From the IMG/VR virus record IMGVR_UViG_2721755497_000004: a DNA stretch of 47,379 bases. One strand, written 5' to 3'. The notes below the pieces were generated by a model that saw only the letters and a program-made list of their open reading frames with translations, was not told the origin of the DNA and did no database searches. The stretch is from a virus (taxonomy: Duplodnaviria; Heunggongvirae; Uroviricota; Caudoviricetes). Shown one piece after another: positions 1-47,379 of this stretch. The stretch's first letter is position 1, and the number at the start of each line of letters is the position of its first letter. The position numbers and the translations under genes were made by a program.

Positions 1-675
1 TTATTCCTGTGCCCAGCCAACCTTATATGCCAGTATATCATCCGCACTGGTCAGCTTTTCCAGCTCTTTCTTCATCATGCGCTGGCGAACGTGGATTTCC
101 ATCCCTTTCTGAAACATCGCCTTTTCTGCCGCAGCACTGAGCGCGATCAAAGCCTCCGCTGTCATCGGCACGTCATTATTTTCTGCATCTGTCCAGAAAA
201 ATCCCTCCGGCAGTATTCCCGCTTTTGCTGCTGCCACCGACGGCTCAAGACGAACCTGAGTCACCTTGCCGTAGTCCCACTTCCGTCCATTGTACTCAAA
301 CACATACTCCGCATTTTCCATGGCACTTCGCCAGGCATTTATTTCTGCCCCCTTCTGTTCACGTGCTCTGTCAGCCGTCAGCAGGTCGGTGATTTTTTCC
401 CCGTCAAATCCCCAGCGTCCGCTCAGGTCAATTTTCAGGCTTTCCGGTGCGTCCGGCACTTCAGCCACACTCTGGTTCACCGGCCACAACAACTTAATGT
501 CCTTACCATATCCCGTAATCACACCACGGCTGTCATACACCACCTTCAGCGTGTCTTCCGCAAACCTGGAATGGCATTCATACCAGTCCTGACCATCCTC
601 AGATTTCAGGTATATCGCACCCGCCACATCCGGCTCTGCCGGTGTGTAATACGAAAAATTTCTGACATGCATCAT
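1..675 (-). CDS. tfa: tail fiber assembly protein (Tfa chaperone family)
   Basis: 224-aa ORF whose stop is at window position 1-3; N-terminal region resembles tail-fiber assembly chaperones (DWYE...DTLKVVYD); lies directly downstream of stf; its ATG overlaps the stop of the upstream 74-aa ORF (ATGA). Confidence 0.6.
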   Translation of the reverse strand: MMHVRNFSYYTPAEPDVAGAIYLKSEDGQDWYECHSRFAEDTLKVVYDSRGVITGYGKDIKLLWPVNQSVAEVPDAPESLKIDLSGRWGFDGEKITDLLTADRAREQKGAEINAWRSAMENAEYVFEYNGRKWDYGKVTQVRLEPSVAAAKAGILPEGFFWTDAENNDVPMTAEALIALSAAAEKAMFQKGMEIHVRQRMMKKELEKLTSADDILAYKVGWAQE

Positions 676-896
676 TTTCCCGTGCCCTCTTCCGATACCG
701 GCACCCAGACCGGCATTTTTTCCGTACCGACTCCCCGCTTCATGCCCGCCGGTGCAGCATCCGCTGCAAAAACTTTATACACGGCATAGTCCACCTCTAT
801 ACCATCCACAGGCCAGTTCCCGGTAGTCTCGTAAACGGCGCGCAGGGAGGCCGGATAAAACATATTCGTGGACGGTGAAAAAATATAACGCTCCAT
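672..896 (-). CDS. small protein resembling only the N-terminal domain of tail fiber assembly proteins
   Basis: 74-aa ORF MERYIFSPSTNMFYPASL...GNWPVDGIEV...MPVWVP, pattern typical of Tfa N-termini; translationally coupled to the following tfa. Confidence 0.4.
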   Translation of the reverse strand: MERYIFSPSTNMFYPASLRAVYETTGNWPVDGIEVDYAVYKVFAADAAPAGMKRGVGTEKMPVWVPVSEEGTGK

Positions 897-905
897 AATC
901 CCTCC

Positions 906-2312
906 TCAGTATCCGGTCGCTTCCCAGAAAAACTTACCGGAGGTTCCTCTGACAGTCCTCAGTGTCACCGACTGCAATGACGGTGAGGACAGAGTGTATC
1001 CGGGAATTTTCCCGGGCTCCCCCACCGGAGAAACCTGAACATTCAGCACTGCTGAAGGAAAAACCACCGGAAAACGGATGGAGTGCAGTGATAACGCCTG
1101 ACCATCGGATTCACTTATCACAAGCGTCCCCCATTGTCGCATCCGTCCGGTAGCCTCATCACGTTCCCAGCCATTGACAGCCAGACTCGCCGTCGTGGGT
1201 TTATTCCTGGTACCGTAATCCACCCGCCAGTGGTATTTCCGGGTATCGCCATAAACCGTACAGGTACAGACCGTGCCATTAATAAACCCCGTTGCACCGT
1301 ATTCACCAATGGTGACCCGTACAATGGCGGCGTCATATGTTCCCATCACTTCAATGGTACAGCCGCCCAGATTGAGTTTCCCCGGTCCGACATCAGTGAT
1401 GGCCTTATTCATCGCCGCTGGCAGTGATGCCTTCATTATCCAGCAGGTATGGTCAAATGCCCCCTGCTCTTTCAGCCAGGCAACAAACTCTTCTGTCGTC
1501 CACTCACCTGCTCCGGTTGAAATGTCACGCCCGTATGCTCTGGGCACACCAAGCTCACGGATGAAAGCTTCCCTGTCTGTAATATCTTCAAGGCTGCCTG
1601 ATTTTCCCTGAGGCCCGGCAGGCCCCTGTGGTCCCGGATCTCCCTTTGGCCCTGGAGGGCCACCCGGATCTCCTTTCTCTCCCTTTTCACCCCGTTCACC
1701 TCTGGGCCCTGTGTCCCCCCTGTCACCTTTTGGTCCCACAGGACCGGCTTTACCCTCAGGTCCTGTGGCTCCGGTATCCCCTTTGGGGCCCGGAACACCC
1801 TGTGCCCCTGTTGCACCACGCTCACCCTGTGGCCCGGTTGCACCTGTCTCACCTTTCGGTCCCTGTACCCCCTGCGGTCCCGGGTCACCTTTATCACCCT
1901 TCGGCCCCCTGGCATTCTCTGCCCGTTTTTTGGCCTCCTCTGCACTGGCTGCGGAGGCTTCAGCACGCTTCAGTATTTCCGCAGCCACCGCTTCCAGCTC
2001 AGCGAGGGCTTTCGGATAATATGGCGCATCCTCAAAGTCCATCAGGAATTTATTCAGTGTTCCCGGTGCAGAGTCCGCCTTCACCAGAATGTCACCGACG
2101 TATGACGGCATACGCCCTTCTGTGTTCAGGGTCACACGGTACAGCCCCGGTTCAACATCCATACTGTAGCTGCCTGTCTCCCCCGGCTGCCCGTATGCCA
2201 CCGTAGTGACAATCACCGTTTCTGTGGTGCGTCGCGCTTTCAGTTCTATTGTGCATCCCGGTACCGGCTTCCCCGCGCCGTCCTTCAGCACACCCGATAT
2301 TCTGACTGCCAT
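906..2312 (-). CDS. stf: side tail fiber protein with collagen-like Gly-X-Y repeat region
   Basis: 468-aa ORF; N-terminus [17 protein letters not shown] resembles lambda Stf N-terminus; about 100 residues of uninterrupted G-X-Y triplets; position after J. Confidence 0.8.
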
Positions 2313-2325
2313 AGATTTTCCCCAT

Positions 2326-2359
2326 AAAAAAACCGCAGTGCCGGTTTCCCGGTCTGCGG
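2326..2359 (-). terminator. intrinsic terminator-like hairpin plus U-run between J and stf
   Basis: Inverted repeat ACCGCAG...CTGCGGT with inner CCGG arms (2333-2359), followed on the minus strand by a 7-nt T run (plus A run 2326-2332); 14 nt upstream of the stf ATG. Confidence 0.5.
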
Positions 2360-2688
2360 TAAAAATCGTGGTTTACAGGATTAAAAAGGTGCTATCCGGA
2401 ACCGGAATTCACACAGTGAACTGTGGGTGATCCAGATAATGAGCACTACCGTGATACAAATCACGGTGGTTTTTAACGGTTTTTGCGACACAGAACTTGC
2501 TCCTTATTACGGAGAGGCGCTAACCTGCCACTTGCTTAAGGTAGACGGTTCAGGGCCTCGGGTTAACATTGAAGTTGACTCGGGGCCTTTTCACATCAGG
2601 CCTTCAGGTGTTCCCTCCGGCCATCAGCCAAAGGCACCCGCGCATACTGTACGGTTTTATATCCTTCCGGCAATTCCGGTCATCATGT

Positions 2689-5600
2689 TCACGAAATACT
2701 GATACCCGCCGTGGATTTTTTCATGACCACAACCAGTAAATCACTGATGTATGTTGTCGGCGTCCAGTGGTTCACCCCGTTCGACCACACATTAAACGTC
2801 AGGGTCACATGACCCCGTCCTGCCGGCATATCAATGACGGACGAAAACACCCGGGTGACATCCGTTGCCGGCTCATGAAAAATTACCCTTCCGTTCATCT
2901 GCACCTGTAACTGACACGTGGAATACCATGTTGAAGTGTGATCTTTGCTGGACTGGTGCTCATGTCTCGCCCCCCGGAACAGTACCGGTGGAATGATGAT
3001 CTGCCTGTCGAAGCCCTGGTCATCATAAACGGTGACCGTTATAGTGCCACTGGCATAACTGTTATTCCGTGGGAAAGCTTTCCCCACTGTTTTGACCAGG
3101 TCACCTTCAATCTGGTTTGCAGACAGTTTTCCCAGAATCCGGCAGTTCTGGTTAATGGTCACATTATTGAGCGTGCCAGAGTTCGCATTAATATTTCCGC
3201 TGATATCCGCATTACGGGCCGTCAGCCTGCCTTCCGGCGTCAGGGAGAACACAGGGGGATTGCCGGACGAGGTGATGCTCACCGCAAACAACCGCTTCAG
3301 GAATACGTCGTTCATGAACAACTGATTCCCCTGCGCCACAAACAGCGGCGTGGTGTTGCCGTTCTCCGGGTTAATCATCGCGATACGGTCAGCCTGCAGC
3401 AGAATATTGCTCAGGGTCTGGCCATCAACATCCTCAATCCCCGCACCAATACCAGCAACATACGGAATACCGTTTTTCGTTTTCTGCACCTTCAGCATGT
3501 ACAGTGCGCTCAGGCTGTCATCCGTCTCCTTCTGCACACGCTGTATCTGCTGTATGGTGACACTCTGGTCTTCCAGGATTTTATTGACCGTCTGTGTGAT
3601 TTCATTGCGGGTTTCTGTGATGGTGGTCTTCATCTCCGCCATCTCATCATCAAGCTGACTGTTATCAATCAGCTCCCACATCCCCTGTGCCAGATGTGTC
3701 TTCCCGATTTCTCCTTTGAAAAAGTCCAGATAACCTTCCGCATCATTGCTCGCCCGTCCGGTTGCTTCAACAAAAACGGATTTACCCACCAGGTTGACGC
3801 TGCGCACATAAAACCAGAAATCTGTCCCTGGCTTAATGTGCGAGCCGGAGACGCTCCACTGGCTGCCGGTCCCCAGATAACGGGCGGACGTTTCCACCTG
3901 TGCAGTGTTCGTGATGCGTTTTTCTGAGAACCAGAATTCAAACTGTACCGTCGGATCATACAACGCAAGACGCGGCACTGCTGTTATCTGGAAATAGCCG
4001 GGGGTCAGTTCAATGGTGGCAGGTGCTGCCGGTGCGTTAATCCGGAACGTGGTGATGGCGGCTTCACCCTGCTGCCCATAGCTGTTTATCGCCCTGACCA
4101 TCAGGGTGTACTCCCCCTGTGGCAAACCGCTGAAACGGTGCACCGTATCGGCAGTGATGGCGCTGGTCACCAGACGGCTGTTTTCACCGGTTCCGCTGGT
4201 CAGGCGCAGACTGAAGCGCACGCCCTTCACCACCCGCGGCGTGTCCCATTTCGCCACCGCCAGATACTGACCGTCAGACGCGCTTACCTCCACCGTGAGA
4301 TGCTGTACTGCCGGAGGTGTGACACTGTTCAGCGAACCGGACAACGGCTCAAAGGTGGCACCATTATCCACGATGGCCTCCTTCTCCGGCACATGCTGCA
4401 CCGCCGTGATGGCGAAGGTACCGTCCGCATTTTCGCGGATCGCCACACACCGGAACAGACGGCGGCGCAGTCCCGGCAATGCCAGCCCCCAGATACTGTG
4501 TTCCACCACCCCGTCAGGCAGTGTACTGATCTGTATCCTGTCAGGTGATGGCTGCCCGGTAACATCCACACTCACCGGCTTACCGCTGCCGTTTATCAGA
4601 TTCACCGTGGATGTGCCCTTTTCCGGGAGAGTGACTTCACGGTCAAGCGTCAGGGTCCGGCTGGCGTTGTCGACGGACAGGATCCGCCCGCCGATCACGG
4701 TACCGGCATACGCATTATCACTGATTTCAATGATATCGCCCGGCGTGTGACGCAGTCCCTCCGCCCCCACACTGAAATCCACTGTCTGTGTTTCCAGCAG
4801 TTCGGTCTTTATCACCCACAGGCCTGCCCGGTGAGCCTGACCACGGCTGGTACAGCCGAACGCATCCATCTTCAGAAGATTGCGTCCGTAGCGCAGTATG
4901 GCATCCGGATCCTCCACCAGTTCAGTCGATGTCTGCCAGCCATTCTGCGGATCGGTGTAATTCACCTCAACTGCCGTGTGTCTGTCCTTGAGGGCACTGA
5001 AGCTGTAATGAAAACTTACCCCATCCTCCCCCGTCACCACATTACCGGCGGTATAAGTCCAGACAACATCCGATGGTCTGTCCTGAACAAACGTCAGCGT
5101 CTGTCCGTTCCATACCGGCATACAGCGCATTGCAGAGCAGAAATCCCCCAGCACGTCCCACGCCTTACGCTGTTGTGACAGGTACGCATTAAAGGTCATA
5201 CGGGGTTCTGTACCACCAAAGCCATCCGGAACCGGCTGGTCACAGTACTGTCCGAGGGCATAGAGCGCCCACTTGTCCACATCCGCGGCCCCGAGGCGCT
5301 TTCCCATACCATAACGTGGATGCGTCAGCATATCCCACAGACACCAGGCCGGGTTGTTGCTGTATGCCGGTTTCAGAGTCCCGTCCCAGATACCGCTGTA
5401 TGTACGTTTTTCCGGGTCATAGTTTGACGGCACCTGGATGATGCGCCCGCGGATATGGTAGTTCACCGCCATCTGCTGCCCACCGAACTGCTCCGCATCC
5501 ACCTGCAGCCCCACTATGGCTGTGTTCGGGTAGCTCTGTTTCACATCGATGATTTCGGTGTATGACGACCAGAGCGTTCTGTTCTGCAGCTGGTCCGTGG

Positions 5601-6165
5601 TACTGTCCGCCGTCTCCCTGACTATCCGGATATTAAAGGGACGCTCAGGGAGGTTACCGATTATCACCGACGTCAGGTACTGCGAGGTGGTCTTACCGTT
5701 AATGGTGATATCCTTCTCTGTCACCCAGTGCCCGCTACGCTCAAGCTGAATCAGCAACCGGACAGAAGAGGGATTACGGTCACCCTTTGAGGTCGTCTCC
5801 ACCAGTGACTGAACCCCGAAGGTGACCCGCAGACGGTCAATGTTCGCTGACGTGATGGTGCGCGTCACTGGCTTCGCCTTCGTCACCTCCACGCCCAGTG
5901 CGGTTTCCGCACCAGAAGACTCAAAGCCTTCCGGCGGCGTCTGCTCCTGCTCCCCTGCACGCCAGACGGCTGTCACGCCATGTATCACGGGATTACCGTC
6001 CATATCCGTCAGCGGGGTTTTGTTCACCAGAATACTCTGCAGTCCCTTCACCGGACCTTCAACCGGCCCTTCACCAATGGCATCAATCACGCTCATCATC
6101 TGCGTGGACTTCAGGTTATCCTTCGCCTCACGCGGTGTGTGCCCCTTGCCGCCCCCCTTACCCAT
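2689..6165 (-). CDS. J: tail tip host-specificity protein J (central tail fiber)
   Basis: 1158-aa ORF; N-terminus [22 protein letters not shown] and C-terminus DLLVVVMKK closely resemble lambda gpJ as recalled; synteny after I. Confidence 0.95.
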
Positions 6166-6406
6166 TGCGTCACCCTTTAGTGTCTGATATCAGTATCTGT
6201 TTATGTACAAAAACAACAGGCACCCCAGAGGGTGCCTGTCTGCTGAGTGAATAAAATTCCTGAATTTCTTCACACTTCCGGCAATTACCTGTAGCCACCA
6301 TAATTACGCTGCGTTACTGTTTTCCTGCCTGAAAAATAACTCCATAACGTTAATCTTCATCGTTTATTTCCCGCAGCTCCGCTAACTCTGCGGGATTTTT
6401 TTATTT

Positions 6407-7045
6407 TCATCCCCGCCCGATAACCACCACCTTACCGTCTCCGCCTTCATCACGGGTGCTGATGTCCTGGGATATCCGTCGCGACCCCACAAGCATCTCA
6501 CCATAAGGCACCGGCATCGGGTTACCCTGGGCAATCATGTTGTCCAGTGAGGAGAAATACGTGTTCCGTTTACCATTATCTGTTGTCGTGGCAGACGGTG
6601 TTTTCGCCCTGGGGGTGAGCATCTGCGTGATACCCCCCACCATCATGGCCACCCCAAGATTACCGATGACAGCACCAATACCGGTCCAGCTAAACACATA
6701 TCCCACAACAGCCAGAACAGCACCGGCCACCACCTGAAGAACACCGCCGTTTTTTGCCCCCTCCGTCCGGGGCACCAGATGGATAACATCCCCGTCATTC
6801 AACGGCTCACATACTCTGGAATGAAGCTCCTGTTCAGATACATCCCTGCCCGCAATGCGTAACTGATACCATCCCTCATACAGTTTCTGCCGGAATCCCG
6901 GCACCTGCAGCGACAGGGCACGGATGGCCTCCGCTGCCGTGTTCACATACAGGCTGATGCGGCGACCAAATCGTTGTAAATCCCCGTGAAGGCAGATACG
7001 GACCAGTGGCGGTGACGCCAGACAGAATGCGTTCGTCGTTGCCAT
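6407..7045 (-). CDS. I: tail assembly protein I
   Basis: 212-aa ORF similar to lambda gpI (ICLHGDLQRFGRRI..., NTYFSSLDNM...); synteny. Confidence 0.9.
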   Translation of the reverse strand: MATTNAFCLASPPLVRICLHGDLQRFGRRISLYVNTAAEAIRALSLQVPGFRQKLYEGWYQLRIAGRDVSEQELHSRVCEPLNDGDVIHLVPRTEGAKNGGVLQVVAGAVLAVVGYVFSWTGIGAVIGNLGVAMMVGGITQMLTPRAKTPSATTTDNGKRNTYFSSLDNMIAQGNPMPVPYGEMLVGSRRISQDISTRDEGGDGKVVVIGRG

Positions 7046-7686
7046 TTTTCAGAATACCTCTCCCGTTTACTCAGTTGTTCAGGTATATGGTGAAGCAGCT
7101 CACCATTGCCACAGTAAATGGCAGCATGATTGGGTACCGATGAACCAAAACAGCACAGCAGAATGTCTCCCGCCTGTGCACCGGACAGGGATACCCGGTA
7201 AAAGCCGTTTTCCGCCAGATTGTCCAGGTACAGGTTCTGACCGTTGCGCCACCAGTCATCCTCACGCGCAAAATCCGGCAGCGTTATCCCCGCCAGATGG
7301 TATGCATCCCGGAACAGGGTGTAACAGTCCGTCACACCGTGTTCAAAACGCCGTCCGGTGAGGTGCGGAACGCAGCGGAAATGATGAATTTCGCCCTGGC
7401 AGACCAGCCACCAGGGAATTGCACTTTTTACCTGCAGCCGCCGGTCCGCCTCGCTCAGCCAGGGCAGACCGCCGGGATGACTGTGGACCAGCGCCACAAT
7501 CTCCCCCTGCATATCCGCCCGCAACCAGTCTTCCGGCGCAATACGAAAATACGCCTCCGGCTCTGCAGAAATATTCACGCACGGCTGATACTGCTCCCCC
7601 TCCGGCGTTCTCACCACGAAGCCGCACGACTCCGCTGGCGCACACCGCCGTGCATGCGCCAGAATGGCTGATTCAGTCTGTTCCAT
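6943..7686 (-). CDS. K: tail assembly protein K (JAB/MPN plus NlpC/P60-like)
   Basis: MEQTESAILAHARRCAPAESCGFVV...HSHPGG...; start taken at the MEQTES Met; 3' end overlaps the I start by about 100 nt. Confidence 0.85.
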   Translation of the reverse strand: MEQTESAILAHARRCAPAESCGFVVRTPEGEQYQPCVNISAEPEAYFRIAPEDWLRADMQGEIVALVHSHPGGLPWLSEADRRLQVKSAIPWWLVCQGEIHHFRCVPHLTGRRFEHGVTDCYTLFRDAYHLAGITLPDFAREDDWWRNGQNLYLDNLAENGFYRVSLSGAQAGDILLCCFGSSVPNHAAIYCGNGELLHHIPEQLSKRERYSEKWQRRTHSVWRHRHWSVSAFTGIYNDLVAASACM

Positions 7687-7691
7687 GATAA

Positions 7692-8390
7692 TCACTGTGA
7701 AAGTTTATTAATGGAAAGGAAAAAACCGCCGTTTGCCACATTCCCGCGCATTTCACAACCGCGCAGGCACTTGCTGCATTTGTCTTTCCTGATATCCGTG
7801 GTGGGTTTGTCGAACTCGTCAGCCACTGCCGGACCGTTATACCCACATTCCTCTCCACGGTAATCCCACGGACAGGTATTGGCCAGCATGATACGACCGG
7901 GAAACAGCGCCCCGTCCGTCTCTGCCGGTGTCGCCAGGATAAAGGTCGCCTTTTCGCAGGTCAGCGCTGACAACTGCTCCACCACCCAGCGATCTGTCAG
8001 CTCCTGCTCAGGGTCAGCCTCCGGGTTTCCCGCAACAAAATTCACGGCATCGAGAAAACGGGCGTACACCCGGCGGCGAACCACCGTGCCCCCGACCAGA
8101 CTCTGCAAATCCTCCGCCATGCCGGTGACCAGTCCGAACAGATTCGAGACAATCAGCGACGGTCGCGCACTGCTGCCCTTGCCGTTCATCTCAAAGCCGC
8201 TGCCCTCTATCGGGTATGCCTGATACTGACGCCCCTGCCAGGTGACAGGCTCGCCCTTTTCATTGATTTCACCGCAGAAAAAATAGCGTTCGCCTCCCTG
8301 CGCCTTCAGGTCGATTTCCCACAGCACCACGCGGGCGGACTGCGCTGATTTTACTGCCTCGTTCAGACTCTCCTCATGAATATCCTGCAT
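7692..8390 (-). CDS. L: minor tail protein L
   Basis: Translation from the MQDIHEES Met matches lambda gpL along its length; ORF-track start lies further upstream. Confidence 0.9.
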   Translation of the reverse strand: MQDIHEESLNEAVKSAQSARVVLWEIDLKAQGGERYFFCGEINEKGEPVTWQGRQYQAYPIEGSGFEMNGKGSSARPSLIVSNLFGLVTGMAEDLQSLVGGTVVRRRVYARFLDAVNFVAGNPEADPEQELTDRWVVEQLSALTCEKATFILATPAETDGALFPGRIMLANTCPWDYRGEECGYNGPAVADEFDKPTTDIRKDKCSKCLRGCEMRGNVANGGFFLSINKLSQ

Positions 8391-8542
8391 ATGTATCCGC
8401 CCATAAAAAAGGGGCGCAGACGCGCCCCGAACAATACGTTCAGTTTTAAATAAAACCAATAAAGGTAATAACAGAAAATTAAATCAGCATATGCATGGCA
8501 ATTGCTGATGCAGTGACCAATGAAAACTATGTTTTCATTGAT

Positions 8543-8572
8543 ACAGACCGCCTGTAAGGGCAGACGGTCTGT
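8543..8572. terminator. hairpin downstream of the porin gene (putative terminator)
   Basis: ACAGACCGCCTG / CAGACGGTCTGT 11-of-12 bp stem with TAAGGG loop in the 136-bp AT-rich gap between porin stop and L start. Confidence 0.4.
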
Positions 8573-8595
8573 ATTTATTAACTTATCAGCAATAA

Positions 8596-9759
8596 TCAGA
8601 ACTGATAAGTCATCCCAACAGCAACGATATTATCTGTCGCAATACCGGCTTTCTGGGTAAATTCGCTTTCATCAATCAGGTTAATTTTATAATCAACATA
8701 AGTGGACATATTTTTGTTAAAGTAATAAGTCGCACCGACATCAATATATTTAACCAGATCCTGGTCGCCATGGTTCACACCACCAACCATAACATCCTGT
8801 CCGCGGGACTGCAGATAAGCCAGAGATGGACGCAGGCCAAAATCGAACTGATACTGAGCAACCATTTCAAGGTTTTGTGCTTTATCCGCAACCCCGGTAT
8901 CACCAAAAGTGGTCATATTCTGGGTTTCGGAATAAATTGCAGCCAGATACAGATTGTTTGCATCATATTTAAGGCCAGTCCCCCACATCTCAGCATACTT
9001 ACCTTTTGCAACGCTGCCGGAATCAACGGACACTTCTTTTTCCGTCACATCCCCCGTTAAAGGATCTTTGACTTCAATAGTTTTGCTACCATTCAGGCCA
9101 TTAACCTGCTTACCTGTACGATCTGACTTAGTATACGCTGCCACAAAACCAAAACCATCAAACTCATAGCTGGCAGAGAAACCATATCCATCACCATTAG
9201 ACTTCTGGAGGTCATCTCGCTCATTTTTTCCCTGATACTGGGCTGCAAAGTTAAGACCATCCACCAGTCCGAAGAAATCTGTATTGCGGTAAGTCAGCAC
9301 TCCGGAAGTACGAGCAGTCATGAAGTTATCAGTCTGCGTCCAGCCATCGCCACCAAATTCTGGCAGAACGTCTGTATACGAACCGACATCATAAGCGATA
9401 CCATAATTACGCCCGTAATCAATGCTACCTAAATCAGCGAATTTCAAACCGGCAAATGCCAGACGGGTTTTATTGCCTGCCGTCCCTTCAGACTCGGCCT
9501 TATTACCTGAAAACTGATATTCCCAGTGACCAAAACCTGTCAGTTGATCATTGATCTGAGTCTCACCTTTAAAACCAAGACGTGCATAGGTCTTATCGCC
9601 ATCATCACCTTTATCGTCTGAGAAGTAATGGAGAGCAGTTACACGACCATAAAGATCCAGCTTATTACCATCTTTATTATAAACTTCTGCTGCCTGAGCC
9701 CCCGCAGCAAACATCACTGCCACTGCAACAGCAGAAAGTGCCACTGTCATTTTTTTCAT
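8596..9759 (-). CDS. OmpC/NmpC/Lc-family outer membrane porin (phage moron)
   Basis: 387-aa ORF with cleavable signal peptide (…[10 protein letters not shown]), enterobacterial general-porin motifs and C-terminal ...GMTYQF; flanked by AT-rich DNA; inserted between tail genes M and L. Confidence 0.9.
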
Positions 9760-9992
9760 TTATTTAGTCCTTTTTAATCTTTTAACCGAACTGTTCACAA
9801 CAGAAACTGTCATAAACATTATTTAAAATATTTAAAATAGCTGCCCATTCAATATTCAAAATGTAAGAGAATGTAAAAAAAAGATCCAGGCAACACTTTA
9901 TAATAAGAAATGAGACAAATAAATATATAAAATAGCAATTTATTATTTTAATTATTTTCACTACTTTTATTTATTTTATTATTTTATCCACT
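9760..9992 (-). promoter_or_regulatory. AT-rich upstream region of porin moron (probable autonomous promoter region)
   Basis: 233 bp of very AT-rich sequence between M stop and porin start, atypical for the surrounding tail operon. Confidence 0.35.
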
Positions 9993-10322
9993 TCAGCTTA
10001 CTACCTGTTTAAACTCAGCACTAAATTCCACACGCAGCATATTTATCCTGGAGGTCCATTTAGCACACGTCACCTTTATCTGCCTGTACGTATAAGGCGG
10101 CGTCCACAGAAACGCCTTCCAACCCCCGTGCTCTGCCAGAAAATCTTCCAGCCGTCTGGCATCATCACGGGACACAGACAGCGAAACGTTGTAGATTTTC
10201 AGATCCGCATTCAGCCCGGCAGGCGCACGCTGGGAATACCCGTCCCCAAAACGCACTTCCATAACCGACGGCTCAGAGGTCACTTCCATTCCCGGCTTCA
10301 CTTTCCAGCGAAATGTTTTCAA
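9993..10322 (-). CDS. M: minor tail protein M
   Basis: MKTFRWKVKPGM...FGDGYSQRAPAGLNA... near-identical pattern to lambda gpM. Confidence 0.9.
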   Translation of the reverse strand: MKTFRWKVKPGMEVTSEPSVMEVRFGDGYSQRAPAGLNADLKIYNVSLSVSRDDARRLEDFLAEHGGWKAFLWTPPYTYRQIKVTCAKWTSRINMLRVEFSAEFKQVVS

Positions 10323-12901
10323 CGCCCACCTCCGGAGAACATACCGCCATCACGCATCTGTGCCTGGATCTCATCACGGGCTCCCTTACGGGCCATGTCA
10401 TAAACCAGCACCAGTGCCTGCGGACCGATACTGCCATTCGTGGCATCATTCTGAATCACCACATTGTTGTTCTGATTAAAACTGATACCATCTGCCCGCC
10501 GCATCTGAGCCTGACTTCCGGAACCACCCACATAACCGCCATCCGCATACCCCCGCATCAGGCGGTACAGGTTGCCGACACCAATCCGGCTGGTTGCCTC
10601 CTTCGTGAACACAAACTCACCACGGTGAACAATCCCCGCAGGCTCATATTTTCCGCCAGTGCCGGTGAATCCACCGGTCGCAAAATGAAAGTTTGCTGCC
10701 GCAGCCTGAATGGCTGTCCCCGTGGAAGCTGACGCGCCAGCACCACCAATGGCTCCCCCGATGGCGCTGCCGATACTCCCGACAATCCCCACCATGGCCT
10801 GTTTAATCAGGATTTCCGTCATCATGGACAGCACCGAACGGGTGAAACTGCGCCAGTTCTGTTCACTGCCGGTCAGCATTGCCGCCATATTCTGTGCAAT
10901 ACCATCAAAGGTCTGCGTTGCAGCACTTTTAACCTGCGAAAAACTGTCCGTCGCACTTTCAACCCACTCACCCCAGCCAGACTTAAACCCGGCCAGCCAG
11001 TCACTGCGCAGCATATCTTCATCCGCCCATGTCTGCTTCAGTGCCCCGGTGACCTGTGCCAGCGCCTGCGGATTATCGCGGTACACGTCACGAAGACGCT
11101 GCTCTTCAGACTCACGCTGCGCCTGACGATCGGTGAGACCGCGGGCTTTTGCGCTGATGGCCGCCTGCTTCGCGCTCTGCTGCTCTTCAAACCGCGCTGC
11201 CTGCTGTGCCAGCTCATTCAGCCGTTTCTGGTATTCAACCTTGTCGCCCAGGTCAGCCAGCTGGCGTTTGTACTCCAGCGTCTCTTTCTCATGGGCCAGC
11301 AGGGATTTTTCCTGCTCAGATAACTGCCGTTTCGTGGCGGCCTCTTTCAGGACCGCATACTGATTTTCCGCTTTCCATAAATCCCGGCGCTGCTGGCTGA
11401 TTTTCTCATTCGTACCACTGTGTTTTTCCAGCGTCCGGAGCTCGGTATCAAGCGCCAGCAGGGCAGCATGCGCCTGGTCTTCCTGACGCTCACCGGCTGA
11501 CACTTTTACACCTGACGACTTCGGCTTTTTCAGCGTCGCTTCATAATCCTTTTTCGCAGCCGCCATCAGCGTGTTGTAATCTGCCTGCAGGATTTTCCCG
11601 TCTTTCAGTGCCTTCTTCAGTTCCTTCTGGCGGGCGGTATATTTATCCAGCGGCGTCTGCAGGCGTTCATATGCCTTCTGCACCTCTTCGGTGTACTTCA
11701 GCCGTGAGGCCTCTGATTCAGCCCGATCCCGTGCCGCCATTTCGCTGGCTTTTTCCAGGTCTGCCTGCAGTGTCGCCGCTGAAAGACCGAGGCGGGCGTT
11801 TTCGCGGTCGTCCCATGCGCCGCGCAGATTAGAAAGATACGCTGACGTTTTTCCGCGCCGGTTACTGCGACTCTGATACCATTGCCATTTTTTATCCGCC
11901 TCATCGAATGCCTGCTGTGCCTTATTCAGCATTTCTGCAGATGACTCAGGACGCCCGATATCCAGCACTGCATCCCACATGGATTTAAACGCACTGCCGA
12001 CTTTATCCGCCCAGGTCTCCAGCGTTCCCATATTCGCTTTCAGGCGGCGGGTCTGCTCATCAAACCCTTTTGTGGCGGCCTCGTTTGCGGCCTGCAATGC
12101 CCCGGCCTCATCACCGGAACGCTGCAGTTGCGCAACATACGCAATCTGCTCTGCCGTCACGTTACGGAACTGGCGCGCCATCGCCATCAGCCCCGACGTC
12201 GGGTCGGTGGTCAGTTTTCCGAAAGCCTCTGCAATCTTGTCCACTTCCACACCGGATGCAGAAGCAAAACGCGCCACACTCTGATTAATGGCATCAAACT
12301 GTTCACCACCACGCACACCGGCATTCACCAGTGCTGCCAGTGACTCACTCGCCTGATTAAACGTCAGCCCTGCTGCCTGTCCTGCTCTGGAGAGAGTCAG
12401 CATGCGATCTGCGGTCAGCCCGGACTGATTACCGGAAAGAACCAGGGTTTTATTAAACGCTGAAAGCGTGGAGTCCCCCTGGTACCAGGCATACGCCAGC
12501 GCCCCGGTTGCTGCAACGAGTGATGTGATCCCGACAGCAGGCAGCGTGACGGCACCAGCAAGGCTCCGGAACATGGGGATCAGCCCACCGAAGGAGTCCT
12601 TCACCTGTCCGCCCTGCTGCAGCAGGATCAACCACGGACTCTGACCACCGGCAAGCTGCGTGGCGATATCCGTGAACTGTGCGGGCAGGGTACGCATGGC
12701 TGCTTTATACTGCCCGACGGAAATCCCGGCTTTTTGTGCGGCCAGCGCCTGACGGTTCAGACTCTGCTCAACGGCACCGGCGGTTTTTCTGGCGTCGGTA
12801 TCCAGTCCTGAAAAATGACGCCTTACCCGGCTCATCTGCTCATCGAAACGGGCCGCATCCAGACTCAGGTCAATAACAAGATCACCAACCGGCTGGGACA
12901 T
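10319..12901 (-). CDS. H: tail tape measure protein H
   Basis: 860-aa ORF, MSQPVGDLVIDLSLDAARFDEQM... and C-terminal ...MRDGGMFSGGGR as in lambda gpH. Confidence 0.95.
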   Translation of the reverse strand: MSQPVGDLVIDLSLDAARFDEQMSRVRRHFSGLDTDARKTAGAVEQSLNRQALAAQKAGISVGQYKAAMRTLPAQFTDIATQLAGGQSPWLILLQQGGQVKDSFGGLIPMFRSLAGAVTLPAVGITSLVAATGALAYAWYQGDSTLSAFNKTLVLSGNQSGLTADRMLTLSRAGQAAGLTFNQASESLAALVNAGVRGGEQFDAINQSVARFASASGVEVDKIAEAFGKLTTDPTSGLMAMARQFRNVTAEQIAYVAQLQRSGDEAGALQAANEAATKGFDEQTRRLKANMGTLETWADKVGSAFKSMWDAVLDIGRPESSAEMLNKAQQAFDEADKKWQWYQSRSNRRGKTSAYLSNLRGAWDDRENARLGLSAATLQADLEKASEMAARDRAESEASRLKYTEEVQKAYERLQTPLDKYTARQKELKKALKDGKILQADYNTLMAAAKKDYEATLKKPKSSGVKVSAGERQEDQAHAALLALDTELRTLEKHSGTNEKISQQRRDLWKAENQYAVLKEAATKRQLSEQEKSLLAHEKETLEYKRQLADLGDKVEYQKRLNELAQQAARFEEQQSAKQAAISAKARGLTDRQAQRESEEQRLRDVYRDNPQALAQVTGALKQTWADEDMLRSDWLAGFKSGWGEWVESATDSFSQVKSAATQTFDGIAQNMAAMLTGSEQNWRSFTRSVLSMMTEILIKQAMVGIVGSIGSAIGGAIGGAGASASTGTAIQAAAANFHFATGGFTGTGGKYEPAGIVHRGEFVFTKEATSRIGVGNLYRLMRGYADGGYVGGSGSQAQMRRADGISFNQNNNVVIQNDATNGSIGPQALVLVYDMARKGARDEIQAQMRDGGMFSGGGR

Positions 12902-13346
12902 ATCTCACACCTCCTGAAATCCCCGCTGAAGCCATCATTAATGCAACATCATCCTCGCTGACATCCACCACATCTGCAGAAGGTGAAATATCGCCCCCTC
13001 CCTCCCCACCGAACCGGACGCCTCCGGCAAGTCCTGCCGCTTTCTGCATCAGCATGTCTTCCTCATCCGGCATCTCCGTCTGCTCTTCCTCTCGCCGGGG
13101 AGCCAGCAGACTGAAATCCGAGGGATGCATATCCGGATCGCAAAAAAACAGGCTGAGTACGGCGTACATCAGCCCGGAAAAATGCATATCCAGTTGGGTA
13201 TCCTGAAAATAATGCGTGCGGTAAAAATGTCGCCAGTCGGCATATTCGGTGGATGTCATCCCGGCAAGCATGGCGCGCCAGTCAGGCCTCCCCATCTCAC
13301 GCGCCAGTCTGAGGGCAAAATTCAGCTCGCCGTCGAAAACTTTCCC
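12882..13346 (-). CDS. T: T portion of the tail assembly chaperone G-T fusion, reached by -1 frameshift from G
   Basis: Frame -1 relative to G continues from the slippery site as GKVFDGELNFALRLAREMGRPDWRAML..., matching lambda gpGT as recalled; no independent start needed. Confidence 0.85.
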   Translation of the reverse strand, partial: GKVFDGELNFALRLAREMGRPDWRAMLAGMTSTEYADWRHFYRTHYFQDTQLDMHFSGLMYAVLSLFFCDPDMHPSDFSLLAPRREEEQTEMPDEEDMLMQKAAGLAGGVRFGGEGGGDISPSADVVDVSEDDVALMMASAGISGGVRYVPAGW

Positions 13347-13753
13347 GCAGAAAAATCATCATCAGTAAGCACGTTATTTTTCGCCACTTCGGTGATATCA
13401 GTATCCGTATGAACAGGCTCGCTCATCCCGGACAGATGCAACACCACATCTTCCGCCCGGGCAATGGCATCGGCAGGCCAGGTGGTGAGCACTTCCTGCT
13501 CGATCTGCATCACGGCCTCATTCATGGACGGCATCTGCGTTTTCTGTGGATGGTTATGCCACAGGGACATCGCCACCAGAAACGCGCCGGTTCTGACGAG
13601 ATCTTCCACGCTCACCTGCAGGTTACCGCTGGCTTCAGCCTGTTCTGCACGCCGTTTCAGCAGGGCAAGATGCTCAATACGCTGCAGCGCAGACAGCTCA
13701 GAAAGCGTGACGGACACACCGTTATATTCAAATTGTTCTGTTTTCAGAAACAT
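13322..13753 (-). CDS. G: tail assembly chaperone G
   Basis: MFLKTEQFEYNGVSVTLSELSALQRIEHLALLKRRAEQAE... matches lambda gpG. Confidence 0.9.
   Translation of the reverse strand: MFLKTEQFEYNGVSVTLSELSALQRIEHLALLKRRAEQAEASGNLQVSVEDLVRTGAFLVAMSLWHNHPQKTQMPSMNEAVMQIEQEVLTTWPADAIARAEDVVLHLSGMSEPVHTDTDITEVAKNNVLTDDDFSAGKFSTAS
13340..13346 (-). other. programmed -1 ribosomal frameshift slippery heptamer G_GGA_AAG
   Basis: GGGAAAG on the minus strand within the last codons of G (…SAGKFSTAS*), same site type as lambda G/T. Confidence 0.8.
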
Positions 13754-13772
13754 GCTTTATCACTCCCTCAGC

Positions 13773-14522
13773 TTAACCCGCTGCGCCATCCGTGACGGTA
13801 ATTTCCGCCACTGCCGCAAACTCACCATTGCCGGTGACAACAGGGATCTGCGCTTTACCCGCCGCAACACCTTTCACCGTGATTGTGTTCCCCTTCACGG
13901 TAATGGTGGCGAAATTCTGATTTGCCGACGTGGCACGGAAGGTTTTATCCGTCACCCCTTCCGGCTGAACGGCCACGGTCAGGGTGATACTCTGACCTTT
14001 TGCCACATTGCCCGTTGGTGGCGTCACAGTAATCCCCGTGACCGGTGTGATGTCACCCCGATCCTCCGCCAGCGAAGGACGACCGATATTGGTGATCTTC
14101 ACGGTACGGGTGATCACCTCTTTGGCGGTCACCGCTTTACCAATGGCACTCACCCAGCCACGGAACACATCCACCGTGCCATTCGGGAAGCGGATTTTGT
14201 AAGCCCGGGTCTCGCTGCTGTCAAACCAGGCTATCAAATCACGCTGTCCTTGCTCACCCGGTTTCCAGGCCAGCGTAAAACTGGTGTCACCCGCGGATTT
14301 CTGTCCCTGCCCGGTGGATACCCAGTCGGCATCCTCATCATCCAGATAGTTATCGTCGTAGGATTCCGCCGTCATCTCGCCGGGGGTCAGATCCTTTATT
14401 TTTGCCAGACGCGTCCACTCATCATCTGACAACGGGTTTGCATAAGCATCACCCTTGCCGGTGTAAACCCAGAGCGTGGTGCCGGAACCTTTTACCGGCG
14501 CCAGGGGATTTGGTGTTGCCAT
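13773..14522 (-). CDS. V: major tail tube protein V
   Basis: 249-aa ORF matching lambda gpV including the C-terminal Ig-like region. Confidence 0.95.
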
Positions 14523-14529
14523 ATCGTCC

Positions 14530-14925
14530 TCACATTTCGTAGGTAATGGAATAAGTCAGATCAGCAGAACTCCACAATGCCATATCGTCATCACGACGAT
14601 ACTCATAGCCCTGCGTAACCATCGTGGTAATCATGCCTGCCAGTGCAGGGATCGCCGCCATCGCCGGGTAAATCCGGCTTTCCATCCACTGATCAAGCTC
14701 TGAATCCGGTACCTGTGCCGGTAAAAACACCTCAATATGCAGTGTGGCCCGCCAGGTATCTGCATCCAGCTCTTCACCGGTATACTCTGCATCCGTCAGA
14801 TAAACCGCGACCGCCGGAAAATCCTCTTCGTCAAAAACAACGGGGCGACCATCAAACAGCGTCGCCCCGTGTTCATGCTGCTCGAGTGCATCCAGCACTG
14901 CGGCACGAATATCAGTATGTTTCAT
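14530..14925 (-). CDS. U: tail terminator protein U
   Basis: 131-aa ORF, size and synteny between Z and V. Confidence 0.9.
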
Positions 14926-15500
14926 CGTTTTATCGCAATCCTCAGTTGTTGTTTCAGCGCGTATGACAGTTCTTCTGGCAGGCGTTCACGCCGGATACGT
15001 TCAATATTCTGTTTAAATGCTGTGGTCAGCGGCACCGCCATCGGGATTTTTACCACATCAATGGGGTAACGGTTTTTCCCGGCCACACGCTGCATGACAT
15101 GCCACCGGCCATTTTTCAGTTGCTGAATAAACGCGCCGGGAATGCGACGGTTACCCACCACAAGCACACTGCCGCCACCTTTCAGGGATGAACGCTGCCC
15201 CTTTTTACGTCGCCTGCGTCGGGACAGGACAACCCGCGCATTACCCAGCCTGATTACGGGCAAATCCCCCCGGTTAACTTTGATTCTGACCTGAGGATTT
15301 TTAACCGTGGCCCTTTTCAGCCTGGCCCTTCCCTTTACCAGTTTCCGGCGTACCTTTGTCTCACGGGCAACCTGTGACGCCGACTGATTTATTGCCGTTG
15401 TGGCCACACTGTTAATGGCCATTGCTGAAGCAGCAGGAATGGCGTTTTTACGAAACCGGCTCAGATTGTCAATAGCCTGATCAAGCCCTTTTATCACCAT
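14922..15500 (-). CDS. Z: tail completion protein Z
   Basis: MVIKGLDQAIDNLSR...ARETKVRRKLVKGRARLKRATVKNPQVRIKVNRGDLPVI... matches lambda gpZ. Confidence 0.9.
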   Translation of the reverse strand: MVIKGLDQAIDNLSRFRKNAIPAASAMAINSVATTAINQSASQVARETKVRRKLVKGRARLKRATVKNPQVRIKVNRGDLPVIRLGNARVVLSRRRRRKKGQRSSLKGGGSVLVVGNRRIPGAFIQQLKNGRWHVMQRVAGKNRYPIDVVKIPMAVPLTTAFKQNIERIRRERLPEELSYALKQQLRIAIKR

Positions 15501-15514
15501 AATTCACCCTGCGT

Positions 15515-15868
15515 TTATCGTCGCCGGTTAACAGCCGGTGGTTCCCCACGGTTGAGCCAGAGATAACAACTGCCCCCGTCATCCGGAGATACACGATCCA
15601 CCCAGAACATCTCGCCGTTAATGGTCAGCGTGTCACCACGCCGCACAGCACGAACCGTATCCGTCCGCACAAATAATGACGGGCTGCTTCCTTCAATACG
15701 GACCCCGCCACCTGCAAACCCCAGCGACTCCGGATCGTCAAAAACCCCCTGAACTTCGCCGCCACGTTGTGCACCGGATGTGAACTGCGCACGGATCCCC
15801 ATCACTTCAACGATCGTACTGTCCACCCCGGCGAGGGCAGCATCAAAGGCATTCTGAAAATCACGCAT
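15515..15868 (-). CDS. FII: head-tail connector protein FII
   Basis: MRDFQNAFDAALAG...VDRVSPDDGGSCYLWLNRGEPPAVNRRR matches lambda gpFII. Confidence 0.9.
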   Translation of the reverse strand: MRDFQNAFDAALAGVDSTIVEVMGIRAQFTSGAQRGGEVQGVFDDPESLGFAGGGVRIEGSSPSLFVRTDTVRAVRRGDTLTINGEMFWVDRVSPDDGGSCYLWLNRGEPPAVNRRR

Positions 15869-16244
15869 ACTCAGCCGTTCCGTGCTGTATCATGGCCGTT
15901 GCCAGTGATGATGGCACCAGAACACGCATACCCCGTAACGCCAGCTCAACGGGACGACCTGTCTCCGGGCAATACCCCATCACTTGCAGGCACTTCCGTA
16001 CCCGGACGGCTTTAACATCATCCGGAGCATCAGTGTTGTTCAACTGCTCACCATCGTCTGTGTAATTTTGATCAGACCCGCTCTCATCAGAGTGCATAAT
16101 GCCTTCCGGTGAAACAGCAAGCTCCTCTTCCCACTCAGACACACGTTGAGCAATATCCGCTGCACTCCCCGACATATCCACCTCGCGCCCCAGCAGGCCA
16201 GCCAGTTCACGAAGACGTTTCTGATTTTCTTCTTTTGTTGCCAT
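15861..16244 (-). CDS. FI: DNA packaging / head completion protein FI
   Basis: Acidic ~128-aa protein between E and FII; start chosen at the MATKEENQKRL Met; synteny. Confidence 0.7.
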   Translation of the reverse strand: MATKEENQKRLRELAGLLGREVDMSGSAADIAQRVSEWEEELAVSPEGIMHSDESGSDQNYTDDGEQLNNTDAPDDVKAVRVRKCLQVMGYCPETGRPVELALRGMRVLVPSSLATAMIQHGTAEYA

Positions 16245-16295
16245 CTCAGCCCCCTGTGAAAAAAGACACGGGGGCATATCGCCCCCACTCACGGA

Positions 16296-17324
16296 TTATT
16301 TCACCTGTACCACCACAAACTCATCCGGATCCGGCAGCACCATCAGCGGAGCGGACTGCGTCATGGTGAATTCACGGGCCGGATCGCCAACGGTCAGCCA
16401 GTGTTTCGGATAACGGGAAGAGGCCACCACACCTTCGGACAACGCCTGCGCATCCTGAATGGCACCATAGCAACGGATGCCATCAGCAACCGTATTTCCC
16501 AGGACCAGCGTGCCCTCCGGCAGATAACGTTTTTCGGTACCGTCCTCTGCCACATAAGACGTTTTCGCCACCACAATGGCCAGATCACCGTAATACCCTT
16601 TGAAAGACACCACCGACCCCAAGTCTTTCACTGCCGTTTCGAGTTGTGAATTTGAGCCGCGACGGGTATCCAGTTTTTCGCGGAACAGCTTAAAGCCATT
16701 CAGCAGACGCCAGACCGTACCGTCCATAATGGCGATATTCACAAGGCCGCTGGCCTGATCGCAGTAGAGGTCAATATCATGCGTCGGATCAAACGTATCA
16801 CGGTCCTGCTCAGACCATTTTTTACCGTCAGCCTGCTCAATGTTATTTCCTTCAGAGCGCCCGAAATCCACCTCGACAGTATCAAACAGCTCCCCTTCCA
16901 TGGTGTATTTGCCATACAGCACGGCATTCACCGCCTGCATTTCTTCCACCTGGACAATGGCGTGCTCTTCCTGTTTGAGGTTATCGGTGATGATACGCAG
17001 ACGACGGTAGGTCGGGTCGTTCAGCTGCGCCGGATCTTCACCGGGAAGGCGCTCCACCGCCTGCTGGTAATTAAATTCGTGTTTCGGCTTGACGTAGCCC
17101 GGACGCAACACGCGGGTTTCACCACCACGATGACGCAGCACTTTTCCTTCAACAACCGGGGAGACATAGGCTGCCACCGGCGTTTTTCCGGTAATTTTGT
17201 CCAGCATCACCTCTTCGGTGTGGAAATTCACCGTACGGCGGAAAAACAGTTCCAGAAACAGCGCACGAAATTTCACTTTTTGTTCGGTATAACCGAGTAA
17301 CTGGCGGGTCGTAAACAATCCCAT
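16296..17324 (-). CDS. E: major capsid protein E
   Basis: 342-aa ORF matching lambda gpE (…PGYVKPKHE..., ...DPAREFTMTQSAPLMVLPDPDEFVVVQV). Confidence 0.95.
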   Translation of the reverse strand: MGLFTTRQLLGYTEQKVKFRALFLELFFRRTVNFHTEEVMLDKITGKTPVAAYVSPVVEGKVLRHRGGETRVLRPGYVKPKHEFNYQQAVERLPGEDPAQLNDPTYRRLRIITDNLKQEEHAIVQVEEMQAVNAVLYGKYTMEGELFDTVEVDFGRSEGNNIEQADGKKWSEQDRDTFDPTHDIDLYCDQASGLVNIAIMDGTVWRLLNGFKLFREKLDTRRGSNSQLETAVKDLGSVVSFKGYYGDLAIVVAKTSYVAEDGTEKRYLPEGTLVLGNTVADGIRCYGAIQDAQALSEGVVASSRYPKHWLTVGDPAREFTMTQSAPLMVLPDPDEFVVVQVK

Positions 17325-17381
17325 AAATCAGTTCCTTTCATTCAGAAATCAGTCAGGCCAACGCAGTGGCCTGATAACGTG

Positions 17382-17729
17382 TTACGGCAGCGCCGCGTGA
17401 CTCAGGGCACTGCCGGCAAAGGCGTTGGCCTTTTTGTGTTCATCCACACTTTCAGGCCAGCGGATTGCCTCCGTCGCAAAGGTCCCCGACTTGTAATAGG
17501 TCAGCACCGTCTCCGTGCCTTCAAGCGGCAGTACCAGTATGCCAACCGCACTACCGGCTTTCTTTCCGTCCCAGACCACCAGTTTCCCGGTGGCCTCATC
17601 CAGCATCAGGGGTGTCAGTGCTGGTGTTGCCGAGGAAATCCCGCTGCTGCCTGTGGCGGTATGAACCGGATCATTACCGGCAAAAATACGTACTTCCGCA
17701 CGCTGTTCAGTGATGGTTTTCGTCACCAT
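17382..17729 (-). CDS. D: head decoration protein D
   Basis: 115-aa ORF with HTATGSSGIS...TPLMLDEATGKLVVWDG...AFAG as in lambda gpD. Confidence 0.9.
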   Translation of the reverse strand: MVTKTITEQRAEVRIFAGNDPVHTATGSSGISSATPALTPLMLDEATGKLVVWDGKKAGSAVGILVLPLEGTETVLTYYKSGTFATEAIRWPESVDEHKKANAFAGSALSHAALP

Positions 17730-17765
17730 ATTGTTAAAACCTCATATTGATGGTCAGCACTGACT

Positions 17766-19271
17766 TCATGGCATGGCCATGAGCATTTTCACGTCCGCAT
17801 CACCGTCTGCTGACGTCTGTGACACTCCACCCTGCACCGCTGCCGGTGAATGAGTCGCCATGAAACGCTCAAACATGGTGGTTGTTGATGCAGAAACCGG
17901 CTCTGCCTTACCTGATCCCGCAGCCAGCACAGCCCGGGCGCTCTCCACAGTCATTCCCGGGCAGGCCGCCAGTTTTTCAGCCTGCACCTCAGCCCCTTTT
18001 GCCTCATCCAGAGCCATGATCTGATCACGGAGTGAGAGGCCGGCATCCGCCTGCGGTGAAGCAGCCAGGATCGGGCGGGCTTTTTCCACCGTCATCTCCG
18101 GCATCGCCGCCAGCGTTGCCGCCAGTTGTTCACGACCTTTCGCCTCTTCACACGCCATAATGCGATCGGCTTCACTCTGCTCGGATGCCACCGGCTGCTG
18201 TGGTGCTGCCGCGGCCAGAATCGCCCGGGCCTGTTCAACGCTCATGCCCTGTTGTCCTGCCAGCACCGTGGCAAGCTGTTCACGTCCTTTCGCTTCCTGA
18301 CTCGTCAGGATCCCCATCACTCGCTGGTTCTCCTGCGCGGCAGCTTCCGTTGCGGTTAATTGCGGCATAGTGCCTCCTGTATCATGTGTGTTCAGCGCCG
18401 CAGCCATCACACTGATGGCATCCGACGCATTGATTAATTCATCCGCCAGCCCGGCCTCAATACCGGACTGACCTTCAAAAACGGCAGCCTCTGTCCCCGT
18501 GACCGCATCCACAGACAGCCCGGTATACATCGCCACTTTTTCGGCAAACATACGGTGTGCCGCATCAATGCGCTGCTGCATGTCCTGACGCACCTCTGCC
18601 GGTAAGGCTTCAAACTGATTGCCATCCACCTTGTGCGCCCCGGCATAAATCAGCGTGATATCCACTCCGGCCTGCGCCAGATGACCGGCATAGCTGACAT
18701 GGCTCATCATCACGCCAATAGAGCCGATACGGGATGTCTGGGTAACCAGCCGTCGGGAACAGGCCGACGCCAGCAGCATGGCCGCAGAACAGGCCGTGTC
18801 ATTACACAGTGCCCAGACCGGCTTCTGCTGCCGGAGGCGGTAAATCATGTCAGCGCAGTCAAACGCGCCGGCGGCCTGCCCGCCCGGACTGTCAATGTCC
18901 AGCAGTACGCCCCGCACCTGGCTATCCGCCATTGCCTGCTGAAGACAGGCGACAATACCGTCATAGCCTGTCATTCCGGAAAATGGCCGCATACCACCCA
19001 GCCGGTGCACCAGCGTGCCGGTCACCGGCAGTACAGCAATACCGTTCACCACCCTGTAAACACGGGCCGGTCGTTTACCTCCGGCCATGTACTCGTCCGT
19101 TTCAGCCAGCATTCCGGGAGCATCAAACTGTACCTGCTGTTGTGGTACCGAAAGACTTGCTGCCCCCATCTCGCGCCCGAGCGCGCAAAAGAAAACCCGC
19201 GCATAGGCGGGCTCCAGAAGCAGCGGTTCATTGAATGCTGCGGCAATAATGTGTGAAAGATTACGTCTCAC
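17766..19271 (-). CDS. C: prohead protease / scaffold (C with in-frame Nu3-like region), S49 peptidase family
   Basis: 501-aa ORF; N-terminal ClpP/S49-like domain like lambda gpC; C-terminal part carries three tandem ~36-aa repeats (…EAKGREQLA…GMTVE.AR.ILAA…). Confidence 0.9.
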   Translation of the reverse strand: MRRNLSHIIAAAFNEPLLLEPAYARVFFCALGREMGAASLSVPQQQVQFDAPGMLAETDEYMAGGKRPARVYRVVNGIAVLPVTGTLVHRLGGMRPFSGMTGYDGIVACLQQAMADSQVRGVLLDIDSPGGQAAGAFDCADMIYRLRQQKPVWALCNDTACSAAMLLASACSRRLVTQTSRIGSIGVMMSHVSYAGHLAQAGVDITLIYAGAHKVDGNQFEALPAEVRQDMQQRIDAAHRMFAEKVAMYTGLSVDAVTGTEAAVFEGQSGIEAGLADELINASDAISVMAAALNTHDTGGTMPQLTATEAAAQENQRVMGILTSQEAKGREQLATVLAGQQGMSVEQARAILAAAAPQQPVASEQSEADRIMACEEAKGREQLAATLAAMPEMTVEKARPILAASPQADAGLSLRDQIMALDEAKGAEVQAEKLAACPGMTVESARAVLAAGSGKAEPVSASTTTMFERFMATHSPAAVQGGVSQTSADGDADVKMLMAMP

Positions 19272-20853
19272 GTGGTGTTGTCTCCTCTTCCGGCCTGCGA
19301 CTCTCCGCTATCTGCTGCTGATACGCCTGCGCTATCCACACCGGACGTGAGAGTCCGGCTTTTTGCCGCTCTGCAGATTCCCTGACCTGCTGGCGGAAAA
19401 TGTCCTGATAATCCTCGCCCATTAGCGCCAGCTCTTTCTCATACGTGCTCAGTCCGGCCTCAATGCGCATCACTGATTCCTGGACTTCCTTGAGCCCGTC
19501 AATGGCCATTCTTCCTGCACCAATCCACTCTGCCCGTGACCAGGCTGATCGCGCCTGATAAAAATCAAAACGTGCCCGTGGCGGATGAATAATCCCCCGA
19601 AGAAGTGCCTCTTCCAGCCAGCAGGAAAACATCTGCGTGGCCAGCCGGGCCGCAATAAATTTTCGCCGCCCCATAAAATAGCGCCACGACTCATTGGCGG
19701 AGGCGCGGGCACTTGAGTAACTGACCTTCGAGTAATCACGGGACAACTGTTCGTAGGAAACCCCAAGACCGGCGGCGATATACCGCAGCAGCGCCTGTTC
19801 AAGCGCAGAAAATCCATTGTCTGAATCCTGCGCTGTCTGTAGTTTCAGATCATCCCCGGGGAAAAGGTGCGGAATTTTGACACCGCCCAGCGTCACGCTA
19901 TTCGTGTCATACCAGGTGGAGAACTTCTCCAGAATATTCATAAGCGGATTATCCTTCTGCCCCTGCGGCGCACCAGCGATATATTCAAAGGCCTTTTCGG
20001 TATCAAGGTCACTTTCAATCGTCGCTGCATACATGGCTTTGACAATGGCCGACTGAAGCTGTGTTGCCTGCAGGGAATCGAGCATCTTCAGCCGTTCCAT
20101 GACGCTGTAAAACTGATTGGCCCCACGGGTCTGCCCGTCCTCCACCGGCTCGAAAATATGCAGCATGGCCGGACGCCCGGTGGGAAGTTCACGCGGGATC
20201 CGTTCCCATCGTCCACTACCAGAGAACGGAAAATCATCCTCACAGATATGGTACGCGACGGCACGGCCATATCGATCGACCTCCACACCGGCCCGCAGAA
20301 AACGGTTCCCCATACCGTGTCCAGGCGTGTCCACCCGTTTCGGACTCACGGCTTTAAAACGCGTACGGAATAACTGCGTGGTTTCCGTATCCCAGACCGG
20401 CTGCACAAAGATTTCGCCGTTAAACGCATGAACGCCCACACCTTCACGGATAAATTCCGTGAACGTGCGTTTTCCTTCCACGTCGATCTCGCCAAACATC
20501 CCTTCGGCGTATTCCGACCAGGCCGCCTCCACCTCATCGACAAAGCTTTTTGCTGCGGTCTCCCGCATCCCCAGCCAGCGCCAGTTCGGACGGTAGCTGA
20601 TCAGAAACATATGCCCGACAATGTGATCCTTATGCAGAGCCACCGCATTAGCCGCTATTCCGTTATTGCGCACCAGATCATCTGCCCGGGCATTCCCCAG
20701 ACGCAACGCGGGCAGCAGGGCCGCATCGGCACTCTGCGCCGGTGGCAACCACTCAGCCATTTGCCCGCCAAATCCTGCACCGCCCCCGTTGTAGCTGAGA
20801 CTCTCACGAAGCGGAACGCCGTTCACATCAATCAGGACAGGCGTTCGTTTCAT
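19261..20853 (-). CDS. B: portal protein B
   Basis: Start at the MKRTPVLIDVNG Met; strong match to lambda gpB throughout (…EPVEDGQTRGANQFYSVME…). Confidence 0.95.
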   Translation of the reverse strand: MKRTPVLIDVNGVPLRESLSYNGGGAGFGGQMAEWLPPAQSADAALLPALRLGNARADDLVRNNGIAANAVALHKDHIVGHMFLISYRPNWRWLGMRETAAKSFVDEVEAAWSEYAEGMFGEIDVEGKRTFTEFIREGVGVHAFNGEIFVQPVWDTETTQLFRTRFKAVSPKRVDTPGHGMGNRFLRAGVEVDRYGRAVAYHICEDDFPFSGSGRWERIPRELPTGRPAMLHIFEPVEDGQTRGANQFYSVMERLKMLDSLQATQLQSAIVKAMYAATIESDLDTEKAFEYIAGAPQGQKDNPLMNILEKFSTWYDTNSVTLGGVKIPHLFPGDDLKLQTAQDSDNGFSALEQALLRYIAAGLGVSYEQLSRDYSKVSYSSARASANESWRYFMGRRKFIAARLATQMFSCWLEEALLRGIIHPPRARFDFYQARSAWSRAEWIGAGRMAIDGLKEVQESVMRIEAGLSTYEKELALMGEDYQDIFRQQVRESAERQKAGLSRPVWIAQAYQQQIAESRRPEEETTPRET

Positions 20854-21056
20854 AACCTCACTCCCAGCGGACGACGGCGACACCGGGTTGTCCCCAGTAC
20901 CGACTCCGCATCATTAATCGCCCGGTTAAGCTCATCCAGAGAAGCCGCCGTATATTCAATTCTGCGACCATCTTTCTGGACAGACACCACCCGTTTACCG
21001 GTTAATAAATCAAGGCGCGCCTGACGCAGCGCCTGCAGTTCAGCGACTGTAACCAT
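20850..21056 (-). CDS. W: head-tail joining protein W
   Basis: 68-aa ORF, ...LTGKRVVSVQKDGRRIEYTAAS... as lambda gpW; stop overlaps B start. Confidence 0.85.
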   Translation of the reverse strand: MVTVAELQALRQARLDLLTGKRVVSVQKDGRRIEYTAASLDELNRAINDAESVLGTTRCRRRPLGVRL

Positions 21057-22968
21057 TCACTCCTCCGGACAGCTTCGCTGCCAGTTCTTTAAGGGTTGGC
21101 CGGGTCGTCTCTTCTTCCCGGGATTTTGCCAGTACAGCCAGATCAAGCTGCCAGCGTTGCACGGACACACGTAATGCCGCGTAGGCATACACCAGGCAGT
21201 CCAGCGCTTCGTTACGCCGCTTTTTGTTATCCCACAGCAGACGCATCTTTCCTTTTTCCCACTTCTCCACAAGCTCCTCCGCGACCAGTTGCTGCGCCTC
21301 TGTCTGCGAAAAAATCTCCGGATCATCAGGAAAACGGATGGCATATGACGTGGCTTCATCCGCAGGCATGGGATCGGCTTTCATACGGGCATAGAGAATT
21401 TCTTTTGCGGTGTCCGTCCCCACTTCACACAGATACACGCCCCGCTGATTGCGGGTTTTTGGCATGGTGATCACCGGCTTGCCATAGACAGATGCGCCTT
21501 TTACCGGCAGCACCCGGAAAACACCGTGTTTTTTTGACCTCTGATAAACGATTTCGCCATCGATCCCCCCGGTGTCCCAGCAGACACGGGAAATGGTTAT
21601 TTCGGTACCGTCTGCATGGCGGTATTTTTTGTTGATCGCCGCATCCACACGTAACAGCGTCTCTTCCTCATCAGGACGCCCCATAATGATGATTTTATCC
21701 ACCAGAAAGGCTTCCTCTCCCGGAGCCCATCCCCAGACATACATCTCAAAACGGTTTCGCTGCGAGTCAATACCCGCCGTCAGATAAACCACCCGGGCAG
21801 GCACCGCCGCCGTGTAATGAACAACCTTATCCATCAGTACCTGGTGATCGAGTTTTTCGCCCACGGCCTCTTCCCAGGTCTCGCCCAGCGTGGTGTTCAC
21901 AAAGGTTTTCAGGCCGTTGGGATCTTTCAGTGCATCCAGCCAGTCATAGACAATCTGTACCCAGGTGGTGAACGGACTGTACGCCGTCCAGATATGGAAC
22001 GTGATGGAGCGCGGCGGCGGAATTTCATTACCCGCAGCGCTGAAAAACGTCAGACCGTCACGGGTCCACATGCCCGTGTTTTCACAGATCCACCGCCCGT
22101 TGCTCTGGTCAAGTTCAGACTGACGGATCACGCAACCATTATGTTCACAGAGGTAGAAAACACTTTCGGGTCTGTCCTTCTCCCATTTAAGGCCAAAAGG
22201 CGTGGACTCATCGCCAAATTTCAGATACTGCTCCTCCCCACAGTGCGGGCAGGGCACATAAAAACGCATGAAATGTGCCGACTCGTTAGCGGCTTTTTCG
22301 ATCTGGCAGGTGCCTTTGATTTTAGGCGTCGAGCCGCGAATGGATTTTGGCCATACAGAGCCCTCAATACGTTTATCCCCCAGCAGGGTTGGCGAACCCT
22401 CTTTTTCGACATCCGGCTCGAACGAGGAAAGCTCGTCATAACAGACCACATCCACGGATTTTTCACGGTAGTTTTTGGCGGCAGCACCACCCAGGCACCA
22501 GAAGCCCACACCCGATGAAAAGCGTTTCAGCGTGAGAGTATTATCACGATGTTTACGACCCAGCCATGGGGAAAGGTCTTTCAGGCATGGCACGTCCCGA
22601 ATCGTCGCCTCCACATGAGACTTCATAAAATCTTCAGCGGCAGAATCCGTAGGCTGAAAAAGCAGACTGTTTCGGGATTTATGCTCAATAAAATACCCGA
22701 TCACCCCCAGCAACATCTTTGTATAGCCAACACGGGCAGATTTAATCAGATTAACAGTGCGGCTCTGATCATTCCCCATACTGTTCATGATGGCGATCTG
22801 GAATGGCAGCGTTTTCCATTCGCCGTCACCGTATGAGGATTCTTTAGGCAGATAATAATTTTGATCAGCCCATTCAACTGCCGTCATCGGTACAACCCTG
22901 ACCAGAGGCTGCAGCGCAACCGAAACGGCAGCCATCATATTATTCAGTTGTTGCTCTGATATATTCAT
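21040..22968 (-). CDS. A: terminase large subunit A
   Basis: Start at the MNISEQQLNNMM Met; matches lambda gpA along its length (…AVEWADQNYYLPKESSYGDGEWKTLPFQ…). Confidence 0.95.
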   Translation of the reverse strand: MNISEQQLNNMMAAVSVALQPLVRVVPMTAVEWADQNYYLPKESSYGDGEWKTLPFQIAIMNSMGNDQSRTVNLIKSARVGYTKMLLGVIGYFIEHKSRNSLLFQPTDSAAEDFMKSHVEATIRDVPCLKDLSPWLGRKHRDNTLTLKRFSSGVGFWCLGGAAAKNYREKSVDVVCYDELSSFEPDVEKEGSPTLLGDKRIEGSVWPKSIRGSTPKIKGTCQIEKAANESAHFMRFYVPCPHCGEEQYLKFGDESTPFGLKWEKDRPESVFYLCEHNGCVIRQSELDQSNGRWICENTGMWTRDGLTFFSAAGNEIPPPRSITFHIWTAYSPFTTWVQIVYDWLDALKDPNGLKTFVNTTLGETWEEAVGEKLDHQVLMDKVVHYTAAVPARVVYLTAGIDSQRNRFEMYVWGWAPGEEAFLVDKIIIMGRPDEEETLLRVDAAINKKYRHADGTEITISRVCWDTGGIDGEIVYQRSKKHGVFRVLPVKGASVYGKPVITMPKTRNQRGVYLCEVGTDTAKEILYARMKADPMPADEATSYAIRFPDDPEIFSQTEAQQLVAEELVEKWEKGKMRLLWDNKKRRNEALDCLVYAYAALRVSVQRWQLDLAVLAKSREEETTRPTLKELAAKLSGGVNGYSR

Positions 22969-23449
22969 CAAGTAAATCCGGTAATTTATCCCCTGCCCGC
23001 GCACACTGATTTGCGCCCTTTGCAATAAGGGTTTTCAGATGTTCAATATGACGTGGCGTTAAATCCGGGAACTGTCGCTGCATGGATAAAGGGATGGAAT
23101 CAAGCGTACTGGATAACGCCATTGCCAGCTTACTGAGGGCAAAAATACAGAATCCGGTGTCGATCAGTTTTCCTTTTGACACCTCATTTTTTAGCTGTTG
23201 TGTAACGGCCTGTTCTGCTGTCAGTTCCCATCTGGCAATAAGCAATTTCTCTTCATAATCTTCTTCCGGCTCACCATCAGACACATCGTTTTTACTTCTC
23301 CTCAGATACGATATGTAAAAATCACGCCAGGCATCCAGATCCAGTTGCCCTCGCTTATTCGAGACCGGAGCACCCGGTAATTTCTGCAATCTGCGAAGCT
23401 GGCGATCGGTCAGACTTAAATGCCTGGCAACTTCAGTCTGCGTAGCCAC
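22940..23449 (-). CDS. nu1: terminase small subunit (Nu1-like)
   Basis: 169-aa ORF immediately downstream of cos, N-terminal HTH, central/C-terminal similarity to lambda Nu1 (…FCIFALSKLA…LPLSMQRQFPDL…LLDEYI). Confidence 0.8.
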   Translation of the reverse strand: MATQTEVARHLSLTDRQLRRLQKLPGAPVSNKRGQLDLDAWRDFYISYLRRSKNDVSDGEPEEDYEEKLLIARWELTAEQAVTQQLKNEVSKGKLIDTGFCIFALSKLAMALSSTLDSIPLSMQRQFPDLTPRHIEHLKTLIAKGANQCARAGDKLPDLLDEYIRATTE

Positions 23450-23496
23450 TCCTCACCTCGCAAAAACTCTCACCTCACAATCACGACAAAACCGGT

Positions 23497-23595
23497 CATG
23501 TCCGGTTCACATGCTCATTTTTTGCGCATGTCCGGTTCACAGAAGACCTGTTTTTATATTTTTCATATAGTTAACTTGCAGAGAAACCGGACATG
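23497..23595. promoter_or_regulatory. cosB: three Nu1-binding R-site repeats (CATGTCCGGTT) with AT-rich spacer
   Basis: Two direct copies at 23497-23513 and 23527-23540 and one inverted copy at 23584-23595, between nu1 start and cosN. Confidence 0.6.
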
Positions 23596-23631
23596 GATCC
23601 CGGAAAATTTTCATAAATAGTGAAAACGCGC

Positions 23632-23643
23632 GAGGTCGCCGCC
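23632..23643 (-). other. cosN cohesive-end site (GGGCGGCGACCT on minus strand)
   Basis: Exact 12-nt lambda cohesive end sequence, followed on the minus strand by sequence closely resembling the lambda left end. Confidence 0.8.
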
Positions 23644-23678
23644 CCGTAGCCTGCCGGATCGCCGGAAAGGACCCACAA

Positions 23679-23695
23679 AATGATAATAATTATCA
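23679..23695. promoter_or_regulatory. 17-bp perfect palindrome ATGATAATAATTATCAT (Fur-box-like)
   Basis: Inverted GATAAT hexamers (GATAAT-n-ATTATC), about 150 bp upstream of the ylcI-like and cytochrome b561 cargo genes. Confidence 0.3.
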
Positions 23696-23843
23696 TATAC
23701 ATGTCACAACGTGCGTGTACGCCATCAAACCACGTCAAATAATCAATTTTGGCGCAGGTGTCGTATTAATTGATCCGCATCAACTTAACGTAAAAACAAC
23801 TTCAGACAATACAAATCAACGACACTGAATACGGGGCAACCTC

Positions 23844-24038
23844 ATGTCAACTAAGAATAGAACCCGCAGAACAACAACCCGCAACATCCGCTTTCCTAAC
23901 CAAATGATTGAACAAATCAACATCGCTCTTGATCAAAAAGGGTCCGGGAATTTCTCAGCCTGGGTCATTGAAGCCTGCCGTCGGAGACTAACGTCAGAAA
24001 AGAGAGCATATACATCAATCCAAAGTGATGATGAATGA
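23844..24038 (+). CDS. YlcI-like small basic protein (ribbon-helix-helix-like)
   Basis: 64-aa ORF, Arg/Thr-rich N-terminus then RNIRFPNQMIEQINIAL; located between cos and the lysis genes on the opposite strand. Confidence 0.5.
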   Translation: MSTKNRTRRTTTRNIRFPNQMIEQINIALDQKGSGNFSAWVIEACRRRLTSEKRAYTSIQSDDE

Positions 24039-24403
24039 ACATCCCGGTTTCTTCCACCATCGCACCGGAAAAGCGACTATGAGGGTAACCCTGCGTCTGT
24101 CAGCACAGTAAAACCCGGTATGCATCGCTTTTGATTATCTCCGCACACTCGTGCAGAGGAGTATCCCGTAATGGCTGCGGTCTCTGTTAATGCGGGAACA
24201 CGGCGACAATACAGCGCCAGTTATGGGTATGAAAATCCTCACCAGCGCAAAGCTATATCAACCTGTAGTGATGCAAAATTACCCGTAGCAAAAGGTATCT
24301 CCGCACATATGCAAGAACACAGCCTTAAAAACTCAGATGAAATAATGATTTGTTAAGATTTATATTATATGTTCGACATGGTACAACACTTAAGGGATGA
24401 AAT

Positions 24404-24946
24404 ATGAACAGATACTCTAAACTTCAAATTCAATTACATTGGCTGACTCTCGTATTAATAGCTATAGCCTGTGCTGCAATGGAACTTCGAGGTTTGTTTC
24501 CTAAAGGGTCTTCCTCCTATTTGCTTATGAGAGAAACACATTACAATGCTGGTATATTTATTCTTCTACTGATGATAATAAGAGTAATTATCAATAATAA
24601 ATATATAACACCAGCTATTACGCCGCCCCCACCTGCATGGCAAATGATATCAGCCAAATTCATGCAAACCCTGTTATACATATCTTTTTTGGTGTTACCA
24701 GTATCAGGACTTGCAATCATGGTTTTTGGAGGTAAAGCATGGAGCCTTCTGGGGATTGATATTCCCACTTTCGCTAACACCGACGGAGAAGTAAAATCCG
24801 TAGCCAAAACTATTCATGAATCACTTGCAAATATTGGTTATTTATTAATCACACTCCATGCTGGCGCTGCATTAATTCATCATTATATTCAGAAGGACAA
24901 TACACTTGTCAGAATGCTCCCTGAGCACCAGCATGATAAAAAGTGA
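24404..24946 (+). CDS. cytochrome b561 family protein (CybB-like, moron)
   Basis: 180-aa ORF with conserved b561 motifs (…YSKLQIQLHWL…, …HESLANIGYLLITLHAGAALIHHYIQKDNTLVRMLP), four predicted TM helices, AT-rich, RBS AAGGGA. Confidence 0.8.
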   Translation: MNRYSKLQIQLHWLTLVLIAIACAAMELRGLFPKGSSSYLLMRETHYNAGIFILLLMIIRVIINNKYITPAITPPPPAWQMISAKFMQTLLYISFLVLPVSGLAIMVFGGKAWSLLGIDIPTFANTDGEVKSVAKTIHESLANIGYLLITLHAGAALIHHYIQKDNTLVRMLPEHQHDKK

Positions 24947-24968
24947 GGAAGAGAAGAATCATCACTCT

Positions 24969-24992
24969 GACAGGTATTTTATAATACCTGTC
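24969..24992. terminator. perfect 10-bp hairpin between convergent cytochrome b561 and Rz genes
   Basis: GACAGGTATT-TTAT-AATACCTGTC; no clear U-run on either strand. Confidence 0.4.
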
Positions 24993-25020
24993 ACACTCTG
25001 TACCTCAGTTTCAGTGACTA

Positions 25021-25527
25021 TTAATACGTCTCTGTCAGATAACTTGAATCTCTGACTGAATTATAAATGCGTTCACATGTCAATCCAGCGCGGTAATTTT
25101 CGTCAGCGCGTTTAGCATAATATCCAGCTTCTTCTGCAAGGCTTCCGAGCATGTCGGCGAGCATTGCGACGTTGCTTTCGATTGTTTTGCTTCTGACGGT
25201 AGCGGCAATATTTGCGGTATGCTCTGCCGCTTCCAGTCTGACGGTAAGCTTTGTTGCTTTTTCCCGCAACTGACTAACAGTGGCAGATAAACCAGCAGCA
25301 GTAGCATTGGCTTTGACAGCTTTCTCTTGTGCATCTTTGACAGCCTCATCACGGGCAACAATACGCCCCTGTTCAATCATCCTGACAGCAATCTGCGTAT
25401 TAACAATCTGCGACGACTCTTCACTGTCCCGCTCAGCCCATTTCGTTTGCCATTCTCTTTCACACCAGACATTTCCAGCAATAAATGAGCCAATTGACAG
25501 CAATACAATGGCCACAAGCTTAATCAA
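25021..25527 (-). CDS. Rz: Rz-like i-spanin
   Basis: 168-aa ORF after the endolysin: N-terminal TM segment then long coiled-coil; apparent TTG start overlapping the endolysin stop. Confidence 0.55.
   Translation of the reverse strand: MIKLVAIVLLSIGSFIAGNVWCEREWQTKWAERDSEESSQIVNTQIAVRMIEQGRIVARDEAVKDAQEKAVKANATAAGLSATVSQLREKATKLTVRLEAAEHTANIAATVRSKTIESNVAMLADMLGSLAEEAGYYAKRADENYRAGLTCERIYNSVRDSSYLTETY
25080..25334 (-). CDS. Rz1: Rz1-like o-spanin lipoprotein embedded in Rz (+1 frame)
   Basis: Embedded ORF with lipoprotein signal MHKRKLSKPMLLLLVYLPLLVS-C and Pro-containing mature part; start codon uncertain. Confidence 0.45.
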   Translation of the reverse strand: MHKRKLSKPMLLLLVYLPLLVSCGKKQQSLPSDWKRQSIPQILPLPSEAKQSKATSQCSPTCSEALQKKLDIMLNALTKITALD

Positions 25528-26057
25528 TTATCTATCCCCCAGCACGTCAGCATGCTTTCCTGGTCACGCCGTGATACCTGACCAGAGCAGTTGTTTGAGC
25601 GAATACGGCAGTCTTTGCCACCATCCTTAATCCACCAGCGAATCGCCTCGCAGGCACCTTTACGATCACCGGCATTAAGCCGCTTATAAAACGTCGACGG
25701 GAAACACTTACCTGGGCCAATGTTGTACGGACAGAACGACGCGATACCTGCTTTCTGCGGTTCAGTCAGCGGTACCTGGATATTTTCCTCCACCCACGCC
25801 AGCGCCTTATTGCGCTCGATGGCGTTCACCTGCTCGCATTTTGTCTTCGTCAGTTTCATGCCAGGAACGACAGGCTTACCGTCCACCATTGTGGCACCAC
25901 GGCAGATGGTCCAGATACCCGTACCATCACGGTATGCTGTTATGTGGTTGCCTTCCTTTTCATCCAGAAACTGGTCGAGAATTTCAGGCGCAGAAGCCCC
26001 TGCGGCAATCAGCGCCAGAACGGCAGCCGACAGGCCGTATCTGATTTTTGTGTTCAT
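25524..26057 (-). CDS. R: SAR endolysin (T4-lysozyme-like muramidase, phage 21 R type)
   Basis: 177-aa ORF; N-terminal Gly/Ala-rich signal-anchor-release segment (LSAAVLALIAAGASA); catalytic E-x8-D-x5-T spacing in EGNHITAYRDGTGIWT. Confidence 0.9.
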   Translation of the reverse strand: MNTKIRYGLSAAVLALIAAGASAPEILDQFLDEKEGNHITAYRDGTGIWTICRGATMVDGKPVVPGMKLTKTKCEQVNAIERNKALAWVEENIQVPLTEPQKAGIASFCPYNIGPGKCFPSTFYKRLNAGDRKGACEAIRWWIKDGGKDCRIRSNNCSGQVSRRDQESMLTCWGIDN

Positions 26058-26174
26058 GGGGATTTATCGTTTTTTAATCTCTTGATATGTTAAGTATATA
26101 ATCCAACACTCATGGCAGGTCTCATAAACATATCCCTTGAGACACAACAGATAACAACAAATGAGGCCTTATAA

Positions 26175-26489
26175 ATGAACAGTAAAGAAAGTTTGCGCAG
26201 AAGATTTTTACAACTAATGACAGAAAACGTTAAATCAGAGTTACTTCTTCAGATGGCGGACAATAACGAAGTAACGAGCAGCATTCTTGCAGACCCTTAC
26301 GGTAAACTCTCACATAAAACGCTTGATATTATTACCACAACATTAACACCACTGATGCTTCAACGGCTGAAACATAATATCAACGCATGGGTTAATGAAG
26401 AATTAAGTCCTCCCTGCTTATGGGATTCTCGTTACGCATGTCAGCAAAAAATGCGAATTTTCAACTTACTATCACCAAAGCTCAGGTAG
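26175..26489 (+). CDS. hypothetical protein (opposite-strand moron between holin and endolysin)
   Basis: 104-aa AT-rich ORF with RBS TGAGG; occupies a 687-bp insertion separating S and R. Confidence 0.45.
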   Translation: MNSKESLRRRFLQLMTENVKSELLLQMADNNEVTSSILADPYGKLSHKTLDIITTTLTPLMLQRLKHNINAWVNEELSPPCLWDSRYACQQKMRIFNLLSPKLR

Positions 26490-26744
26490 CCATAAAATCC
26501 TGCCCTTCATGGCATACAGGATATCAATGGAATCACAATGACCGCCTCTTGCACAGCTGTGTCCCTGACACCCCGACAACTCAAATTTTCAGTATCTTCT
26601 GCTATCTAAAGAGAAAGCATACAAAGTCAAGGACCTTTCATCACATCCTGTTATTGATTGCCTGTTACCTTTGCATACCTCAGGGAACGTTTTTTCAGTT
26701 AGAAATATTCATTTTACAACCAGTTCGTATTTTTTATTCATCGA

Positions 26745-26960
26745 CTACTCTCCCCGCGCCGCCTTACGACGGTCCTCTTTAATCTTGAAGTACAGGTTCG
26801 TCAGGTACGTTAACAGACCAAACAGCAGACTCCCCAGCACGCCTATTGCCGCCCACTGAGACGGGGATACCCTGTCCAGCAACTGCAGAAACCAGTATCC
26901 CGTCCCCACCGCAGACGTGGTGTATGACACACCTGTTGTGATTTTTTCCATCTGGTACAT
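26745..26960 (-). CDS. S: class II pinholin (phage 21 S type) with dual-start motif
   Basis: MYQMEK...[50 protein letters not shown]; Met1/Met4 dual start; RBS GGGAGG. Confidence 0.8.
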
Positions 26961-27037
26961 ATCCCCGCCTCCCGTTAACCGGAAGCGCACGATAATAAAA
27001 GACCACCGCGATATGCTGGTGGCCTGTGCGTCATGTA

Positions 27038-27343
27038 TCACAGCATGGTTGCTGGCTCCGGCTGCAGAACATCATTTGGTTGTTCCTCACCACCGGTTTG
27101 TGCCTCAGGTCGTTCGCTGCTGTTTTCCACCGGAGAATCTGCTGTATTCTCACCATCCCCTGCCTGTGGCGCAGATGCCCCCTCAGCAGGTCCGATAAGC
27201 TCATCCAGAATCGCTTCCACATCCGCATCAATCTGAGCCTCAAACGTTTTACGGATAGACGCTTTCAGCGTCCCGCGGACTTCTTCAGTGCGCAGCGCTG
27301 ACTTCACTGCATCAGCAGTGACCAGTTTTTTCATTTCTGTCAT
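27038..27343 (-). CDS. hypothetical acidic protein
   Basis: ~101-aa ORF from the [13 protein letters not shown]et, highly acidic C-terminus; between nanS-p-like gene and holin. Confidence 0.4.
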
Positions 27344-27657
27344 GGTTTTTTCTCGCTGTAAGATGTGATTACGGGAGGGACGTGGACTTTGGCTCTGCTG
27401 ACTGACCGGCACTGATTTTTTCAGCCGCCATGGCATCAATCTTTTTACAGATGTAGTTTCGGATGATTTTATAACCGCCACTAACCAGATACAGTGCACA
27501 CACAGCCGTACAGAAATACAGCTGTATTTGCTGAATAAATGACATATACCCTTACCTTTAATATTGACTGGAGAAACAGTTTTAAGGTAAAAAATTACTG
27601 AGTTAATGGTTATCTCTTATTGCAAGCATTGTATCCCTTTATGGGTTGTGAATATCA

Positions 27658-27700
27658 CCCGCCAGTCAACAAATGGCTCTTTGACCGGCGGGATTTTTTT
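27658..27700 (+). terminator. plus-strand intrinsic terminator (hairpin plus T7 run)
   Basis: CCCGCCAGTCAA...TTGACCGGCGGG stem followed by GATTTTTTTAT; no annotated plus-strand gene upstream. Confidence 0.5.
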
Positions 27701-27707
27701 ATCCTGC

Positions 27708-29642
27708 TTACGCGTTATTCACTTCCACCACAATGCTGTCAATCAGCACCGGGTATGTTGCACCATTAGTGATATCGGTCACACGCAACTTGTCTGCCGT
27801 AAAAATTCCGACAGTGGACTGCGACAGCATGAACGGCGTCCCGTCCTGACCATCAATGACCGGCGTCACCTCAATACTGTTGTTACCGGCGAAACGGAAG
27901 CCCAACGTATGCCACTCGTTGTCAAATGCACCGAATGACCCCAGTTTCATGTTTTGCGCCGTATCGCCCTTGTGGTACATCACGTTAAGGTCTGTCGCAT
28001 CGCTCTGAACGTAAAAAGATGCCAGCAGGTTATGACCAGCATTACCTTCCAGGGTAACCCCTTGTGGCAGGGCAGAAACCGGCCAGTACAGCGCCAGTGC
28101 GTACTGATTAGCCGTAAGCGCGCCATCAAGTTTAAAACGACAATTGACAAGGCCGCCTTTGCCCAGCAGGTCGGCACCATTACCGGCATCATGTTCCAGG
28201 TACCAGGAGGATTTTCCCGTCGCTTTGGTAAGCTTCATCGCCTTACCTCCACTGGCTCCGGCATCATCCACAACAGCGGCACTACCTCCGCCAGCCCCCC
28301 AGCCCTGTGGAGTCAGTTGTCCTTCCGAATCGCTGGCCCTGTATGCAAACAGTGTTGTCATCCCGGTAGTTTCACCCGGTGATGTTGATGGAGTGTCAGG
28401 TGATGGCTTCTCATCCGGTGGTGTCACGGCCTGCCCGCCCAGCAGTTCAGCCGTGCGCCCTGCATGGAGCAGAATAGAGGAGGCCAGACGGTCAGAAATG
28501 ATGCCCCTGCGTGCCCATGAACTGAAATGGCTGTCACGCTGTGTCGAGACAAAACTGCCCTGGGTACGGGATGCCGCACCGTAATACCCGACAGCCACAA
28601 TATCCGGATCTTCCGTCGGAGCATTCGTTGGCGTGTTCTGTCCATTCTCATCCGTCAGGAACGGTACAAAGAAAATATTCTGAGTTTCCTTGCCTTTGTA
28701 GCCACCGTATACCGCCTCATATTTATCGGTGCCAGCGTTTTTCCAGTAATACGTGGTATCACCACAAATCCACGGTACCGTGCCAGCATTTCCACTCACG
28801 CACTGCGCAGCAAGCGGAGACAGGTCGGCTCTGAACTGCTGAACCATGGCAGTGAATAAACCATTATGCTGCTGACTTCCCGATGCAAGGTCTGCCTCTC
28901 CCTGCATCCAGACCACAGCCAGAAGTTTGTTTTTCGGGTTCTTCGCCAGCGCGACTTTGGTGCGGCTTACCAGGTCCTGATACAGAGGTTTACCGACTCC
29001 CCAGCGTGAAGAATCAGCGGAAGCACCGCTGGCCTCACTGAATGAACCGTCCGGCCCGGTGGTGAATGCTGACCCGCCACGGCAACAGGGCACCAGAAGT
29101 ATCCCGGCATTCTGCGGGATATAAGGCAGCAGTTTTTTGGCAATATGCAGCCCCTGACTCACACAACCATACTGCCCCTTGTTCAGGTCAGCTTTTGGGT
29201 GGTTTATCCCGCTCATGTCCTGCACATCATGCAGGCAGTGGTCTGCCGGAATGATGTCATTGTATTTACACGGCGTACCACCTGGCGTGACCGTGCTGCG
29301 GCGTGCCAGTTGCTTAATCCGTGGGTCCGGGCGGTCAAATGAATCCGGTAACGGAAGCCCTTCACCATAGGCCATGCCATTTGACTGCCCCGCCAGAACA
29401 ACAACAAAGTAATATTCTGGCTCACTGACTGTGCTCATTACCGTACCGCTGTCACCCGACGGCTTCACCACAACAGGCGTGGTGACATCACCCTCCGCTG
29501 CAATCGCCTGCATCAGGGTATAAGGCGTAATAGCAACCGGACTGCCAAACGGCTGCCAGCCTTCCTTCAGTTTTTGTGACAGTCGCTCCGCAAGCTCTGA
29601 CGGTGAAGCCGCCCTGACCACACCATAATGCTTAAATGTCAT
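27708..29642 (-). CDS. NanS-p-like sialate O-acetylesterase (SGNH/DUF303 hydrolase with C-terminal domain)
   Basis: ~645 aa from the MTFKHYGVV Met (RBS GGGAGGAG); GQSN motif; the position upstream of the lysis genes matches where I recall prophage nanS-p genes sitting. Confidence 0.65.
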   Translation of the reverse strand: MTFKHYGVVRAASPSELAERLSQKLKEGWQPFGSPVAITPYTLMQAIAAEGDVTTPVVVKPSGDSGTVMSTVSEPEYYFVVVLAGQSNGMAYGEGLPLPDSFDRPDPRIKQLARRSTVTPGGTPCKYNDIIPADHCLHDVQDMSGINHPKADLNKGQYGCVSQGLHIAKKLLPYIPQNAGILLVPCCRGGSAFTTGPDGSFSEASGASADSSRWGVGKPLYQDLVSRTKVALAKNPKNKLLAVVWMQGEADLASGSQQHNGLFTAMVQQFRADLSPLAAQCVSGNAGTVPWICGDTTYYWKNAGTDKYEAVYGGYKGKETQNIFFVPFLTDENGQNTPTNAPTEDPDIVAVGYYGAASRTQGSFVSTQRDSHFSSWARRGIISDRLASSILLHAGRTAELLGGQAVTPPDEKPSPDTPSTSPGETTGMTTLFAYRASDSEGQLTPQGWGAGGGSAAVVDDAGASGGKAMKLTKATGKSSWYLEHDAGNGADLLGKGGLVNCRFKLDGALTANQYALALYWPVSALPQGVTLEGNAGHNLLASFYVQSDATDLNVMYHKGDTAQNMKLGSFGAFDNEWHTLGFRFAGNNSIEVTPVIDGQDGTPFMLSQSTVGIFTADKLRVTDITNGATYPVLIDSIVVEVNNA

Positions 29643-29812
29643 TGCTCCTCCCGGACGGGATAATATGTTAACTAAGATGAGAGAGCAGGTGACAGCCCCG
29701 GCCGCATGAAAGTTCTGAGAGGGAAGTGCTGCCTGCTGCTCCATTGCACAGATTAATTACTGTCTGGTAGTATTCAGTGGCTGATTAGAATACTTCACAT
29801 TTTGTTATTTTG

Positions 29813-29847
29813 TGCAGCCCGTTACCATTCGTAGCGGGCTTTTTTTG
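29813..29847 (+). terminator. plus-strand hairpin plus T7 run
   Basis: AGCCCG...CGGGCT stem followed by TTTTTTT. Confidence 0.45.
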
Positions 29848-29850
29848 TCC

Positions 29851-29876
29851 ATAAAAAAGCCCCTCCGGAGAGGGGC
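29851..29876 (-). terminator. minus-strand intrinsic terminator (GCCCCTC-CGGA-GAGGGGC plus U6)
   Basis: Perfect 7-bp GC stem preceded on the plus strand by AAAAAA; lies downstream (minus sense) of repeat element A. Confidence 0.55.
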
Positions 29877-29907
29877 ATACTAGCTATATATCCATTTATC
29901 ATTGGCT

Positions 29908-30037
29908 GCGTGGTGCCGGGTGCCTCCCGGTGAGCTCAGCCTGGTGTCACTGAGCCCGCACATTCTCGATCCAAGTTATCGTCGGAGATAATACCTGATA
30001 CACCAGACGCCCCTCCGCACAGGGGGATTCACCACGC
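29908..30037 (-). repeat. structured repeat element A (closing helix GCGTGGTG/CACCACGC)
   Basis: 5' arm plus CCGGG-TGCCT-CCCGG hairpin ... variable core ... CCCCT-CCGCAC-AGGGG hairpin plus GATT plus 3' arm; strand assigned from the flanking terminators. Confidence 0.7.
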
Positions 30038-30265
30038 GCAGAGAAGGATACTGAACACTATTTTCTCCAGGCAATATGCAATAACATGAAGTGTGAGATG
30101 ACTTACAATTATAAAAAACAGCCTACAGAATACTCCTAAATAAAGCCATATCAAAATGAGTAACACAAAAAGGAACCAGGCAAAAATTTACGAGCAGGTA
30201 TTATCCAGCAACAGTTCAGACGCCATAACTTATTGCCGATAGCTACCATCAATAATTTCTTTCAT

Positions 30266-30289
30266 AAAAAAGCCCCTCTGAAGAGGGGC
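30266..30289 (-). terminator. minus-strand intrinsic terminator (GCCCCTC-TGAA-GAGGGGC plus U6)
   Basis: Near-identical copy of the element A terminator, downstream (minus sense) of element B. Confidence 0.55.
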
Positions 30290-30316
30290 TGACATACGCA
30301 TTTGCTTTCATCATCA

Positions 30317-30439
30317 ATATGGCGCCGGGTGCCTCCCGGTGCTCCATAACTGATTAATATGGAACGCGGTTTCATTCAGTTGCATTCATGAATAACACTC
30401 TAATCAGTCCGCCCCGCCGCTTAGGGGGATTCGCCATAT
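30317..30439 (-). repeat. structured repeat element B (closing helix ATATGGCG/CGCCATAT, compensatory change)
   Basis: Same architecture as A; terminal helix sequence differs from A but remains perfectly complementary. Confidence 0.7.
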
Positions 30440-30574
30440 AAATTGAAAGTACTGAACACATCTGTCACAAACAATATGCAATTGTATGAATTGTGAGATT
30501 ATTATCAATAACACAAAATTACAGCTCTAGTACATAAACAGCAGATTAAACAAGAACAACAAAAGTATTGAATT

Positions 30575-30700
30575 GCACGGTGCCGGGTGCCTCCCGGTGA
30601 ATTCTGCAATGACCAGACAGAATCCGCAACTTGCTACTAACGCTAATGCGACCAAGCCTAACAGTCATTATGCCCCTCCGCACAGGGGGATTCACCATGC
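30575..30700 (-). repeat. structured repeat element C (closing helix GCACGGTG/CACCATGC, one mismatch)
   Basis: Same conserved hairpins GGTGCCGGGTGCCTCCCGGTGA and CCCCTCCGCACAGGGGGATTCACCA; different variable core. Confidence 0.7.
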
Positions 30701-30829
30701 GCTAAAAAAATACAAAACGTCACGTCACTCTGACAATACGAAGCACCATAAAATGTGAGTTATTTATCAATTCTTAATTCTGGTTACAGGAATATTCCGA
30801 ATCAAATCTTTAAAAAAAGAAATTCAAAT

Positions 30830-30932
30830 GCATGGTGCCGGGTGCCTCCCGGTGAACAGACCGTCCGTGATACCAGTCGGCAACACAGGAAATTAATGGT
30901 ATCACCCCACCGCACAGGGGGATTCACCATGC
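30830..30932 (-). repeat. structured repeat element D (closing helix GCATGGTG/CACCATGC)
   Basis: Same conserved hairpins; shorter variable core containing its own 9-bp hairpin GTGATACCA/TGGTATCAC. Confidence 0.7.
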
Positions 30933-31121
30933 AGGCGTTTTCTTAGCAAACTAACTGCGCGCCCGGCAACTCCCAACCACATAAAACGTGGAGTTTGTAG
31001 CATTTATGCACATAACTCACAGGGGTTATCTTAAAAAAAGCTGACCATGCTTCCCCGGCAACGCAATAACTTTATTCCCTGAAGTGGCATCCCCCGTATT
31101 GTCGGCAGGCTCAAAAAGGAG

Positions 31122-31143
31122 CCAGTCATCTGAGGATGACTGG
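31122..31143 (-). terminator. hairpin CCAGTCATC-TGAG-GATGACTGG with nearby U-run on minus strand
   Basis: 9-bp perfect stem; the minus strand continues CTCCTTTTTGA. Confidence 0.35.
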
Positions 31144-31323
31144 AAAAAGGAAAGATAAAAAATTATTCATCATACAACCTTCGTTGCAGGGGAGAATCCT
31201 GCGGTGCAGCAACATACAAAAACATAAGCCAACTAACAATATGCAGGCATAGCATTTTCGGATTTTGTTATATGGCACGGTAACTGAATGCTTACCTGAT
31301 ATACAGTCCGGTATAAAGTTGCA

Positions 31324-31344
31324 AAAAACCGCCAGTTAAGGCGG
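31324..31344 (-). terminator. minus-strand intrinsic terminator (CCGCC-AGTTAA-GGCGG plus U6)
   Basis: 5-bp GC stem followed on the minus strand by TTTTTTG. Confidence 0.5.
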
Positions 31345-31587
31345 CATTCAAACAGACAACAGGATTTTTTCGTAATTTTAACAACTTCGGGGTGGCGCAT
31401 CGTCAGCCCCTGTCAGGAAGTACCAGAGCTCCCACCAACAATATCCCCCCATTCAGCGTTATCAAACACAGCACAGAAACTATCAATGTTTGCTGTTACA
31501 GTTAGGGAAAAAACGATAAATACGCCACAGGCTCTTTTTGCTGTGAAGTAAAAACTGATCTGAAAGACTGCTCATCATTTATTTTGC

Positions 31588-31665
31588 TGGACCGTCACCG
31601 GGGACTCGAACCCCGCATTTTCAACATAAAAAGGTTGATGCTCTTTCCTGATGAGCTAGTGACGG
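31588..31665 (-). tRNA. tRNA-like gene with 8-nt anticodon loop (possible unusual tRNA or pseudogene)
   Basis: 7-bp acceptor stem CCGTCAC/GTGACGG, encoded CCA, D arm GCTC/GAGC, T arm CGGGG-TTCGAGT-CCCCG, but anticodon arm TCAAC-CTTTTTAT-GTTGA has an 8-nt loop. Confidence 0.45.
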
Positions 31666-31667
31666 CA

Positions 31668-31742
31668 TGGTTGCCTTGCTGGATTTGAACCAGCGACCTG
31701 GCGATTATGAGTCTCTCGCTCTCACCACTGAGCTAAAGGGCC
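31668..31742 (-). tRNA. tRNA with CAU anticodon (Ile2/Met-like), acceptor and anticodon stems imperfect
   Basis: GGCCCTTTAGCTCAGTGG...CTCATAA...GCTGGTTCAAATCCAGC...CCA; D and T arms canonical; 3 terminal acceptor pairs and 2 anticodon-stem pairs mismatched; one nt short. Confidence 0.55.
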
Positions 31743-31782
31743 GGGAACAGAATAATAATGGTGCGTAATTAATTCTGCAATC

Positions 31783-32841
31783 TCATCCCTTCTGGCTGAC
31801 TAAATCCTGAACTTCCCTGACCGTCTGCTCAAAACGCTCAGTATCCAGCTCAACGCCAATCGCACGACGCCCCAGTGCCAGCGCCGCTTTGACTGTCGAA
31901 CCCGACCCCATGAAGAAATCCGCAACCAGGTCACCCGGACGACTACTCGCTCTGATTATCTGCTGCAGCATTTCTGCCGGTTTTTCGCACGGATGTTTCC
32001 CGGGATAGAACTGCACCGGTTTATGCGTCCACACATCGGTATATGGCACCTGCGCCGTCACGCCAAAATACCGCCGCAGATGCTTATATTCACACTGCAG
32101 TTCCGCATACTGTCGGTTCAGTAAGGTATACGCGGCAACCAGCTGGTGGTGGGGTTTTTCCAGTTCACCGCGTTGATGCTTTTCTTCTGCCACCCGGGCA
32201 AACAACGCCTGTAATTTCAGATAATCGCGTTCATTCGGTAACTGCCACTGACTGGTACTGAACCAGTGCGACACCATGTTTTTCTTTCCTGTGGCATCAG
32301 CAATCTGTTTTGCCGTTATCCCCAGAGCGGCACGCGCATCACGAAAGTAAGATATCAGCGGGGCCATCACATGCTGTTTCAGTGCCCTGCCCTTCGCCTC
32401 ATAGCCATCATCTTTCGGGCGATACGGTCCCTGATAATGTTCCGCAAACAGAATGCGCTCTGTGGCCGGGAAATACGCACGCAGGCTTTCCTTGTTGCAC
32501 CCGTTCCAGCGTCCGGATGGCTTCGCCCAGATGATATGGTTCAGCACATTAAAGCGTTCACGCATCATGATTTCGATGTCGGATGCCAGGCGATGCCCAC
32601 AGAACAGGTAAATGCTTCCCTCGGGCTTTAATACCCGCCAGAAGTGCGCCAGACACTGGTCCAGCCACTTCAGGTAATCATCATCGCCATTCCACTGGTT
32701 ATCCCAGCCATTGGGTTTTACTTTAAAGTACGGCGGGTCCGTGACTATCAGATCGACAGAGTTTTCAGGTAAGGTCTGGATAAATTCCAGGCAGTCAGCG
32801 TTGATTAACTCACAACTGGATATTTTTACAGTATTAAGCAT
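31783..32841 (-). CDS. DNA N6-adenine (or N4-cytosine) methyltransferase, beta class
   Basis: 352-aa ORF with DPPY catalytic motif (LIVTDPPYF) and C-terminal SAM-binding FxGxG (DFFMGSGST). Confidence 0.85.
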   Translation of the reverse strand: MLNTVKISSCELINADCLEFIQTLPENSVDLIVTDPPYFKVKPNGWDNQWNGDDDYLKWLDQCLAHFWRVLKPEGSIYLFCGHRLASDIEIMMRERFNVLNHIIWAKPSGRWNGCNKESLRAYFPATERILFAEHYQGPYRPKDDGYEAKGRALKQHVMAPLISYFRDARAALGITAKQIADATGKKNMVSHWFSTSQWQLPNERDYLKLQALFARVAEEKHQRGELEKPHHQLVAAYTLLNRQYAELQCEYKHLRRYFGVTAQVPYTDVWTHKPVQFYPGKHPCEKPAEMLQQIIRASSRPGDLVADFFMGSGSTVKAALALGRRAIGVELDTERFEQTVREVQDLVSQKG

Positions 32842-32980
32842 GGATCATTAAGCCTGTCTCTGATAGGCTCATTCTGCTTTTGCGCAAAGCAGTGGGCCTG
32901 AGGTTTGCTTGTGATCCCGATGCATGAGCAGATGGCTGGTGAGTGCCTCTAACACCACCAGCCGCCCATTTACCACAAAT

Positions 32981-33004
32981 AAAAAAGCCTTCAGGACTGA
33001 AGGC
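32981..33004 (-). terminator. intrinsic terminator (GCCTTCAG-GA-CTGAAGGC plus U6) overlapping the stop of the 65-aa ORF
   Basis: Perfect 8-bp stem followed on the minus strand by TTTTTTAT. Confidence 0.45.
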
Positions 33005-33188
33005 GTCTGTAACAACCGAACTGATAGTCTGCCAGACCCGCCATAACAAGCTGGGTCAGTATTAACTGGCAGCGCTCGCGTGAAAGGTAAGTATTCTGCG
33101 CAATCTCCCCGACTGTCGCCGGTTCGGTGACACTTAATTCATTAAACACCACTCTGGCGGTTTCGGTCATATCCTGCTGTTTTAGCAT
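32991..33188 (-). CDS. hypothetical small protein
   Basis: 65 aa from the MLKQQDMTE Met with RBS AAGGGA; first gene after tR'. Confidence 0.4.
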   Translation of the reverse strand: MLKQQDMTETARVVFNELSVTEPATVGEIAQNTYLSRERCQLILTQLVMAGLADYQFGCYRRLQS

Positions 33189-33310
33189 GTCTTTTTCCCT
33201 TTTCCGGTTAACGTGACACACCAATAACTCTTGTCGAAAAAGCCAGCAAGCTGAAAGACCGGTATTCACCACCACCAGCGCGTTTAACGTACTGGACCGA
33301 TTTCAGTCAT

Positions 33311-33332
33311 AAAAAACCCGCCAGGCGGCGGG
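33311..33332 (-). terminator. tR'-like late terminator (CCCGCC-GCCT-GGCGGG plus U6)
   Basis: Strong intrinsic terminator about 80 nt downstream of the Q-like gene stop. Confidence 0.6.
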
Positions 33333-33375
33333 GTGTAAAAACTCTTCTAACGTCAGGCATAAAACGCCCATTGTT

Positions 33376-33403
33376 AGAGCAAAATTACCACAGATTCCGG
33401 AAA
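33376..33403 (-). promoter_or_regulatory. pR'-like late promoter (TTGATT -16 nt- TGgTAATTT extended -10)
   Basis: Sigma70-like elements between the Q-like stop and tR'; would give a ~60-nt transcript ending at tR' unless antiterminated. Confidence 0.4.
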
Positions 33404-33414
33404 AATCAACAACC

Positions 33415-34236
33415 CTATCGCGTTACCCTCTTCAACTGCCACTCTGCCCATGCCTCTGCAATATCAAACCGGACCACCAGCGTGTCATAGAATTGCTTAA
33501 CTGTTTTTTCCCATGAAGCGCGTGTTATCTGATTTGTCACCTCACATATGGCATCAAATGCCTCCGTTGAAGGTAATCTTTCATAGCCACGCCCACCACA
33601 ACGCTGACAGTTTCTGAAAACCGGCATACCTCGTTTTTCAGACTCTTCACGATGAATGGCAACACCGCGCCCACGGCAATCTTTACAGGCAGTGGAGACC
33701 TCCCCCTTTCCACCACACTCCGGACAGGCAACTTTTACCACCTCCCTGACTTTTTTCCATTCCTCCCAGTAAGACGGATACACGCCTTTTGTACACTTTG
33801 CCCATACTGGTGGCTTACCATCCGGATACTGAATCTTGTTTGTAAAAATCTCGCTTTCAATAAATTTTTTTCCGTGACAGCATGGGCACTGTTTTTTGCT
33901 CGCCGCGCTCCGGGCATAATCCTCAAACGCATACGAAGCCATAATGCGCATCACTACCGGTTTTATTTCTGCCGGAAGTTTTCTTAACGCTGCCATCCGA
34001 TCACACCGACTGAGAGCGTATTCTGCCAGCAGTTCTGTTGCCCGCTCCCTGTCATTCATACTGATGCCCATTTTCCCAAGGAACGCAGAAAACCCCATCT
34101 CAGCCCGATTCTGTGTCATGCCCTGCGCGGCCATCACATCAGTGATACTCAGCGCATCTTTTGACGTTGAGGCCGATGCATCGGTCAGGCAAGGGGATTT
34201 TGGGGAGTAGTATTTCGGTAAATCTTCCAGTTTCAT
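33415..34236 (-). CDS. late antiterminator Q-like protein (QuuQ-type, multiple CxxC zinc-ribbon motifs)
   Basis: 273-aa ORF directly upstream of pR'/tR' and downstream of rusA (ATGA-coupled); four CxxC motifs. Confidence 0.6.
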   Translation of the reverse strand: MKLEDLPKYYSPKSPCLTDASASTSKDALSITDVMAAQGMTQNRAEMGFSAFLGKMGISMNDRERATELLAEYALSRCDRMAALRKLPAEIKPVVMRIMASYAFEDYARSAASKKQCPCCHGKKFIESEIFTNKIQYPDGKPPVWAKCTKGVYPSYWEEWKKVREVVKVACPECGGKGEVSTACKDCRGRGVAIHREESEKRGMPVFRNCQRCGGRGYERLPSTEAFDAICEVTNQITRASWEKTVKQFYDTLVVRFDIAEAWAEWQLKRVTR

Positions 34237-34607
34237 TTTTTGACCTGCTCTTCATGCATTATGGGGTAAATCTTCACCCCCATACGTCCACCAGATACTG
34301 GCTGACCACGAACGATATTGGTTTCATCAAACTGCTCATCGTCCATTAACACTCCCGCATGCGTCAGCGCATCCAGCGGTGCTTTCAGGATATTGTCCAG
34401 GTCGCGACGACGCTTATCCGGTGGCTCTGCAATCACCTTTATCGCCAGCCTTCCGGACAGGCTTAATTTCAGCCGCTGCTGGCGAACAATAAGCGCCACA
34501 GCCCGGCGATAACGCTTTCCCTCCTCCGAGATAAAATATGTGCTGCCACGGCGTCGCCAGTAAGTGTTCACCGTCGGCGGGTAAGGTAAAACCAAATCTA
34601 TGAGCAT
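34233..34607 (-). CDS. rusA: Holliday junction resolvase RusA
   Basis: 124-aa ORF; RusA signature incl. ...PDKRRRDLDNILKAPLDALTHAGVLMDDEQ... Confidence 0.85.
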   Translation of the reverse strand: MLIDLVLPYPPTVNTYWRRRGSTYFISEEGKRYRRAVALIVRQQRLKLSLSGRLAIKVIAEPPDKRRRDLDNILKAPLDALTHAGVLMDDEQFDETNIVRGQPVSGGRMGVKIYPIMHEEQVKK

Positions 34608-34619
34608 CAGTCACCTCTT

Positions 34620-35669
34620 TTACCCAAGCACGCCAGTTGCAAAGGCGTGATCAAGAAAACGAAAAATTAAATCAACCTGAGAACCATGCTTTTCTTCGAA
34701 CGCCAGCGGATCCGCATGAAGCTCGTTGTGATGCTCCCGACACAGCGGTAGCGTGAAAATATCGTGAGATTTTGTCCCCATTCCGCCCTGACCATGACCA
34801 ATCAGGTGATGGGGATCGTCGGCTGGCTTACCACAACACGCACACGGCTGTGTCTTCACCCAGCGTGTGTATTTCTCGTTAACCCAGCGGCGACGTTTAG
34901 GTCGTTTCATGAAAGATTCCGGAGACTCAGGATCAACGGCAATGCTGACCACCGTCTTTTCCTGTGGTGGGTTCTGTTGCTGGTGGGCGTGAGGCAGCGG
35001 CGCAAGATTTTTTGTGCGCTGTTTCAGTATGCTGGTGGCGGTCTGCTCTCCCGGTACGATGTCGCTTTCACGGTACATTGAGCGGATTTTTTCCGCACGC
35101 AACCCCAGCGAACGACGTAATACCGCTTCCGGTAGCGCGTCCGCCACCTGATTGCGGACCGCCCACCAGGATAATTCAGCCAAAGATAATTCACGCTCCT
35201 GCGTACCGCTTATTGCGTGACCGATGACGTCAATCATCCATGCTGACAGGTTTTGATGAGCAAGTTGCTCGAGTGATTCGGATGTCTGGTCACGCAGCTG
35301 GTTGTCGCAGTGCCAGCACAACACCATTGCGCCGGTACCATAACGGTGAATGACGGTTTCGCTGTGATGATAATCGCCGTGTGGCCACTGGCAGGATTTA
35401 ATATGGCGCAACAGCCAGTCAGACAATGCACCAGCACCACCAGCAGCACGAATCACCCGTGCGTTACTGAAAAACGGCAGCAATGTTTTGTCTTCCACTA
35501 GCGGCTGGCGAACGGCAGGAACGACCCCGGACGGCAGATTACGCATGCTTTTCGGTTCCGGCTCCACCAGTACCCGGGTATTGTGGAATACCGGCATGGA
35601 TTCACGGCCCGGCTTAACGATCACCAGCCCGAGTTCCGGTACCAGAACAGGTCGAAGTAATACCCGCAC
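34620..35669 (-). CDS. DUF968/YdfU-like protein with C-terminal HNH-like motif
   Basis: 349-aa ORF (true start may be the internal MPVFHN Met); C-terminal CACCGKPADDPHHL...REHHNELH; Nin-region synteny. Confidence 0.5.
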   Translation of the reverse strand: MRVLLRPVLVPELGLVIVKPGRESMPVFHNTRVLVEPEPKSMRNLPSGVVPAVRQPLVEDKTLLPFFSNARVIRAAGGAGALSDWLLRHIKSCQWPHGDYHHSETVIHRYGTGAMVLCWHCDNQLRDQTSESLEQLAHQNLSAWMIDVIGHAISGTQERELSLAELSWWAVRNQVADALPEAVLRRSLGLRAEKIRSMYRESDIVPGEQTATSILKQRTKNLAPLPHAHQQQNPPQEKTVVSIAVDPESPESFMKRPKRRRWVNEKYTRWVKTQPCACCGKPADDPHHLIGHGQGGMGTKSHDIFTLPLCREHHNELHADPLAFEEKHGSQVDLIFRFLDHAFATGVLG

Positions 35670-35670
35670 G

Positions 35671-35949
35671 TTACCTCCAGATGCGTTGCTGGAATGTGCG
35701 GGACGGACGCGGTGGGCGTTCGGAGTAAGGAAGCCTGACGGAGATTATCCAGTGACGATAATCGAGGCTGAGGGCTTTCTTAATCTCGTATCCGTGTCTG
35801 CGGTAGCACTGAATTAGCCACTCGGCCTGTTCTTCAGTGCATGGGGGATGCTGGAACCAGTCAGATTTGAAAGTGCGGGAACGCCGCCCGTGCCTGCTGG
35901 CAAAGACGGCAGAATCATCAGAATTGTGTAATTTGGTATCGTGCGCCAT
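35671..35949 (-). CDS. hypothetical protein
   Basis: ~93 aa from the MAHDTKLHN Met; longer ORF-track start would overlap the hok terminator. Confidence 0.35.
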   Translation of the reverse strand: MAHDTKLHNSDDSAVFASRHGRRSRTFKSDWFQHPPCTEEQAEWLIQCYRRHGYEIKKALSLDYRHWIISVRLPYSERPPRPSRTFQQRIWR

Positions 35950-36021
35950 CGGTTGTCTCTGCTGGCGCAGCAGGTGCCAGTTGTTCAGGCTGGCGTGCGA
36001 ATTGTAAACCAGAATGCTAGG

Positions 36022-36048
36022 AAAAAACAAAACCCGCCGAAGCGGGTT
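36022..36048 (-). terminator. intrinsic terminator downstream of hok (AACCCGC-TTCG-GCGGGTT plus U-run)
   Basis: Perfect stem with tetraloop followed on the minus strand by TTTTGTTTTTT; nearby second hairpin GGCGAGGGA-TTTC-TCCCTCGCC (36088-36109). Confidence 0.55.
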
Positions 36049-36116
36049 AAGTGCGGGTGCGTTGAGGATGCCTGCCACATCAGAGGTGGCGAGGGATTTC
36101 TCCCTCGCCGGGTCTC

Positions 36117-36272
36117 TTACTCCTCAGGTTCGTAAGCTGTGAAGACAGCGACCTCCGTCTGGCCGGTTCGGATTCGTACCTCGCAGAGGTCTTTCCTCGT
36201 TACCAGTGCCGTCACTATGACGGTTAAACAGATGACGATCAGGGCGATTAACATCGCCTTTTGCTGCTTCAT
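36117..36272 (-). CDS. hokD: Hok-family type I toxin
   Basis: 51-aa MKQQKAMLIALIVICLTVIVTALVTRKDLCEVRIRTGQTEVAVFTAYEPEE, canonical Hok; nested in the longer mok-like frame starting at 36329. Confidence 0.85.
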   Translation of the reverse strand: MKQQKAMLIALIVICLTVIVTALVTRKDLCEVRIRTGQTEVAVFTAYEPEE

Positions 36273-36329
36273 AGCCTGCTTCTCCTTGCCTTTCGGCACG
36301 TAAGAGGCTAACCTAGATTTGCCGTTCAT
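36117..36329 (-). CDS. mok: Mok-like overlapping reading frame
   Basis: 70-aa frame (MNGKSRLASYVPKGKEKQA…) extending upstream of and in frame with hok. Confidence 0.45.
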   Translation of the reverse strand: MNGKSRLASYVPKGKEKQAMKQQKAMLIALIVICLTVIVTALVTRKDLCEVRIRTGQTEVAVFTAYEPEE

Positions 36330-36483
36330 AGATTGAGCCTCAGATTAATGTTAAGCGTCTTGCAGGACGCGTAATGTTAACTGGGGCTTTTCTCTATCTG
36401 CCTTTGGTGTTCATGCCTGAGACAGATAGCCTCAAGCACCCGCAGCCATTCTACTTAACTCCCGTTACCTCGCCAATATAAAA

Positions 36484-36573
36484 TCAATCAGAAAGGCGAT
36501 CCATAAGAACAACAGCAAGACAATAAATTGCCATTACAGCTGCAATAGCCAGCGCACATTTGAGAACCAGCAC
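36484..36573 (-). CDS. 29-codon hydrophobic small ORF with strong RBS (possible small membrane toxin-like peptide)
   Basis: AGGAGG then 5 nt then GTG CTG GTT CTC AAA TGT GCG...; peptide (M)LVLKCALAIAAVMAIYCLAVVLMDRLSD; not in ORF track (<60 aa). Confidence 0.35.
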   Translation of the reverse strand: MLVLKCALAIAAVMAIYCLAVVLMDRLSD

Positions 36574-37351
36574 GACAACCTCCTGTATTGGACGTACACC
36601 AGTCCTGATAAATATGAGGCTGTCTCATCATTGATGAGATACAACTATTGGGTATAGTTTCTGTGATTTTGTTCTGTAGAAATGGAACACAACAACCAGT
36701 CACCACCAGCACTTCTTTAAATACGCCAAGTCCGACGCAAGCTAACCTTCTAGTCCGCTTTGAGCGAAAAGCGGACATTCCTGTACAAAGCATGGCGTTG
36801 GAATACAGTAAGATCATTGATTAATAAGTGAGTCGAATCAGAACAGTAGCCAATGAAACAAAAAATTCGCAAACGTAACCAAGACTGGATATCAAGGCAA
36901 TTGAAACGTGCGCAAAAGAGGAAATGCCGTTAAGTTTCTTTATTAACTTTCCCTCAATATGAGCAACTGCTTGTAATGGTGTGCGCCTTAAACGGCATGG
37001 TCGTCTCAAGCCGGACTGGAGCCGCGCATTGTTTCATTAGGGTTGGGGAGAAGTGCCTATTGTTGGGCAAAAAGTAGTGTTTACTGGTTTGAGGGATTTG
37101 ATAAGGAGCAATTGCCTGTTGAATGGGGTGCGCTGTGGGAAGATGCCTGAATATATTGGTTTTGATTTGATCTCACAGTGCAACACACAATCAACTCTTA
37201 CAGTCTGCTGTGAGCAAAAATTGCACATTTCTAACAGCCTTCCGTGTGAATCAACGAGGAGCAGGTCACTGGCACAGAGGGGACGTTTAACCCCGTCCGG
37301 CCTCCGCTGAATTGGCTGCCAATTCCGTCCGGTCGTACCTGCCTGAGCCGT

Positions 37352-37576
37352 CTACTTCAGTAAAAACTGAATCAGCATAGCAAACATATATACTGTCGCT
37401 GCAATTTGTATTGTTCGCACTCCCCATCTGAGATATCGCCATTTATGACGTTCTCTGGCATCGGCTTCTTCAATGGTGGATTCAGTATGCTTTCTTCTCT
37501 TTGTCCTGAATGGATCAATTACCCATAGGGCAAGAATAAAGAGAACGATTGTTTTCTGAAGTATGGGATGATCCAC
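37352..37576 (-). CDS. hypothetical small membrane protein
   Basis: 74-aa ORF with two hydrophobic segments, GTG start. Confidence 0.3.
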   Translation of the reverse strand: MDHPILQKTIVLFILALWVIDPFRTKRRKHTESTIEEADARERHKWRYLRWGVRTIQIAATVYMFAMLIQFLLK

Positions 37577-37820
37577 GAAGAGTGACTCCGGCCTGCTCGC
37601 TGATACAATCAGAATAGATGAACAATCCCGAAATAATCAATACTAAATGTATGGCAATTATTTATTTTCGTCCTGGCTGGACTTTGTGACCTGCTCCCAA
37701 CAAATTAACATAGCACAATGTAAGCAAGTTCTGCTTTTGGCACAAAGCGGACAACCACGCTAGCTCTACCCTGTGCCACAAAATGTCAATTTGCATCTGA
37801 ACTAATGCACTTTAATCTCG

Positions 37821-38243
37821 TCACTTCAATAAATACCGAACATCCCCCTGATAAAACGACAATATGCGCTGCATAACTTCGCTCTTCCGGCACTCGCGAC
37901 AGATTATGTTTAGGCGACTGTCGTAGCGACGTATTTCTCCGTCAGGTAATGACCAGATAAGGTCCGGATCAACCACAACCGGTTTCTTCAGCTTTGCCCT
38001 CGATAATTTTTTGCGGGCATTTTGCCAGTCTTTACGAGCCTGTTCAGACGGGAATAACCCGTAGCCAGAATTGTATACATCGCCACTGGCAACCAGCTCT
38101 CTGGCCAGAACGCTCATCAGATATCTTGTTGCCCCAGTTTTAGCTTCCAGTTGTCGTAACGTCTCGCGCCCACTCTGGCGTACGAGTTCAAGAACCTGCC
38201 CTTTAATTTTTTCCCGCTCTTCTTGTGTAAAAACTTTTGCCAC
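37821..38243 (-). CDS. hypothetical protein
   Basis: 140-aa ORF, GTG start with RBS AGGAGG, downstream of the replication gene. Confidence 0.45.
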   Translation of the reverse strand: MAKVFTQEEREKIKGQVLELVRQSGRETLRQLEAKTGATRYLMSVLARELVASGDVYNSGYGLFPSEQARKDWQNARKKLSRAKLKKPVVVDPDLIWSLPDGEIRRYDSRLNIICRECRKSEVMQRILSFYQGDVRYLLK

Positions 38244-38283
38244 AAGCCCTCCTGAAAATTACCTCATGACCAGAAATTAACAC

Positions 38284-39369
38284 TTACCCCCTGAAGCCCG
38301 GCGGAATTTCGTTATCCGGTTCAGAAATATGATTCACACAACGCTGGTTGTTCGTGCCGCTTACCGGGAGCAACCAGTGGTTCTCAAAATTCCGGTCCGG
38401 TCCAAAAAACGTCGTCGCTCGCTGAACAAATTCCGTTCCCGTTTTCCCGGTAGCCGCCAAGTATCTTGCGTAACGCCTCACGCCATCCAGCATGGCCTCT
38501 GGTGGCACCCCCTCGCGTAATCTGGCCTTCCAGGCACTGAAAGCGGATTTCTTCGGGTTTGCCCCGGCACGCAACGGGTATTCCCGCCAGACCTGTTCGA
38601 ACACATCCGGATAATCCACTCGTCCCACAGGCTGCCCGGTGTTTTCCGGGACTACCTGATCGGCTTCCCGCTGAATGGCGGAATCGGCTTCAGGCTGCTG
38701 CAGTTGGTGTGATTGTTCCGGCCTTGCGGTCATCGCCTGCTGCACAGCGCCCGAATCGGCTTCCGGTGTCGTGCCTGCTGGCTGACCTGGATTGACGTTC
38801 TGAACATCCACTGCCTGGTTCGTGGCGATTTTTTCGCCATGAAGCATAGTATTTTTATCCTGATCCTGTTCTTTCTCCTGTTCCTGTTCTTGGCTTAGAA
38901 GCCCCTTTAAAGCCTCTTCGAAGCCCCTTGCTGAATTCCGGCGATTATTCCGCCTCACATCCAGATGGAAATCCGTTTTATATCTGTCGTAAAAGGCTGA
39001 CAGAAAGGCGTTTTCAGGTAATGATGCATACTCATTCCTGACACCTGCACAACGGTTATCTCCAGGCTTCAACGTTTCCCCAACCTGCCAGGCTGCCATT
39101 TCATGGACCCAGACCATCTCGGCATCATGGTCATAGCTACAAAAACCAGCTTCAACAGCCCTTTTAAGCCCCTTCGAAGCCCCTTCCGGACCAAGCCCGG
39201 TTTCATGAGCAAGGTACAAAACTGGCAGGTAATACAAACCCAACATATTTGCGTGAGGGGATGTCATCAGGTAAAAAGCAACAACTTGCGCTTCTGCACC
39301 CGCCTTTCTAAGTTCTCTCCCCGTTTCTCCCAGCCAGAATCGCGGGGAAACTTTTGCATAATCACGCAT
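38284..39369 (-). CDS. putative phage replication protein (YdaU-like)
   Basis: ~361 aa from the MRDYAKVSPRFWLGE Met (RBS GAGGTGA); lies downstream of the cro-like gene where O/P-type replication genes sit; Gln/Glu-rich linker. Confidence 0.45.
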   Translation of the reverse strand: MRDYAKVSPRFWLGETGRELRKAGAEAQVVAFYLMTSPHANMLGLYYLPVLYLAHETGLGPEGASKGLKRAVEAGFCSYDHDAEMVWVHEMAAWQVGETLKPGDNRCAGVRNEYASLPENAFLSAFYDRYKTDFHLDVRRNNRRNSARGFEEALKGLLSQEQEQEKEQDQDKNTMLHGEKIATNQAVDVQNVNPGQPAGTTPEADSGAVQQAMTARPEQSHQLQQPEADSAIQREADQVVPENTGQPVGRVDYPDVFEQVWREYPLRAGANPKKSAFSAWKARLREGVPPEAMLDGVRRYARYLAATGKTGTEFVQRATTFFGPDRNFENHWLLPVSGTNNQRCVNHISEPDNEIPPGFRG

Positions 39370-39448
39370 GTTCACCTCGTCTGGAGCCAAACCTTCCTCT
39401 GGTTATAATCTGTGATTCACCAATCAACAGAACCAGAGGAGGTTCGAC

Positions 39449-39844
39449 ATGGATTTTGCAACTATCACAAGTAGCGTTGTGTTGAGTGCGTGTGTTGCAG
39501 GCGTGGTTTCGCTGGTTAATGGTGCCTGGCAACGCAAATCGGAACGAACCATTGAAGCGCAACGCCGGGCTGCTGAAGCCAGAGCAAAAATAAGAGAAAT
39601 GGCTCTCACCCTCGCATTGAAAGAATGGGAGCTCCACCAAACCATATCGAAGGCAAAGGGGTATGGTGTCAGCGGCCCAGAAGTTTACGTCTTTCGATAC
39701 TTTCGTATGCTCAACCTGATGGAGGAAGACAAATTCACGATTGAAAATCTCAGACTGATCCAGTACGACTCCATGTGTGCTGTTGCAGCAATTCAGGCAG
39801 AGATCGAGCGATATCGGGAGAAAAACGGCCTCCCGATGCCATAA
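39449..39844 (+). CDS. hypothetical membrane-anchored coiled-coil protein (counter-oriented moron)
   Basis: 131-aa ORF with RBS GAGGAGG; N-terminal TM then charged helical region; opposite orientation inside the early-right operon. Confidence 0.5.
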   Translation: MDFATITSSVVLSACVAGVVSLVNGAWQRKSERTIEAQRRAAEARAKIREMALTLALKEWELHQTISKAKGYGVSGPEVYVFRYFRMLNLMEEDKFTIENLRLIQYDSMCAVAAIQAEIERYREKNGLPMP

Positions 39845-39848
39845 ACAA

Positions 39849-40070
39849 TCAGCGTTTTTCATATTTCCAAATCCTCATATCAGGCTTGCGCCCAATGAAC
39901 CGACGAAGACAATTTAAAGTCCATCGGGTGAAGTAATCCCTGAAACCAAAGAGATACCAGGTGAACAGATTCACGATAAAATGTCCGGCCAGAGCCCCAC
40001 CAATACCACAGGCAAGAACAGTAAAAAAATCAGGTAGATTCACAGCCCCCTCCGTCATTGTTAACGCCAT
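39849..40070 (-). CDS. hypothetical small membrane protein
   Basis: 73-aa ORF with ATG start and a hydrophobic core. Confidence 0.35.
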   Translation of the reverse strand: MALTMTEGAVNLPDFFTVLACGIGGALAGHFIVNLFTWYLFGFRDYFTRWTLNCLRRFIGRKPDMRIWKYEKR

Positions 40071-40078
40071 CCGTGCTT

Positions 40079-40504
40079 CTAGTGCATCACCACGGCATTT
40101 CCTGCCGGGCCACCACGGTTCATCTGATTGAAACCGGCAATCGCCACTGCGACAAAATCATCAGCGTCTCTCACCAGTCGTTCCCGCGTCTCCACCAGCT
40201 CCCGAAAATAGGCTGAACTGTGGCTGCGCATTCGGGCCACCAGCAAAGGTGGCATTGCCTTTTCGATCGCTGGTAACAACGCCTGAATTTTTTCAACAGC
40301 ATCAGGGGTGTCTTTCTCTACCCAGCGGAAAATTTTCTGGGTATTACGAGCTAGGGCTTCCGGATGGCTGTCGCCGTACAGTTCCGGAAATGTCATTCCC
40401 AGTTCAAAATACGCTTTGGTAATCTTCGCAGTTGGTACTTTCTCGCCATCCGGATGCGCCCAGGCATTCATCGCCATGCGGATGTGCTCATGGCTGATTT
40501 TCAT
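40079..40504 (-). CDS. ydaT: YdaT-like protein
   Basis: 141-aa ORF MKISHEHIRMAM..., directly downstream of and overlapping ydaS as in the Rac prophage. Confidence 0.55.
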   Translation of the reverse strand: MKISHEHIRMAMNAWAHPDGEKVPTAKITKAYFELGMTFPELYGDSHPEALARNTQKIFRWVEKDTPDAVEKIQALLPAIEKAMPPLLVARMRSHSSAYFRELVETRERLVRDADDFVAVAIAGFNQMNRGGPAGNAVVMH

Positions 40505-40811
40505 GAATCATTTGCCTCTTGATATTTCGGGTATGCTCGTTTTCGTCATTTGGTTGCTTCATCAACATATTCAGCGAATAGCATGACGAGCGTCGTAAGT
40601 ATGACCAGTCAACATCAGGACGAAGTTCTTCGCACAGAACACCACCTCTTGTTGCACGTTCAATTGCTGGACATCGCTCAGCAGGCAACTGACGTACACC
40701 TTTGATCCATTGATTTACGCTTGGAGGTGATACACCTAAAAGCCTAGCCATTGCAGATTGCCCACCGACAACAGCACACGCTCGTTTGAATGAATAGTTC
40801 TCTTTTTTCAT
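40488..40811 (-). CDS. ydaS: Cro-like HTH regulator YdaS
   Basis: MKKENYSFKRACAVVGGQSAMARLLGVSPPSVNQWIKGVRQLPAERCPAIERATRG..., HTH Cro/CI type; divergent from the repressor. Confidence 0.7.
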   Translation of the reverse strand: MKKENYSFKRACAVVGGQSAMARLLGVSPPSVNQWIKGVRQLPAERCPAIERATRGGVLCEELRPDVDWSYLRRSSCYSLNMLMKQPNDENEHTRNIKRQMIHENQP

Positions 40812-40842
40812 CGAATGAACTCCAAAAAAACACGAAACAATA

Positions 40843-40908
40843 TTAGGCGACGCCTAATGCAAATGTCAATAGGCGTCGCCTAACACAAATGAAGTAGGGA
40901 TTGCCTAA
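40843..40908. promoter_or_regulatory. operator region: palindromic TTAGGCGACGCCTAA sites between ydaS and racR
   Basis: Two near-perfect 15-bp palindromes (40843-40857, 40869-40883) and a third degenerate half-site (40895-40908). Confidence 0.5.
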
Positions 40909-40936
40909 TGCAATGAGCATAGGAGAGTATTAAGCA

Positions 40937-41413
40937 ATGCTTAGTGGTAAAGACTTAGGCCGAGCGATAGAGCAGGCCATTAACAAAAAAATTGCATCAG
41001 GATCCGTCAAATCAAAGGCGGAGGTAGCGCGTCACTTCAAAGTCCAACCACCATCAATCTATGATTGGATTAAGAAAGGTTCGATAAGTAAAGATAAACT
41101 TCCAGAGCTATGGCGTTTCTTTTCTGATGTGGTTGGCCCAGAGCATTGGGGGCTTAACGAATACCCCATACCAACCTCCCTCATTTCAGATACAAAAAGT
41201 GAACTTTTAGACATAAACAGCCTTTATCAAGCCGCCTCTGATGAAAAAAGAGCCATTGTGGCTTTTCTCTTATCAGAAAATGCCACGGAACCTAGTTGGG
41301 TTGATCATGACGTTCGCGCCTACATTGCCACAATGGAGATGAAGGTAGGTAAGTATTTGAAAGATCGAGAATCAGAACGGAAAAGCCAGAACATCACCAA
41401 AACGGGAACTTAA
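40937..41413 (+). CDS. racR: prophage repressor (RacR-like)
   Basis: 158-aa ORF, RBS AGGAGAG, N-terminal HTH (…SKAEVARHFKVQPPSIYDWIKKG…), divergently transcribed from ydaS. Confidence 0.65.
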   Translation: MLSGKDLGRAIEQAINKKIASGSVKSKAEVARHFKVQPPSIYDWIKKGSISKDKLPELWRFFSDVVGPEHWGLNEYPIPTSLISDTKSELLDINSLYQAASDEKRAIVAFLLSENATEPSWVDHDVRAYIATMEMKVGKYLKDRESERKSQNITKTGT

Positions 41414-41480
41414 ACTTATATGGTCTGATGGGAACTTCCTAGAGCCCGTTATCTAGCCCCCCATCACCTCTTCCACATAT

Positions 41481-41540
41481 CATCGCCTATTAGGTTTGCG
41501 TCAAAAACATTAGGCTAAGCCTATTGACAATTAATTAGGC
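41481..41540. promoter_or_regulatory. additional TTAGGC-type palindromic sites downstream of racR
   Basis: TTAGGCTAAGCCTAT palindrome at 41509-41523 and related half-sites. Confidence 0.35.
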
Positions 41541-41732
41541 ATTACCTATAGTTCTCCCATACCACCCCACCCCGCCCACAGAACACCGGGCAATACTTCG
41601 AGTTACCCGGCAGTGGTCAGGGGTTAAGTAGCCAGCCTGAGGCGTAAGAACATGACGGCAGGGTTCAACTTTAATAACTATGCAGCAGGTTTTTGTTCCG
41701 CTCCCCCGGCGTTAAGGGGAAATGAGGTCAAC

Positions 41733-41885
41733 ATGGATACGCTCAATCTTGGTAACAACGAATCTCTTGTATGCGGTGTGTTCCCTAACCAGGACGGCAC
41801 CTTCACCGCGATGACGTATACCAAAAGTAAAACGTTTAAAAACGCAGCTGGCGCGTATCGCTGGTTAGCAAGAAACTCTAACTAA
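41733..41885 (+). CDS. hypothetical small protein
   Basis: ~50 aa from the MDTLNLGNNES Met. Confidence 0.3.
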   Translation: MDTLNLGNNESLVCGVFPNQDGTFTAMTYTKSKTFKNAAGAYRWLARNSN

Positions 41886-41998
41886 TGAAGTCTGGTAGTT
41901 AAGGAATCCTCCACGGGGAGAACTGGTGCACACGCGCCGGACACAAGCAAGCATCCGGCATGCTCTTTAACAATCTGGATATCCATAACAGTAACAAT

Positions 41999-42556
41999 CT
42001 ACAGATTGCCGTTCAGTTTTCTGGCCAACTCCTCAATAGATGGAGGCGATACATAATCCGGATTTTTATTCATAAGAAACTGATTTTCACAGTAGAGGCA
42101 CCTGCTTTTATGAAAAAACTCATATTCTCTAACCGGGAATGGTTGAAGTATCGATACTATCTTTTGTCCAAAACATTTTGGACAAAGATGCATGATTATG
42201 CTGCCGCCGTTCACGGTTACCTCCTTCGAGTACACAAAAGTTCCCGACTCAAGTTGGTTAAGGATATAACCTTCCGTCTGAGCCTCAAAGTTTTCAAATT
42301 CTGCAATTTTAGCTTTGAGAGAAGCATTTATTTCTTGATAAGTGCCCACCAGCTCAACGAGAGACACGCATTCGCGCTGAATAGATGCAAGCTTTGAGTT
42401 CAGTTCACCAATAGCCGCATTTACTTCAGCTTGAGTTTTTGCCTCGTTCATTAGTTTTGCAATCTGAGCGGTTTCACGAATAGCCGTCATTGCTGCCGTT
42501 AATTCAGCGATCACATTCAATACTCTTATTGTTGTTGGGGATATCCAGATTAACAA
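41999..42556 (-). CDS. hypothetical coiled-coil protein with C-terminal zinc-ribbon (CPKC...CLYC)
   Basis: 185-aa AT-rich ORF counter-oriented within the leftward early region next to the repressor; exact start uncertain. Confidence 0.5.
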   Translation of the reverse strand: MLIWISPTTIRVLNVIAELTAAMTAIRETAQIAKLMNEAKTQAEVNAAIGELNSKLASIQRECVSLVELVGTYQEINASLKAKIAEFENFEAQTEGYILNQLESGTFVYSKEVTVNGGSIIMHLCPKCFGQKIVSILQPFPVREYEFFHKSRCLYCENQFLMNKNPDYVSPPSIEELARKLNGNL

Positions 42557-42864
42557 GATCCTTGTTGTTGGGGAATAACAGGTCCACCTCGCCTGACGTG
42601 GTTAAAAGCAGGCACACAACACGAAAGCGCTCGGCGAAGTTCGTCTCTCTGTACTTTGTCGTTAAATTTAATTCGACCGTGCGCTTCCGGTTGTGGCAAT
42701 CCGCGAAATAGCGCGGCGGTAAGTATGGCGGGGTTATTCCTTCCCCCATTGAGGACACCGGGTTGTCAGGTTGACCATACGCTTAAGTGACACCCCAGCC
42801 ACAACAACCTCTGTTATCACTTTTCTGGTGATTCGGCGGAAATGGATATCCGCCCTTTTTAAAG

Positions 42865-43020
42865 TGAATTTTGTGATGCGGTGAATGCGGCTATGCGCAC
42901 GCGGAACAGTTAAAACAAGCGGTCTTTTACTTCCGTAACAGACATCAACTAACAATCCGGCGTTAATTGTTAACTGGTTAACGTCATCTGGAGGCACCAG
43001 GCACCGCATCACAAAATTCA
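42865..43020. repeat. pair of perfect 19-bp inverted repeats (TGAATTTTGTGATGCGGTG / CACCGCATCACAAAATTCA) flanking 118 bp
   Basis: Exact reverse complements at 42865-42883 and 43002-43020; interior contains GTTAAC-type palindromes. Confidence 0.6.
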
Positions 43021-43037
43021 TTGTTGAGGACGCGATA

Positions 43038-43226
43038 ATGGAAACGTTATTACCAAACGTTAATACGTCTGAAGGTTGTTTTGAAATTGGTGTCAGTATC
43101 AGTAACCCTGCATTTACTGAAGATGCCATTAATAAGAGAAAACACGAACGGGAGTTATTAAATCAAATATGCATTGTTTCAATGCTGGCCCGTTTACGTC
43201 TGATGCAAAAAGGATACTGGCAATGA
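43038..43226 (+). CDS. hypothetical small protein
   Basis: 62-aa ORF starting right after the inverted-repeat structure; ATGA-coupled to the next ORF. Confidence 0.4.
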   Translation: METLLPNVNTSEGCFEIGVSISNPAFTEDAINKRKHERELLNQICIVSMLARLRLMQKGYWQ

Positions 43227-43414
43227 ATACAGCATTCGCACTCGTTCTGACAGTTTTTCTTAATACCGGCGAACCACTTGATCTTATTGTTGATATACGT
43301 GACTCAATGGAAGAATGCATGGCTGCCGCAGATGAACAGAAAATTCCCGGTAACTGTTATCCGGTAGATAAAGTTATTCGCATGGATAATAACAAAGTCC
43401 CGGCAGGGCTTTAA
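43223..43414 (+). CDS. hypothetical small protein with signal-peptide-like N-terminus
   Basis: ~63 aa MNTAFALVLTVFLNTGEPLD..., RBS AAAGGA. Confidence 0.45.
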   Translation: MNTAFALVLTVFLNTGEPLDLIVDIRDSMEECMAAADEQKIPGNCYPVDKVIRMDNNKVPAGL

Positions 43415-43504
43415 ACCAGCACCGTAATAAATATCCGGTTTCATTTTTATATGCCAGCAATGGCAGGGACTTGTTCACCCTAAAAATGGTTATGAGGTTT
43501 ATCA

Positions 43505-45961
43505 ATGAGCGCTGATAAAGAAGAAATTGCACTATATTACGAAGCCAAAAATGACAAAGTCAGAAAACGTCTTGGGATTAAAGGCGGTTTTTACTGGCGC
43601 ACAGCAAAAAAATTATCGGTTGCAATATCACGCGGTGTTGTCGCAATGGACGATGCTGGATTTGACGAAGAGGATTTTAAAAAACCTGTTCGCGTCCATT
43701 TACCCGTTGTGAATGACCTTCCTCCGGAAGGCGTGTTTGATACCGAATTCTGCAACCGATACGAAAAAGGCGGGGAAGATGGTATCACAATGGTACTTAT
43801 CGCGCCCTCACCTATCGCGCCCTCACCCTCTGTTCAGGACAAACCAGCCAGCACTGACAATACCAACGTCAACGGCGAAGACATGACTGAGATTGAGGAG
43901 AATATGCTCCTGCCGGTTTCAGGTCAGATTCTGCCTGTTCAATGGCTGGCACAGCACGGCAGCGAAAAACCGATCACACACGTTTCGCGGGGCGAACTGC
44001 GCGCATTACATAACGCACAGGATGAAAAACTTCCCGCCGTTACCGCGCTGGCCATCTCAAATAAAGCTGCGCAACTCGAACCGCTGGAAATTCGCGATCT
44101 CCACAAACTGGTTCGTGACACTGACAAGGTTTTCCCTAATCCTGGTAATTCAGACCTGGGGCTGATGACTGCTTTTTTCGAAGCATACCTGGGCGCTGAC
44201 TACACCGATCGCGGTCTGCTGACAAAAGAGTGGATGAAAGGAAATCGTGTTTCACGCATCACCCGCACGACTTCCGGTGCTAATGCCGGTGGAGGGAACA
44301 AAACCGATCGCAATCCGAATTTAGTACACACCCTCGACACACTGGATGTGGAGATTGCAGCAGCCACACTTCCGATGGATTTTAATATTTATGAAATTCC
44401 GGGCAGCATTTATCGTCGCGCAAAAGAAGTCGTCCTGAAAAAAGAAAGTCCGTTCAAAGAATGGTCCGCAGCACTTCGTGCAACCCCGGGTATTCTGGAC
44501 TATTCCCGCGCCGCTATTTTTGCACTTATCCGAAGCGCACACCCTGAATTTTATCACTACCCGGGACGCCTTCAGGGGTATATCAACGCCTATTTGACGG
44601 AAACTGATCACGAGACCCCCAGCAAGGAAACTCTCACAGCTGCCCGGCATACGCCGGAAAAAGATATCCTGGAAGAAATTAACCGCGAGGTGGTTACTGA
44701 GCGTGAAACAGAAAAAGAAAAACCACAACCATCTGACGCAATGGCAGGTGAACAGGCAACAACTGAAACAATGGAACAGGATACAACTGAACATTGCCAG
44801 GACGCGCAGTCGCTGGATGCTCAGTCGCAGGTGAGTTCCGCTAACCAATTAAAAGTCACCGCTGACGAAGTAAACAAAATTATGCAGGCAGCCAGTATCA
44901 GCCAGCCTGATGCCGATAAGTTGCTTGCTGTATCGCGTGGTGAATTTGTTGAAGGGATTAGCGATCCGAATGATCCTAAATGGGTGAAGGGGATTGAAAC
45001 CCGCGATTCTGTGAACCAGAACCAGCAAGAAACGGAACAGAACGACCAGAAAGCGGAACAAAACAGCCCAAATACGCAACAAAACGAGCCAGAAACGAAA
45101 CAACCTGAACCAGTAGTGCAACAAGAACCGGAAAAGATCTGCGCCGCCTGCGGTCAGAGCGGTGGCGGCAACTGCCCTGATTGTGGTGCGGTGATGGGCG
45201 ACGCAACATACCAGGAAACATTCGATGACAAGAACCAGGTTGAAGTTCAGGAAGACGATTCGGAGAAAATGGAAGGCGCTGAACATCCACACAAGGAGAA
45301 TGCTGGCAGCGCTCAGGACCACGCCAGCGATAGTGAAACTGACGAGACGGCAGATCCCTTAATTACGGTGAACAGTCATCACGTTATCACATCCACCAGC
45401 AGGACGTGTGACCATCTAATGATCGACCTTGAAACCATGGGAAAAAATCCTGATGCCCCGATTATCTCAATAGGTGCAATATTTTTCGATCCGCAAACCG
45501 GAGATATGGGACCGGAATTTAGTAAGACTGTCGATCTGGAAACTGCTGGCGGAGTCATTGATCGGGACACCATTAAATGGTGGCTTAAGCAATCACGCGA
45601 AGCGCAATCTGCCATTATGACCGATGAAATCCCGTTAGATGATGCACTGTTACAATTGCGGGAATTTATCGACGAAAACTCCGGTGAATTTTTTGTTCAG
45701 GTCTGGGGTAACGGTGCAACTTTCGACAACGTGATTTTACGCCGTTCATATGAACGGCAGGGGATCCCCTGCCCGTGGCGTTACACCAATGATCGCGATG
45801 TAAGAACGATGGTTGCTCTGGGACTGGTGATGGATTTCGACGCAAGAACGACTATTCCATTCGAAGGTGAACGCCATAACGCCCTGCACGATGCGCGTTA
45901 CCAGGCAAAATACGTTTCAGCCATCTGGCAAAAACTGATCCCGAGTCAGGCTGATTTTTAA
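43505..45961 (+). CDS. RecE-like prophage exonuclease with C-terminal DEDDh (DnaQ-like) 3'-5' exonuclease domain
   Basis: 818-aa ORF; N-terminal and central segments resemble the RecE non-catalytic region as recalled; C-terminal ~190 aa has Exo I (MIDLETMG), Exo II (WGNGATFD) and Exo III (HNALHDARY) motifs; acidic linker with CxxC...CxxC. Confidence 0.7.
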   Translation: MSADKEEIALYYEAKNDKVRKRLGIKGGFYWRTAKKLSVAISRGVVAMDDAGFDEEDFKKPVRVHLPVVNDLPPEGVFDTEFCNRYEKGGEDGITMVLIAPSPIAPSPSVQDKPASTDNTNVNGEDMTEIEENMLLPVSGQILPVQWLAQHGSEKPITHVSRGELRALHNAQDEKLPAVTALAISNKAAQLEPLEIRDLHKLVRDTDKVFPNPGNSDLGLMTAFFEAYLGADYTDRGLLTKEWMKGNRVSRITRTTSGANAGGGNKTDRNPNLVHTLDTLDVEIAAATLPMDFNIYEIPGSIYRRAKEVVLKKESPFKEWSAALRATPGILDYSRAAIFALIRSAHPEFYHYPGRLQGYINAYLTETDHETPSKETLTAARHTPEKDILEEINREVVTERETEKEKPQPSDAMAGEQATTETMEQDTTEHCQDAQSLDAQSQVSSANQLKVTADEVNKIMQAASISQPDADKLLAVSRGEFVEGISDPNDPKWVKGIETRDSVNQNQQETEQNDQKAEQNSPNTQQNEPETKQPEPVVQQEPEKICAACGQSGGGNCPDCGAVMGDATYQETFDDKNQVEVQEDDSEKMEGAEHPHKENAGSAQDHASDSETDETADPLITVNSHHVITSTSRTCDHLMIDLETMGKNPDAPIISIGAIFFDPQTGDMGPEFSKTVDLETAGGVIDRDTIKWWLKQSREAQSAIMTDEIPLDDALLQLREFIDENSGEFFVQVWGNGATFDNVILRRSYERQGIPCPWRYTNDRDVRTMVALGLVMDFDARTTIPFEGERHNALHDARYQAKYVSAIWQKLIPSQADF

Positions 45962-46016
45962 TGTTCAACCGTCGCCAGTTGTAGTTGCTATTCTGCAACT
46001 GGCACATTCCGGAGTG

Positions 46017-46292
46017 ATGGCCATGAGCGAACAGTACCTGATAACGCTCGACGAGTGGAAACCTAAACGGTTCAGTCTCCCAATAACAAACACTACCCTG
46101 GTGAAATACGGAAAACTGGGATACATCGTTCCAAGGCCACAAAAAATCCGTGGGCGTTGGCTGATAGATCGCCGAGCAGTATTTGTGGGTCCTGCTGAAA
46201 CAGGAATTGCGCCGGAAATTCATACTGACGATGATGACGCACTGAAGGAGATTTTAACTCATGTCACCGAGGCCACGAAAAAACAGCACTGA
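46017..46292 (+). CDS. xis: excisionase (Xis-like)
   Basis: ~91-aa ORF immediately upstream of and overlapping int. Confidence 0.55.
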   Translation: MAMSEQYLITLDEWKPKRFSLPITNTTLVKYGKLGYIVPRPQKIRGRWLIDRRAVFVGPAETGIAPEIHTDDDDALKEILTHVTEATKKQH

Positions 46293-47379
46293 CATAGCAT
46301 GTCTTTACGAAAAGTTTGATCGCAGAACTGGCAAGGTTTACTACCAGTATAAAAATCCAGTGACTGGAAAATTTCACGGACTCGGTACAGACAAAGGCAA
46401 GGCAGAAAAAATCGCTTCCACGGCTAATCAACGAATAGCTGCAGCAGAAGCAGAATATTTCATGCGCAAAATTGATGAAAGTCCATCAGCAACAAAACGT
46501 CGGGGTATCAGATTAAAAGCATGGGTTGATCGATATCTGAAAATACAGGACTCACGACTGAAAAATGGAGATATTGCAGCTACAACCCACAAAGAAAAGG
46601 CGCGAATGGCTGCATACCTGGTTTCCCGCCTGGGAAATCACCCATTGAAAGACCTGGAAGTAAGAGACTTTGCATTAATACTGGATGAATGGCTGGATAA
46701 AGACATGGTCAGCACAGCGAGAGTAAATCGCGGATTATGGGTTGATATTTATAAAGAAGCACAACATGCAGGGGAAGTTCCTCCTGGATGGAATCCTCCG
46801 GAGGCTACCCGTAAACCGATCCCTAAAGTAACCAGAGCCAGGCTCGCCCTGGAAGACTGGCAAAAAATTTACAACGCAACGCCGGAAAAACACTTTATCC
46901 GTAACGCAATGCTTCTTGCGATTGTCACTGGTCAGCGCCGTGATGACATTTGCCACATGCGTTTTTCAGATGTGTGGAACGAACACTTGCATATCACCCA
47001 GGGAAAAACCGGAATGCGTCTGGCGTTACCGCTTACACTACGCTGTGATGCCATTGGGATAACGTTAAAAGACGTTATTGATGGATGCCGAGACAGAATA
47101 TTAAGTCCATATCTAATCCATAGTCGGCACCAGAAACAACCAAAGCCGATGAGTAAAGACAACCTGAGCGACTACTTTGCCAAAGCGCGGGATCTGGCTG
47201 GAATAATTCCACCAGCAGGAAAAACACCGCCCACATTTCATGAACAACGCTCTCTATCTGAACGGCTGTACCGTGCACAGGGTATCGATACAAAAACCTT
47301 ACTAGGACATAAAGTCCAGGCAACCACCGATCGCTATAACGATACCCGAGGTCAGGAATGGGTTAAGTTGGTTATTTGA
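46261..47379 (+). CDS. int: tyrosine integrase (lambda Int family)
   Basis: 372-aa ORF; C-terminal catalytic region ...HEQRSLSERLY...LLGHK...RYNDTRGQEWVKL resembles lambda Int; stop codon is the last 3 nt of the window. Confidence 0.9.
   Translation: MSPRPRKNSTDIACLYEKFDRRTGKVYYQYKNPVTGKFHGLGTDKGKAEKIASTANQRIAAAEAEYFMRKIDESPSATKRRGIRLKAWVDRYLKIQDSRLKNGDIAATTHKEKARMAAYLVSRLGNHPLKDLEVRDFALILDEWLDKDMVSTARVNRGLWVDIYKEAQHAGEVPPGWNPPEATRKPIPKVTRARLALEDWQKIYNATPEKHFIRNAMLLAIVTGQRRDDICHMRFSDVWNEHLHITQGKTGMRLALPLTLRCDAIGITLKDVIDGCRDRILSPYLIHSRHQKQPKPMSKDNLSDYFAKARDLAGIIPPAGKTPPTFHEQRSLSERLYRAQGIDTKTLLGHKVQATTDRYNDTRGQEWVKLVI

What the first reader, a model, noticed from the sequence alone, without database searches (positions are those of the whole stretch)
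41999..42620. AT-rich counter-oriented gene next to the repressor: candidate exclusion or defence function
A 185-aa ORF (coiled-coil N-terminal half, C-terminal zinc-ribbon) is transcribed opposite to the surrounding leftward early operon, in the neighbourhood where lambdoid phages carry rex/sieB-type exclusion genes. It is markedly AT-rich. Its upstream region carries two direct copies of TTGTTGTTGGGGA about 30 bp apart (42527-42580).
Basis: inference. Interest (0 to 1): 0.6.

Follow-up and report, generated by a model that had tools for sequence, protein, structure and literature searches.

The report
Rip1-type prophage defence gene, antisense-gated
The backwards-facing gene in this E. coli prophage is a distant relative of Rip1, a recently described phage-defence protein that forms membrane pores, and it sits behind the same control sequence that phage P22 uses to switch off its own exclusion gene sieB.

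Summary
A counter-oriented, AT-poor-GC ORF (41.7% vs 51% GC) lies inside the leftward early operon of a Rac/Qin-like prophage of E. coli M3. Its real start is probably GTG 42514 (171 aa), not TTG 42556 (185 aa). Two exact 13-nt repeats lie upstream.

The protein is a divergent member (27-30% identity) of the Rip1 family. Rip1 is a single-gene, pore-forming defence activated by ring-shaped phage proteins (Patel et al., Nature 2026). Evidence: profile E=1e-23 to PDB 9oox, and a confident AF2 model whose only significant fold match is 9oox. HK446 rip1 and HK620 hkaP occupy the equivalent sieB slot.

The roughly 110 nt upstream is homologous to the P22 sieB leader. Its complement matches the P22 sas antisense RNA at 82 of 117 positions. 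One copy forms a conserved hairpin that is stable only on the antisense strand.

The same leader precedes SieB, Rip1 homologues and at least 25 unknown small proteins in other phages.

This is a new member of a known kind. Function and the antisense self-protection model are inferred, not shown.

The parts
41999..42514 (-). rip1-like CDS, 171 aa (GTG start 42514, stop codon included). N-terminal small-residue-rich amphipathic helices, C-terminal beta domain with a 4-Cys zinc ribbon.
42523..42527 (-). Shine-Dalgarno-like AAGAG, 8 nt upstream of the GTG
   Evidence: conserved position in alignment A5
42529..42541 (.). Repeat copy 2, the gene-proximal copy. TTGTTGTTGGGGA on the plus strand, TCCCCAACAACAA on the mRNA strand. 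Predicted to be the extreme 5' end of the mRNA.
42547..42552 (-). Inferred -10 hexamer TAATCT. It matches TAnnnT, with TA invariant and the last T conserved in at least 90% of 33 long leaders.
   Evidence: invariant T70, A71; nearly invariant T75; inferred, not mapped
42562..42574 (.). Repeat copy 1, the distal copy. On the plus strand it is the 5' arm plus GGGG loop of the sas-like hairpin.
42561..42582 (+). sas-like hairpin CUUGUUGUU-GGGG-AAUAACAGG: 9 bp including 2 G.U pairs, stable only on the plus (antisense) strand
42584..42613 (.). Invariant core GCCTGCTTTTAACCACGTCAGGCGAGGTGG (written on the minus strand), shared by all leaders of this family
42504..42616 (+). Region homologous to the P22 sas antisense RNA: 82/117 identical, alignment score 79 against 20 +/- 3.8 for shuffles
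41963..41997 (.). 3' element. CTCTTTAACAATCTGGATATCC (41963-41984) is identical or nearly so (one or two differences in three of them) in the 9 divergent cassettes examined. A third, inverted copy of the repeat region (41972-41997) is complementary to 42526-42551.
41963..42613 (.). Mobile cassette. It is about 95% identical in unrelated lambdoid phages PhiR49_1/PhiR29 next to cI. It is absent from Tritos-like backbones, which carry ydfB/ydfC here.
41524..41552 (+). PL-like early promoter TTGACA-17-TATAGT. Its transcript must cross the cassette in antisense to reach dicF/dicB/recE/xis/int.
   Evidence: no plus-strand terminator predicted before 42835

Best explanation
The ORF encodes a divergent Rip1-family protein, a single-gene abortive-infection defence carried as a mobile 650-bp cassette.

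By analogy with characterised Rip1, it would be made in the lysogen and be harmless on its own. When a superinfecting phage produces a ring-shaped morphogenesis protein (small terminase or portal), the zinc-ribbon beta domain would bind around the ring. The amphipathic N-terminal helices would then assemble into a membrane pore that kills the cell before progeny mature.

The gene is expressed from a sieB-type leader. The likely -10 hexamer lies between the two repeats, so copy 2 forms the 5' end of the mRNA. The complementary strand, transcribed from the PL-like early promoter when the resident or a same-type phage grows lytically, contains a sas-like antisense RNA. This RNA pairs with the 5' UTR and Shine-Dalgarno region and shuts Rip1 synthesis off. 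That would spare the prophage from its own defence.

Shown here: homology, fold, cassette mobility, leader homology to sas, and the strand bias of the hairpin.

Inferred: defence activity, the trigger, pore formation, the transcription start site, and antisense repression.
For: Protein homology. The profile of 34 homologues against PDB hits only 9oox (HK446 Rip1 with T6 small terminase) at E=1.1e-23 over residues 6-152. The single sequence gives E=1.8e-7. The AF2 model has pLDDT 91. Foldseek against PDB gives 9oox_M at probability 1.00, E=6e-7, TM 0.72 and 28% identity; the next hit is E=0.16. tblastn finds the Pseudomonas JBD30/DMS3/D3112 homologues lying between two large genes that fit the review's small and large terminase (unnamed in the record; E=1e-11), HK620 HkaP (E=9e-13) and HK446_037 (E=4e-6). 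All four Cys, the VY motif and the ILQ motif are conserved across clades. N-terminal amphipathicity is comparable to the validated Rip1s.

Context. Validated and related homologues occupy the sieB slot. Distant homologues are always single genes beside the repressor, convergent with early transcription. In 56 of 64 leader-bearing loci the upstream flank is on the opposite strand.

Mechanism of Rip1: review PMC13434031 section 5, PMC12908700, PMC13601566.

Leader. It is homologous to the published P22 sas sequence. The TAnnnT hexamer is invariant. The hairpin is stable on the antisense strand in 22 of 23 variants, mean -9.6 vs -5.0 kcal/mol, with 29 vs 11 G.U pairs. No plus-strand terminator is predicted between PL and the cassette.
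Against: Identity to tested Rip1 proteins is only 27-30%, so trigger specificity or even activity may differ. No experiment or transcript map exists for this locus. PADLOC (2023), Pfam and NCBIfam give no hit.

The 122-nt leader folds no better than shuffles on either strand (z = 0.4 and 0.9). RNAalifold finds only the invariant core stem, with no covariation. The copy-2 region shows no conserved structure.

The primary Rip1 and sas papers could not be read. It is therefore unverified whether sas has its own promoter or is processed from the PL transcript. Rac/Qin-type phages have no known N-type antitermination.

In P22 sas switches translation from SieB to Esc. No Esc-like conserved internal start is evident here.
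Confidence: 0.68

Rival explanations
1. The protein has the Rip1 fold but does another job in the lysogen. Examples: exclusion by blocking packaging or terminase assembly without pore formation, or a regulatory or anti-defence role that binds ring proteins of the resident phage.
For: Identity to tested Rip1s is low. The stretch between the two CxxC knuckles and the C-terminal tail are hypervariable. There is no predicted transmembrane segment: the maximum 18-residue mean hydrophobicity is 0.41.
Against: Validated Rip1s also lack a transmembrane segment and have a similar amphipathic N-terminus. The architecture, length (145-180 aa in 3,344 representatives) and genomic slot are the same. It shares a leader with the exclusion gene sieB.
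Confidence: 0.17
2. The two repeats are DNA operators for a transcription factor, or simply a relic tandem duplication of the promoter unit. On this reading they are not elements of an antisense RNA switch.
For: The copies sit at about -35 and +1 relative to the inferred -10, three helical turns apart. Short leaders carry a single unit, with TGGTATnnT directly after the core, so the long form looks like a duplication of about 33 nt. Whole-region folding energy is unexceptional.
Against: Five different repeat sequences exist, and both copies change together while their flanks differ. No regulator travels with the cassette, and a host factor would hold one sequence fixed. The hairpin around copy 1 uses G.U pairs that work only on the antisense strand. 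The homologous P22 region is a documented antisense RNA.
Confidence: 0.12
3. It is an ordinary early phage gene (an antirepressor or a zinc-ribbon DNA-binding regulator), or a decaying ORF without function.
For: Databases annotate it only as a hypothetical protein. Zinc ribbons are common in regulators.
Against: No match to antirepressor or regulator families was found. The only structural relative is Rip1. Conservation is strong, with invariant Cys. It is present in 755 of 5,426 complete E. coli genomes, including O157:H7 at 98% nucleotide identity. It moves as a self-contained cassette between unrelated phages.
Confidence: 0.03

Closest known systems
Rip1 (ring interacting pore 1). Solved for Escherichia phage HK446 gp37 (PDB 9oox, in complex with T6 small terminase); first found in a Pseudomonas aeruginosa prophage, and the homologues found here are in JBD30/DMS3-type phages (Patel et al., Nature 651:1060, 2026).
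   Same: It is a single small protein of 164-171 aa with N-terminal amphipathic helices. The C-terminal beta domain carries CxxC...CxxC, VY and ILQ motifs. It is prophage-borne and counter-oriented. The HK446 copy has the same sieB-type leader.
   Different: Identity is only 27-30%. The segment between the zinc knuckles and the C-terminal tail differ. The repeat type in the leader differs (CCCCAACAAC vs CCCCTACAG). This clade has an extra inverted element after the stop codon. The host backbone is Rac/Qin-like, between ydfA and dicF, rather than an N-cIII interval. Trigger and activity are untested.
P22 sieB-esc / sas antisense RNA switch (Ranade and Poteete, Genes Dev 1993; sequence in PMC13397905)
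   Same: The leader is homologous: invariant core, two matched repeats 33-35 nt apart, the same position relative to the start codon, and embedding antisense to the PL operon.
   Different: The cargo protein is unrelated. SieB is a PF14163 membrane protein, whereas this is Rip1-like. No Esc-like internal start is evident. Antisense function has not been demonstrated for any non-sieB cargo as far as the searchable literature shows.
HK620 HkaP / HK630 HkaP
   Same: It is a Rip1-family homologue (28.8% identity, E=9e-13) in the same slot with the same leader. It was annotated in 2001 as a putative superinfection exclusion protein on positional grounds.
   Different: It belongs to a different subclade and has no experimental data.
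IS10 RNA-OUT/RNA-IN and plasmid antisense controls (own knowledge; analogy only)
   Same: In these systems a structured antisense hairpin loop nucleates pairing with the 5' end of the target mRNA, and loop sequence defines specificity groups.
   Different: There is no sequence relationship. The analogy is proposed only to explain why the two repeat copies stay identical.

Membership tests
Rip1 family | Significant sequence similarity to an experimentally characterised Rip1 | tested here: met
   The profile hits 9oox_L at E=1.1e-23. phmmer gives E=1.8e-7. tblastn gives E=1e-11 to the JBD30-type homologue and E=4e-6 to HK446_037.
Rip1 family | Fold: long N-terminal helices plus a C-terminal beta/zinc-ribbon domain superposable on the solved Rip1 | tested here: met
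   AF2 pLDDT is 91. Foldseek gives 9oox_M at probability 1.00, TM 0.72 (target-normalised), over 120 columns; no other hit is below E=0.1. The four Cys are conserved across clades.
Rip1 family | Amphipathic N-terminal helix without a classical transmembrane segment | tested here: met
   Maximum muH is 0.44 at residues 8-25. Mean muH over residues 1-75 is 0.28 against 0.20 +/- 0.04 for shuffles. These values are similar to HK446, JBD30 and HkaP. The signal is modest.
Rip1 family | Stand-alone gene in a prophage, not part of an operon with partner genes | tested here: met
Rip1 family | Protects against phages; not toxic alone; activated by oligomeric small terminase or portal; forms a 12-mer around the ring and a membrane pore | not testable with these tools
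   Known only for HK446 and Pseudomonas Rip1, via the review and the PDB title.
sieB-type leader / sas antisense RNA (P22) | Sequence homology to the published sas RNA | tested here: met
   82/117 identical; score 79 against a shuffle maximum of 41. The P22-type leader was recovered by the same motif scan.
sieB-type leader / sas antisense RNA (P22) | Conserved structure on the antisense strand | tested here: met
   The copy-1 hairpin forms in 23 sequence variants. The antisense strand is more stable in 22 of 23, with 29 vs 11 G.U pairs and mean z of -3.1 vs -1.8. The rest of the RNA gives no signal.
sieB-type leader / sas antisense RNA (P22) | Antisense RNA is actually made and represses translation of the cargo | not testable with these tools
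   Inferred from the PL-like promoter and the absence of a predicted terminator. There are no transcript data.
SieB protein family (PF14163) | Match to the SieB Pfam model; membrane protein | tested here: not met
   No Pfam hit, whereas SieB cargo behind the same leader scores E=1e-27.
Systems catalogued in PADLOC-DB v2 (2023) | Match to any defence-protein HMM | tested here: not met
   Best hit E=0.05. The library predates Rip1.

The most novel reading that the evidence does not exclude
The sieB/sas-type leader may be a portable, antisense-gated expression platform. On this reading it marks a hypervariable cargo slot in lambdoid prophages. Whatever gene sits behind it (SieB, Rip1 homologues, or at least 25 families of unknown small proteins) would be expressed in the lysogen. 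It would then be silenced when a phage carrying the matching leader type transcribes through it. The paired 10-13-nt repeats, which co-vary across five types, would be the specificity determinants. They would form incompatibility-like groups that decide which phages can disarm which prophage defences. The unknown cargo families would then be a ready-made list of candidate new defence genes.
Probability: 0.4. Interest if true: 0.75.

Novelty: new member of a known kind. Interest (0 to 1): 0.5.

Why it matters
The gene is carried by about 14% of complete E. coli genomes, including O157:H7, and is annotated everywhere as hypothetical. Naming it a Rip1-family defence gives it a testable function and predicts its trigger class, namely small terminase or portal rings.

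The link to the sas leader offers a concrete answer to an open point for abortive-infection genes on prophages: how an inducible phage avoids being killed by its own sensor of packaging proteins. It also gives a simple 30-nt sequence tag that finds the slot and its unknown cargo in any lambdoid prophage.

Tried and rejected
Family scans. Pfam, NCBIfam and PADLOC scans of the protein gave only chance coiled-coil matches. PHROGs gave phrog_1244, of unknown function. Rfam at E<=1 found nothing over the leader.

Repeat statistics. The mismatch-tolerant pattern count for the repeat was uninformative: 2 found against 1.8 expected at up to 2 mismatches. It was replaced by an exact-repeat simulation.

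RNA structure. RNAalifold on the leader alignment returned only the invariant core stem. Whole-leader MFE z-scores were not significant on either strand. The copy-2 region has no conserved hairpin.

Literature. The primary papers (Patel 2026; Ranade and Poteete 1993) are not in the library. Searches for hkaP, HK446 and sieB+Rip1 gave nothing relevant. The Fc02 exclusion genes are unrelated.

Ideas rejected. The CA-rich leader is not the EHEC anti-sRNA AgvB, which lies at the PR' moron site. The NC_002371 coordinates did not correspond to the sas coordinates of the RNA-seq paper. SieB-like and Rex-like identities are rejected because there is no homology.

Full report
SETTING. The window is 100% identical to the chromosome of E. 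coli strain M3 (mouse; NZ_CP010183.1) and spans a lambdoid prophage integrated next to potC. The head and tail genes are lambda-like and look intact, with a small and a large terminase and a portal.

The early region is of Rac/Qin type. On the minus strand lie a replication gene, a ydaT-like gene and a cro/ydaS-like HTH gene. On the plus strand lie racR (40937-41413; NCBIfam RacR E=2e-73), a near-consensus promoter at 41524-41552, a DUF1391/ydfA-like gene, a DicF-like RNA, dicB, a DUF1482 gene, a recE-like exonuclease, xis and int. In this window the leftward early operon therefore runs on the plus strand.

THE OBSERVATION. The ORF at 41999-42556 (minus strand, 185 aa from TTG) exists. RefSeq starts it at GTG 42514, giving 171 aa. 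The N-termini of 34 homologues align there. An AAGAG lies 8 nt upstream. Homologous cassettes cannot be extended upstream in frame.

The ORF is 41.7% GC against 51.0% for the window, the 5.5th percentile. The two exact 13-mers are at 42529-42541 and 42562-42574. A first-order Markov simulation expects 0.02 such pairs per window.

The predicted structure has pLDDT 91. It shows two long helices (2-24, 28-79) followed by a beta domain with four invariant cysteines.

WHAT THE PROTEIN IS. Pfam, NCBIfam and PADLOC give nothing, and PHROGs gives phrog_1244 of unknown function. A word-indexed search found 119 homologues of 150-175 aa across Enterobacterales, none of them named. A full HMM search of 1.84 billion representatives found 3,344 at E<=1e-3, nearly all of the best 150 being 140-180 aa.

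A profile of 34 homologues matched one PDB sequence at E=1.1e-23. That sequence is 9oox chain L, 'ring interacting pore 1 (Rip1)', and the match covers residues 6-152. The single sequence matches at E=1.8e-7. Foldseek of the model against PDB returns only 9oox (HK446 Rip1 with T6 small terminase) as significant, at probability 1.00, TM 0.72 and 28% identity.

tblastn against phage genomes finds several relatives:
- the Pseudomonas JBD30/DMS3/D3112 homologue, counter-oriented between two large genes that the record leaves unnamed but that fit the review's small and large terminase (30% identity, E=1e-11);
- HK620/HK630 HkaP (E=9e-13);
- HK446_037 (E=4e-6).

The four Cys and the VY and ILQ motifs are shared by all clades. 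The N-terminal amphipathicity is modest but equal to that of the validated proteins.

WHAT RIP1 DOES (from the literature). I could not read the primary paper. The following comes from a 2026 review and two other papers:
- Rip1 is a prophage-encoded single protein that is harmless alone.
- Escaper phages carry mutations in the portal (Pseudomonas phages) or the small terminase (E. coli phages).
- Twelve Rip1 monomers ring an 11-mer small terminase.
- The N-terminal amphipathic helices form a pore that permeabilises liposomes and cells, so the infected cell is lysed prematurely.
- Homologues are widespread in proteobacterial prophages.

The window's protein meets every family feature that sequence and structure can test. 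Its activity is inferred.

GENOMIC LOGIC. HK446 rip1 and hkaP lie counter-oriented between N and cIII, which is the classical sieB position. The 2001 HK620 record already called hkaP a 'putative superinfection exclusion protein'.

The window's gene is a 650-bp cassette (41963-42613). It recurs at about 95% identity next to cI in otherwise unrelated phages (PhiR49_1, PhiR29). It replaces ydfB/ydfC of Tritos-like Qin-type phages. It occurs in 755 of 5,426 complete E. coli genomes, at 98% identity in O157:H7.

A Salmonella homologue (71% identity) sits just after cro. A Citrobacter homologue (58% identity) sits between xis and cI. Each is a lone gene facing early lytic transcription.

THE REPEATS AND THE LEADER. 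Aligning upstream regions showed that about 100 nt are conserved between this gene and HK446 rip1 or hkaP, although the proteins share under 30% identity.

A 30-nt core, GCCTG(T)CTTTT(A/C)ACCAC(N)TCAGGC..GTGG, was used to scan IMG/VR. Together with the loci already fetched, these gave 124 distinct contexts. Only 26 carry a Rip1-like ORF. The others carry SieB (PF14163, E=1e-27) or some 25 further clusters of unknown 50-195-aa proteins.

The published P22 sas antisense RNA (127 nt, PMC13397905) is the exact complement of the SieB-type leader. The window's plus strand 42504-42616 aligns to it at 82 of 117 positions, with score 79 against a shuffle mean of 20 and maximum of 41.

ANATOMY OF THE LEADER. 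Two forms exist. Short leaders (66-72 nt from core to start) have TGGTATnnT right after the core, followed by a variable hairpin with compensatory changes abutting the Shine-Dalgarno.

Long leaders (about 100 nt), like the window's, have the following features:
- There are two repeat copies 33-35 nt apart.
- Five repeat sequences occur: CCCCAACAAC, CCCCTACAG, TCCACAGTCAA, CCCCAATGCAA and CCCCCACAA.
- In each lineage both copies are the same while their flanks differ.
- Between the copies lies TAnnnT, with TA invariant. This is the signature of a -10 hexamer on the gene's strand.

This places copy 1 near -35 and copy 2 at the 5' end of the mRNA just before the Shine-Dalgarno. That placement is an inference.

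Repeat type and cargo type are reassorted. The CCCCTACAG type precedes SieB (8 loci), Rip1-like genes (4) and others (5).

WHICH STRAND IS STRUCTURED. The segment around copy 1 folds into a 9-12-bp hairpin closed by a GGGG loop in the antisense orientation, in all 23 sequence variants. Mean energy is -9.6 against -5.0 kcal/mol for the sense strand. The antisense strand is more stable in 22 of 23 variants. It has 29 G.U pairs against 11, and mean z of -3.1 against -1.8. The full leader gives -23.2 against -19.7 kcal/mol, with antisense lower in 26 of 33.

The negative results must also be stated. The whole 122-nt region is no more stable than shuffles. RNAalifold sees only the invariant core stem. 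The copy-2 region has no conserved structure.

The picture is therefore an antisense RNA with three parts: an unstructured 5' part complementary to the start codon, Shine-Dalgarno and copy 2; one conserved hairpin (copy 1); and the invariant 3' core.

PROPOSED MECHANISM. In P22, sas made by a lytically growing phage pairs with sieB mRNA and switches off SieB synthesis, so P22 escapes its own exclusion (reviews). Here the PL-like promoter must read through the cassette in antisense to reach dicF, dicB, recE, xis and int. No terminator is predicted on that path.

I infer that induction of this prophage, or infection by a phage with the same leader type, produces a sas-like RNA that blocks translation of the Rip1-like protein. 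The phage's own terminase and portal rings would then not trigger suicide.

The identity of the two repeat copies would be explained if the structured loop of the hairpin (copy 1) must match the mRNA 5' end (copy 2) to nucleate pairing, as in IS10 RNA-OUT/RNA-IN (analogy from my own knowledge). The five repeat types would then be specificity groups. None of this has been tested.

UNEXPLAINED. The invariant core shows no covariation; a pseudoknot (GCCTG/CAGGC with CCAC/GTGG) is possible.

Only the window's Rip1-like clade carries a third, inverted copy right after the stop codon. In the window it is 41972-41997 against 42526-42551 (26 nt, 81%). In Salmonella it is 23 nt at 87%, and in Citrobacter 18 nt at 94%. 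It lies within a near-invariant CTCTTTAACAATCTGGATATCC. This could pair the mRNA ends, create a double-stranded processing site on the PL transcript, or be a convergent promoter.

VERDICT. The gene is a new, untested member of the Rip1 family (published 2026), wired to a P22 sas-type leader (published 1993). I found no mention in the searchable literature of this leader being shared with many unknown cargo genes, or of the co-varying repeats. That is the part with potential novelty.

Noticed in passing
IMG/VR loci L094-L213 (leader motif scan); window 42584-42613: The 30-nt core of the sieB/sas leader precedes not only SieB and Rip1 homologues but at least 25 clusters of unknown 50-195-aa proteins. 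These include small zinc-ribbon proteins, a 107-aa membrane protein, and 150-165-aa proteins with no Pfam or PADLOC match. They are candidate new prophage defence or exclusion genes.
   Followed up: partly
window 41963-41997 (and L008 4518-4540, L011 4534-4551): A third, inverted copy of the repeat region lies directly after the stop codon, within a near-invariant CTCTTTAACAATCTGGATATCC. It is found only in this Rip1-like clade. Its function is unknown.
   Followed up: partly
window 42822-42860 (+): The DicF-like sRNA has a 17-nt internal deletion relative to the DicF of phage Tritos. It keeps the TTTCTGGTGA 5' part and the terminator (42835-42854). Rfam DicF did not match at E<=1.
   Followed up: partly
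window 42853-43070 (+): A weak match to Rfam STnc100 (32.5 bits, gathering score 47, E=4e-4) lies between the DicF terminator and dicB. A 2026 preprint relates STnc100 to the prophage sRNA PasD.
   Followed up: no
window 23497-23541: An exact 15-nt direct repeat, CATGTCCGGTTCACA, occurs twice 30 nt apart just upstream of the terminase small-subunit gene (22940-23449, minus strand). These are possibly cosB-type terminase binding sites.
   Followed up: no
window 39449-39844 (+): A second counter-oriented ORF (131 aa, WP_000344866.1, hypothetical) lies inside the rightward early operon between the replication gene and the ydaT-like gene. It has no NCBIfam match and does not carry the sas-type core.
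   Followed up: no
window 8596-9759 (-), 24404-24946 (+), 2381-2491 (-), 36117-36272 (-): Other morons are annotated in the prophage: an ompC-like porin among the tail genes, a cytochrome b, and two Hok-family toxins. tRNA-Lys and tRNA-Ile lie at 31588-31742.
   Followed up: no
window 43798-43827 (+): An exact 15-nt tandem repeat inside the recE-like gene encodes a duplicated IAPSP peptide.
   Followed up: no

Follow-up and report, generated by a model that had tools for sequence, protein, structure and literature searches.

We conclude that the two arms of a perfect 19-nt inverted repeat in a 47,379-nt stretch of virus DNA (the window, by which we mean the whole stretch analyzed) are the two strands of an RNA helix that closes a conserved multi-hairpin domain, because variation in the helix preserves pairing as G.U, because relatives carry compensatory changes and because paired positions covary. 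In our model, these strands form a long-range helix in the + strand transcript that probably serves as the RNase III processing site separating DicF from the dicB mRNA. Both DicF and DicB belong to the classic inhibitors of host cell division encoded by prophages, and DicB in addition gives protection against phage infection, so that the way in which one transcript is resolved into these two products determines their ratio. An orthologous processing site was reported for Escherichia coli K-12 in 1990, and the feature is therefore essentially already known; possibly new are only the kinship of the enclosed domain with the small RNA (sRNA) family STnc100/PasD and the predicted excision of a ~138-nt core RNA.

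A conserved RNA domain between DicF and dicB

A repeat search of the window places the left arm at 42865-42883 (TGAATTTTGTGATGCGGTG) and the right arm at 43002-43020 (CACCGCATCACAAAATTCA), each 19 nt long, 100% complementary to each other and separated by 118 nt, which recovers both the coordinates and the complementarity described in an earlier note on this DNA. The pair is the longest perfect local inverted repeat of the whole 47-kb window (seed 12, spacing ≤400 nt, whole window ranked), and the window base composition predicts 6e-5 perfect 19-nt inverted repeats at spacing ≤400 nt, in line with the claim of that note that identity over 19 bp is improbable by chance. Beyond the arms, one A-U and one G.U pair extend the pairing to a 21-bp helix in which, from the repeat search and the fold, the 5' strand (left arm plus the two outer pairs) spans 42863-42883 and the 3' strand (right arm plus two pairs) 43002-43022, both on the + strand.

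The element lies on the coding strand between a DicF-like terminator and the dicB start codon, in the order terminator (42835-42860), helix (42863-43022) and dicB (43038), and K-12 has the same terminator-helix-dicB order. The two coupled small ORFs that had been noticed directly downstream turn out to be dicB (43038-43226, +; Pfam PF05358 DicB, E 2.4e-38), which encodes a 62-aa cell-division inhibitor, begins 17 nt past the right arm and bears this name in the annotation of a 100% identical E. coli M18 record, and a DUF1482 (ydfD-like) gene (43223-43414, +; Pfam PF07358, E 2.5e-20), which the ORF list places in an ATGA overlap with dicB, by which the two are translationally coupled. Genes for an exonuclease, xis and int lie downstream of the ydfD-like gene, and YdaS/Cro-like, repressor-like and ydfA-like (DUF1391) genes lie upstream. 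This gene order is the dicBF operon layout of the K-12 Qin prophage, and the host element is a lambdoid prophage with a dicBF-type early operon. No promoter-like site was found within 42550-43250 in a promoter/terminator scan.

The window is 100% identical to E. coli M18 across the element stretch, and the region is present in 4623 of 5426 complete E. coli genomes, each of which has it at up to 9 places (median 2); these amount to 10634 places, and dicB lies under every full-length match among those sampled. In the IMG/VR loci the element likewise adjoins DicF and/or dicB, and it also occurs in viable phages, namely mEp460, Tritos, Stx2a-converting phages and Rac-SA53.

A shortened DicF-like sRNA directly precedes the left arm. 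This RNA (42822-42860, +; assigned from sequence and terminator scan) consists of the conserved 5' UUUCUGGUGA followed by a terminator hairpin (42835-42854) and a U-tract (42856-42860), and it lacks the central and 3' part of DicF. The Rfam DicF model (RF00039) has no match at E≤10 within 42500-43300, while at the equivalent position it scores 76.7 bits in K-12 and 34-71 bits in other loci. The shortened variant is also present in one other locus (L004) and nearly so in E. albertii (L089). In K-12 the central/3' portion of DicF pairs with ftsZ, according to PMC5069750, and judging from its sequence the shortened RNA may have lost ftsZ targeting. Because the DicF-like RNA is shortened and goes unrecognized by Rfam, the behavior of this operon may not be exactly that of K-12.

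Several other features of the surrounding DNA were recorded. A minus-strand ORF (42734-43129, 131 aa) that overlaps the element was rejected as a gene: it is unannotated in the identical M18 record, and element lengths among variants range from 148 to 183 nt and differ by non-multiples of 3. Another minus-strand ORF of 185 aa (41999-42556) occupies the position of ydfB/ydfC in K-12 and runs antisense to the operon; the M18 record, which is identical here, lists it as a pseudogene with an internal stop. Between the divergent YdaS/Cro-like (40488-40811, -) and repressor-like (40937-41413, +) genes lies a 17-nt inverted repeat (40843-40883; 94% complementary, 7-nt spacer) that is probably an immunity-region operator. 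The presence of a full-length sok antitoxin RNA (36267-36441, -; RF01794, 110 bits) implies that the prophage contains a hok/sok-type toxin-antitoxin locus. Finally, the gene of the 818-aa exonuclease contains a 15-nt tandem duplication at 43795-43824 (ACTTATCGCGCCCTC / ACCTATCGCGCCCTC), by which the peptide IAPSP is repeated in the protein.

Fold prediction of the leader, which the earlier note had proposed as a check on one of its candidates, a large hairpin in an RNA leader, gives -62.4 kcal/mol for the + strand with a z of -7.0, and the K-12 element has the same predicted architecture, with the 21-bp helix in both. The - strand folds nearly as stably (-61.2 kcal/mol); because folding energy does not separate the strands, the strand was assigned from the wobble pattern, the gene orientation and the scores of a model built from dicB-leader elements only, which scores the element at 171 bits on the + strand and at 40 bits on its own reverse strand (the E-values of this model are rough). 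Within the enclosed domain, the 5' and central part (42884-42958, +; alignment A1 and fold) starts with a conserved GAAU linker and a first hairpin (42886-42899) and continues into a hypervariable, indel-rich center. It is followed by a conserved 10-bp hairpin, GGCGUUAAUU / GGUUAACGUC (42959-42985, +; fold and alignment A1), with double changes in 11/11 pairs across the wider family; the GTTAAC-like palindromes that had been remarked on inside the repeat are real, GGCGTTAATTGTTAACTGGTTAACGTC being the stem of this hairpin. A conserved 5-bp hairpin with the invariant loop AGGCA (42987-43001, +; fold and motif count) completes the domain and is part of the family motif GGAGGCACCNGGCACC; its middle pair switches from G-C to U-A with zero breaks (alignment A2, pair 26/36).

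The variation in the helix is that of an RNA. From 90 loci gathered via DicB we obtained 36 distinct elements (alignment A1), in which nine positions of the 21-bp helix vary. At six of these the + strand retains a G.U pair (19 sequence cells), whereas the changes at the remaining three are singleton breaks, and the same six changes are mismatches when read on the - strand or as DNA symmetry. K-12 itself, with a left arm ...GAUGUGGUG and a right arm CACUGCAUC..., differs from the window once per 19-nt arm, U.G and G.U replacing the C-G and G-C of the window. Double compensatory changes are absent from the 36 distinct variants of this dicB-adjacent set. The comparison set was therefore widened via the GGAGGCACCNGGCACC motif, by which at least 120 viral contigs were retrieved, and two members of the subfamily of the element, which we refer to as the CCUGG subfamily, carry compensated helix pairs (U-A to G-C in L147, A-U to G-C in L154).

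Two further alignments extend this result to the wider family, whose more distant members supply the covariation. In alignment A2, which is ungapped, anchored on the invariant GGUGAA and motif sequences and composed of 78 distinct strings, the helix pairs beside GGUG/CACC alternate among UA, CG, GC and AU, and the covariation score is 0.236 against 0.134 after shuffling (0/500 as high) and 0.06-0.14 for slid partners. Alignment A3 covers the whole domain in 124 hits; it was fitted to the model, and so leans towards it, and includes some reverse-strand hits. Here 94.1% of cells are paired against 72.9% in shuffled controls, double changes occur in 39/45 pairs, and the covariation score is 0.401 against 0.126 shuffled and ≤0.075 slid. 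The support for the outer 11 bp consists of wobble-type variation and the two compensated relatives (L147 and L154) and is narrower than the covariation of the inner part.

[quoted passage not shown]

About two helical turns of double-stranded RNA (dsRNA) is the size class cut by RNase III, the cuts of which leave a 2-nt 3' overhang. That RNase III processes the full-length dicBF RNA to a 72-nt DicF is stated by Balasubramanian et al. 2016 (PMC5069750) and by Ponath et al. 2022 (PMC9438474), both citing Faubladier, Cam and Bouche 1990, and the dicF-dicB intergenic region stands on the RNase III substrate list of a 2009 review (PMC2777011). Counted from the annotated K-12 DicF 5' end, 72 nt lead to position 3454 of the K-12 locus (L002), the tenth nucleotide of the 19-nt left arm (3445-3463) and hence the helix center, and the end stays inside the arm for ±6 nt; this position rests on the lengths of 53 and 72 nt as quoted in secondary sources. 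In two transcriptome-wide K-12 RNase III maps (PMC6212723, PMC5371410), DicF appears only as a citation, with nothing on the site; under laboratory conditions the dicBF operon is repressed. A full-length ydfABC-dicFB-ydfDE species was never detected in a 2023 preprint (bioRxiv 10.1101/2023.04.14.536235), and its absence fits cleavage between dicF and dicB. Because the K-12 72-nt end falls at the helix center and no full-length species has been detected, we regard an RNase III site as the best-supported mechanism.

The same preprint describes a 190-nt DicF precursor and the dependence of this precursor on RNase III, and discusses an upstream RNase III site only. We considered the repeat as the site that generates this precursor and rejected it, since that site is a separate upstream hairpin: in folds of L002:3170-3445 for K-12, the RNase III-generated 5' end of the 190-nt precursor lies in the 3' strand of an upstream hairpin at ~3173-3258. 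In folds of 42590-42862, the window has a counterpart of this precursor hairpin, imperfect and located at approximately 42615-42697 (+). Because the precursor hairpin is conserved upstream in the window, DicF is bracketed by two separate dsRNA sites, the upstream hairpin and the 21-bp helix.

In our model of the locus, transcripts that read through the DicF-like terminator (42835-42860) would fold their next ~160 nt into the domain closed by the 21-bp helix, and RNase III would cut this helix near its center. By homology with the 72-nt DicF 3' end of K-12, the 5' strand would be cut after about 42874 and, given the 2-nt stagger, the 3' strand after about 43012, so that the dicB mRNA would begin at about 43013. 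Three products would result: a 3'-extended DicF-like RNA (72 nt in K-12), an excised structured core of ~138 nt retaining a closing stem of ~10 bp, and a dicB-ydfD mRNA with a leader of ~25 nt and a free ribosome-binding site. The lengthening of the closing stem from ~8 to 21 bp is, in this model, what makes the element an RNase III substrate. For the window prophage we infer cleavage itself, the precise sites of the cuts, a stable core RNA as a released product and any effect on dicB translation from these parallels.

We speculate, as an idea that is possible yet rather doubtful, that RNase III acting at the helix center excises a ~138-nt STnc100/PasD-like core (130 nt in K-12) and thereby makes this a three-product locus. 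If true, the dicBF locus would yield DicF, a hitherto undescribed STnc100-like sRNA and the dicB mRNA, and a widespread phage sRNA scaffold that usually has its own terminator would have become an intra-operonic RNA released by RNase III by way of a longer stem. The same cut might then also permit the toxic dicB to be translated, its ribosome-binding site having become free.

Kinship with STnc100/PasD and other readings of the helix

The enclosed core is distantly related to STnc100/PasD, a family of prophage sRNAs, as shown by matches that are sub-threshold but reciprocal. Rfam at gathering thresholds has no match at the locus; below threshold, STnc100 (RF02076) matches the element with 32.5 bits and E 3.3e-5 against a gathering threshold of 47 bits, in a covariance model alignment that spans model positions 1-206 and in which the outer stem of the model coincides with the two arms. 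When 13 related loci were scanned with STnc100, all gave scores of 29.9-41.3 bits, and 12/13 matches were at the position upstream of dicB; in L028 the match is just downstream of DicF, about 900 nt ahead of dicB. Conversely, the model built from dicB-leader elements only recovers the four STnc100 copies of the window at 40-50.5 bits against a background of ≤11.8. The window has 5 occurrences of the family motif GGAGGCACCNGGCACC, where 0.2 would be expected, namely in the four STnc100 copies and in the dicB-leader element. Both signature motifs are present in the element, GGUGAAU after the 5' strand and GGAGGCACCNGGCACC ending in the 3' strand, and model R1 scores the window element at 170.7 bits and that of K-12 at 187.2 bits.

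The closing stems of the two groups differ in length. Among distinct CCUGG-type elements, 39/40 have a closing stem of at least 15 bp (15-22), whereas only 1/77 distinct classical STnc100-type elements does so, with a median of 8 bp. Because classical STnc100 stems are short and CCUGG-type stems long, the longer stem, which makes about two turns of helix, is a trait derived in the dicF-dicB-type subfamily. The CCUGG-type elements have no T-run within 90 nt downstream and thus lack a Rho-independent terminator of their own at the 3' end. We found no paper linking the dicF-dicB spacer with STnc100/PasD in the literature searched, and nothing relevant there on dicF.dicB RIL-seq-type names or on PasD with RNase III; the 2026 Pas preprint by Zhu, Shabalina and Storz makes no mention of dicB or dicF, and the Rfam-based annotation of EDL933 has no STnc100 copy beside any DicF copy.

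Related scaffolds occur elsewhere in the window and in other phages. Four tandem STnc100 (RF02076) copies with scores of 76.6-133 bits occupy 29847-30962 on the - strand (29847-30067, 30260-30465, 30530-30729 and 30784-30962), an unusual array for this scaffold; in the two full cmscan alignments the last copy (29847-30067) has a full terminator hairpin and the copy at 30530-30729 lacks most of it. Just upstream of the array are two phage tRNA genes (31588-31743, -), both called tRNA by Rfam, for which ARAGORN gives a tRNA-Met(CAT) and a tRNA-??? with the odd four-base anticodon 'tttt'. Phage P7 carries a close relative of the element (L211 1499-1618, equivalent to about 72451-72570 of NC_050152; 108.5 bits with model R1) in its ban operon between two tRNA genes and terB/tciA, and phage D6 carries one too; the scaffold is thus also found in P1-like phages, again intergenic beside tRNAs. 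In the IMG/VR prophage contigs L028 (400-1500) and L072, an isrK RNA (65 bits), a C4 antisense RNA (78 bits) and an ORF come after DicF and the element and ahead of dicB. The insertion junction is inside the right arm, after CACCGCATCA, with CAAAATTCATTG kept directly before dicB, and in these loci a P1-type immI-like module is spliced into the helix.

This kinship bears on how the helix itself is to be read. The helix could be only the architectural closing stem of an autonomous STnc100/PasD-like domain, with a role such as that of an Hfq-associated sRNA or sponge, a barrier to Rho or RNase E or a 5' stabilizer of the dicB mRNA, and RNase III cutting would then be incidental or absent here. 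Such a role would suit a domain whose homologues accumulate as discrete sRNAs, the covarying closing stem in all family members, and the conservation of two 3' hairpins and of the GGUGAAU and GGAGGCACC motifs beyond what a bare RNase III site needs. However, a stem of 21-22 bp, in the size class of RNase III, is confined to the dicF-dicB-type subfamily, and the reported RNase III-dependent DicF 3' end of K-12 falls at the helix center, and we therefore think it unlikely that closure of the domain is the only role of the helix. Architecture and processing may in any case complement more than exclude each other.

A translational switch, in which pairing between the U-tract of the terminator and the dicB Shine-Dalgarno sequence (GAGGA, 43026-43030, +) would hide the ribosome-binding site of the toxic dicB until the helix is opened or cut, is less probable still as the main function. 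Beyond a 1-nt bulge, UUUUUAA can form 7 further weak pairs with UUGAGGA, which brings the helix with bulge to 28, and in a partition-function calculation the probability that the Shine-Dalgarno sequence is unpaired is 0.17 in the uncut window RNA (0.25 in uncut K-12 RNA) and 0.80 after the cut. Nevertheless, the extra pairs comprise three G.U and otherwise A-U pairs and are present in the minimum free energy structure but absent from the centroid, and L014, which lacks the DicF terminator, still has the helix and dicB. Any U-tract would pair with a purine-rich Shine-Dalgarno sequence, so that conservation of this pairing is not independent evidence. That the Shine-Dalgarno sequence is paired with the terminator U-tract before the cut and open afterwards is for these reasons a weak, though testable, suggestion of the model calculation.

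Operator half-sites, a recombination site or the terminal inverted repeats of a MITE or IS would account for the perfection of the 19-bp repeat in the window and for the mosaic junctions at or inside the arms in other prophages (L014, L028/L072), but an element acting at the DNA level is very improbable, given natural variants that lose DNA symmetry and keep RNA pairing, relatives with compensatory changes, an interior of conserved structured RNA in place of variable cargo, and a single shared context, next to dicB, for the sampled full-length copies. Thus, among the three candidates of the earlier note, the RNA-leader hairpin is supported, on the strength of the wobble-only + strand variation, the compensatory changes in relatives, the z of -7.0 and the reported RNase III-dependent DicF 3' end that maps into the left arm. 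The pair of regulator binding sites is not supported, as no promoter-like site lies within 42550-43250, the arm variants would destroy the symmetry of the DNA, and the operator-like palindrome at 40843-40883 is about 2 kb upstream. The MITE or IS-end remnant is not supported either: the flanks CTTTTTAAAG and TTGTTGAGGA have no direct repeat and hence no target-site duplication, the 118-nt interior is no filler, and of the further genomic copies that the note had suggested looking for, the sampled full-length ones in E. coli all adjoin dicB and are not dispersed in unrelated contexts.

Comparison with known systems

None of these results alters the present picture of the dicBF operon. The location of the helix accounts for the reported DicF 3' end and thereby provides precise nucleotides for mutation. 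The kinship with STnc100/PasD is modestly useful in that it connects abundant prophage sRNAs of EHEC, EPEC and Salmonella with a locus whose processing and genetics are known, and in that it points to their closing stems as the place in which to seek maturation signals.

The closest known system is the dicBF region of the K-12 Qin prophage (ydfABC-dicF-dicB-ydfD), in which the orthologous sequence occupies the same spot, between the DicF terminator and dicB and immediately adjacent to both, with flanks that are near-invariant in alignment A1, two wobble pairs in its helix, the same predicted fold, and the published 72-nt 3' end at the helix center. The window differs in having a perfect helix, 118 nt between the arms against 110 in K-12 and another hypervariable center, and in its shortened DicF and the replacement of ydfB and ydfC by an unrelated minus-strand ORF. 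The reported RNase III dependence is that of K-12.

With the STnc100/PasD RNAs the dicB-leader element shares a closing stem that ends in GGUG/CACC, the GAAU linker, the first hairpin, the long penultimate hairpin, the last hairpin with the loop AGGCA and covariation across both groups. Both groups are intergenic in long operons of lambdoid phages, and four classical copies lie in the same window. The dicB-leader element differs in its score (32.5 bits against the cut-off of 47), in its stem of 21 bp against about 8 and in the lack of its own terminator, in place of which the ribosome-binding site and start codon of dicB follow. It is located in the early-left (dicB) operon, whereas the classical elements are found near Q, stx or lysis genes.

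Finally, the T7 early intercistronic R sites and the lambda N-leader site are RNase III sites in phage polycistronic RNAs, and cuts at sites of this type separate functional units and can alter the translation or stability of the downstream cistron. Like them, the dicB element is a dsRNA about two helical turns long that is located in an intercistronic or leader region of an early phage RNA. In contrast to these simple hairpins, its strands are 118 nt apart and enclose a multi-hairpin domain, and the product upstream of the dicB element is a trans-acting sRNA.

What the first reader, a model, noticed from the sequence alone, without database searches (positions are those of the whole stretch)
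43505..46016. RecE-like protein with a DEDDh exonuclease domain and no adjacent annealase
The 818-aa product combines a RecE-like N-terminal/central region with a C-terminal domain carrying the three DEDDh motifs of DnaQ-like 3'-5' exonucleases, rather than the lambda-Exo-like nuclease fold of RecE as I understand it. No recT/bet-like gene follows; xis starts about 50 bp after the stop. An acidic low-complexity linker with a CxxC...CxxC motif precedes the nuclease domain. This looks like a domain-swapped recombination or anti-defence nuclease.
Basis: partly seen in the sequence, partly recalled or inferred. Interest (0 to 1): 0.6.

Follow-up and report, generated by a model that had tools for sequence, protein, structure and literature searches.

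The report
RecE scaffold carrying a DEDDh exonuclease

Summary
ORF 43505-45961 (+, 818 aa) matches Rac RecE only over aa 1-621. It then carries a complete PF16473 (Rv2179c/T4 DexA-like) DEDDh domain (aa 637-808; D641, E643, D741, H791, D796) where RecE has its PD-(D/E)XK domain. No RecT, Bet, lambda Exo or Gam is encoded in the window; xis and int follow directly. The zinc ribbon and acidic linker are not new: K-12 RecE has them too.

It is not novel. The window is 100% identical to E. coli M3, where RefSeq calls the gene "exonuclease". The DEDDh segment occurs in 4052 of 5426 complete E. coli genomes, against 1728 for the recE nuclease domain plus recT. Phage Tritos has the same dicB-ydfD-exo-xis-int layout. 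A 2025 paper lists Tritos as the prototype of a nuclease-only, annealase-less, Chi-rich module type and, separately, reports DnaQ-like nucleases in lambdoid phages.

Most likely it is an induction-expressed 3'-to-5' exonuclease on the RecE N-terminal scaffold, in a phage that leaves recombination to host RecBCD/Chi (15 Chi sites, 2.1 expected). Its physiological role is inferred, not shown. A defence role, as reported for other prophage DEDDh exonucleases, is the main rival. Interest is low to moderate.

The parts
43505..45961 (+). Exonuclease CDS, 818 aa (RefSeq WP_073520752.1, 'exonuclease')
   Evidence: ORF list; 100% identical locus in E. coli M3, NZ_CP010183.1; GAGG 8 nt upstream of the ATG.
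43505..44704 (+). Folded N-terminal scaffold shared with RecE (aa 1-~400): an alpha/beta domain (aa 1-100), a disordered loop (aa 103-114) and a mainly helical domain (aa ~120-400); contains PF06630 at aa 56-194
44849..45364 (+). Acidic, low-complexity linker (aa 449-620), shared with K-12 RecE and with the Tritos-type nuclease
   Evidence: Composition: D+E 0.18-0.26, Q/N/S/T/P/G up to 0.56; about 90% identical to Tritos from aa 449 onward; 73.5% DNA identity to Rac recE over 44715-45363, which ends at recE aa ~591.
45140..45184 (+). Four-Cys zinc-ribbon-like motif C546-x2-C549...C557-x2-C560
   Evidence: Motif positions; weak Pfam DZR hit; conserved in K-12 RecE and Tritos.
45393..45400 (-). 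Chi site (GCTGGTGG on the - strand) at the scaffold/nuclease junction, aa 630-632
   Evidence: lies 30 nt after RecE homology ends and 15 nt before the codon of M639, where the standalone homologues begin; present in 75 of 80 related loci and in Tritos; absent from K-12 recE.
45413..45928 (+). DEDDh 3'-5' exonuclease domain (PF16473, aa 637-808); catalytic codons D641 (45425-45427), E643 (45431-45433), D741 (45725-45727), H791 (45875-45877), D796 (45890-45892)
   Evidence: Pfam E 8.8e-66; residues invariant in alignment A1; PDB sequence hit to T4 DexA 8KEL, E 5.4e-7; fold match to DexA and RNase T.
45974..46003 (+). Stable hairpin between the exonuclease stop and xis (no U-tract)
   Evidence: RNA fold of 45955-46030: MFE -27.3 kcal/mol, z -3.77; the DNA is conserved in Tritos up to 46003.
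46023..46292 (+). Excisionase (xis)
   Evidence: RefSeq annotation; PF07825.
46261..47379 (+). Lambda-type integrase; potC follows in the host chromosome
   Evidence: PF09003 + PF00589; context in strain M3.
43038..43414 (+). dicB and ydfD (DUF1482), the conserved upstream partners in the same operon
   Evidence: RefSeq; Pfam DUF1482; dicB-ydfD lies directly upstream in 73 of 80 related loci.
41524..41552 (+). Candidate early-left promoter (TTGACA-17-TATAGT, 11 of 12) downstream of racR
   Evidence: Consensus scan. No + strand promoter-like site lies between it and the exonuclease start, but such scans are not evidence of function.
23633..23644 (-). cosN identical to lambda (GGGCGGCGACCT); it sets the virion orientation used to read Chi polarity

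Best explanation
The gene encodes an active, metal-dependent DEDDh 3'-to-5' exonuclease of the T4 DexA / Rv2179c-like family (PF16473). This nuclease sits on the folded N-terminal scaffold and acidic zinc-ribbon linker of RecE, in place of RecE's PD-(D/E)XK 5'-to-3' nuclease. It is the last gene before xis-int in the repressor-controlled early-left operon (racR | promoter - DUF1391 - dicB - ydfD - exo - xis - int), so it should be made on induction or infection rather than in the quiescent lysogen. It has no annealase partner and the opposite polarity to RecE, so it cannot work as a RecET/Red-type resect-and-anneal machine. The phage has no Gam-like RecBCD inhibitor and is Chi-rich in the orientation that is active from the right cos end. 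Recombination-dependent growth is therefore presumably left to host RecBCD-Chi-RecA. The exonuclease would then be an accessory enzyme that trims 3'-OH DNA ends, for example removing 3' tails so that ends stay usable by RecBCD, or degrading 3'-ended DNA as DexA does.

Shown here: the architecture, intact catalytic residues, the fold, absence of an annealase, the Chi excess, the conserved synteny and the prevalence. Inferred: activity, DNA rather than RNA as substrate, timing of expression, and the physiological role.
For: Architecture and swap point. Catalytic residues invariant. Fold; closest solved relative is T4 DexA, a 3'-5' DNA exonuclease. The gene is kept intact: 69 of 80 IMG/VR loci have an ORF of 811-830 aa, and the DEDDh segment covers >=80% in 4052 of 5426 complete E. 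coli genomes. No annealase: none in the window; no RecT, Bet, Exo or Gam match in the flanks of 80 related loci; no annealase family among the 25 Pfam families listed for the co-oriented ORFs of those loci. The standalone 189-aa homologue occupies the same slot just upstream of xis-int in Salmonella prophages. Operon placement and lack of a promoter of its own. Chi: 15 sites against 2.1 expected, 11 on the strand active from the right cos end, all in the right arm. This matches the nuclease-only, annealase-less, anti-RecBCD-less, Chi-rich 'Tritos' module type of Zheng et al. 2025 (PMC12315714). Tritos has the same gene order, and aa 449-818 are about 90% identical.
Against: No biochemical or genetic data exist for this protein or any close relative. 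The founding member of PF16473, Rv2179c, is an exoribonuclease (family name and my recollection), so RNA could be the substrate. According to Zheng et al., citing Lovett 2011, 3'-5' exonucleases usually inhibit rather than promote homologous recombination. Those authors also regard one-gene modules as 'somewhat suspect'. Other prophage or mobile-element DEDDh exonucleases have been shown, on plasmid expression, to act in defence. The promoter scan is only a consensus match, so expression in the lysogen is not excluded. The function of the N-terminal scaffold is unknown.
Confidence: 0.5

Rival explanations
1. A prophage-encoded defence or superinfection-exclusion nuclease. The DEDDh domain would destroy nucleic acid of competing phages, either base-modified DNA (as reported for the E. 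coli DexA homologue EcD, 'HREX') or 3' ends of ssRNA phage genomes (as reported for 'TONDO' DEDDh exonucleases that carry variable auxiliary domains). The RecE scaffold would act as the auxiliary or targeting domain.
For: T4 DexA is the closest solved relative. EcD, a standalone E. coli DexA homologue, digests 5hmC T4 DNA and protects against T4 when expressed from a plasmid (PMC12153337). TONDOs are DEDDh exonucleases in prophages and mobile elements that have non-homologous auxiliary domains and block MS2 and Qbeta (PMC13344964). The gene occupies the accessory slot next to int, and the same operon carries dicB. From my recollection, not checked here, DicB has been reported to block infection by some phages.
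Against: The gene lies inside the repressed early-left operon with no promoter-like site of its own. By analogy with the Qin dicB operon this operon should be silent in the lysogen (my knowledge). In the phmmer alignment the DexA Trp152 needed for 5hmC reading aligns to Thr761, and DexA D90, whose loss defines EcD-like enzymes, aligns to an Asp; that alignment is at ~24% identity (Foldseek value), so this is weak. EcD begins MIDTET... and ends ...TIPETY (primers) and is not among the 120 closest relatives of this domain. TONDOs were selected as ISG20-like proteins under 500 aa, and their relation to PF16473 could not be tested. PADLOC has no specific model hit. A defence gene present in 75% of genomes, often in several copies, would be unusual.
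Confidence: 0.22
2. A genuine recombination nuclease that works with an annealase or recombinase supplied in trans: RecT from a co-resident Rac-type prophage, another prophage's annealase, or host RecA. It would generate 5' overhangs or process intermediates.
For: It keeps the whole RecE N-terminal region, which enhances linear-linear recombination in full-length RecE (review PMC11611040). It occupies the position of recE in a Rac/Qin-like prophage. Zheng et al. find DnaQ-type genes tightly packed with annealase genes in some phages such as epsilon34. E. coli genomes commonly carry several lambdoid prophages: 1728 of 5426 have recE nuclease domain plus recT.
Against: RecT binds RecE's C-terminal nuclease domain (my recollection of the RecET literature, not checked here), and that domain is absent. 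There were no RecT or Bet matches in 80 related loci and no annealase family among the Pfam families listed for their co-oriented ORFs. There are far more DEDDh copies (8110 places) than Rac-type recT copies (at most 1841 places). A 3'-5' exonuclease destroys the 3' tails that annealases and RecA normally use.
Confidence: 0.1
3. An exoribonuclease, as the Pfam family name suggests, that trims 3' ends of phage or host RNAs during induction. Candidates are transcripts of its own dicF/dicB-type operon or the xis-int message, whose 5' side carries a strong hairpin.
For: PF16473 is named for the exoribonuclease Rv2179c. RNase T and Orn are close structural neighbours. A stable hairpin lies directly downstream. 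In Tritos and Qin the operon encodes the processed sRNA DicF.
Against: The nearest solved relative, DexA, is a DNase. RNase T itself acts on DNA in the matched crystal structures. The scaffold comes from a DNA recombination nuclease. No DicF was detected in this window at Rfam's gathering score.
Confidence: 0.1
4. A decaying or selfish remnant with no current function, carried along by mosaic recombination.
For: Prophage early regions are rich in relics. The K-12 Qin copy (ydfE) is truncated by IS2. 11 of 80 sampled loci have ORFs outside the 811-830 aa range (10 shorter, one of 852 aa).
Against: The ORF is full length in 69 of 80 sampled loci and the DEDDh segment is near-complete in 4052 of 5426 genomes. 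Catalytic residues are invariant down to 58% identity. Both domains give high-confidence fold predictions. The domain is also kept as a standalone gene in the same slot in other genera.
Confidence: 0.03

Closest known systems
RecE (exonuclease VIII) of the E. coli K-12 Rac prophage
   Same: N-terminal about 600 residues: PF06630, the helical middle domain, and the acidic linker with the 4-Cys motif. Identity is 51-55% over RecE 50-592. Both sit in the early-left operon of a RacR-type lambdoid prophage.
   Different: RecE's PD-(D/E)XK nuclease domain (PF12684, aa 615-850) is replaced by a DEDDh domain, so the expected polarity is 3'-5' rather than 5'-3'. There is no recT, ralR or rcbA downstream. 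The score is below the NCBIfam RecE cut-off.
Phage Tritos nuclease TRITO_27 and the 'Tritos' Rec-module type (Zheng et al. 2025, Genome Res, PMC12315714)
   Same: Same gene order (dicB-ydfD-exo-xis-int); aa 449-818 about 90% identical, including the DEDDh domain and the junction Chi; no annealase and no anti-RecBCD gene; many Chi sites.
   Different: The first ~270 aa are unrelated: Tritos has no PF06630, whereas the window protein has the RecE-type N-terminus. Residues 270-448 are only 36-41% identical. In 80 IMG/VR loci, 54 have the Tritos-type N-terminus and 25 the RecE type. I could not read the paper's supplementary table to see how it classifies the Tritos nuclease.
T4 DexA (exonuclease A; PDB 8KEL/8KEN)
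   Same: Closest solved structure by sequence (E 5.4e-7) and by fold (E 7e-11, TM 0.70). The same DEDDh catalytic set: DexA D119/H186/D191 correspond to D741/H791/D796, and DexA D7 plus the acidic residue of the same FIIDFET motif (E9 in the alignment; the paper's legend prints E12) to D641/E643.
   Different: About 24% identity. DexA is a standalone 227-aa protein of a virulent phage with extra loops. The Trp152 equivalent is not conserved here.
EcD / 'HREX' (E. coli DexA homologue, PMC12153337) and TONDO exonucleases (PMC13344964)
   Same: DEDDh exonucleases encoded in E. coli or on mobile elements. TONDOs also combine the nuclease with a variable auxiliary domain.
   Different: Both were shown to defend only when expressed from plasmids. 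EcD is a short standalone protein of another subfamily (it starts MIDTET). TONDOs are ISG20-like, under 500 aa and act on RNA. Neither sequence was available for direct comparison.
Standalone PF16473 proteins of Salmonella, Citrobacter and Klebsiella prophages (for example P0097, 189 aa)
   Same: 58-61% identical to aa 639-818, all catalytic residues conserved, and the same position immediately upstream of xis-int.
   Different: No RecE scaffold. Different upstream genes (YfdP, DUF2303, DndB-like).
ydfE pseudogene of the K-12 Qin prophage
   Same: Same locus type (dicF-dicB-ydfD-ydfE...intQ). ydfE is the first 256 aa of the Tritos-type exonuclease at 99% identity.
   Different: It is truncated by IS2E, so K-12 has no intact DEDDh copy. 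This probably explains why the protein has not been studied.

Membership tests
RecE / exodeoxyribonuclease VIII (NCBIfam NF007259 equivalog) | N-terminal Exonuc_VIII region (PF06630) | tested here: met
   PF06630 at aa 56-194, 96.4 bits against a cut-off of 25.
RecE / exodeoxyribonuclease VIII (NCBIfam NF007259 equivalog) | Whole-protein score at or above the curated cut-off | tested here: not met
   906.8 bits against a cut-off of 1269; only profile positions 1-603 of 877 are matched.
RecE / exodeoxyribonuclease VIII (NCBIfam NF007259 equivalog) | C-terminal PD-(D/E)XK (lambda-Exo-like) nuclease domain | tested here: not met
   K-12 RecE has PF12684 at aa 615-850 and the query does not. There is no tblastn match to RecE residues beyond 592. 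The C-terminal fold is DEDDh.
RecE / exodeoxyribonuclease VIII (NCBIfam NF007259 equivalog) | Adjacent partner annealase (recT) | tested here: not met
   No RecT or Bet in the window or in 80 related loci; no annealase family among the Pfam families listed for their ORFs.
PF16473 Rv2179c-like / T4 DexA-type DEDDh exonucleases | Full-length profile match above the gathering score | tested here: met
   221.4 bits against 27, profile positions 2-177 of 177.
PF16473 Rv2179c-like / T4 DexA-type DEDDh exonucleases | The three Exo motifs with D, E, D, H, D | tested here: met
   D641, E643 / D741 / H791-x4-D796; invariant across alignment A1.
PF16473 Rv2179c-like / T4 DexA-type DEDDh exonucleases | RNase H-like DnaQ fold | tested here: met
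   AlphaFold2 pLDDT 81.6; Foldseek top hits are DexA, RNase T, Cas2-DnaQ, Cap18 and Orn, all at probability 1.00.
PF16473 Rv2179c-like / T4 DexA-type DEDDh exonucleases | 3'-5' exonuclease activity | not testable with these tools
   Requires a biochemical assay.
'Tritos'-type lambdoid Rec module (Zheng et al. 2025) | Nuclease present; annealase, SSB and anti-RecBCD genes absent | tested here: met
   Gam was tested by tblastn. Abc2, GamL and MuGam were judged only from the RefSeq annotation and from the lack of free coding space in 41.4-43.5 kb.
'Tritos'-type lambdoid Rec module (Zheng et al. 2025) | [quoted passage not shown] | tested here: met
   11 Chi on the cos-defined top strand and 4 on the other, all within the ~24 kb right arm, none in the structural arm.
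'Tritos'-type lambdoid Rec module (Zheng et al. 2025) | Homology to the prototype's nuclease | tested here: met
   aa 449-818 are about 90% identical to TRITO_27 in the same gene order; the N-terminal ~270 aa differ.
HREX / EcD-type 5hmC-DNA defence exonuclease | Equivalents of DexA W152 and D169 (5hmC reading) | tested here: not met
   In the phmmer alignment W152 aligns to T761 and D169 to D777. The alignment is at ~24% identity (Foldseek value), so confidence is low.
HREX / EcD-type 5hmC-DNA defence exonuclease | Loss of the tetramer-forming Asp (DexA D90) | tested here: not met
   D90 aligns to an Asp (D713) in the query; low-confidence alignment.
HREX / EcD-type 5hmC-DNA defence exonuclease | Protection against T4 and selective cleavage of modified DNA | not testable with these tools
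   Needs phage challenge and nuclease assays.
TONDO (ISG20-like anti-RNA-phage exonucleases) | Sequence membership in the ISG20-like clade | not tested
   No TONDO sequences or accessions were available.

The most novel reading that the evidence does not exclude
The RecE N-terminal region (about 400 folded residues with no structural relative in the PDB, plus a zinc-ribbon linker) may be a nuclease-agnostic delivery platform. Lambdoid phages would plug either a 5'-3' PD-(D/E)XK or a 3'-5' DEDDh nuclease into it. The DEDDh version, present in about 75% of complete E. coli genomes but broken in K-12, would then perform a function not yet described. One possibility is annealase-independent end-processing that cooperates with host RecBCD/Chi. 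The other is an induction-time or leaky exclusion nuclease against competing phages. The conserved Chi site exactly at the module junction could be the recombination hotspot that keeps the two nuclease cassettes exchangeable.
Probability: 0.2. Interest if true: 0.6.

Novelty: already known. Interest (0 to 1): 0.3.

Why it matters
As a discovery it matters little. The gene is identical to an annotated RefSeq protein, and the PF06630+PF16473 architecture is precomputed for many database entries. The nuclease-only, annealase-less module type to which it belongs was described in 2025.

As an open question it has some value. The 'RecE-like' gene most E. coli strains carry is not a RecE-type nuclease but a 3'-5' exonuclease of untested function, and routine annotation often still calls it exodeoxyribonuclease VIII. 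K-12 lacks an intact copy, which probably explains the neglect. Knowing its role would bear on three things: how Chi-rich lambdoid phages without Red/RecET or Gam manage recombination-dependent growth, what the enigmatic N-terminal two-thirds of RecE does, and whether these abundant prophage nucleases contribute to phage exclusion.

Tried and rejected
1. Literature search for 'Rv2179c' plus 'RecE' returned only noise, because word-start matching caught 'recent' and 'received'. 'Rv2179c-like', 'RecE+DEDDh+prophage' and 'ydfE+Qin+exonuclease' gave nothing relevant.
2. PADLOC gave only a weak generic cas-associated DEDDh hit (E 2e-5), which does not support a named defence system.
4. The EcD sequence (HAK9828821.1) could not be obtained. 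Only its termini could be deduced from primers, and no protein among those retrieved matches them.
5. A weak lambda Gam tblastn hit at 34830-34940 (E 0.001) lies inside the DUF968 gene and was judged spurious.
6. Rfam found no DicF upstream of dicB at the gathering score, only a sub-threshold STnc100 match.
7. Long antisense ORFs inside the gene (44321-44848 and 44849-45322, - strand) lie opposite the low-complexity linker. They are not annotated and were not treated as genes.
8. The idea that the CxxC linker is specific to the fusion was rejected after alignment with K-12 RecE.
9. The supplementary tables of Zheng et al. 2025 were not held, so their exact classification of the Tritos nuclease could not be checked.


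Full report
**1. What is at the coordinates**

An uninterrupted ORF runs from ATG 43505 to the stop at 45961 on the + strand and encodes 818 aa. A GAGG motif lies 8 nt upstream of the start. The window is base-for-base identical to E. coli M3 (mouse isolate) NZ_CP010183.1 positions 33257-80635. It covers almost a whole lambdoid prophage integrated next to potC. RefSeq calls the product WP_073520752.1 'exonuclease'.

The local gene order is racR, DUF1391, a reverse-strand hypothetical ORF, dicB, ydfD (DUF1482), the exonuclease, xis and int. The finding's end coordinate (46016) is simply the start of xis.

**2. Domain content**

Pfam finds PF06630 (Exonuc_VIII) at aa 56-194. It also finds a complete PF16473 'Rv2179c-like 3'-5' exoribonuclease' domain at aa 637-808 (E 8.8e-66).

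The NCBIfam RecE equivalog aligns only aa 1-621 to profile positions 1-603 of 877. The score, 906.8 bits, falls below the cut-off of 1269.

Comparison with K-12 RecE:
- BLASTP and tblastn give 51-55% identity over RecE residues 50-592 and nothing afterwards.
- At DNA level, similarity to Rac recE ends at 45363, which corresponds to recE codon ~591.
- K-12 RecE itself is PF06630 plus PF12684 (PDDEXK-like, aa 615-850).

So one nuclease cassette replaces the other at the same position.

The DEDDh residues are D641 and E643 (MIDLETMG), D741 (NGATFDN), and H791 and D796 (HNALHD). All five are invariant in 13 homologues down to 58% identity. AlphaFold2 of aa 620-818 gives pLDDT 81.6 and pTM 0.80. 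Foldseek against the PDB returns T4 DexA (8KEL, E 7e-11, TM 0.70), then RNase T, the Cas2-DnaQ domain, Cap18 and oligoribonucleases. No PD-(D/E)XK protein appears among the 50 matches listed. By sequence, the only PDB hit is also DexA.

**3.

The acidic, low-complexity linker and the C546-x2-C549...C557-x2-C560 motif lie within the RecE-homologous part. They are conserved in K-12 RecE (CNACGQTGGDNCPDCG) and in the Tritos nuclease. They belong to the shared scaffold and are not products of the fusion.

**4. No annealase**

Within the window:
- tblastn of K-12 RecT, lambda Bet, Exo and Gam, RalR, RcbA and the RecE C-terminus gives only chance-level hits.
- The RefSeq annotation lists no annealase.
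- Pfam on ten hypothetical or DUF proteins finds none.

In 80 related IMG/VR loci with up to 7 kb of flank:
- None has RecT, Bet, Exo, Gam or a RecE C-terminus.
- 73 have dicB-ydfD immediately upstream.
- xis and int follow in most, and many contigs end just after int.

I also ran a Pfam census on the co-oriented flank ORFs of those loci, taking one representative per cluster of at least ~125 aa. It shows repressors, integrases, transposases, NleG and Rha, but no RecT, ERF or Rad52-type family among the 25 families listed. The 13 families not listed are single-member families ranked below those shown.

**5. How common it is**

Counts in 5426 complete E. coli genomes:

| Query | Genomes with >=80% coverage | Places |
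|---|---|---|
| DEDDh segment (45368-45961) | 4052 | 8110 (up to 7 per genome) |
| K-12 recE nuclease domain plus recT | 1728 | 1841 |
| Whole gene, with this RecE-type N-terminus | 1258 | not counted separately |

RefSeq annotates the DEDDh segment as 'exonuclease', '3'-5' exonuclease' or '3'-5' exoribonuclease domain-containing protein'. In the large protein collection, many entries have the precomputed architecture PF06630+PF16473 and names such as 'RecE family exodeoxyribonuclease'.

A search of 1.84 billion cluster representatives with aa 1-448 finds only 226 relatives, so the scaffold family is narrow. Of 67 long representatives:
- 49 have PF06630.
- 18 carry the PDDEXK domain.
- 12 carry the DEDDh domain.
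- 2 carry a fused RecT domain.
- The rest have no recognised nuclease.

The swap is therefore old and recurrent, not a one-off.

**6. The protein is a three- or four-part mosaic**

Phage Tritos (OV696610.1) has the same order, dicF-dicB-ydfD-exo-xis-int. Its 823-aa nuclease compares with the window protein as follows:
- about 90% identical from aa 449 to the end;
- 36-41% identical over aa ~270-448;
- unrelated over the first ~270 aa, with no PF06630.

Of the 80 IMG/VR loci, 54 have the Tritos-type N-terminus and 25 the RecE type. The K-12 Qin pseudogene ydfE is the first 256 aa of the Tritos type (99% identity), cut by IS2E. The laboratory strain therefore lacks an intact copy.

Standalone 183-190-aa versions of the nuclease occur in Salmonella, Citrobacter and Klebsiella. 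They are 58-61% identical to the window's nuclease domain and begin at its M639 or four residues upstream of it. In Salmonella prophages they sit in the same slot directly upstream of xis-int.

A Chi site (- strand, 45393-45400, aa 630-632) lies exactly between the end of RecE homology and the start of the DEDDh domain. It is conserved in 75 of 80 loci and in Tritos, while K-12 recE has none.

**7. The scaffold**

This agrees with a 2023 review. [quoted passage not shown] That N-terminal domain is dispensable for recombination but enhances linear-linear recombination (PMC11611040).

**8. Context relevant to mechanism**

A strong sigma-70-like site (TTGACA-17-TATAGT) at 41524-41552 lies just downstream of racR and faces the operon. 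No promoter-like site lies on the + strand between it and the exonuclease. This is only a consensus scan. It suggests early, repressor-controlled expression, as for recE in Rac.

cosN identical to lambda's lies at 23633-23644 on the - strand, which fixes the virion orientation. The window has 15 Chi octamers against 2.1 expected (none of 100 shuffles reached 15). Eleven are on the strand that is active for RecBCD entering at the right cos end. All 15 lie in the ~24-kb right arm and none in the structural-gene arm.

Zheng et al. 2025 (PMC12315714) describe this pattern for lambdoid phages lacking an anti-RecBCD gene. They list a 'Tritos' module type: nuclease present, annealase absent, SSB absent, anti-RecBCD absent, and 21/6-7/2 Chi sites. 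[quoted passage not shown] They also note that DnaQ-type genes near int may not be true Rec-module members and that one-gene modules are 'somewhat suspect'. I could not read their supplementary table, so how they classify the Tritos nuclease itself is unconfirmed.

**9. Most likely mechanism**

Shown here:
- an intact DEDDh exonuclease domain of the DexA/Rv2179c family on the RecE scaffold;
- strong conservation of the intact ORF;
- no annealase and no Gam;
- a Chi-rich right arm;
- placement within the early-left operon.

Inferred: on induction the protein trims 3'-OH ends. It cannot carry out RecET-type resect-and-anneal recombination. The phage relies on RecBCD-Chi-RecA. The exonuclease would be an accessory end-processing or DNA-degrading enzyme, delivered by whatever the scaffold binds.

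That 3' tails hinder RecBCD entry, and that single-strand exonucleases can help by blunting ends, is my recollection of the E. coli recombination literature. It was not tested here. I put about 0.5 on this package. Most of the doubt attaches to the physiological role rather than to the enzymology.

**10. Rivals**

(a) Defence or exclusion, about 0.22.
- For: the E. coli DexA homologue EcD digests 5hmC DNA and protects against T4 from a plasmid (PMC12153337).
- For: 'TONDO' DEDDh exonucleases with variable auxiliary domains, found in prophages, block ssRNA phages (PMC13344964).
- Against: the gene appears repressed in the lysogen.
- Against: the DexA Trp152 equivalent is Thr761 and the D90 equivalent is retained, in a low-identity alignment.
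- Against: EcD belongs to a different subfamily.
- Against: PADLOC has no specific hit.

(b) Recombination with an annealase supplied in trans, about 0.1. It is disfavoured by the missing RecT-binding domain, the reversed polarity and the copy-number mismatch.

(c) An exoribonuclease acting on operon or other RNAs, about 0.1. The family name, the RNase T and Orn structural neighbours and a strong hairpin downstream speak for it. The DexA relationship and the DNA-recombination scaffold speak against.

(d) A functionless relic, about 0.03. Conservation contradicts this.

**11. Verdict**

The object is already catalogued in RefSeq, Pfam architectures and PHROGs 607, 2082 and 20376. It is homologous to the nuclease of phage Tritos, the prototype of a module type published in 2025. 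It is the majority form of the 'RecE-like' gene in E. coli.

It is a real and functionally unexplored protein, but not a new kind of system. Interest is 0.3.

Noticed in passing
window 45393-45400 (- strand): A Chi octamer sits exactly at the junction between the RecE-homologous scaffold and the DEDDh cassette. It is conserved in 75 of 80 related loci and in phage Tritos, and is absent from K-12 recE. It could be a coincidence or a hotspot that promotes cassette exchange.
   Followed up: partly
window 25632-47216; cosN at 23633-23644 (-): There are 15 Chi sites (2.1 expected), 11 in the orientation active from the right cos end. All lie in the right arm of the virion map and none in the 23 kb of head and tail genes. 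cosN is identical to lambda's.
   Followed up: partly
window 45974-46003: A stable hairpin (GCCAGTTGTAG...CTGCAACTGGC) lies between the exonuclease stop and xis. MFE is -27.3 kcal/mol (z -3.8) and no U-tract follows, so it is not an intrinsic terminator. It may be a processing or regulatory site for xis-int expression. The DNA is conserved in Tritos.
   Followed up: partly
L091 (K-12 NC_000913.3) 6079-6846: The Qin prophage pseudogene ydfE is the first 256 aa of the Tritos-type DEDDh exonuclease (99% identity), truncated by IS2E. E. coli K-12 therefore has no intact copy of this very common gene.
   Followed up: yes
proteins P0241-P0390: Among 67 diverse proteins carrying the RecE N-terminal scaffold, 2 have a fused RecT domain. 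About half have no recognisable nuclease domain; they may be partial sequences or the nuclease-less 'RecE-2' type mentioned by Zheng et al.
   Followed up: no
window 29650-31590: The slot between tRNA-Ile/tRNA-Lys (31588-31742) and a NanS-p-like sialate esterase gene (27708-29642) is where Stx phages carry stx. Here it holds no ORF above 63 aa, only short repeated fragments.
   Followed up: partly
window 8596-9759 (- strand): An ompC-like porin gene is inserted among the tail genes in a low-GC patch (0.39-0.48). It looks like a lysogenic-conversion moron.
   Followed up: no
window 41999-42556 (- strand): A 185-aa ORF lies in the opposite orientation inside the early-left region (RefSeq annotates 41999-42514). 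It has a coiled-coil-like N-terminal half and CPKC...CLYC cysteine pairs, with no Pfam family. It could be a gene expressed in the lysogen.
   Followed up: no
window 42853-43070 (+): A sub-threshold Rfam match to the sRNA STnc100 (32.5 bits, gathering score 47, E 2.9e-5) overlaps the dicB start. No DicF was detected at the gathering score, although Tritos and Qin carry DicF at the equivalent place.
   Followed up: partly
window 36272-37821: A 1.5-kb stretch between hokD and the DUF977 gene has no annotation and no convincing ORF. It contains one Chi site.
   Followed up: no
L087-L090 4743-6570: In Salmonella prophages the standalone DEDDh exonuclease follows a DndB-like protein (PF14072) and YfdP/DUF2303 genes, again directly upstream of xis-int.
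   Followed up: no
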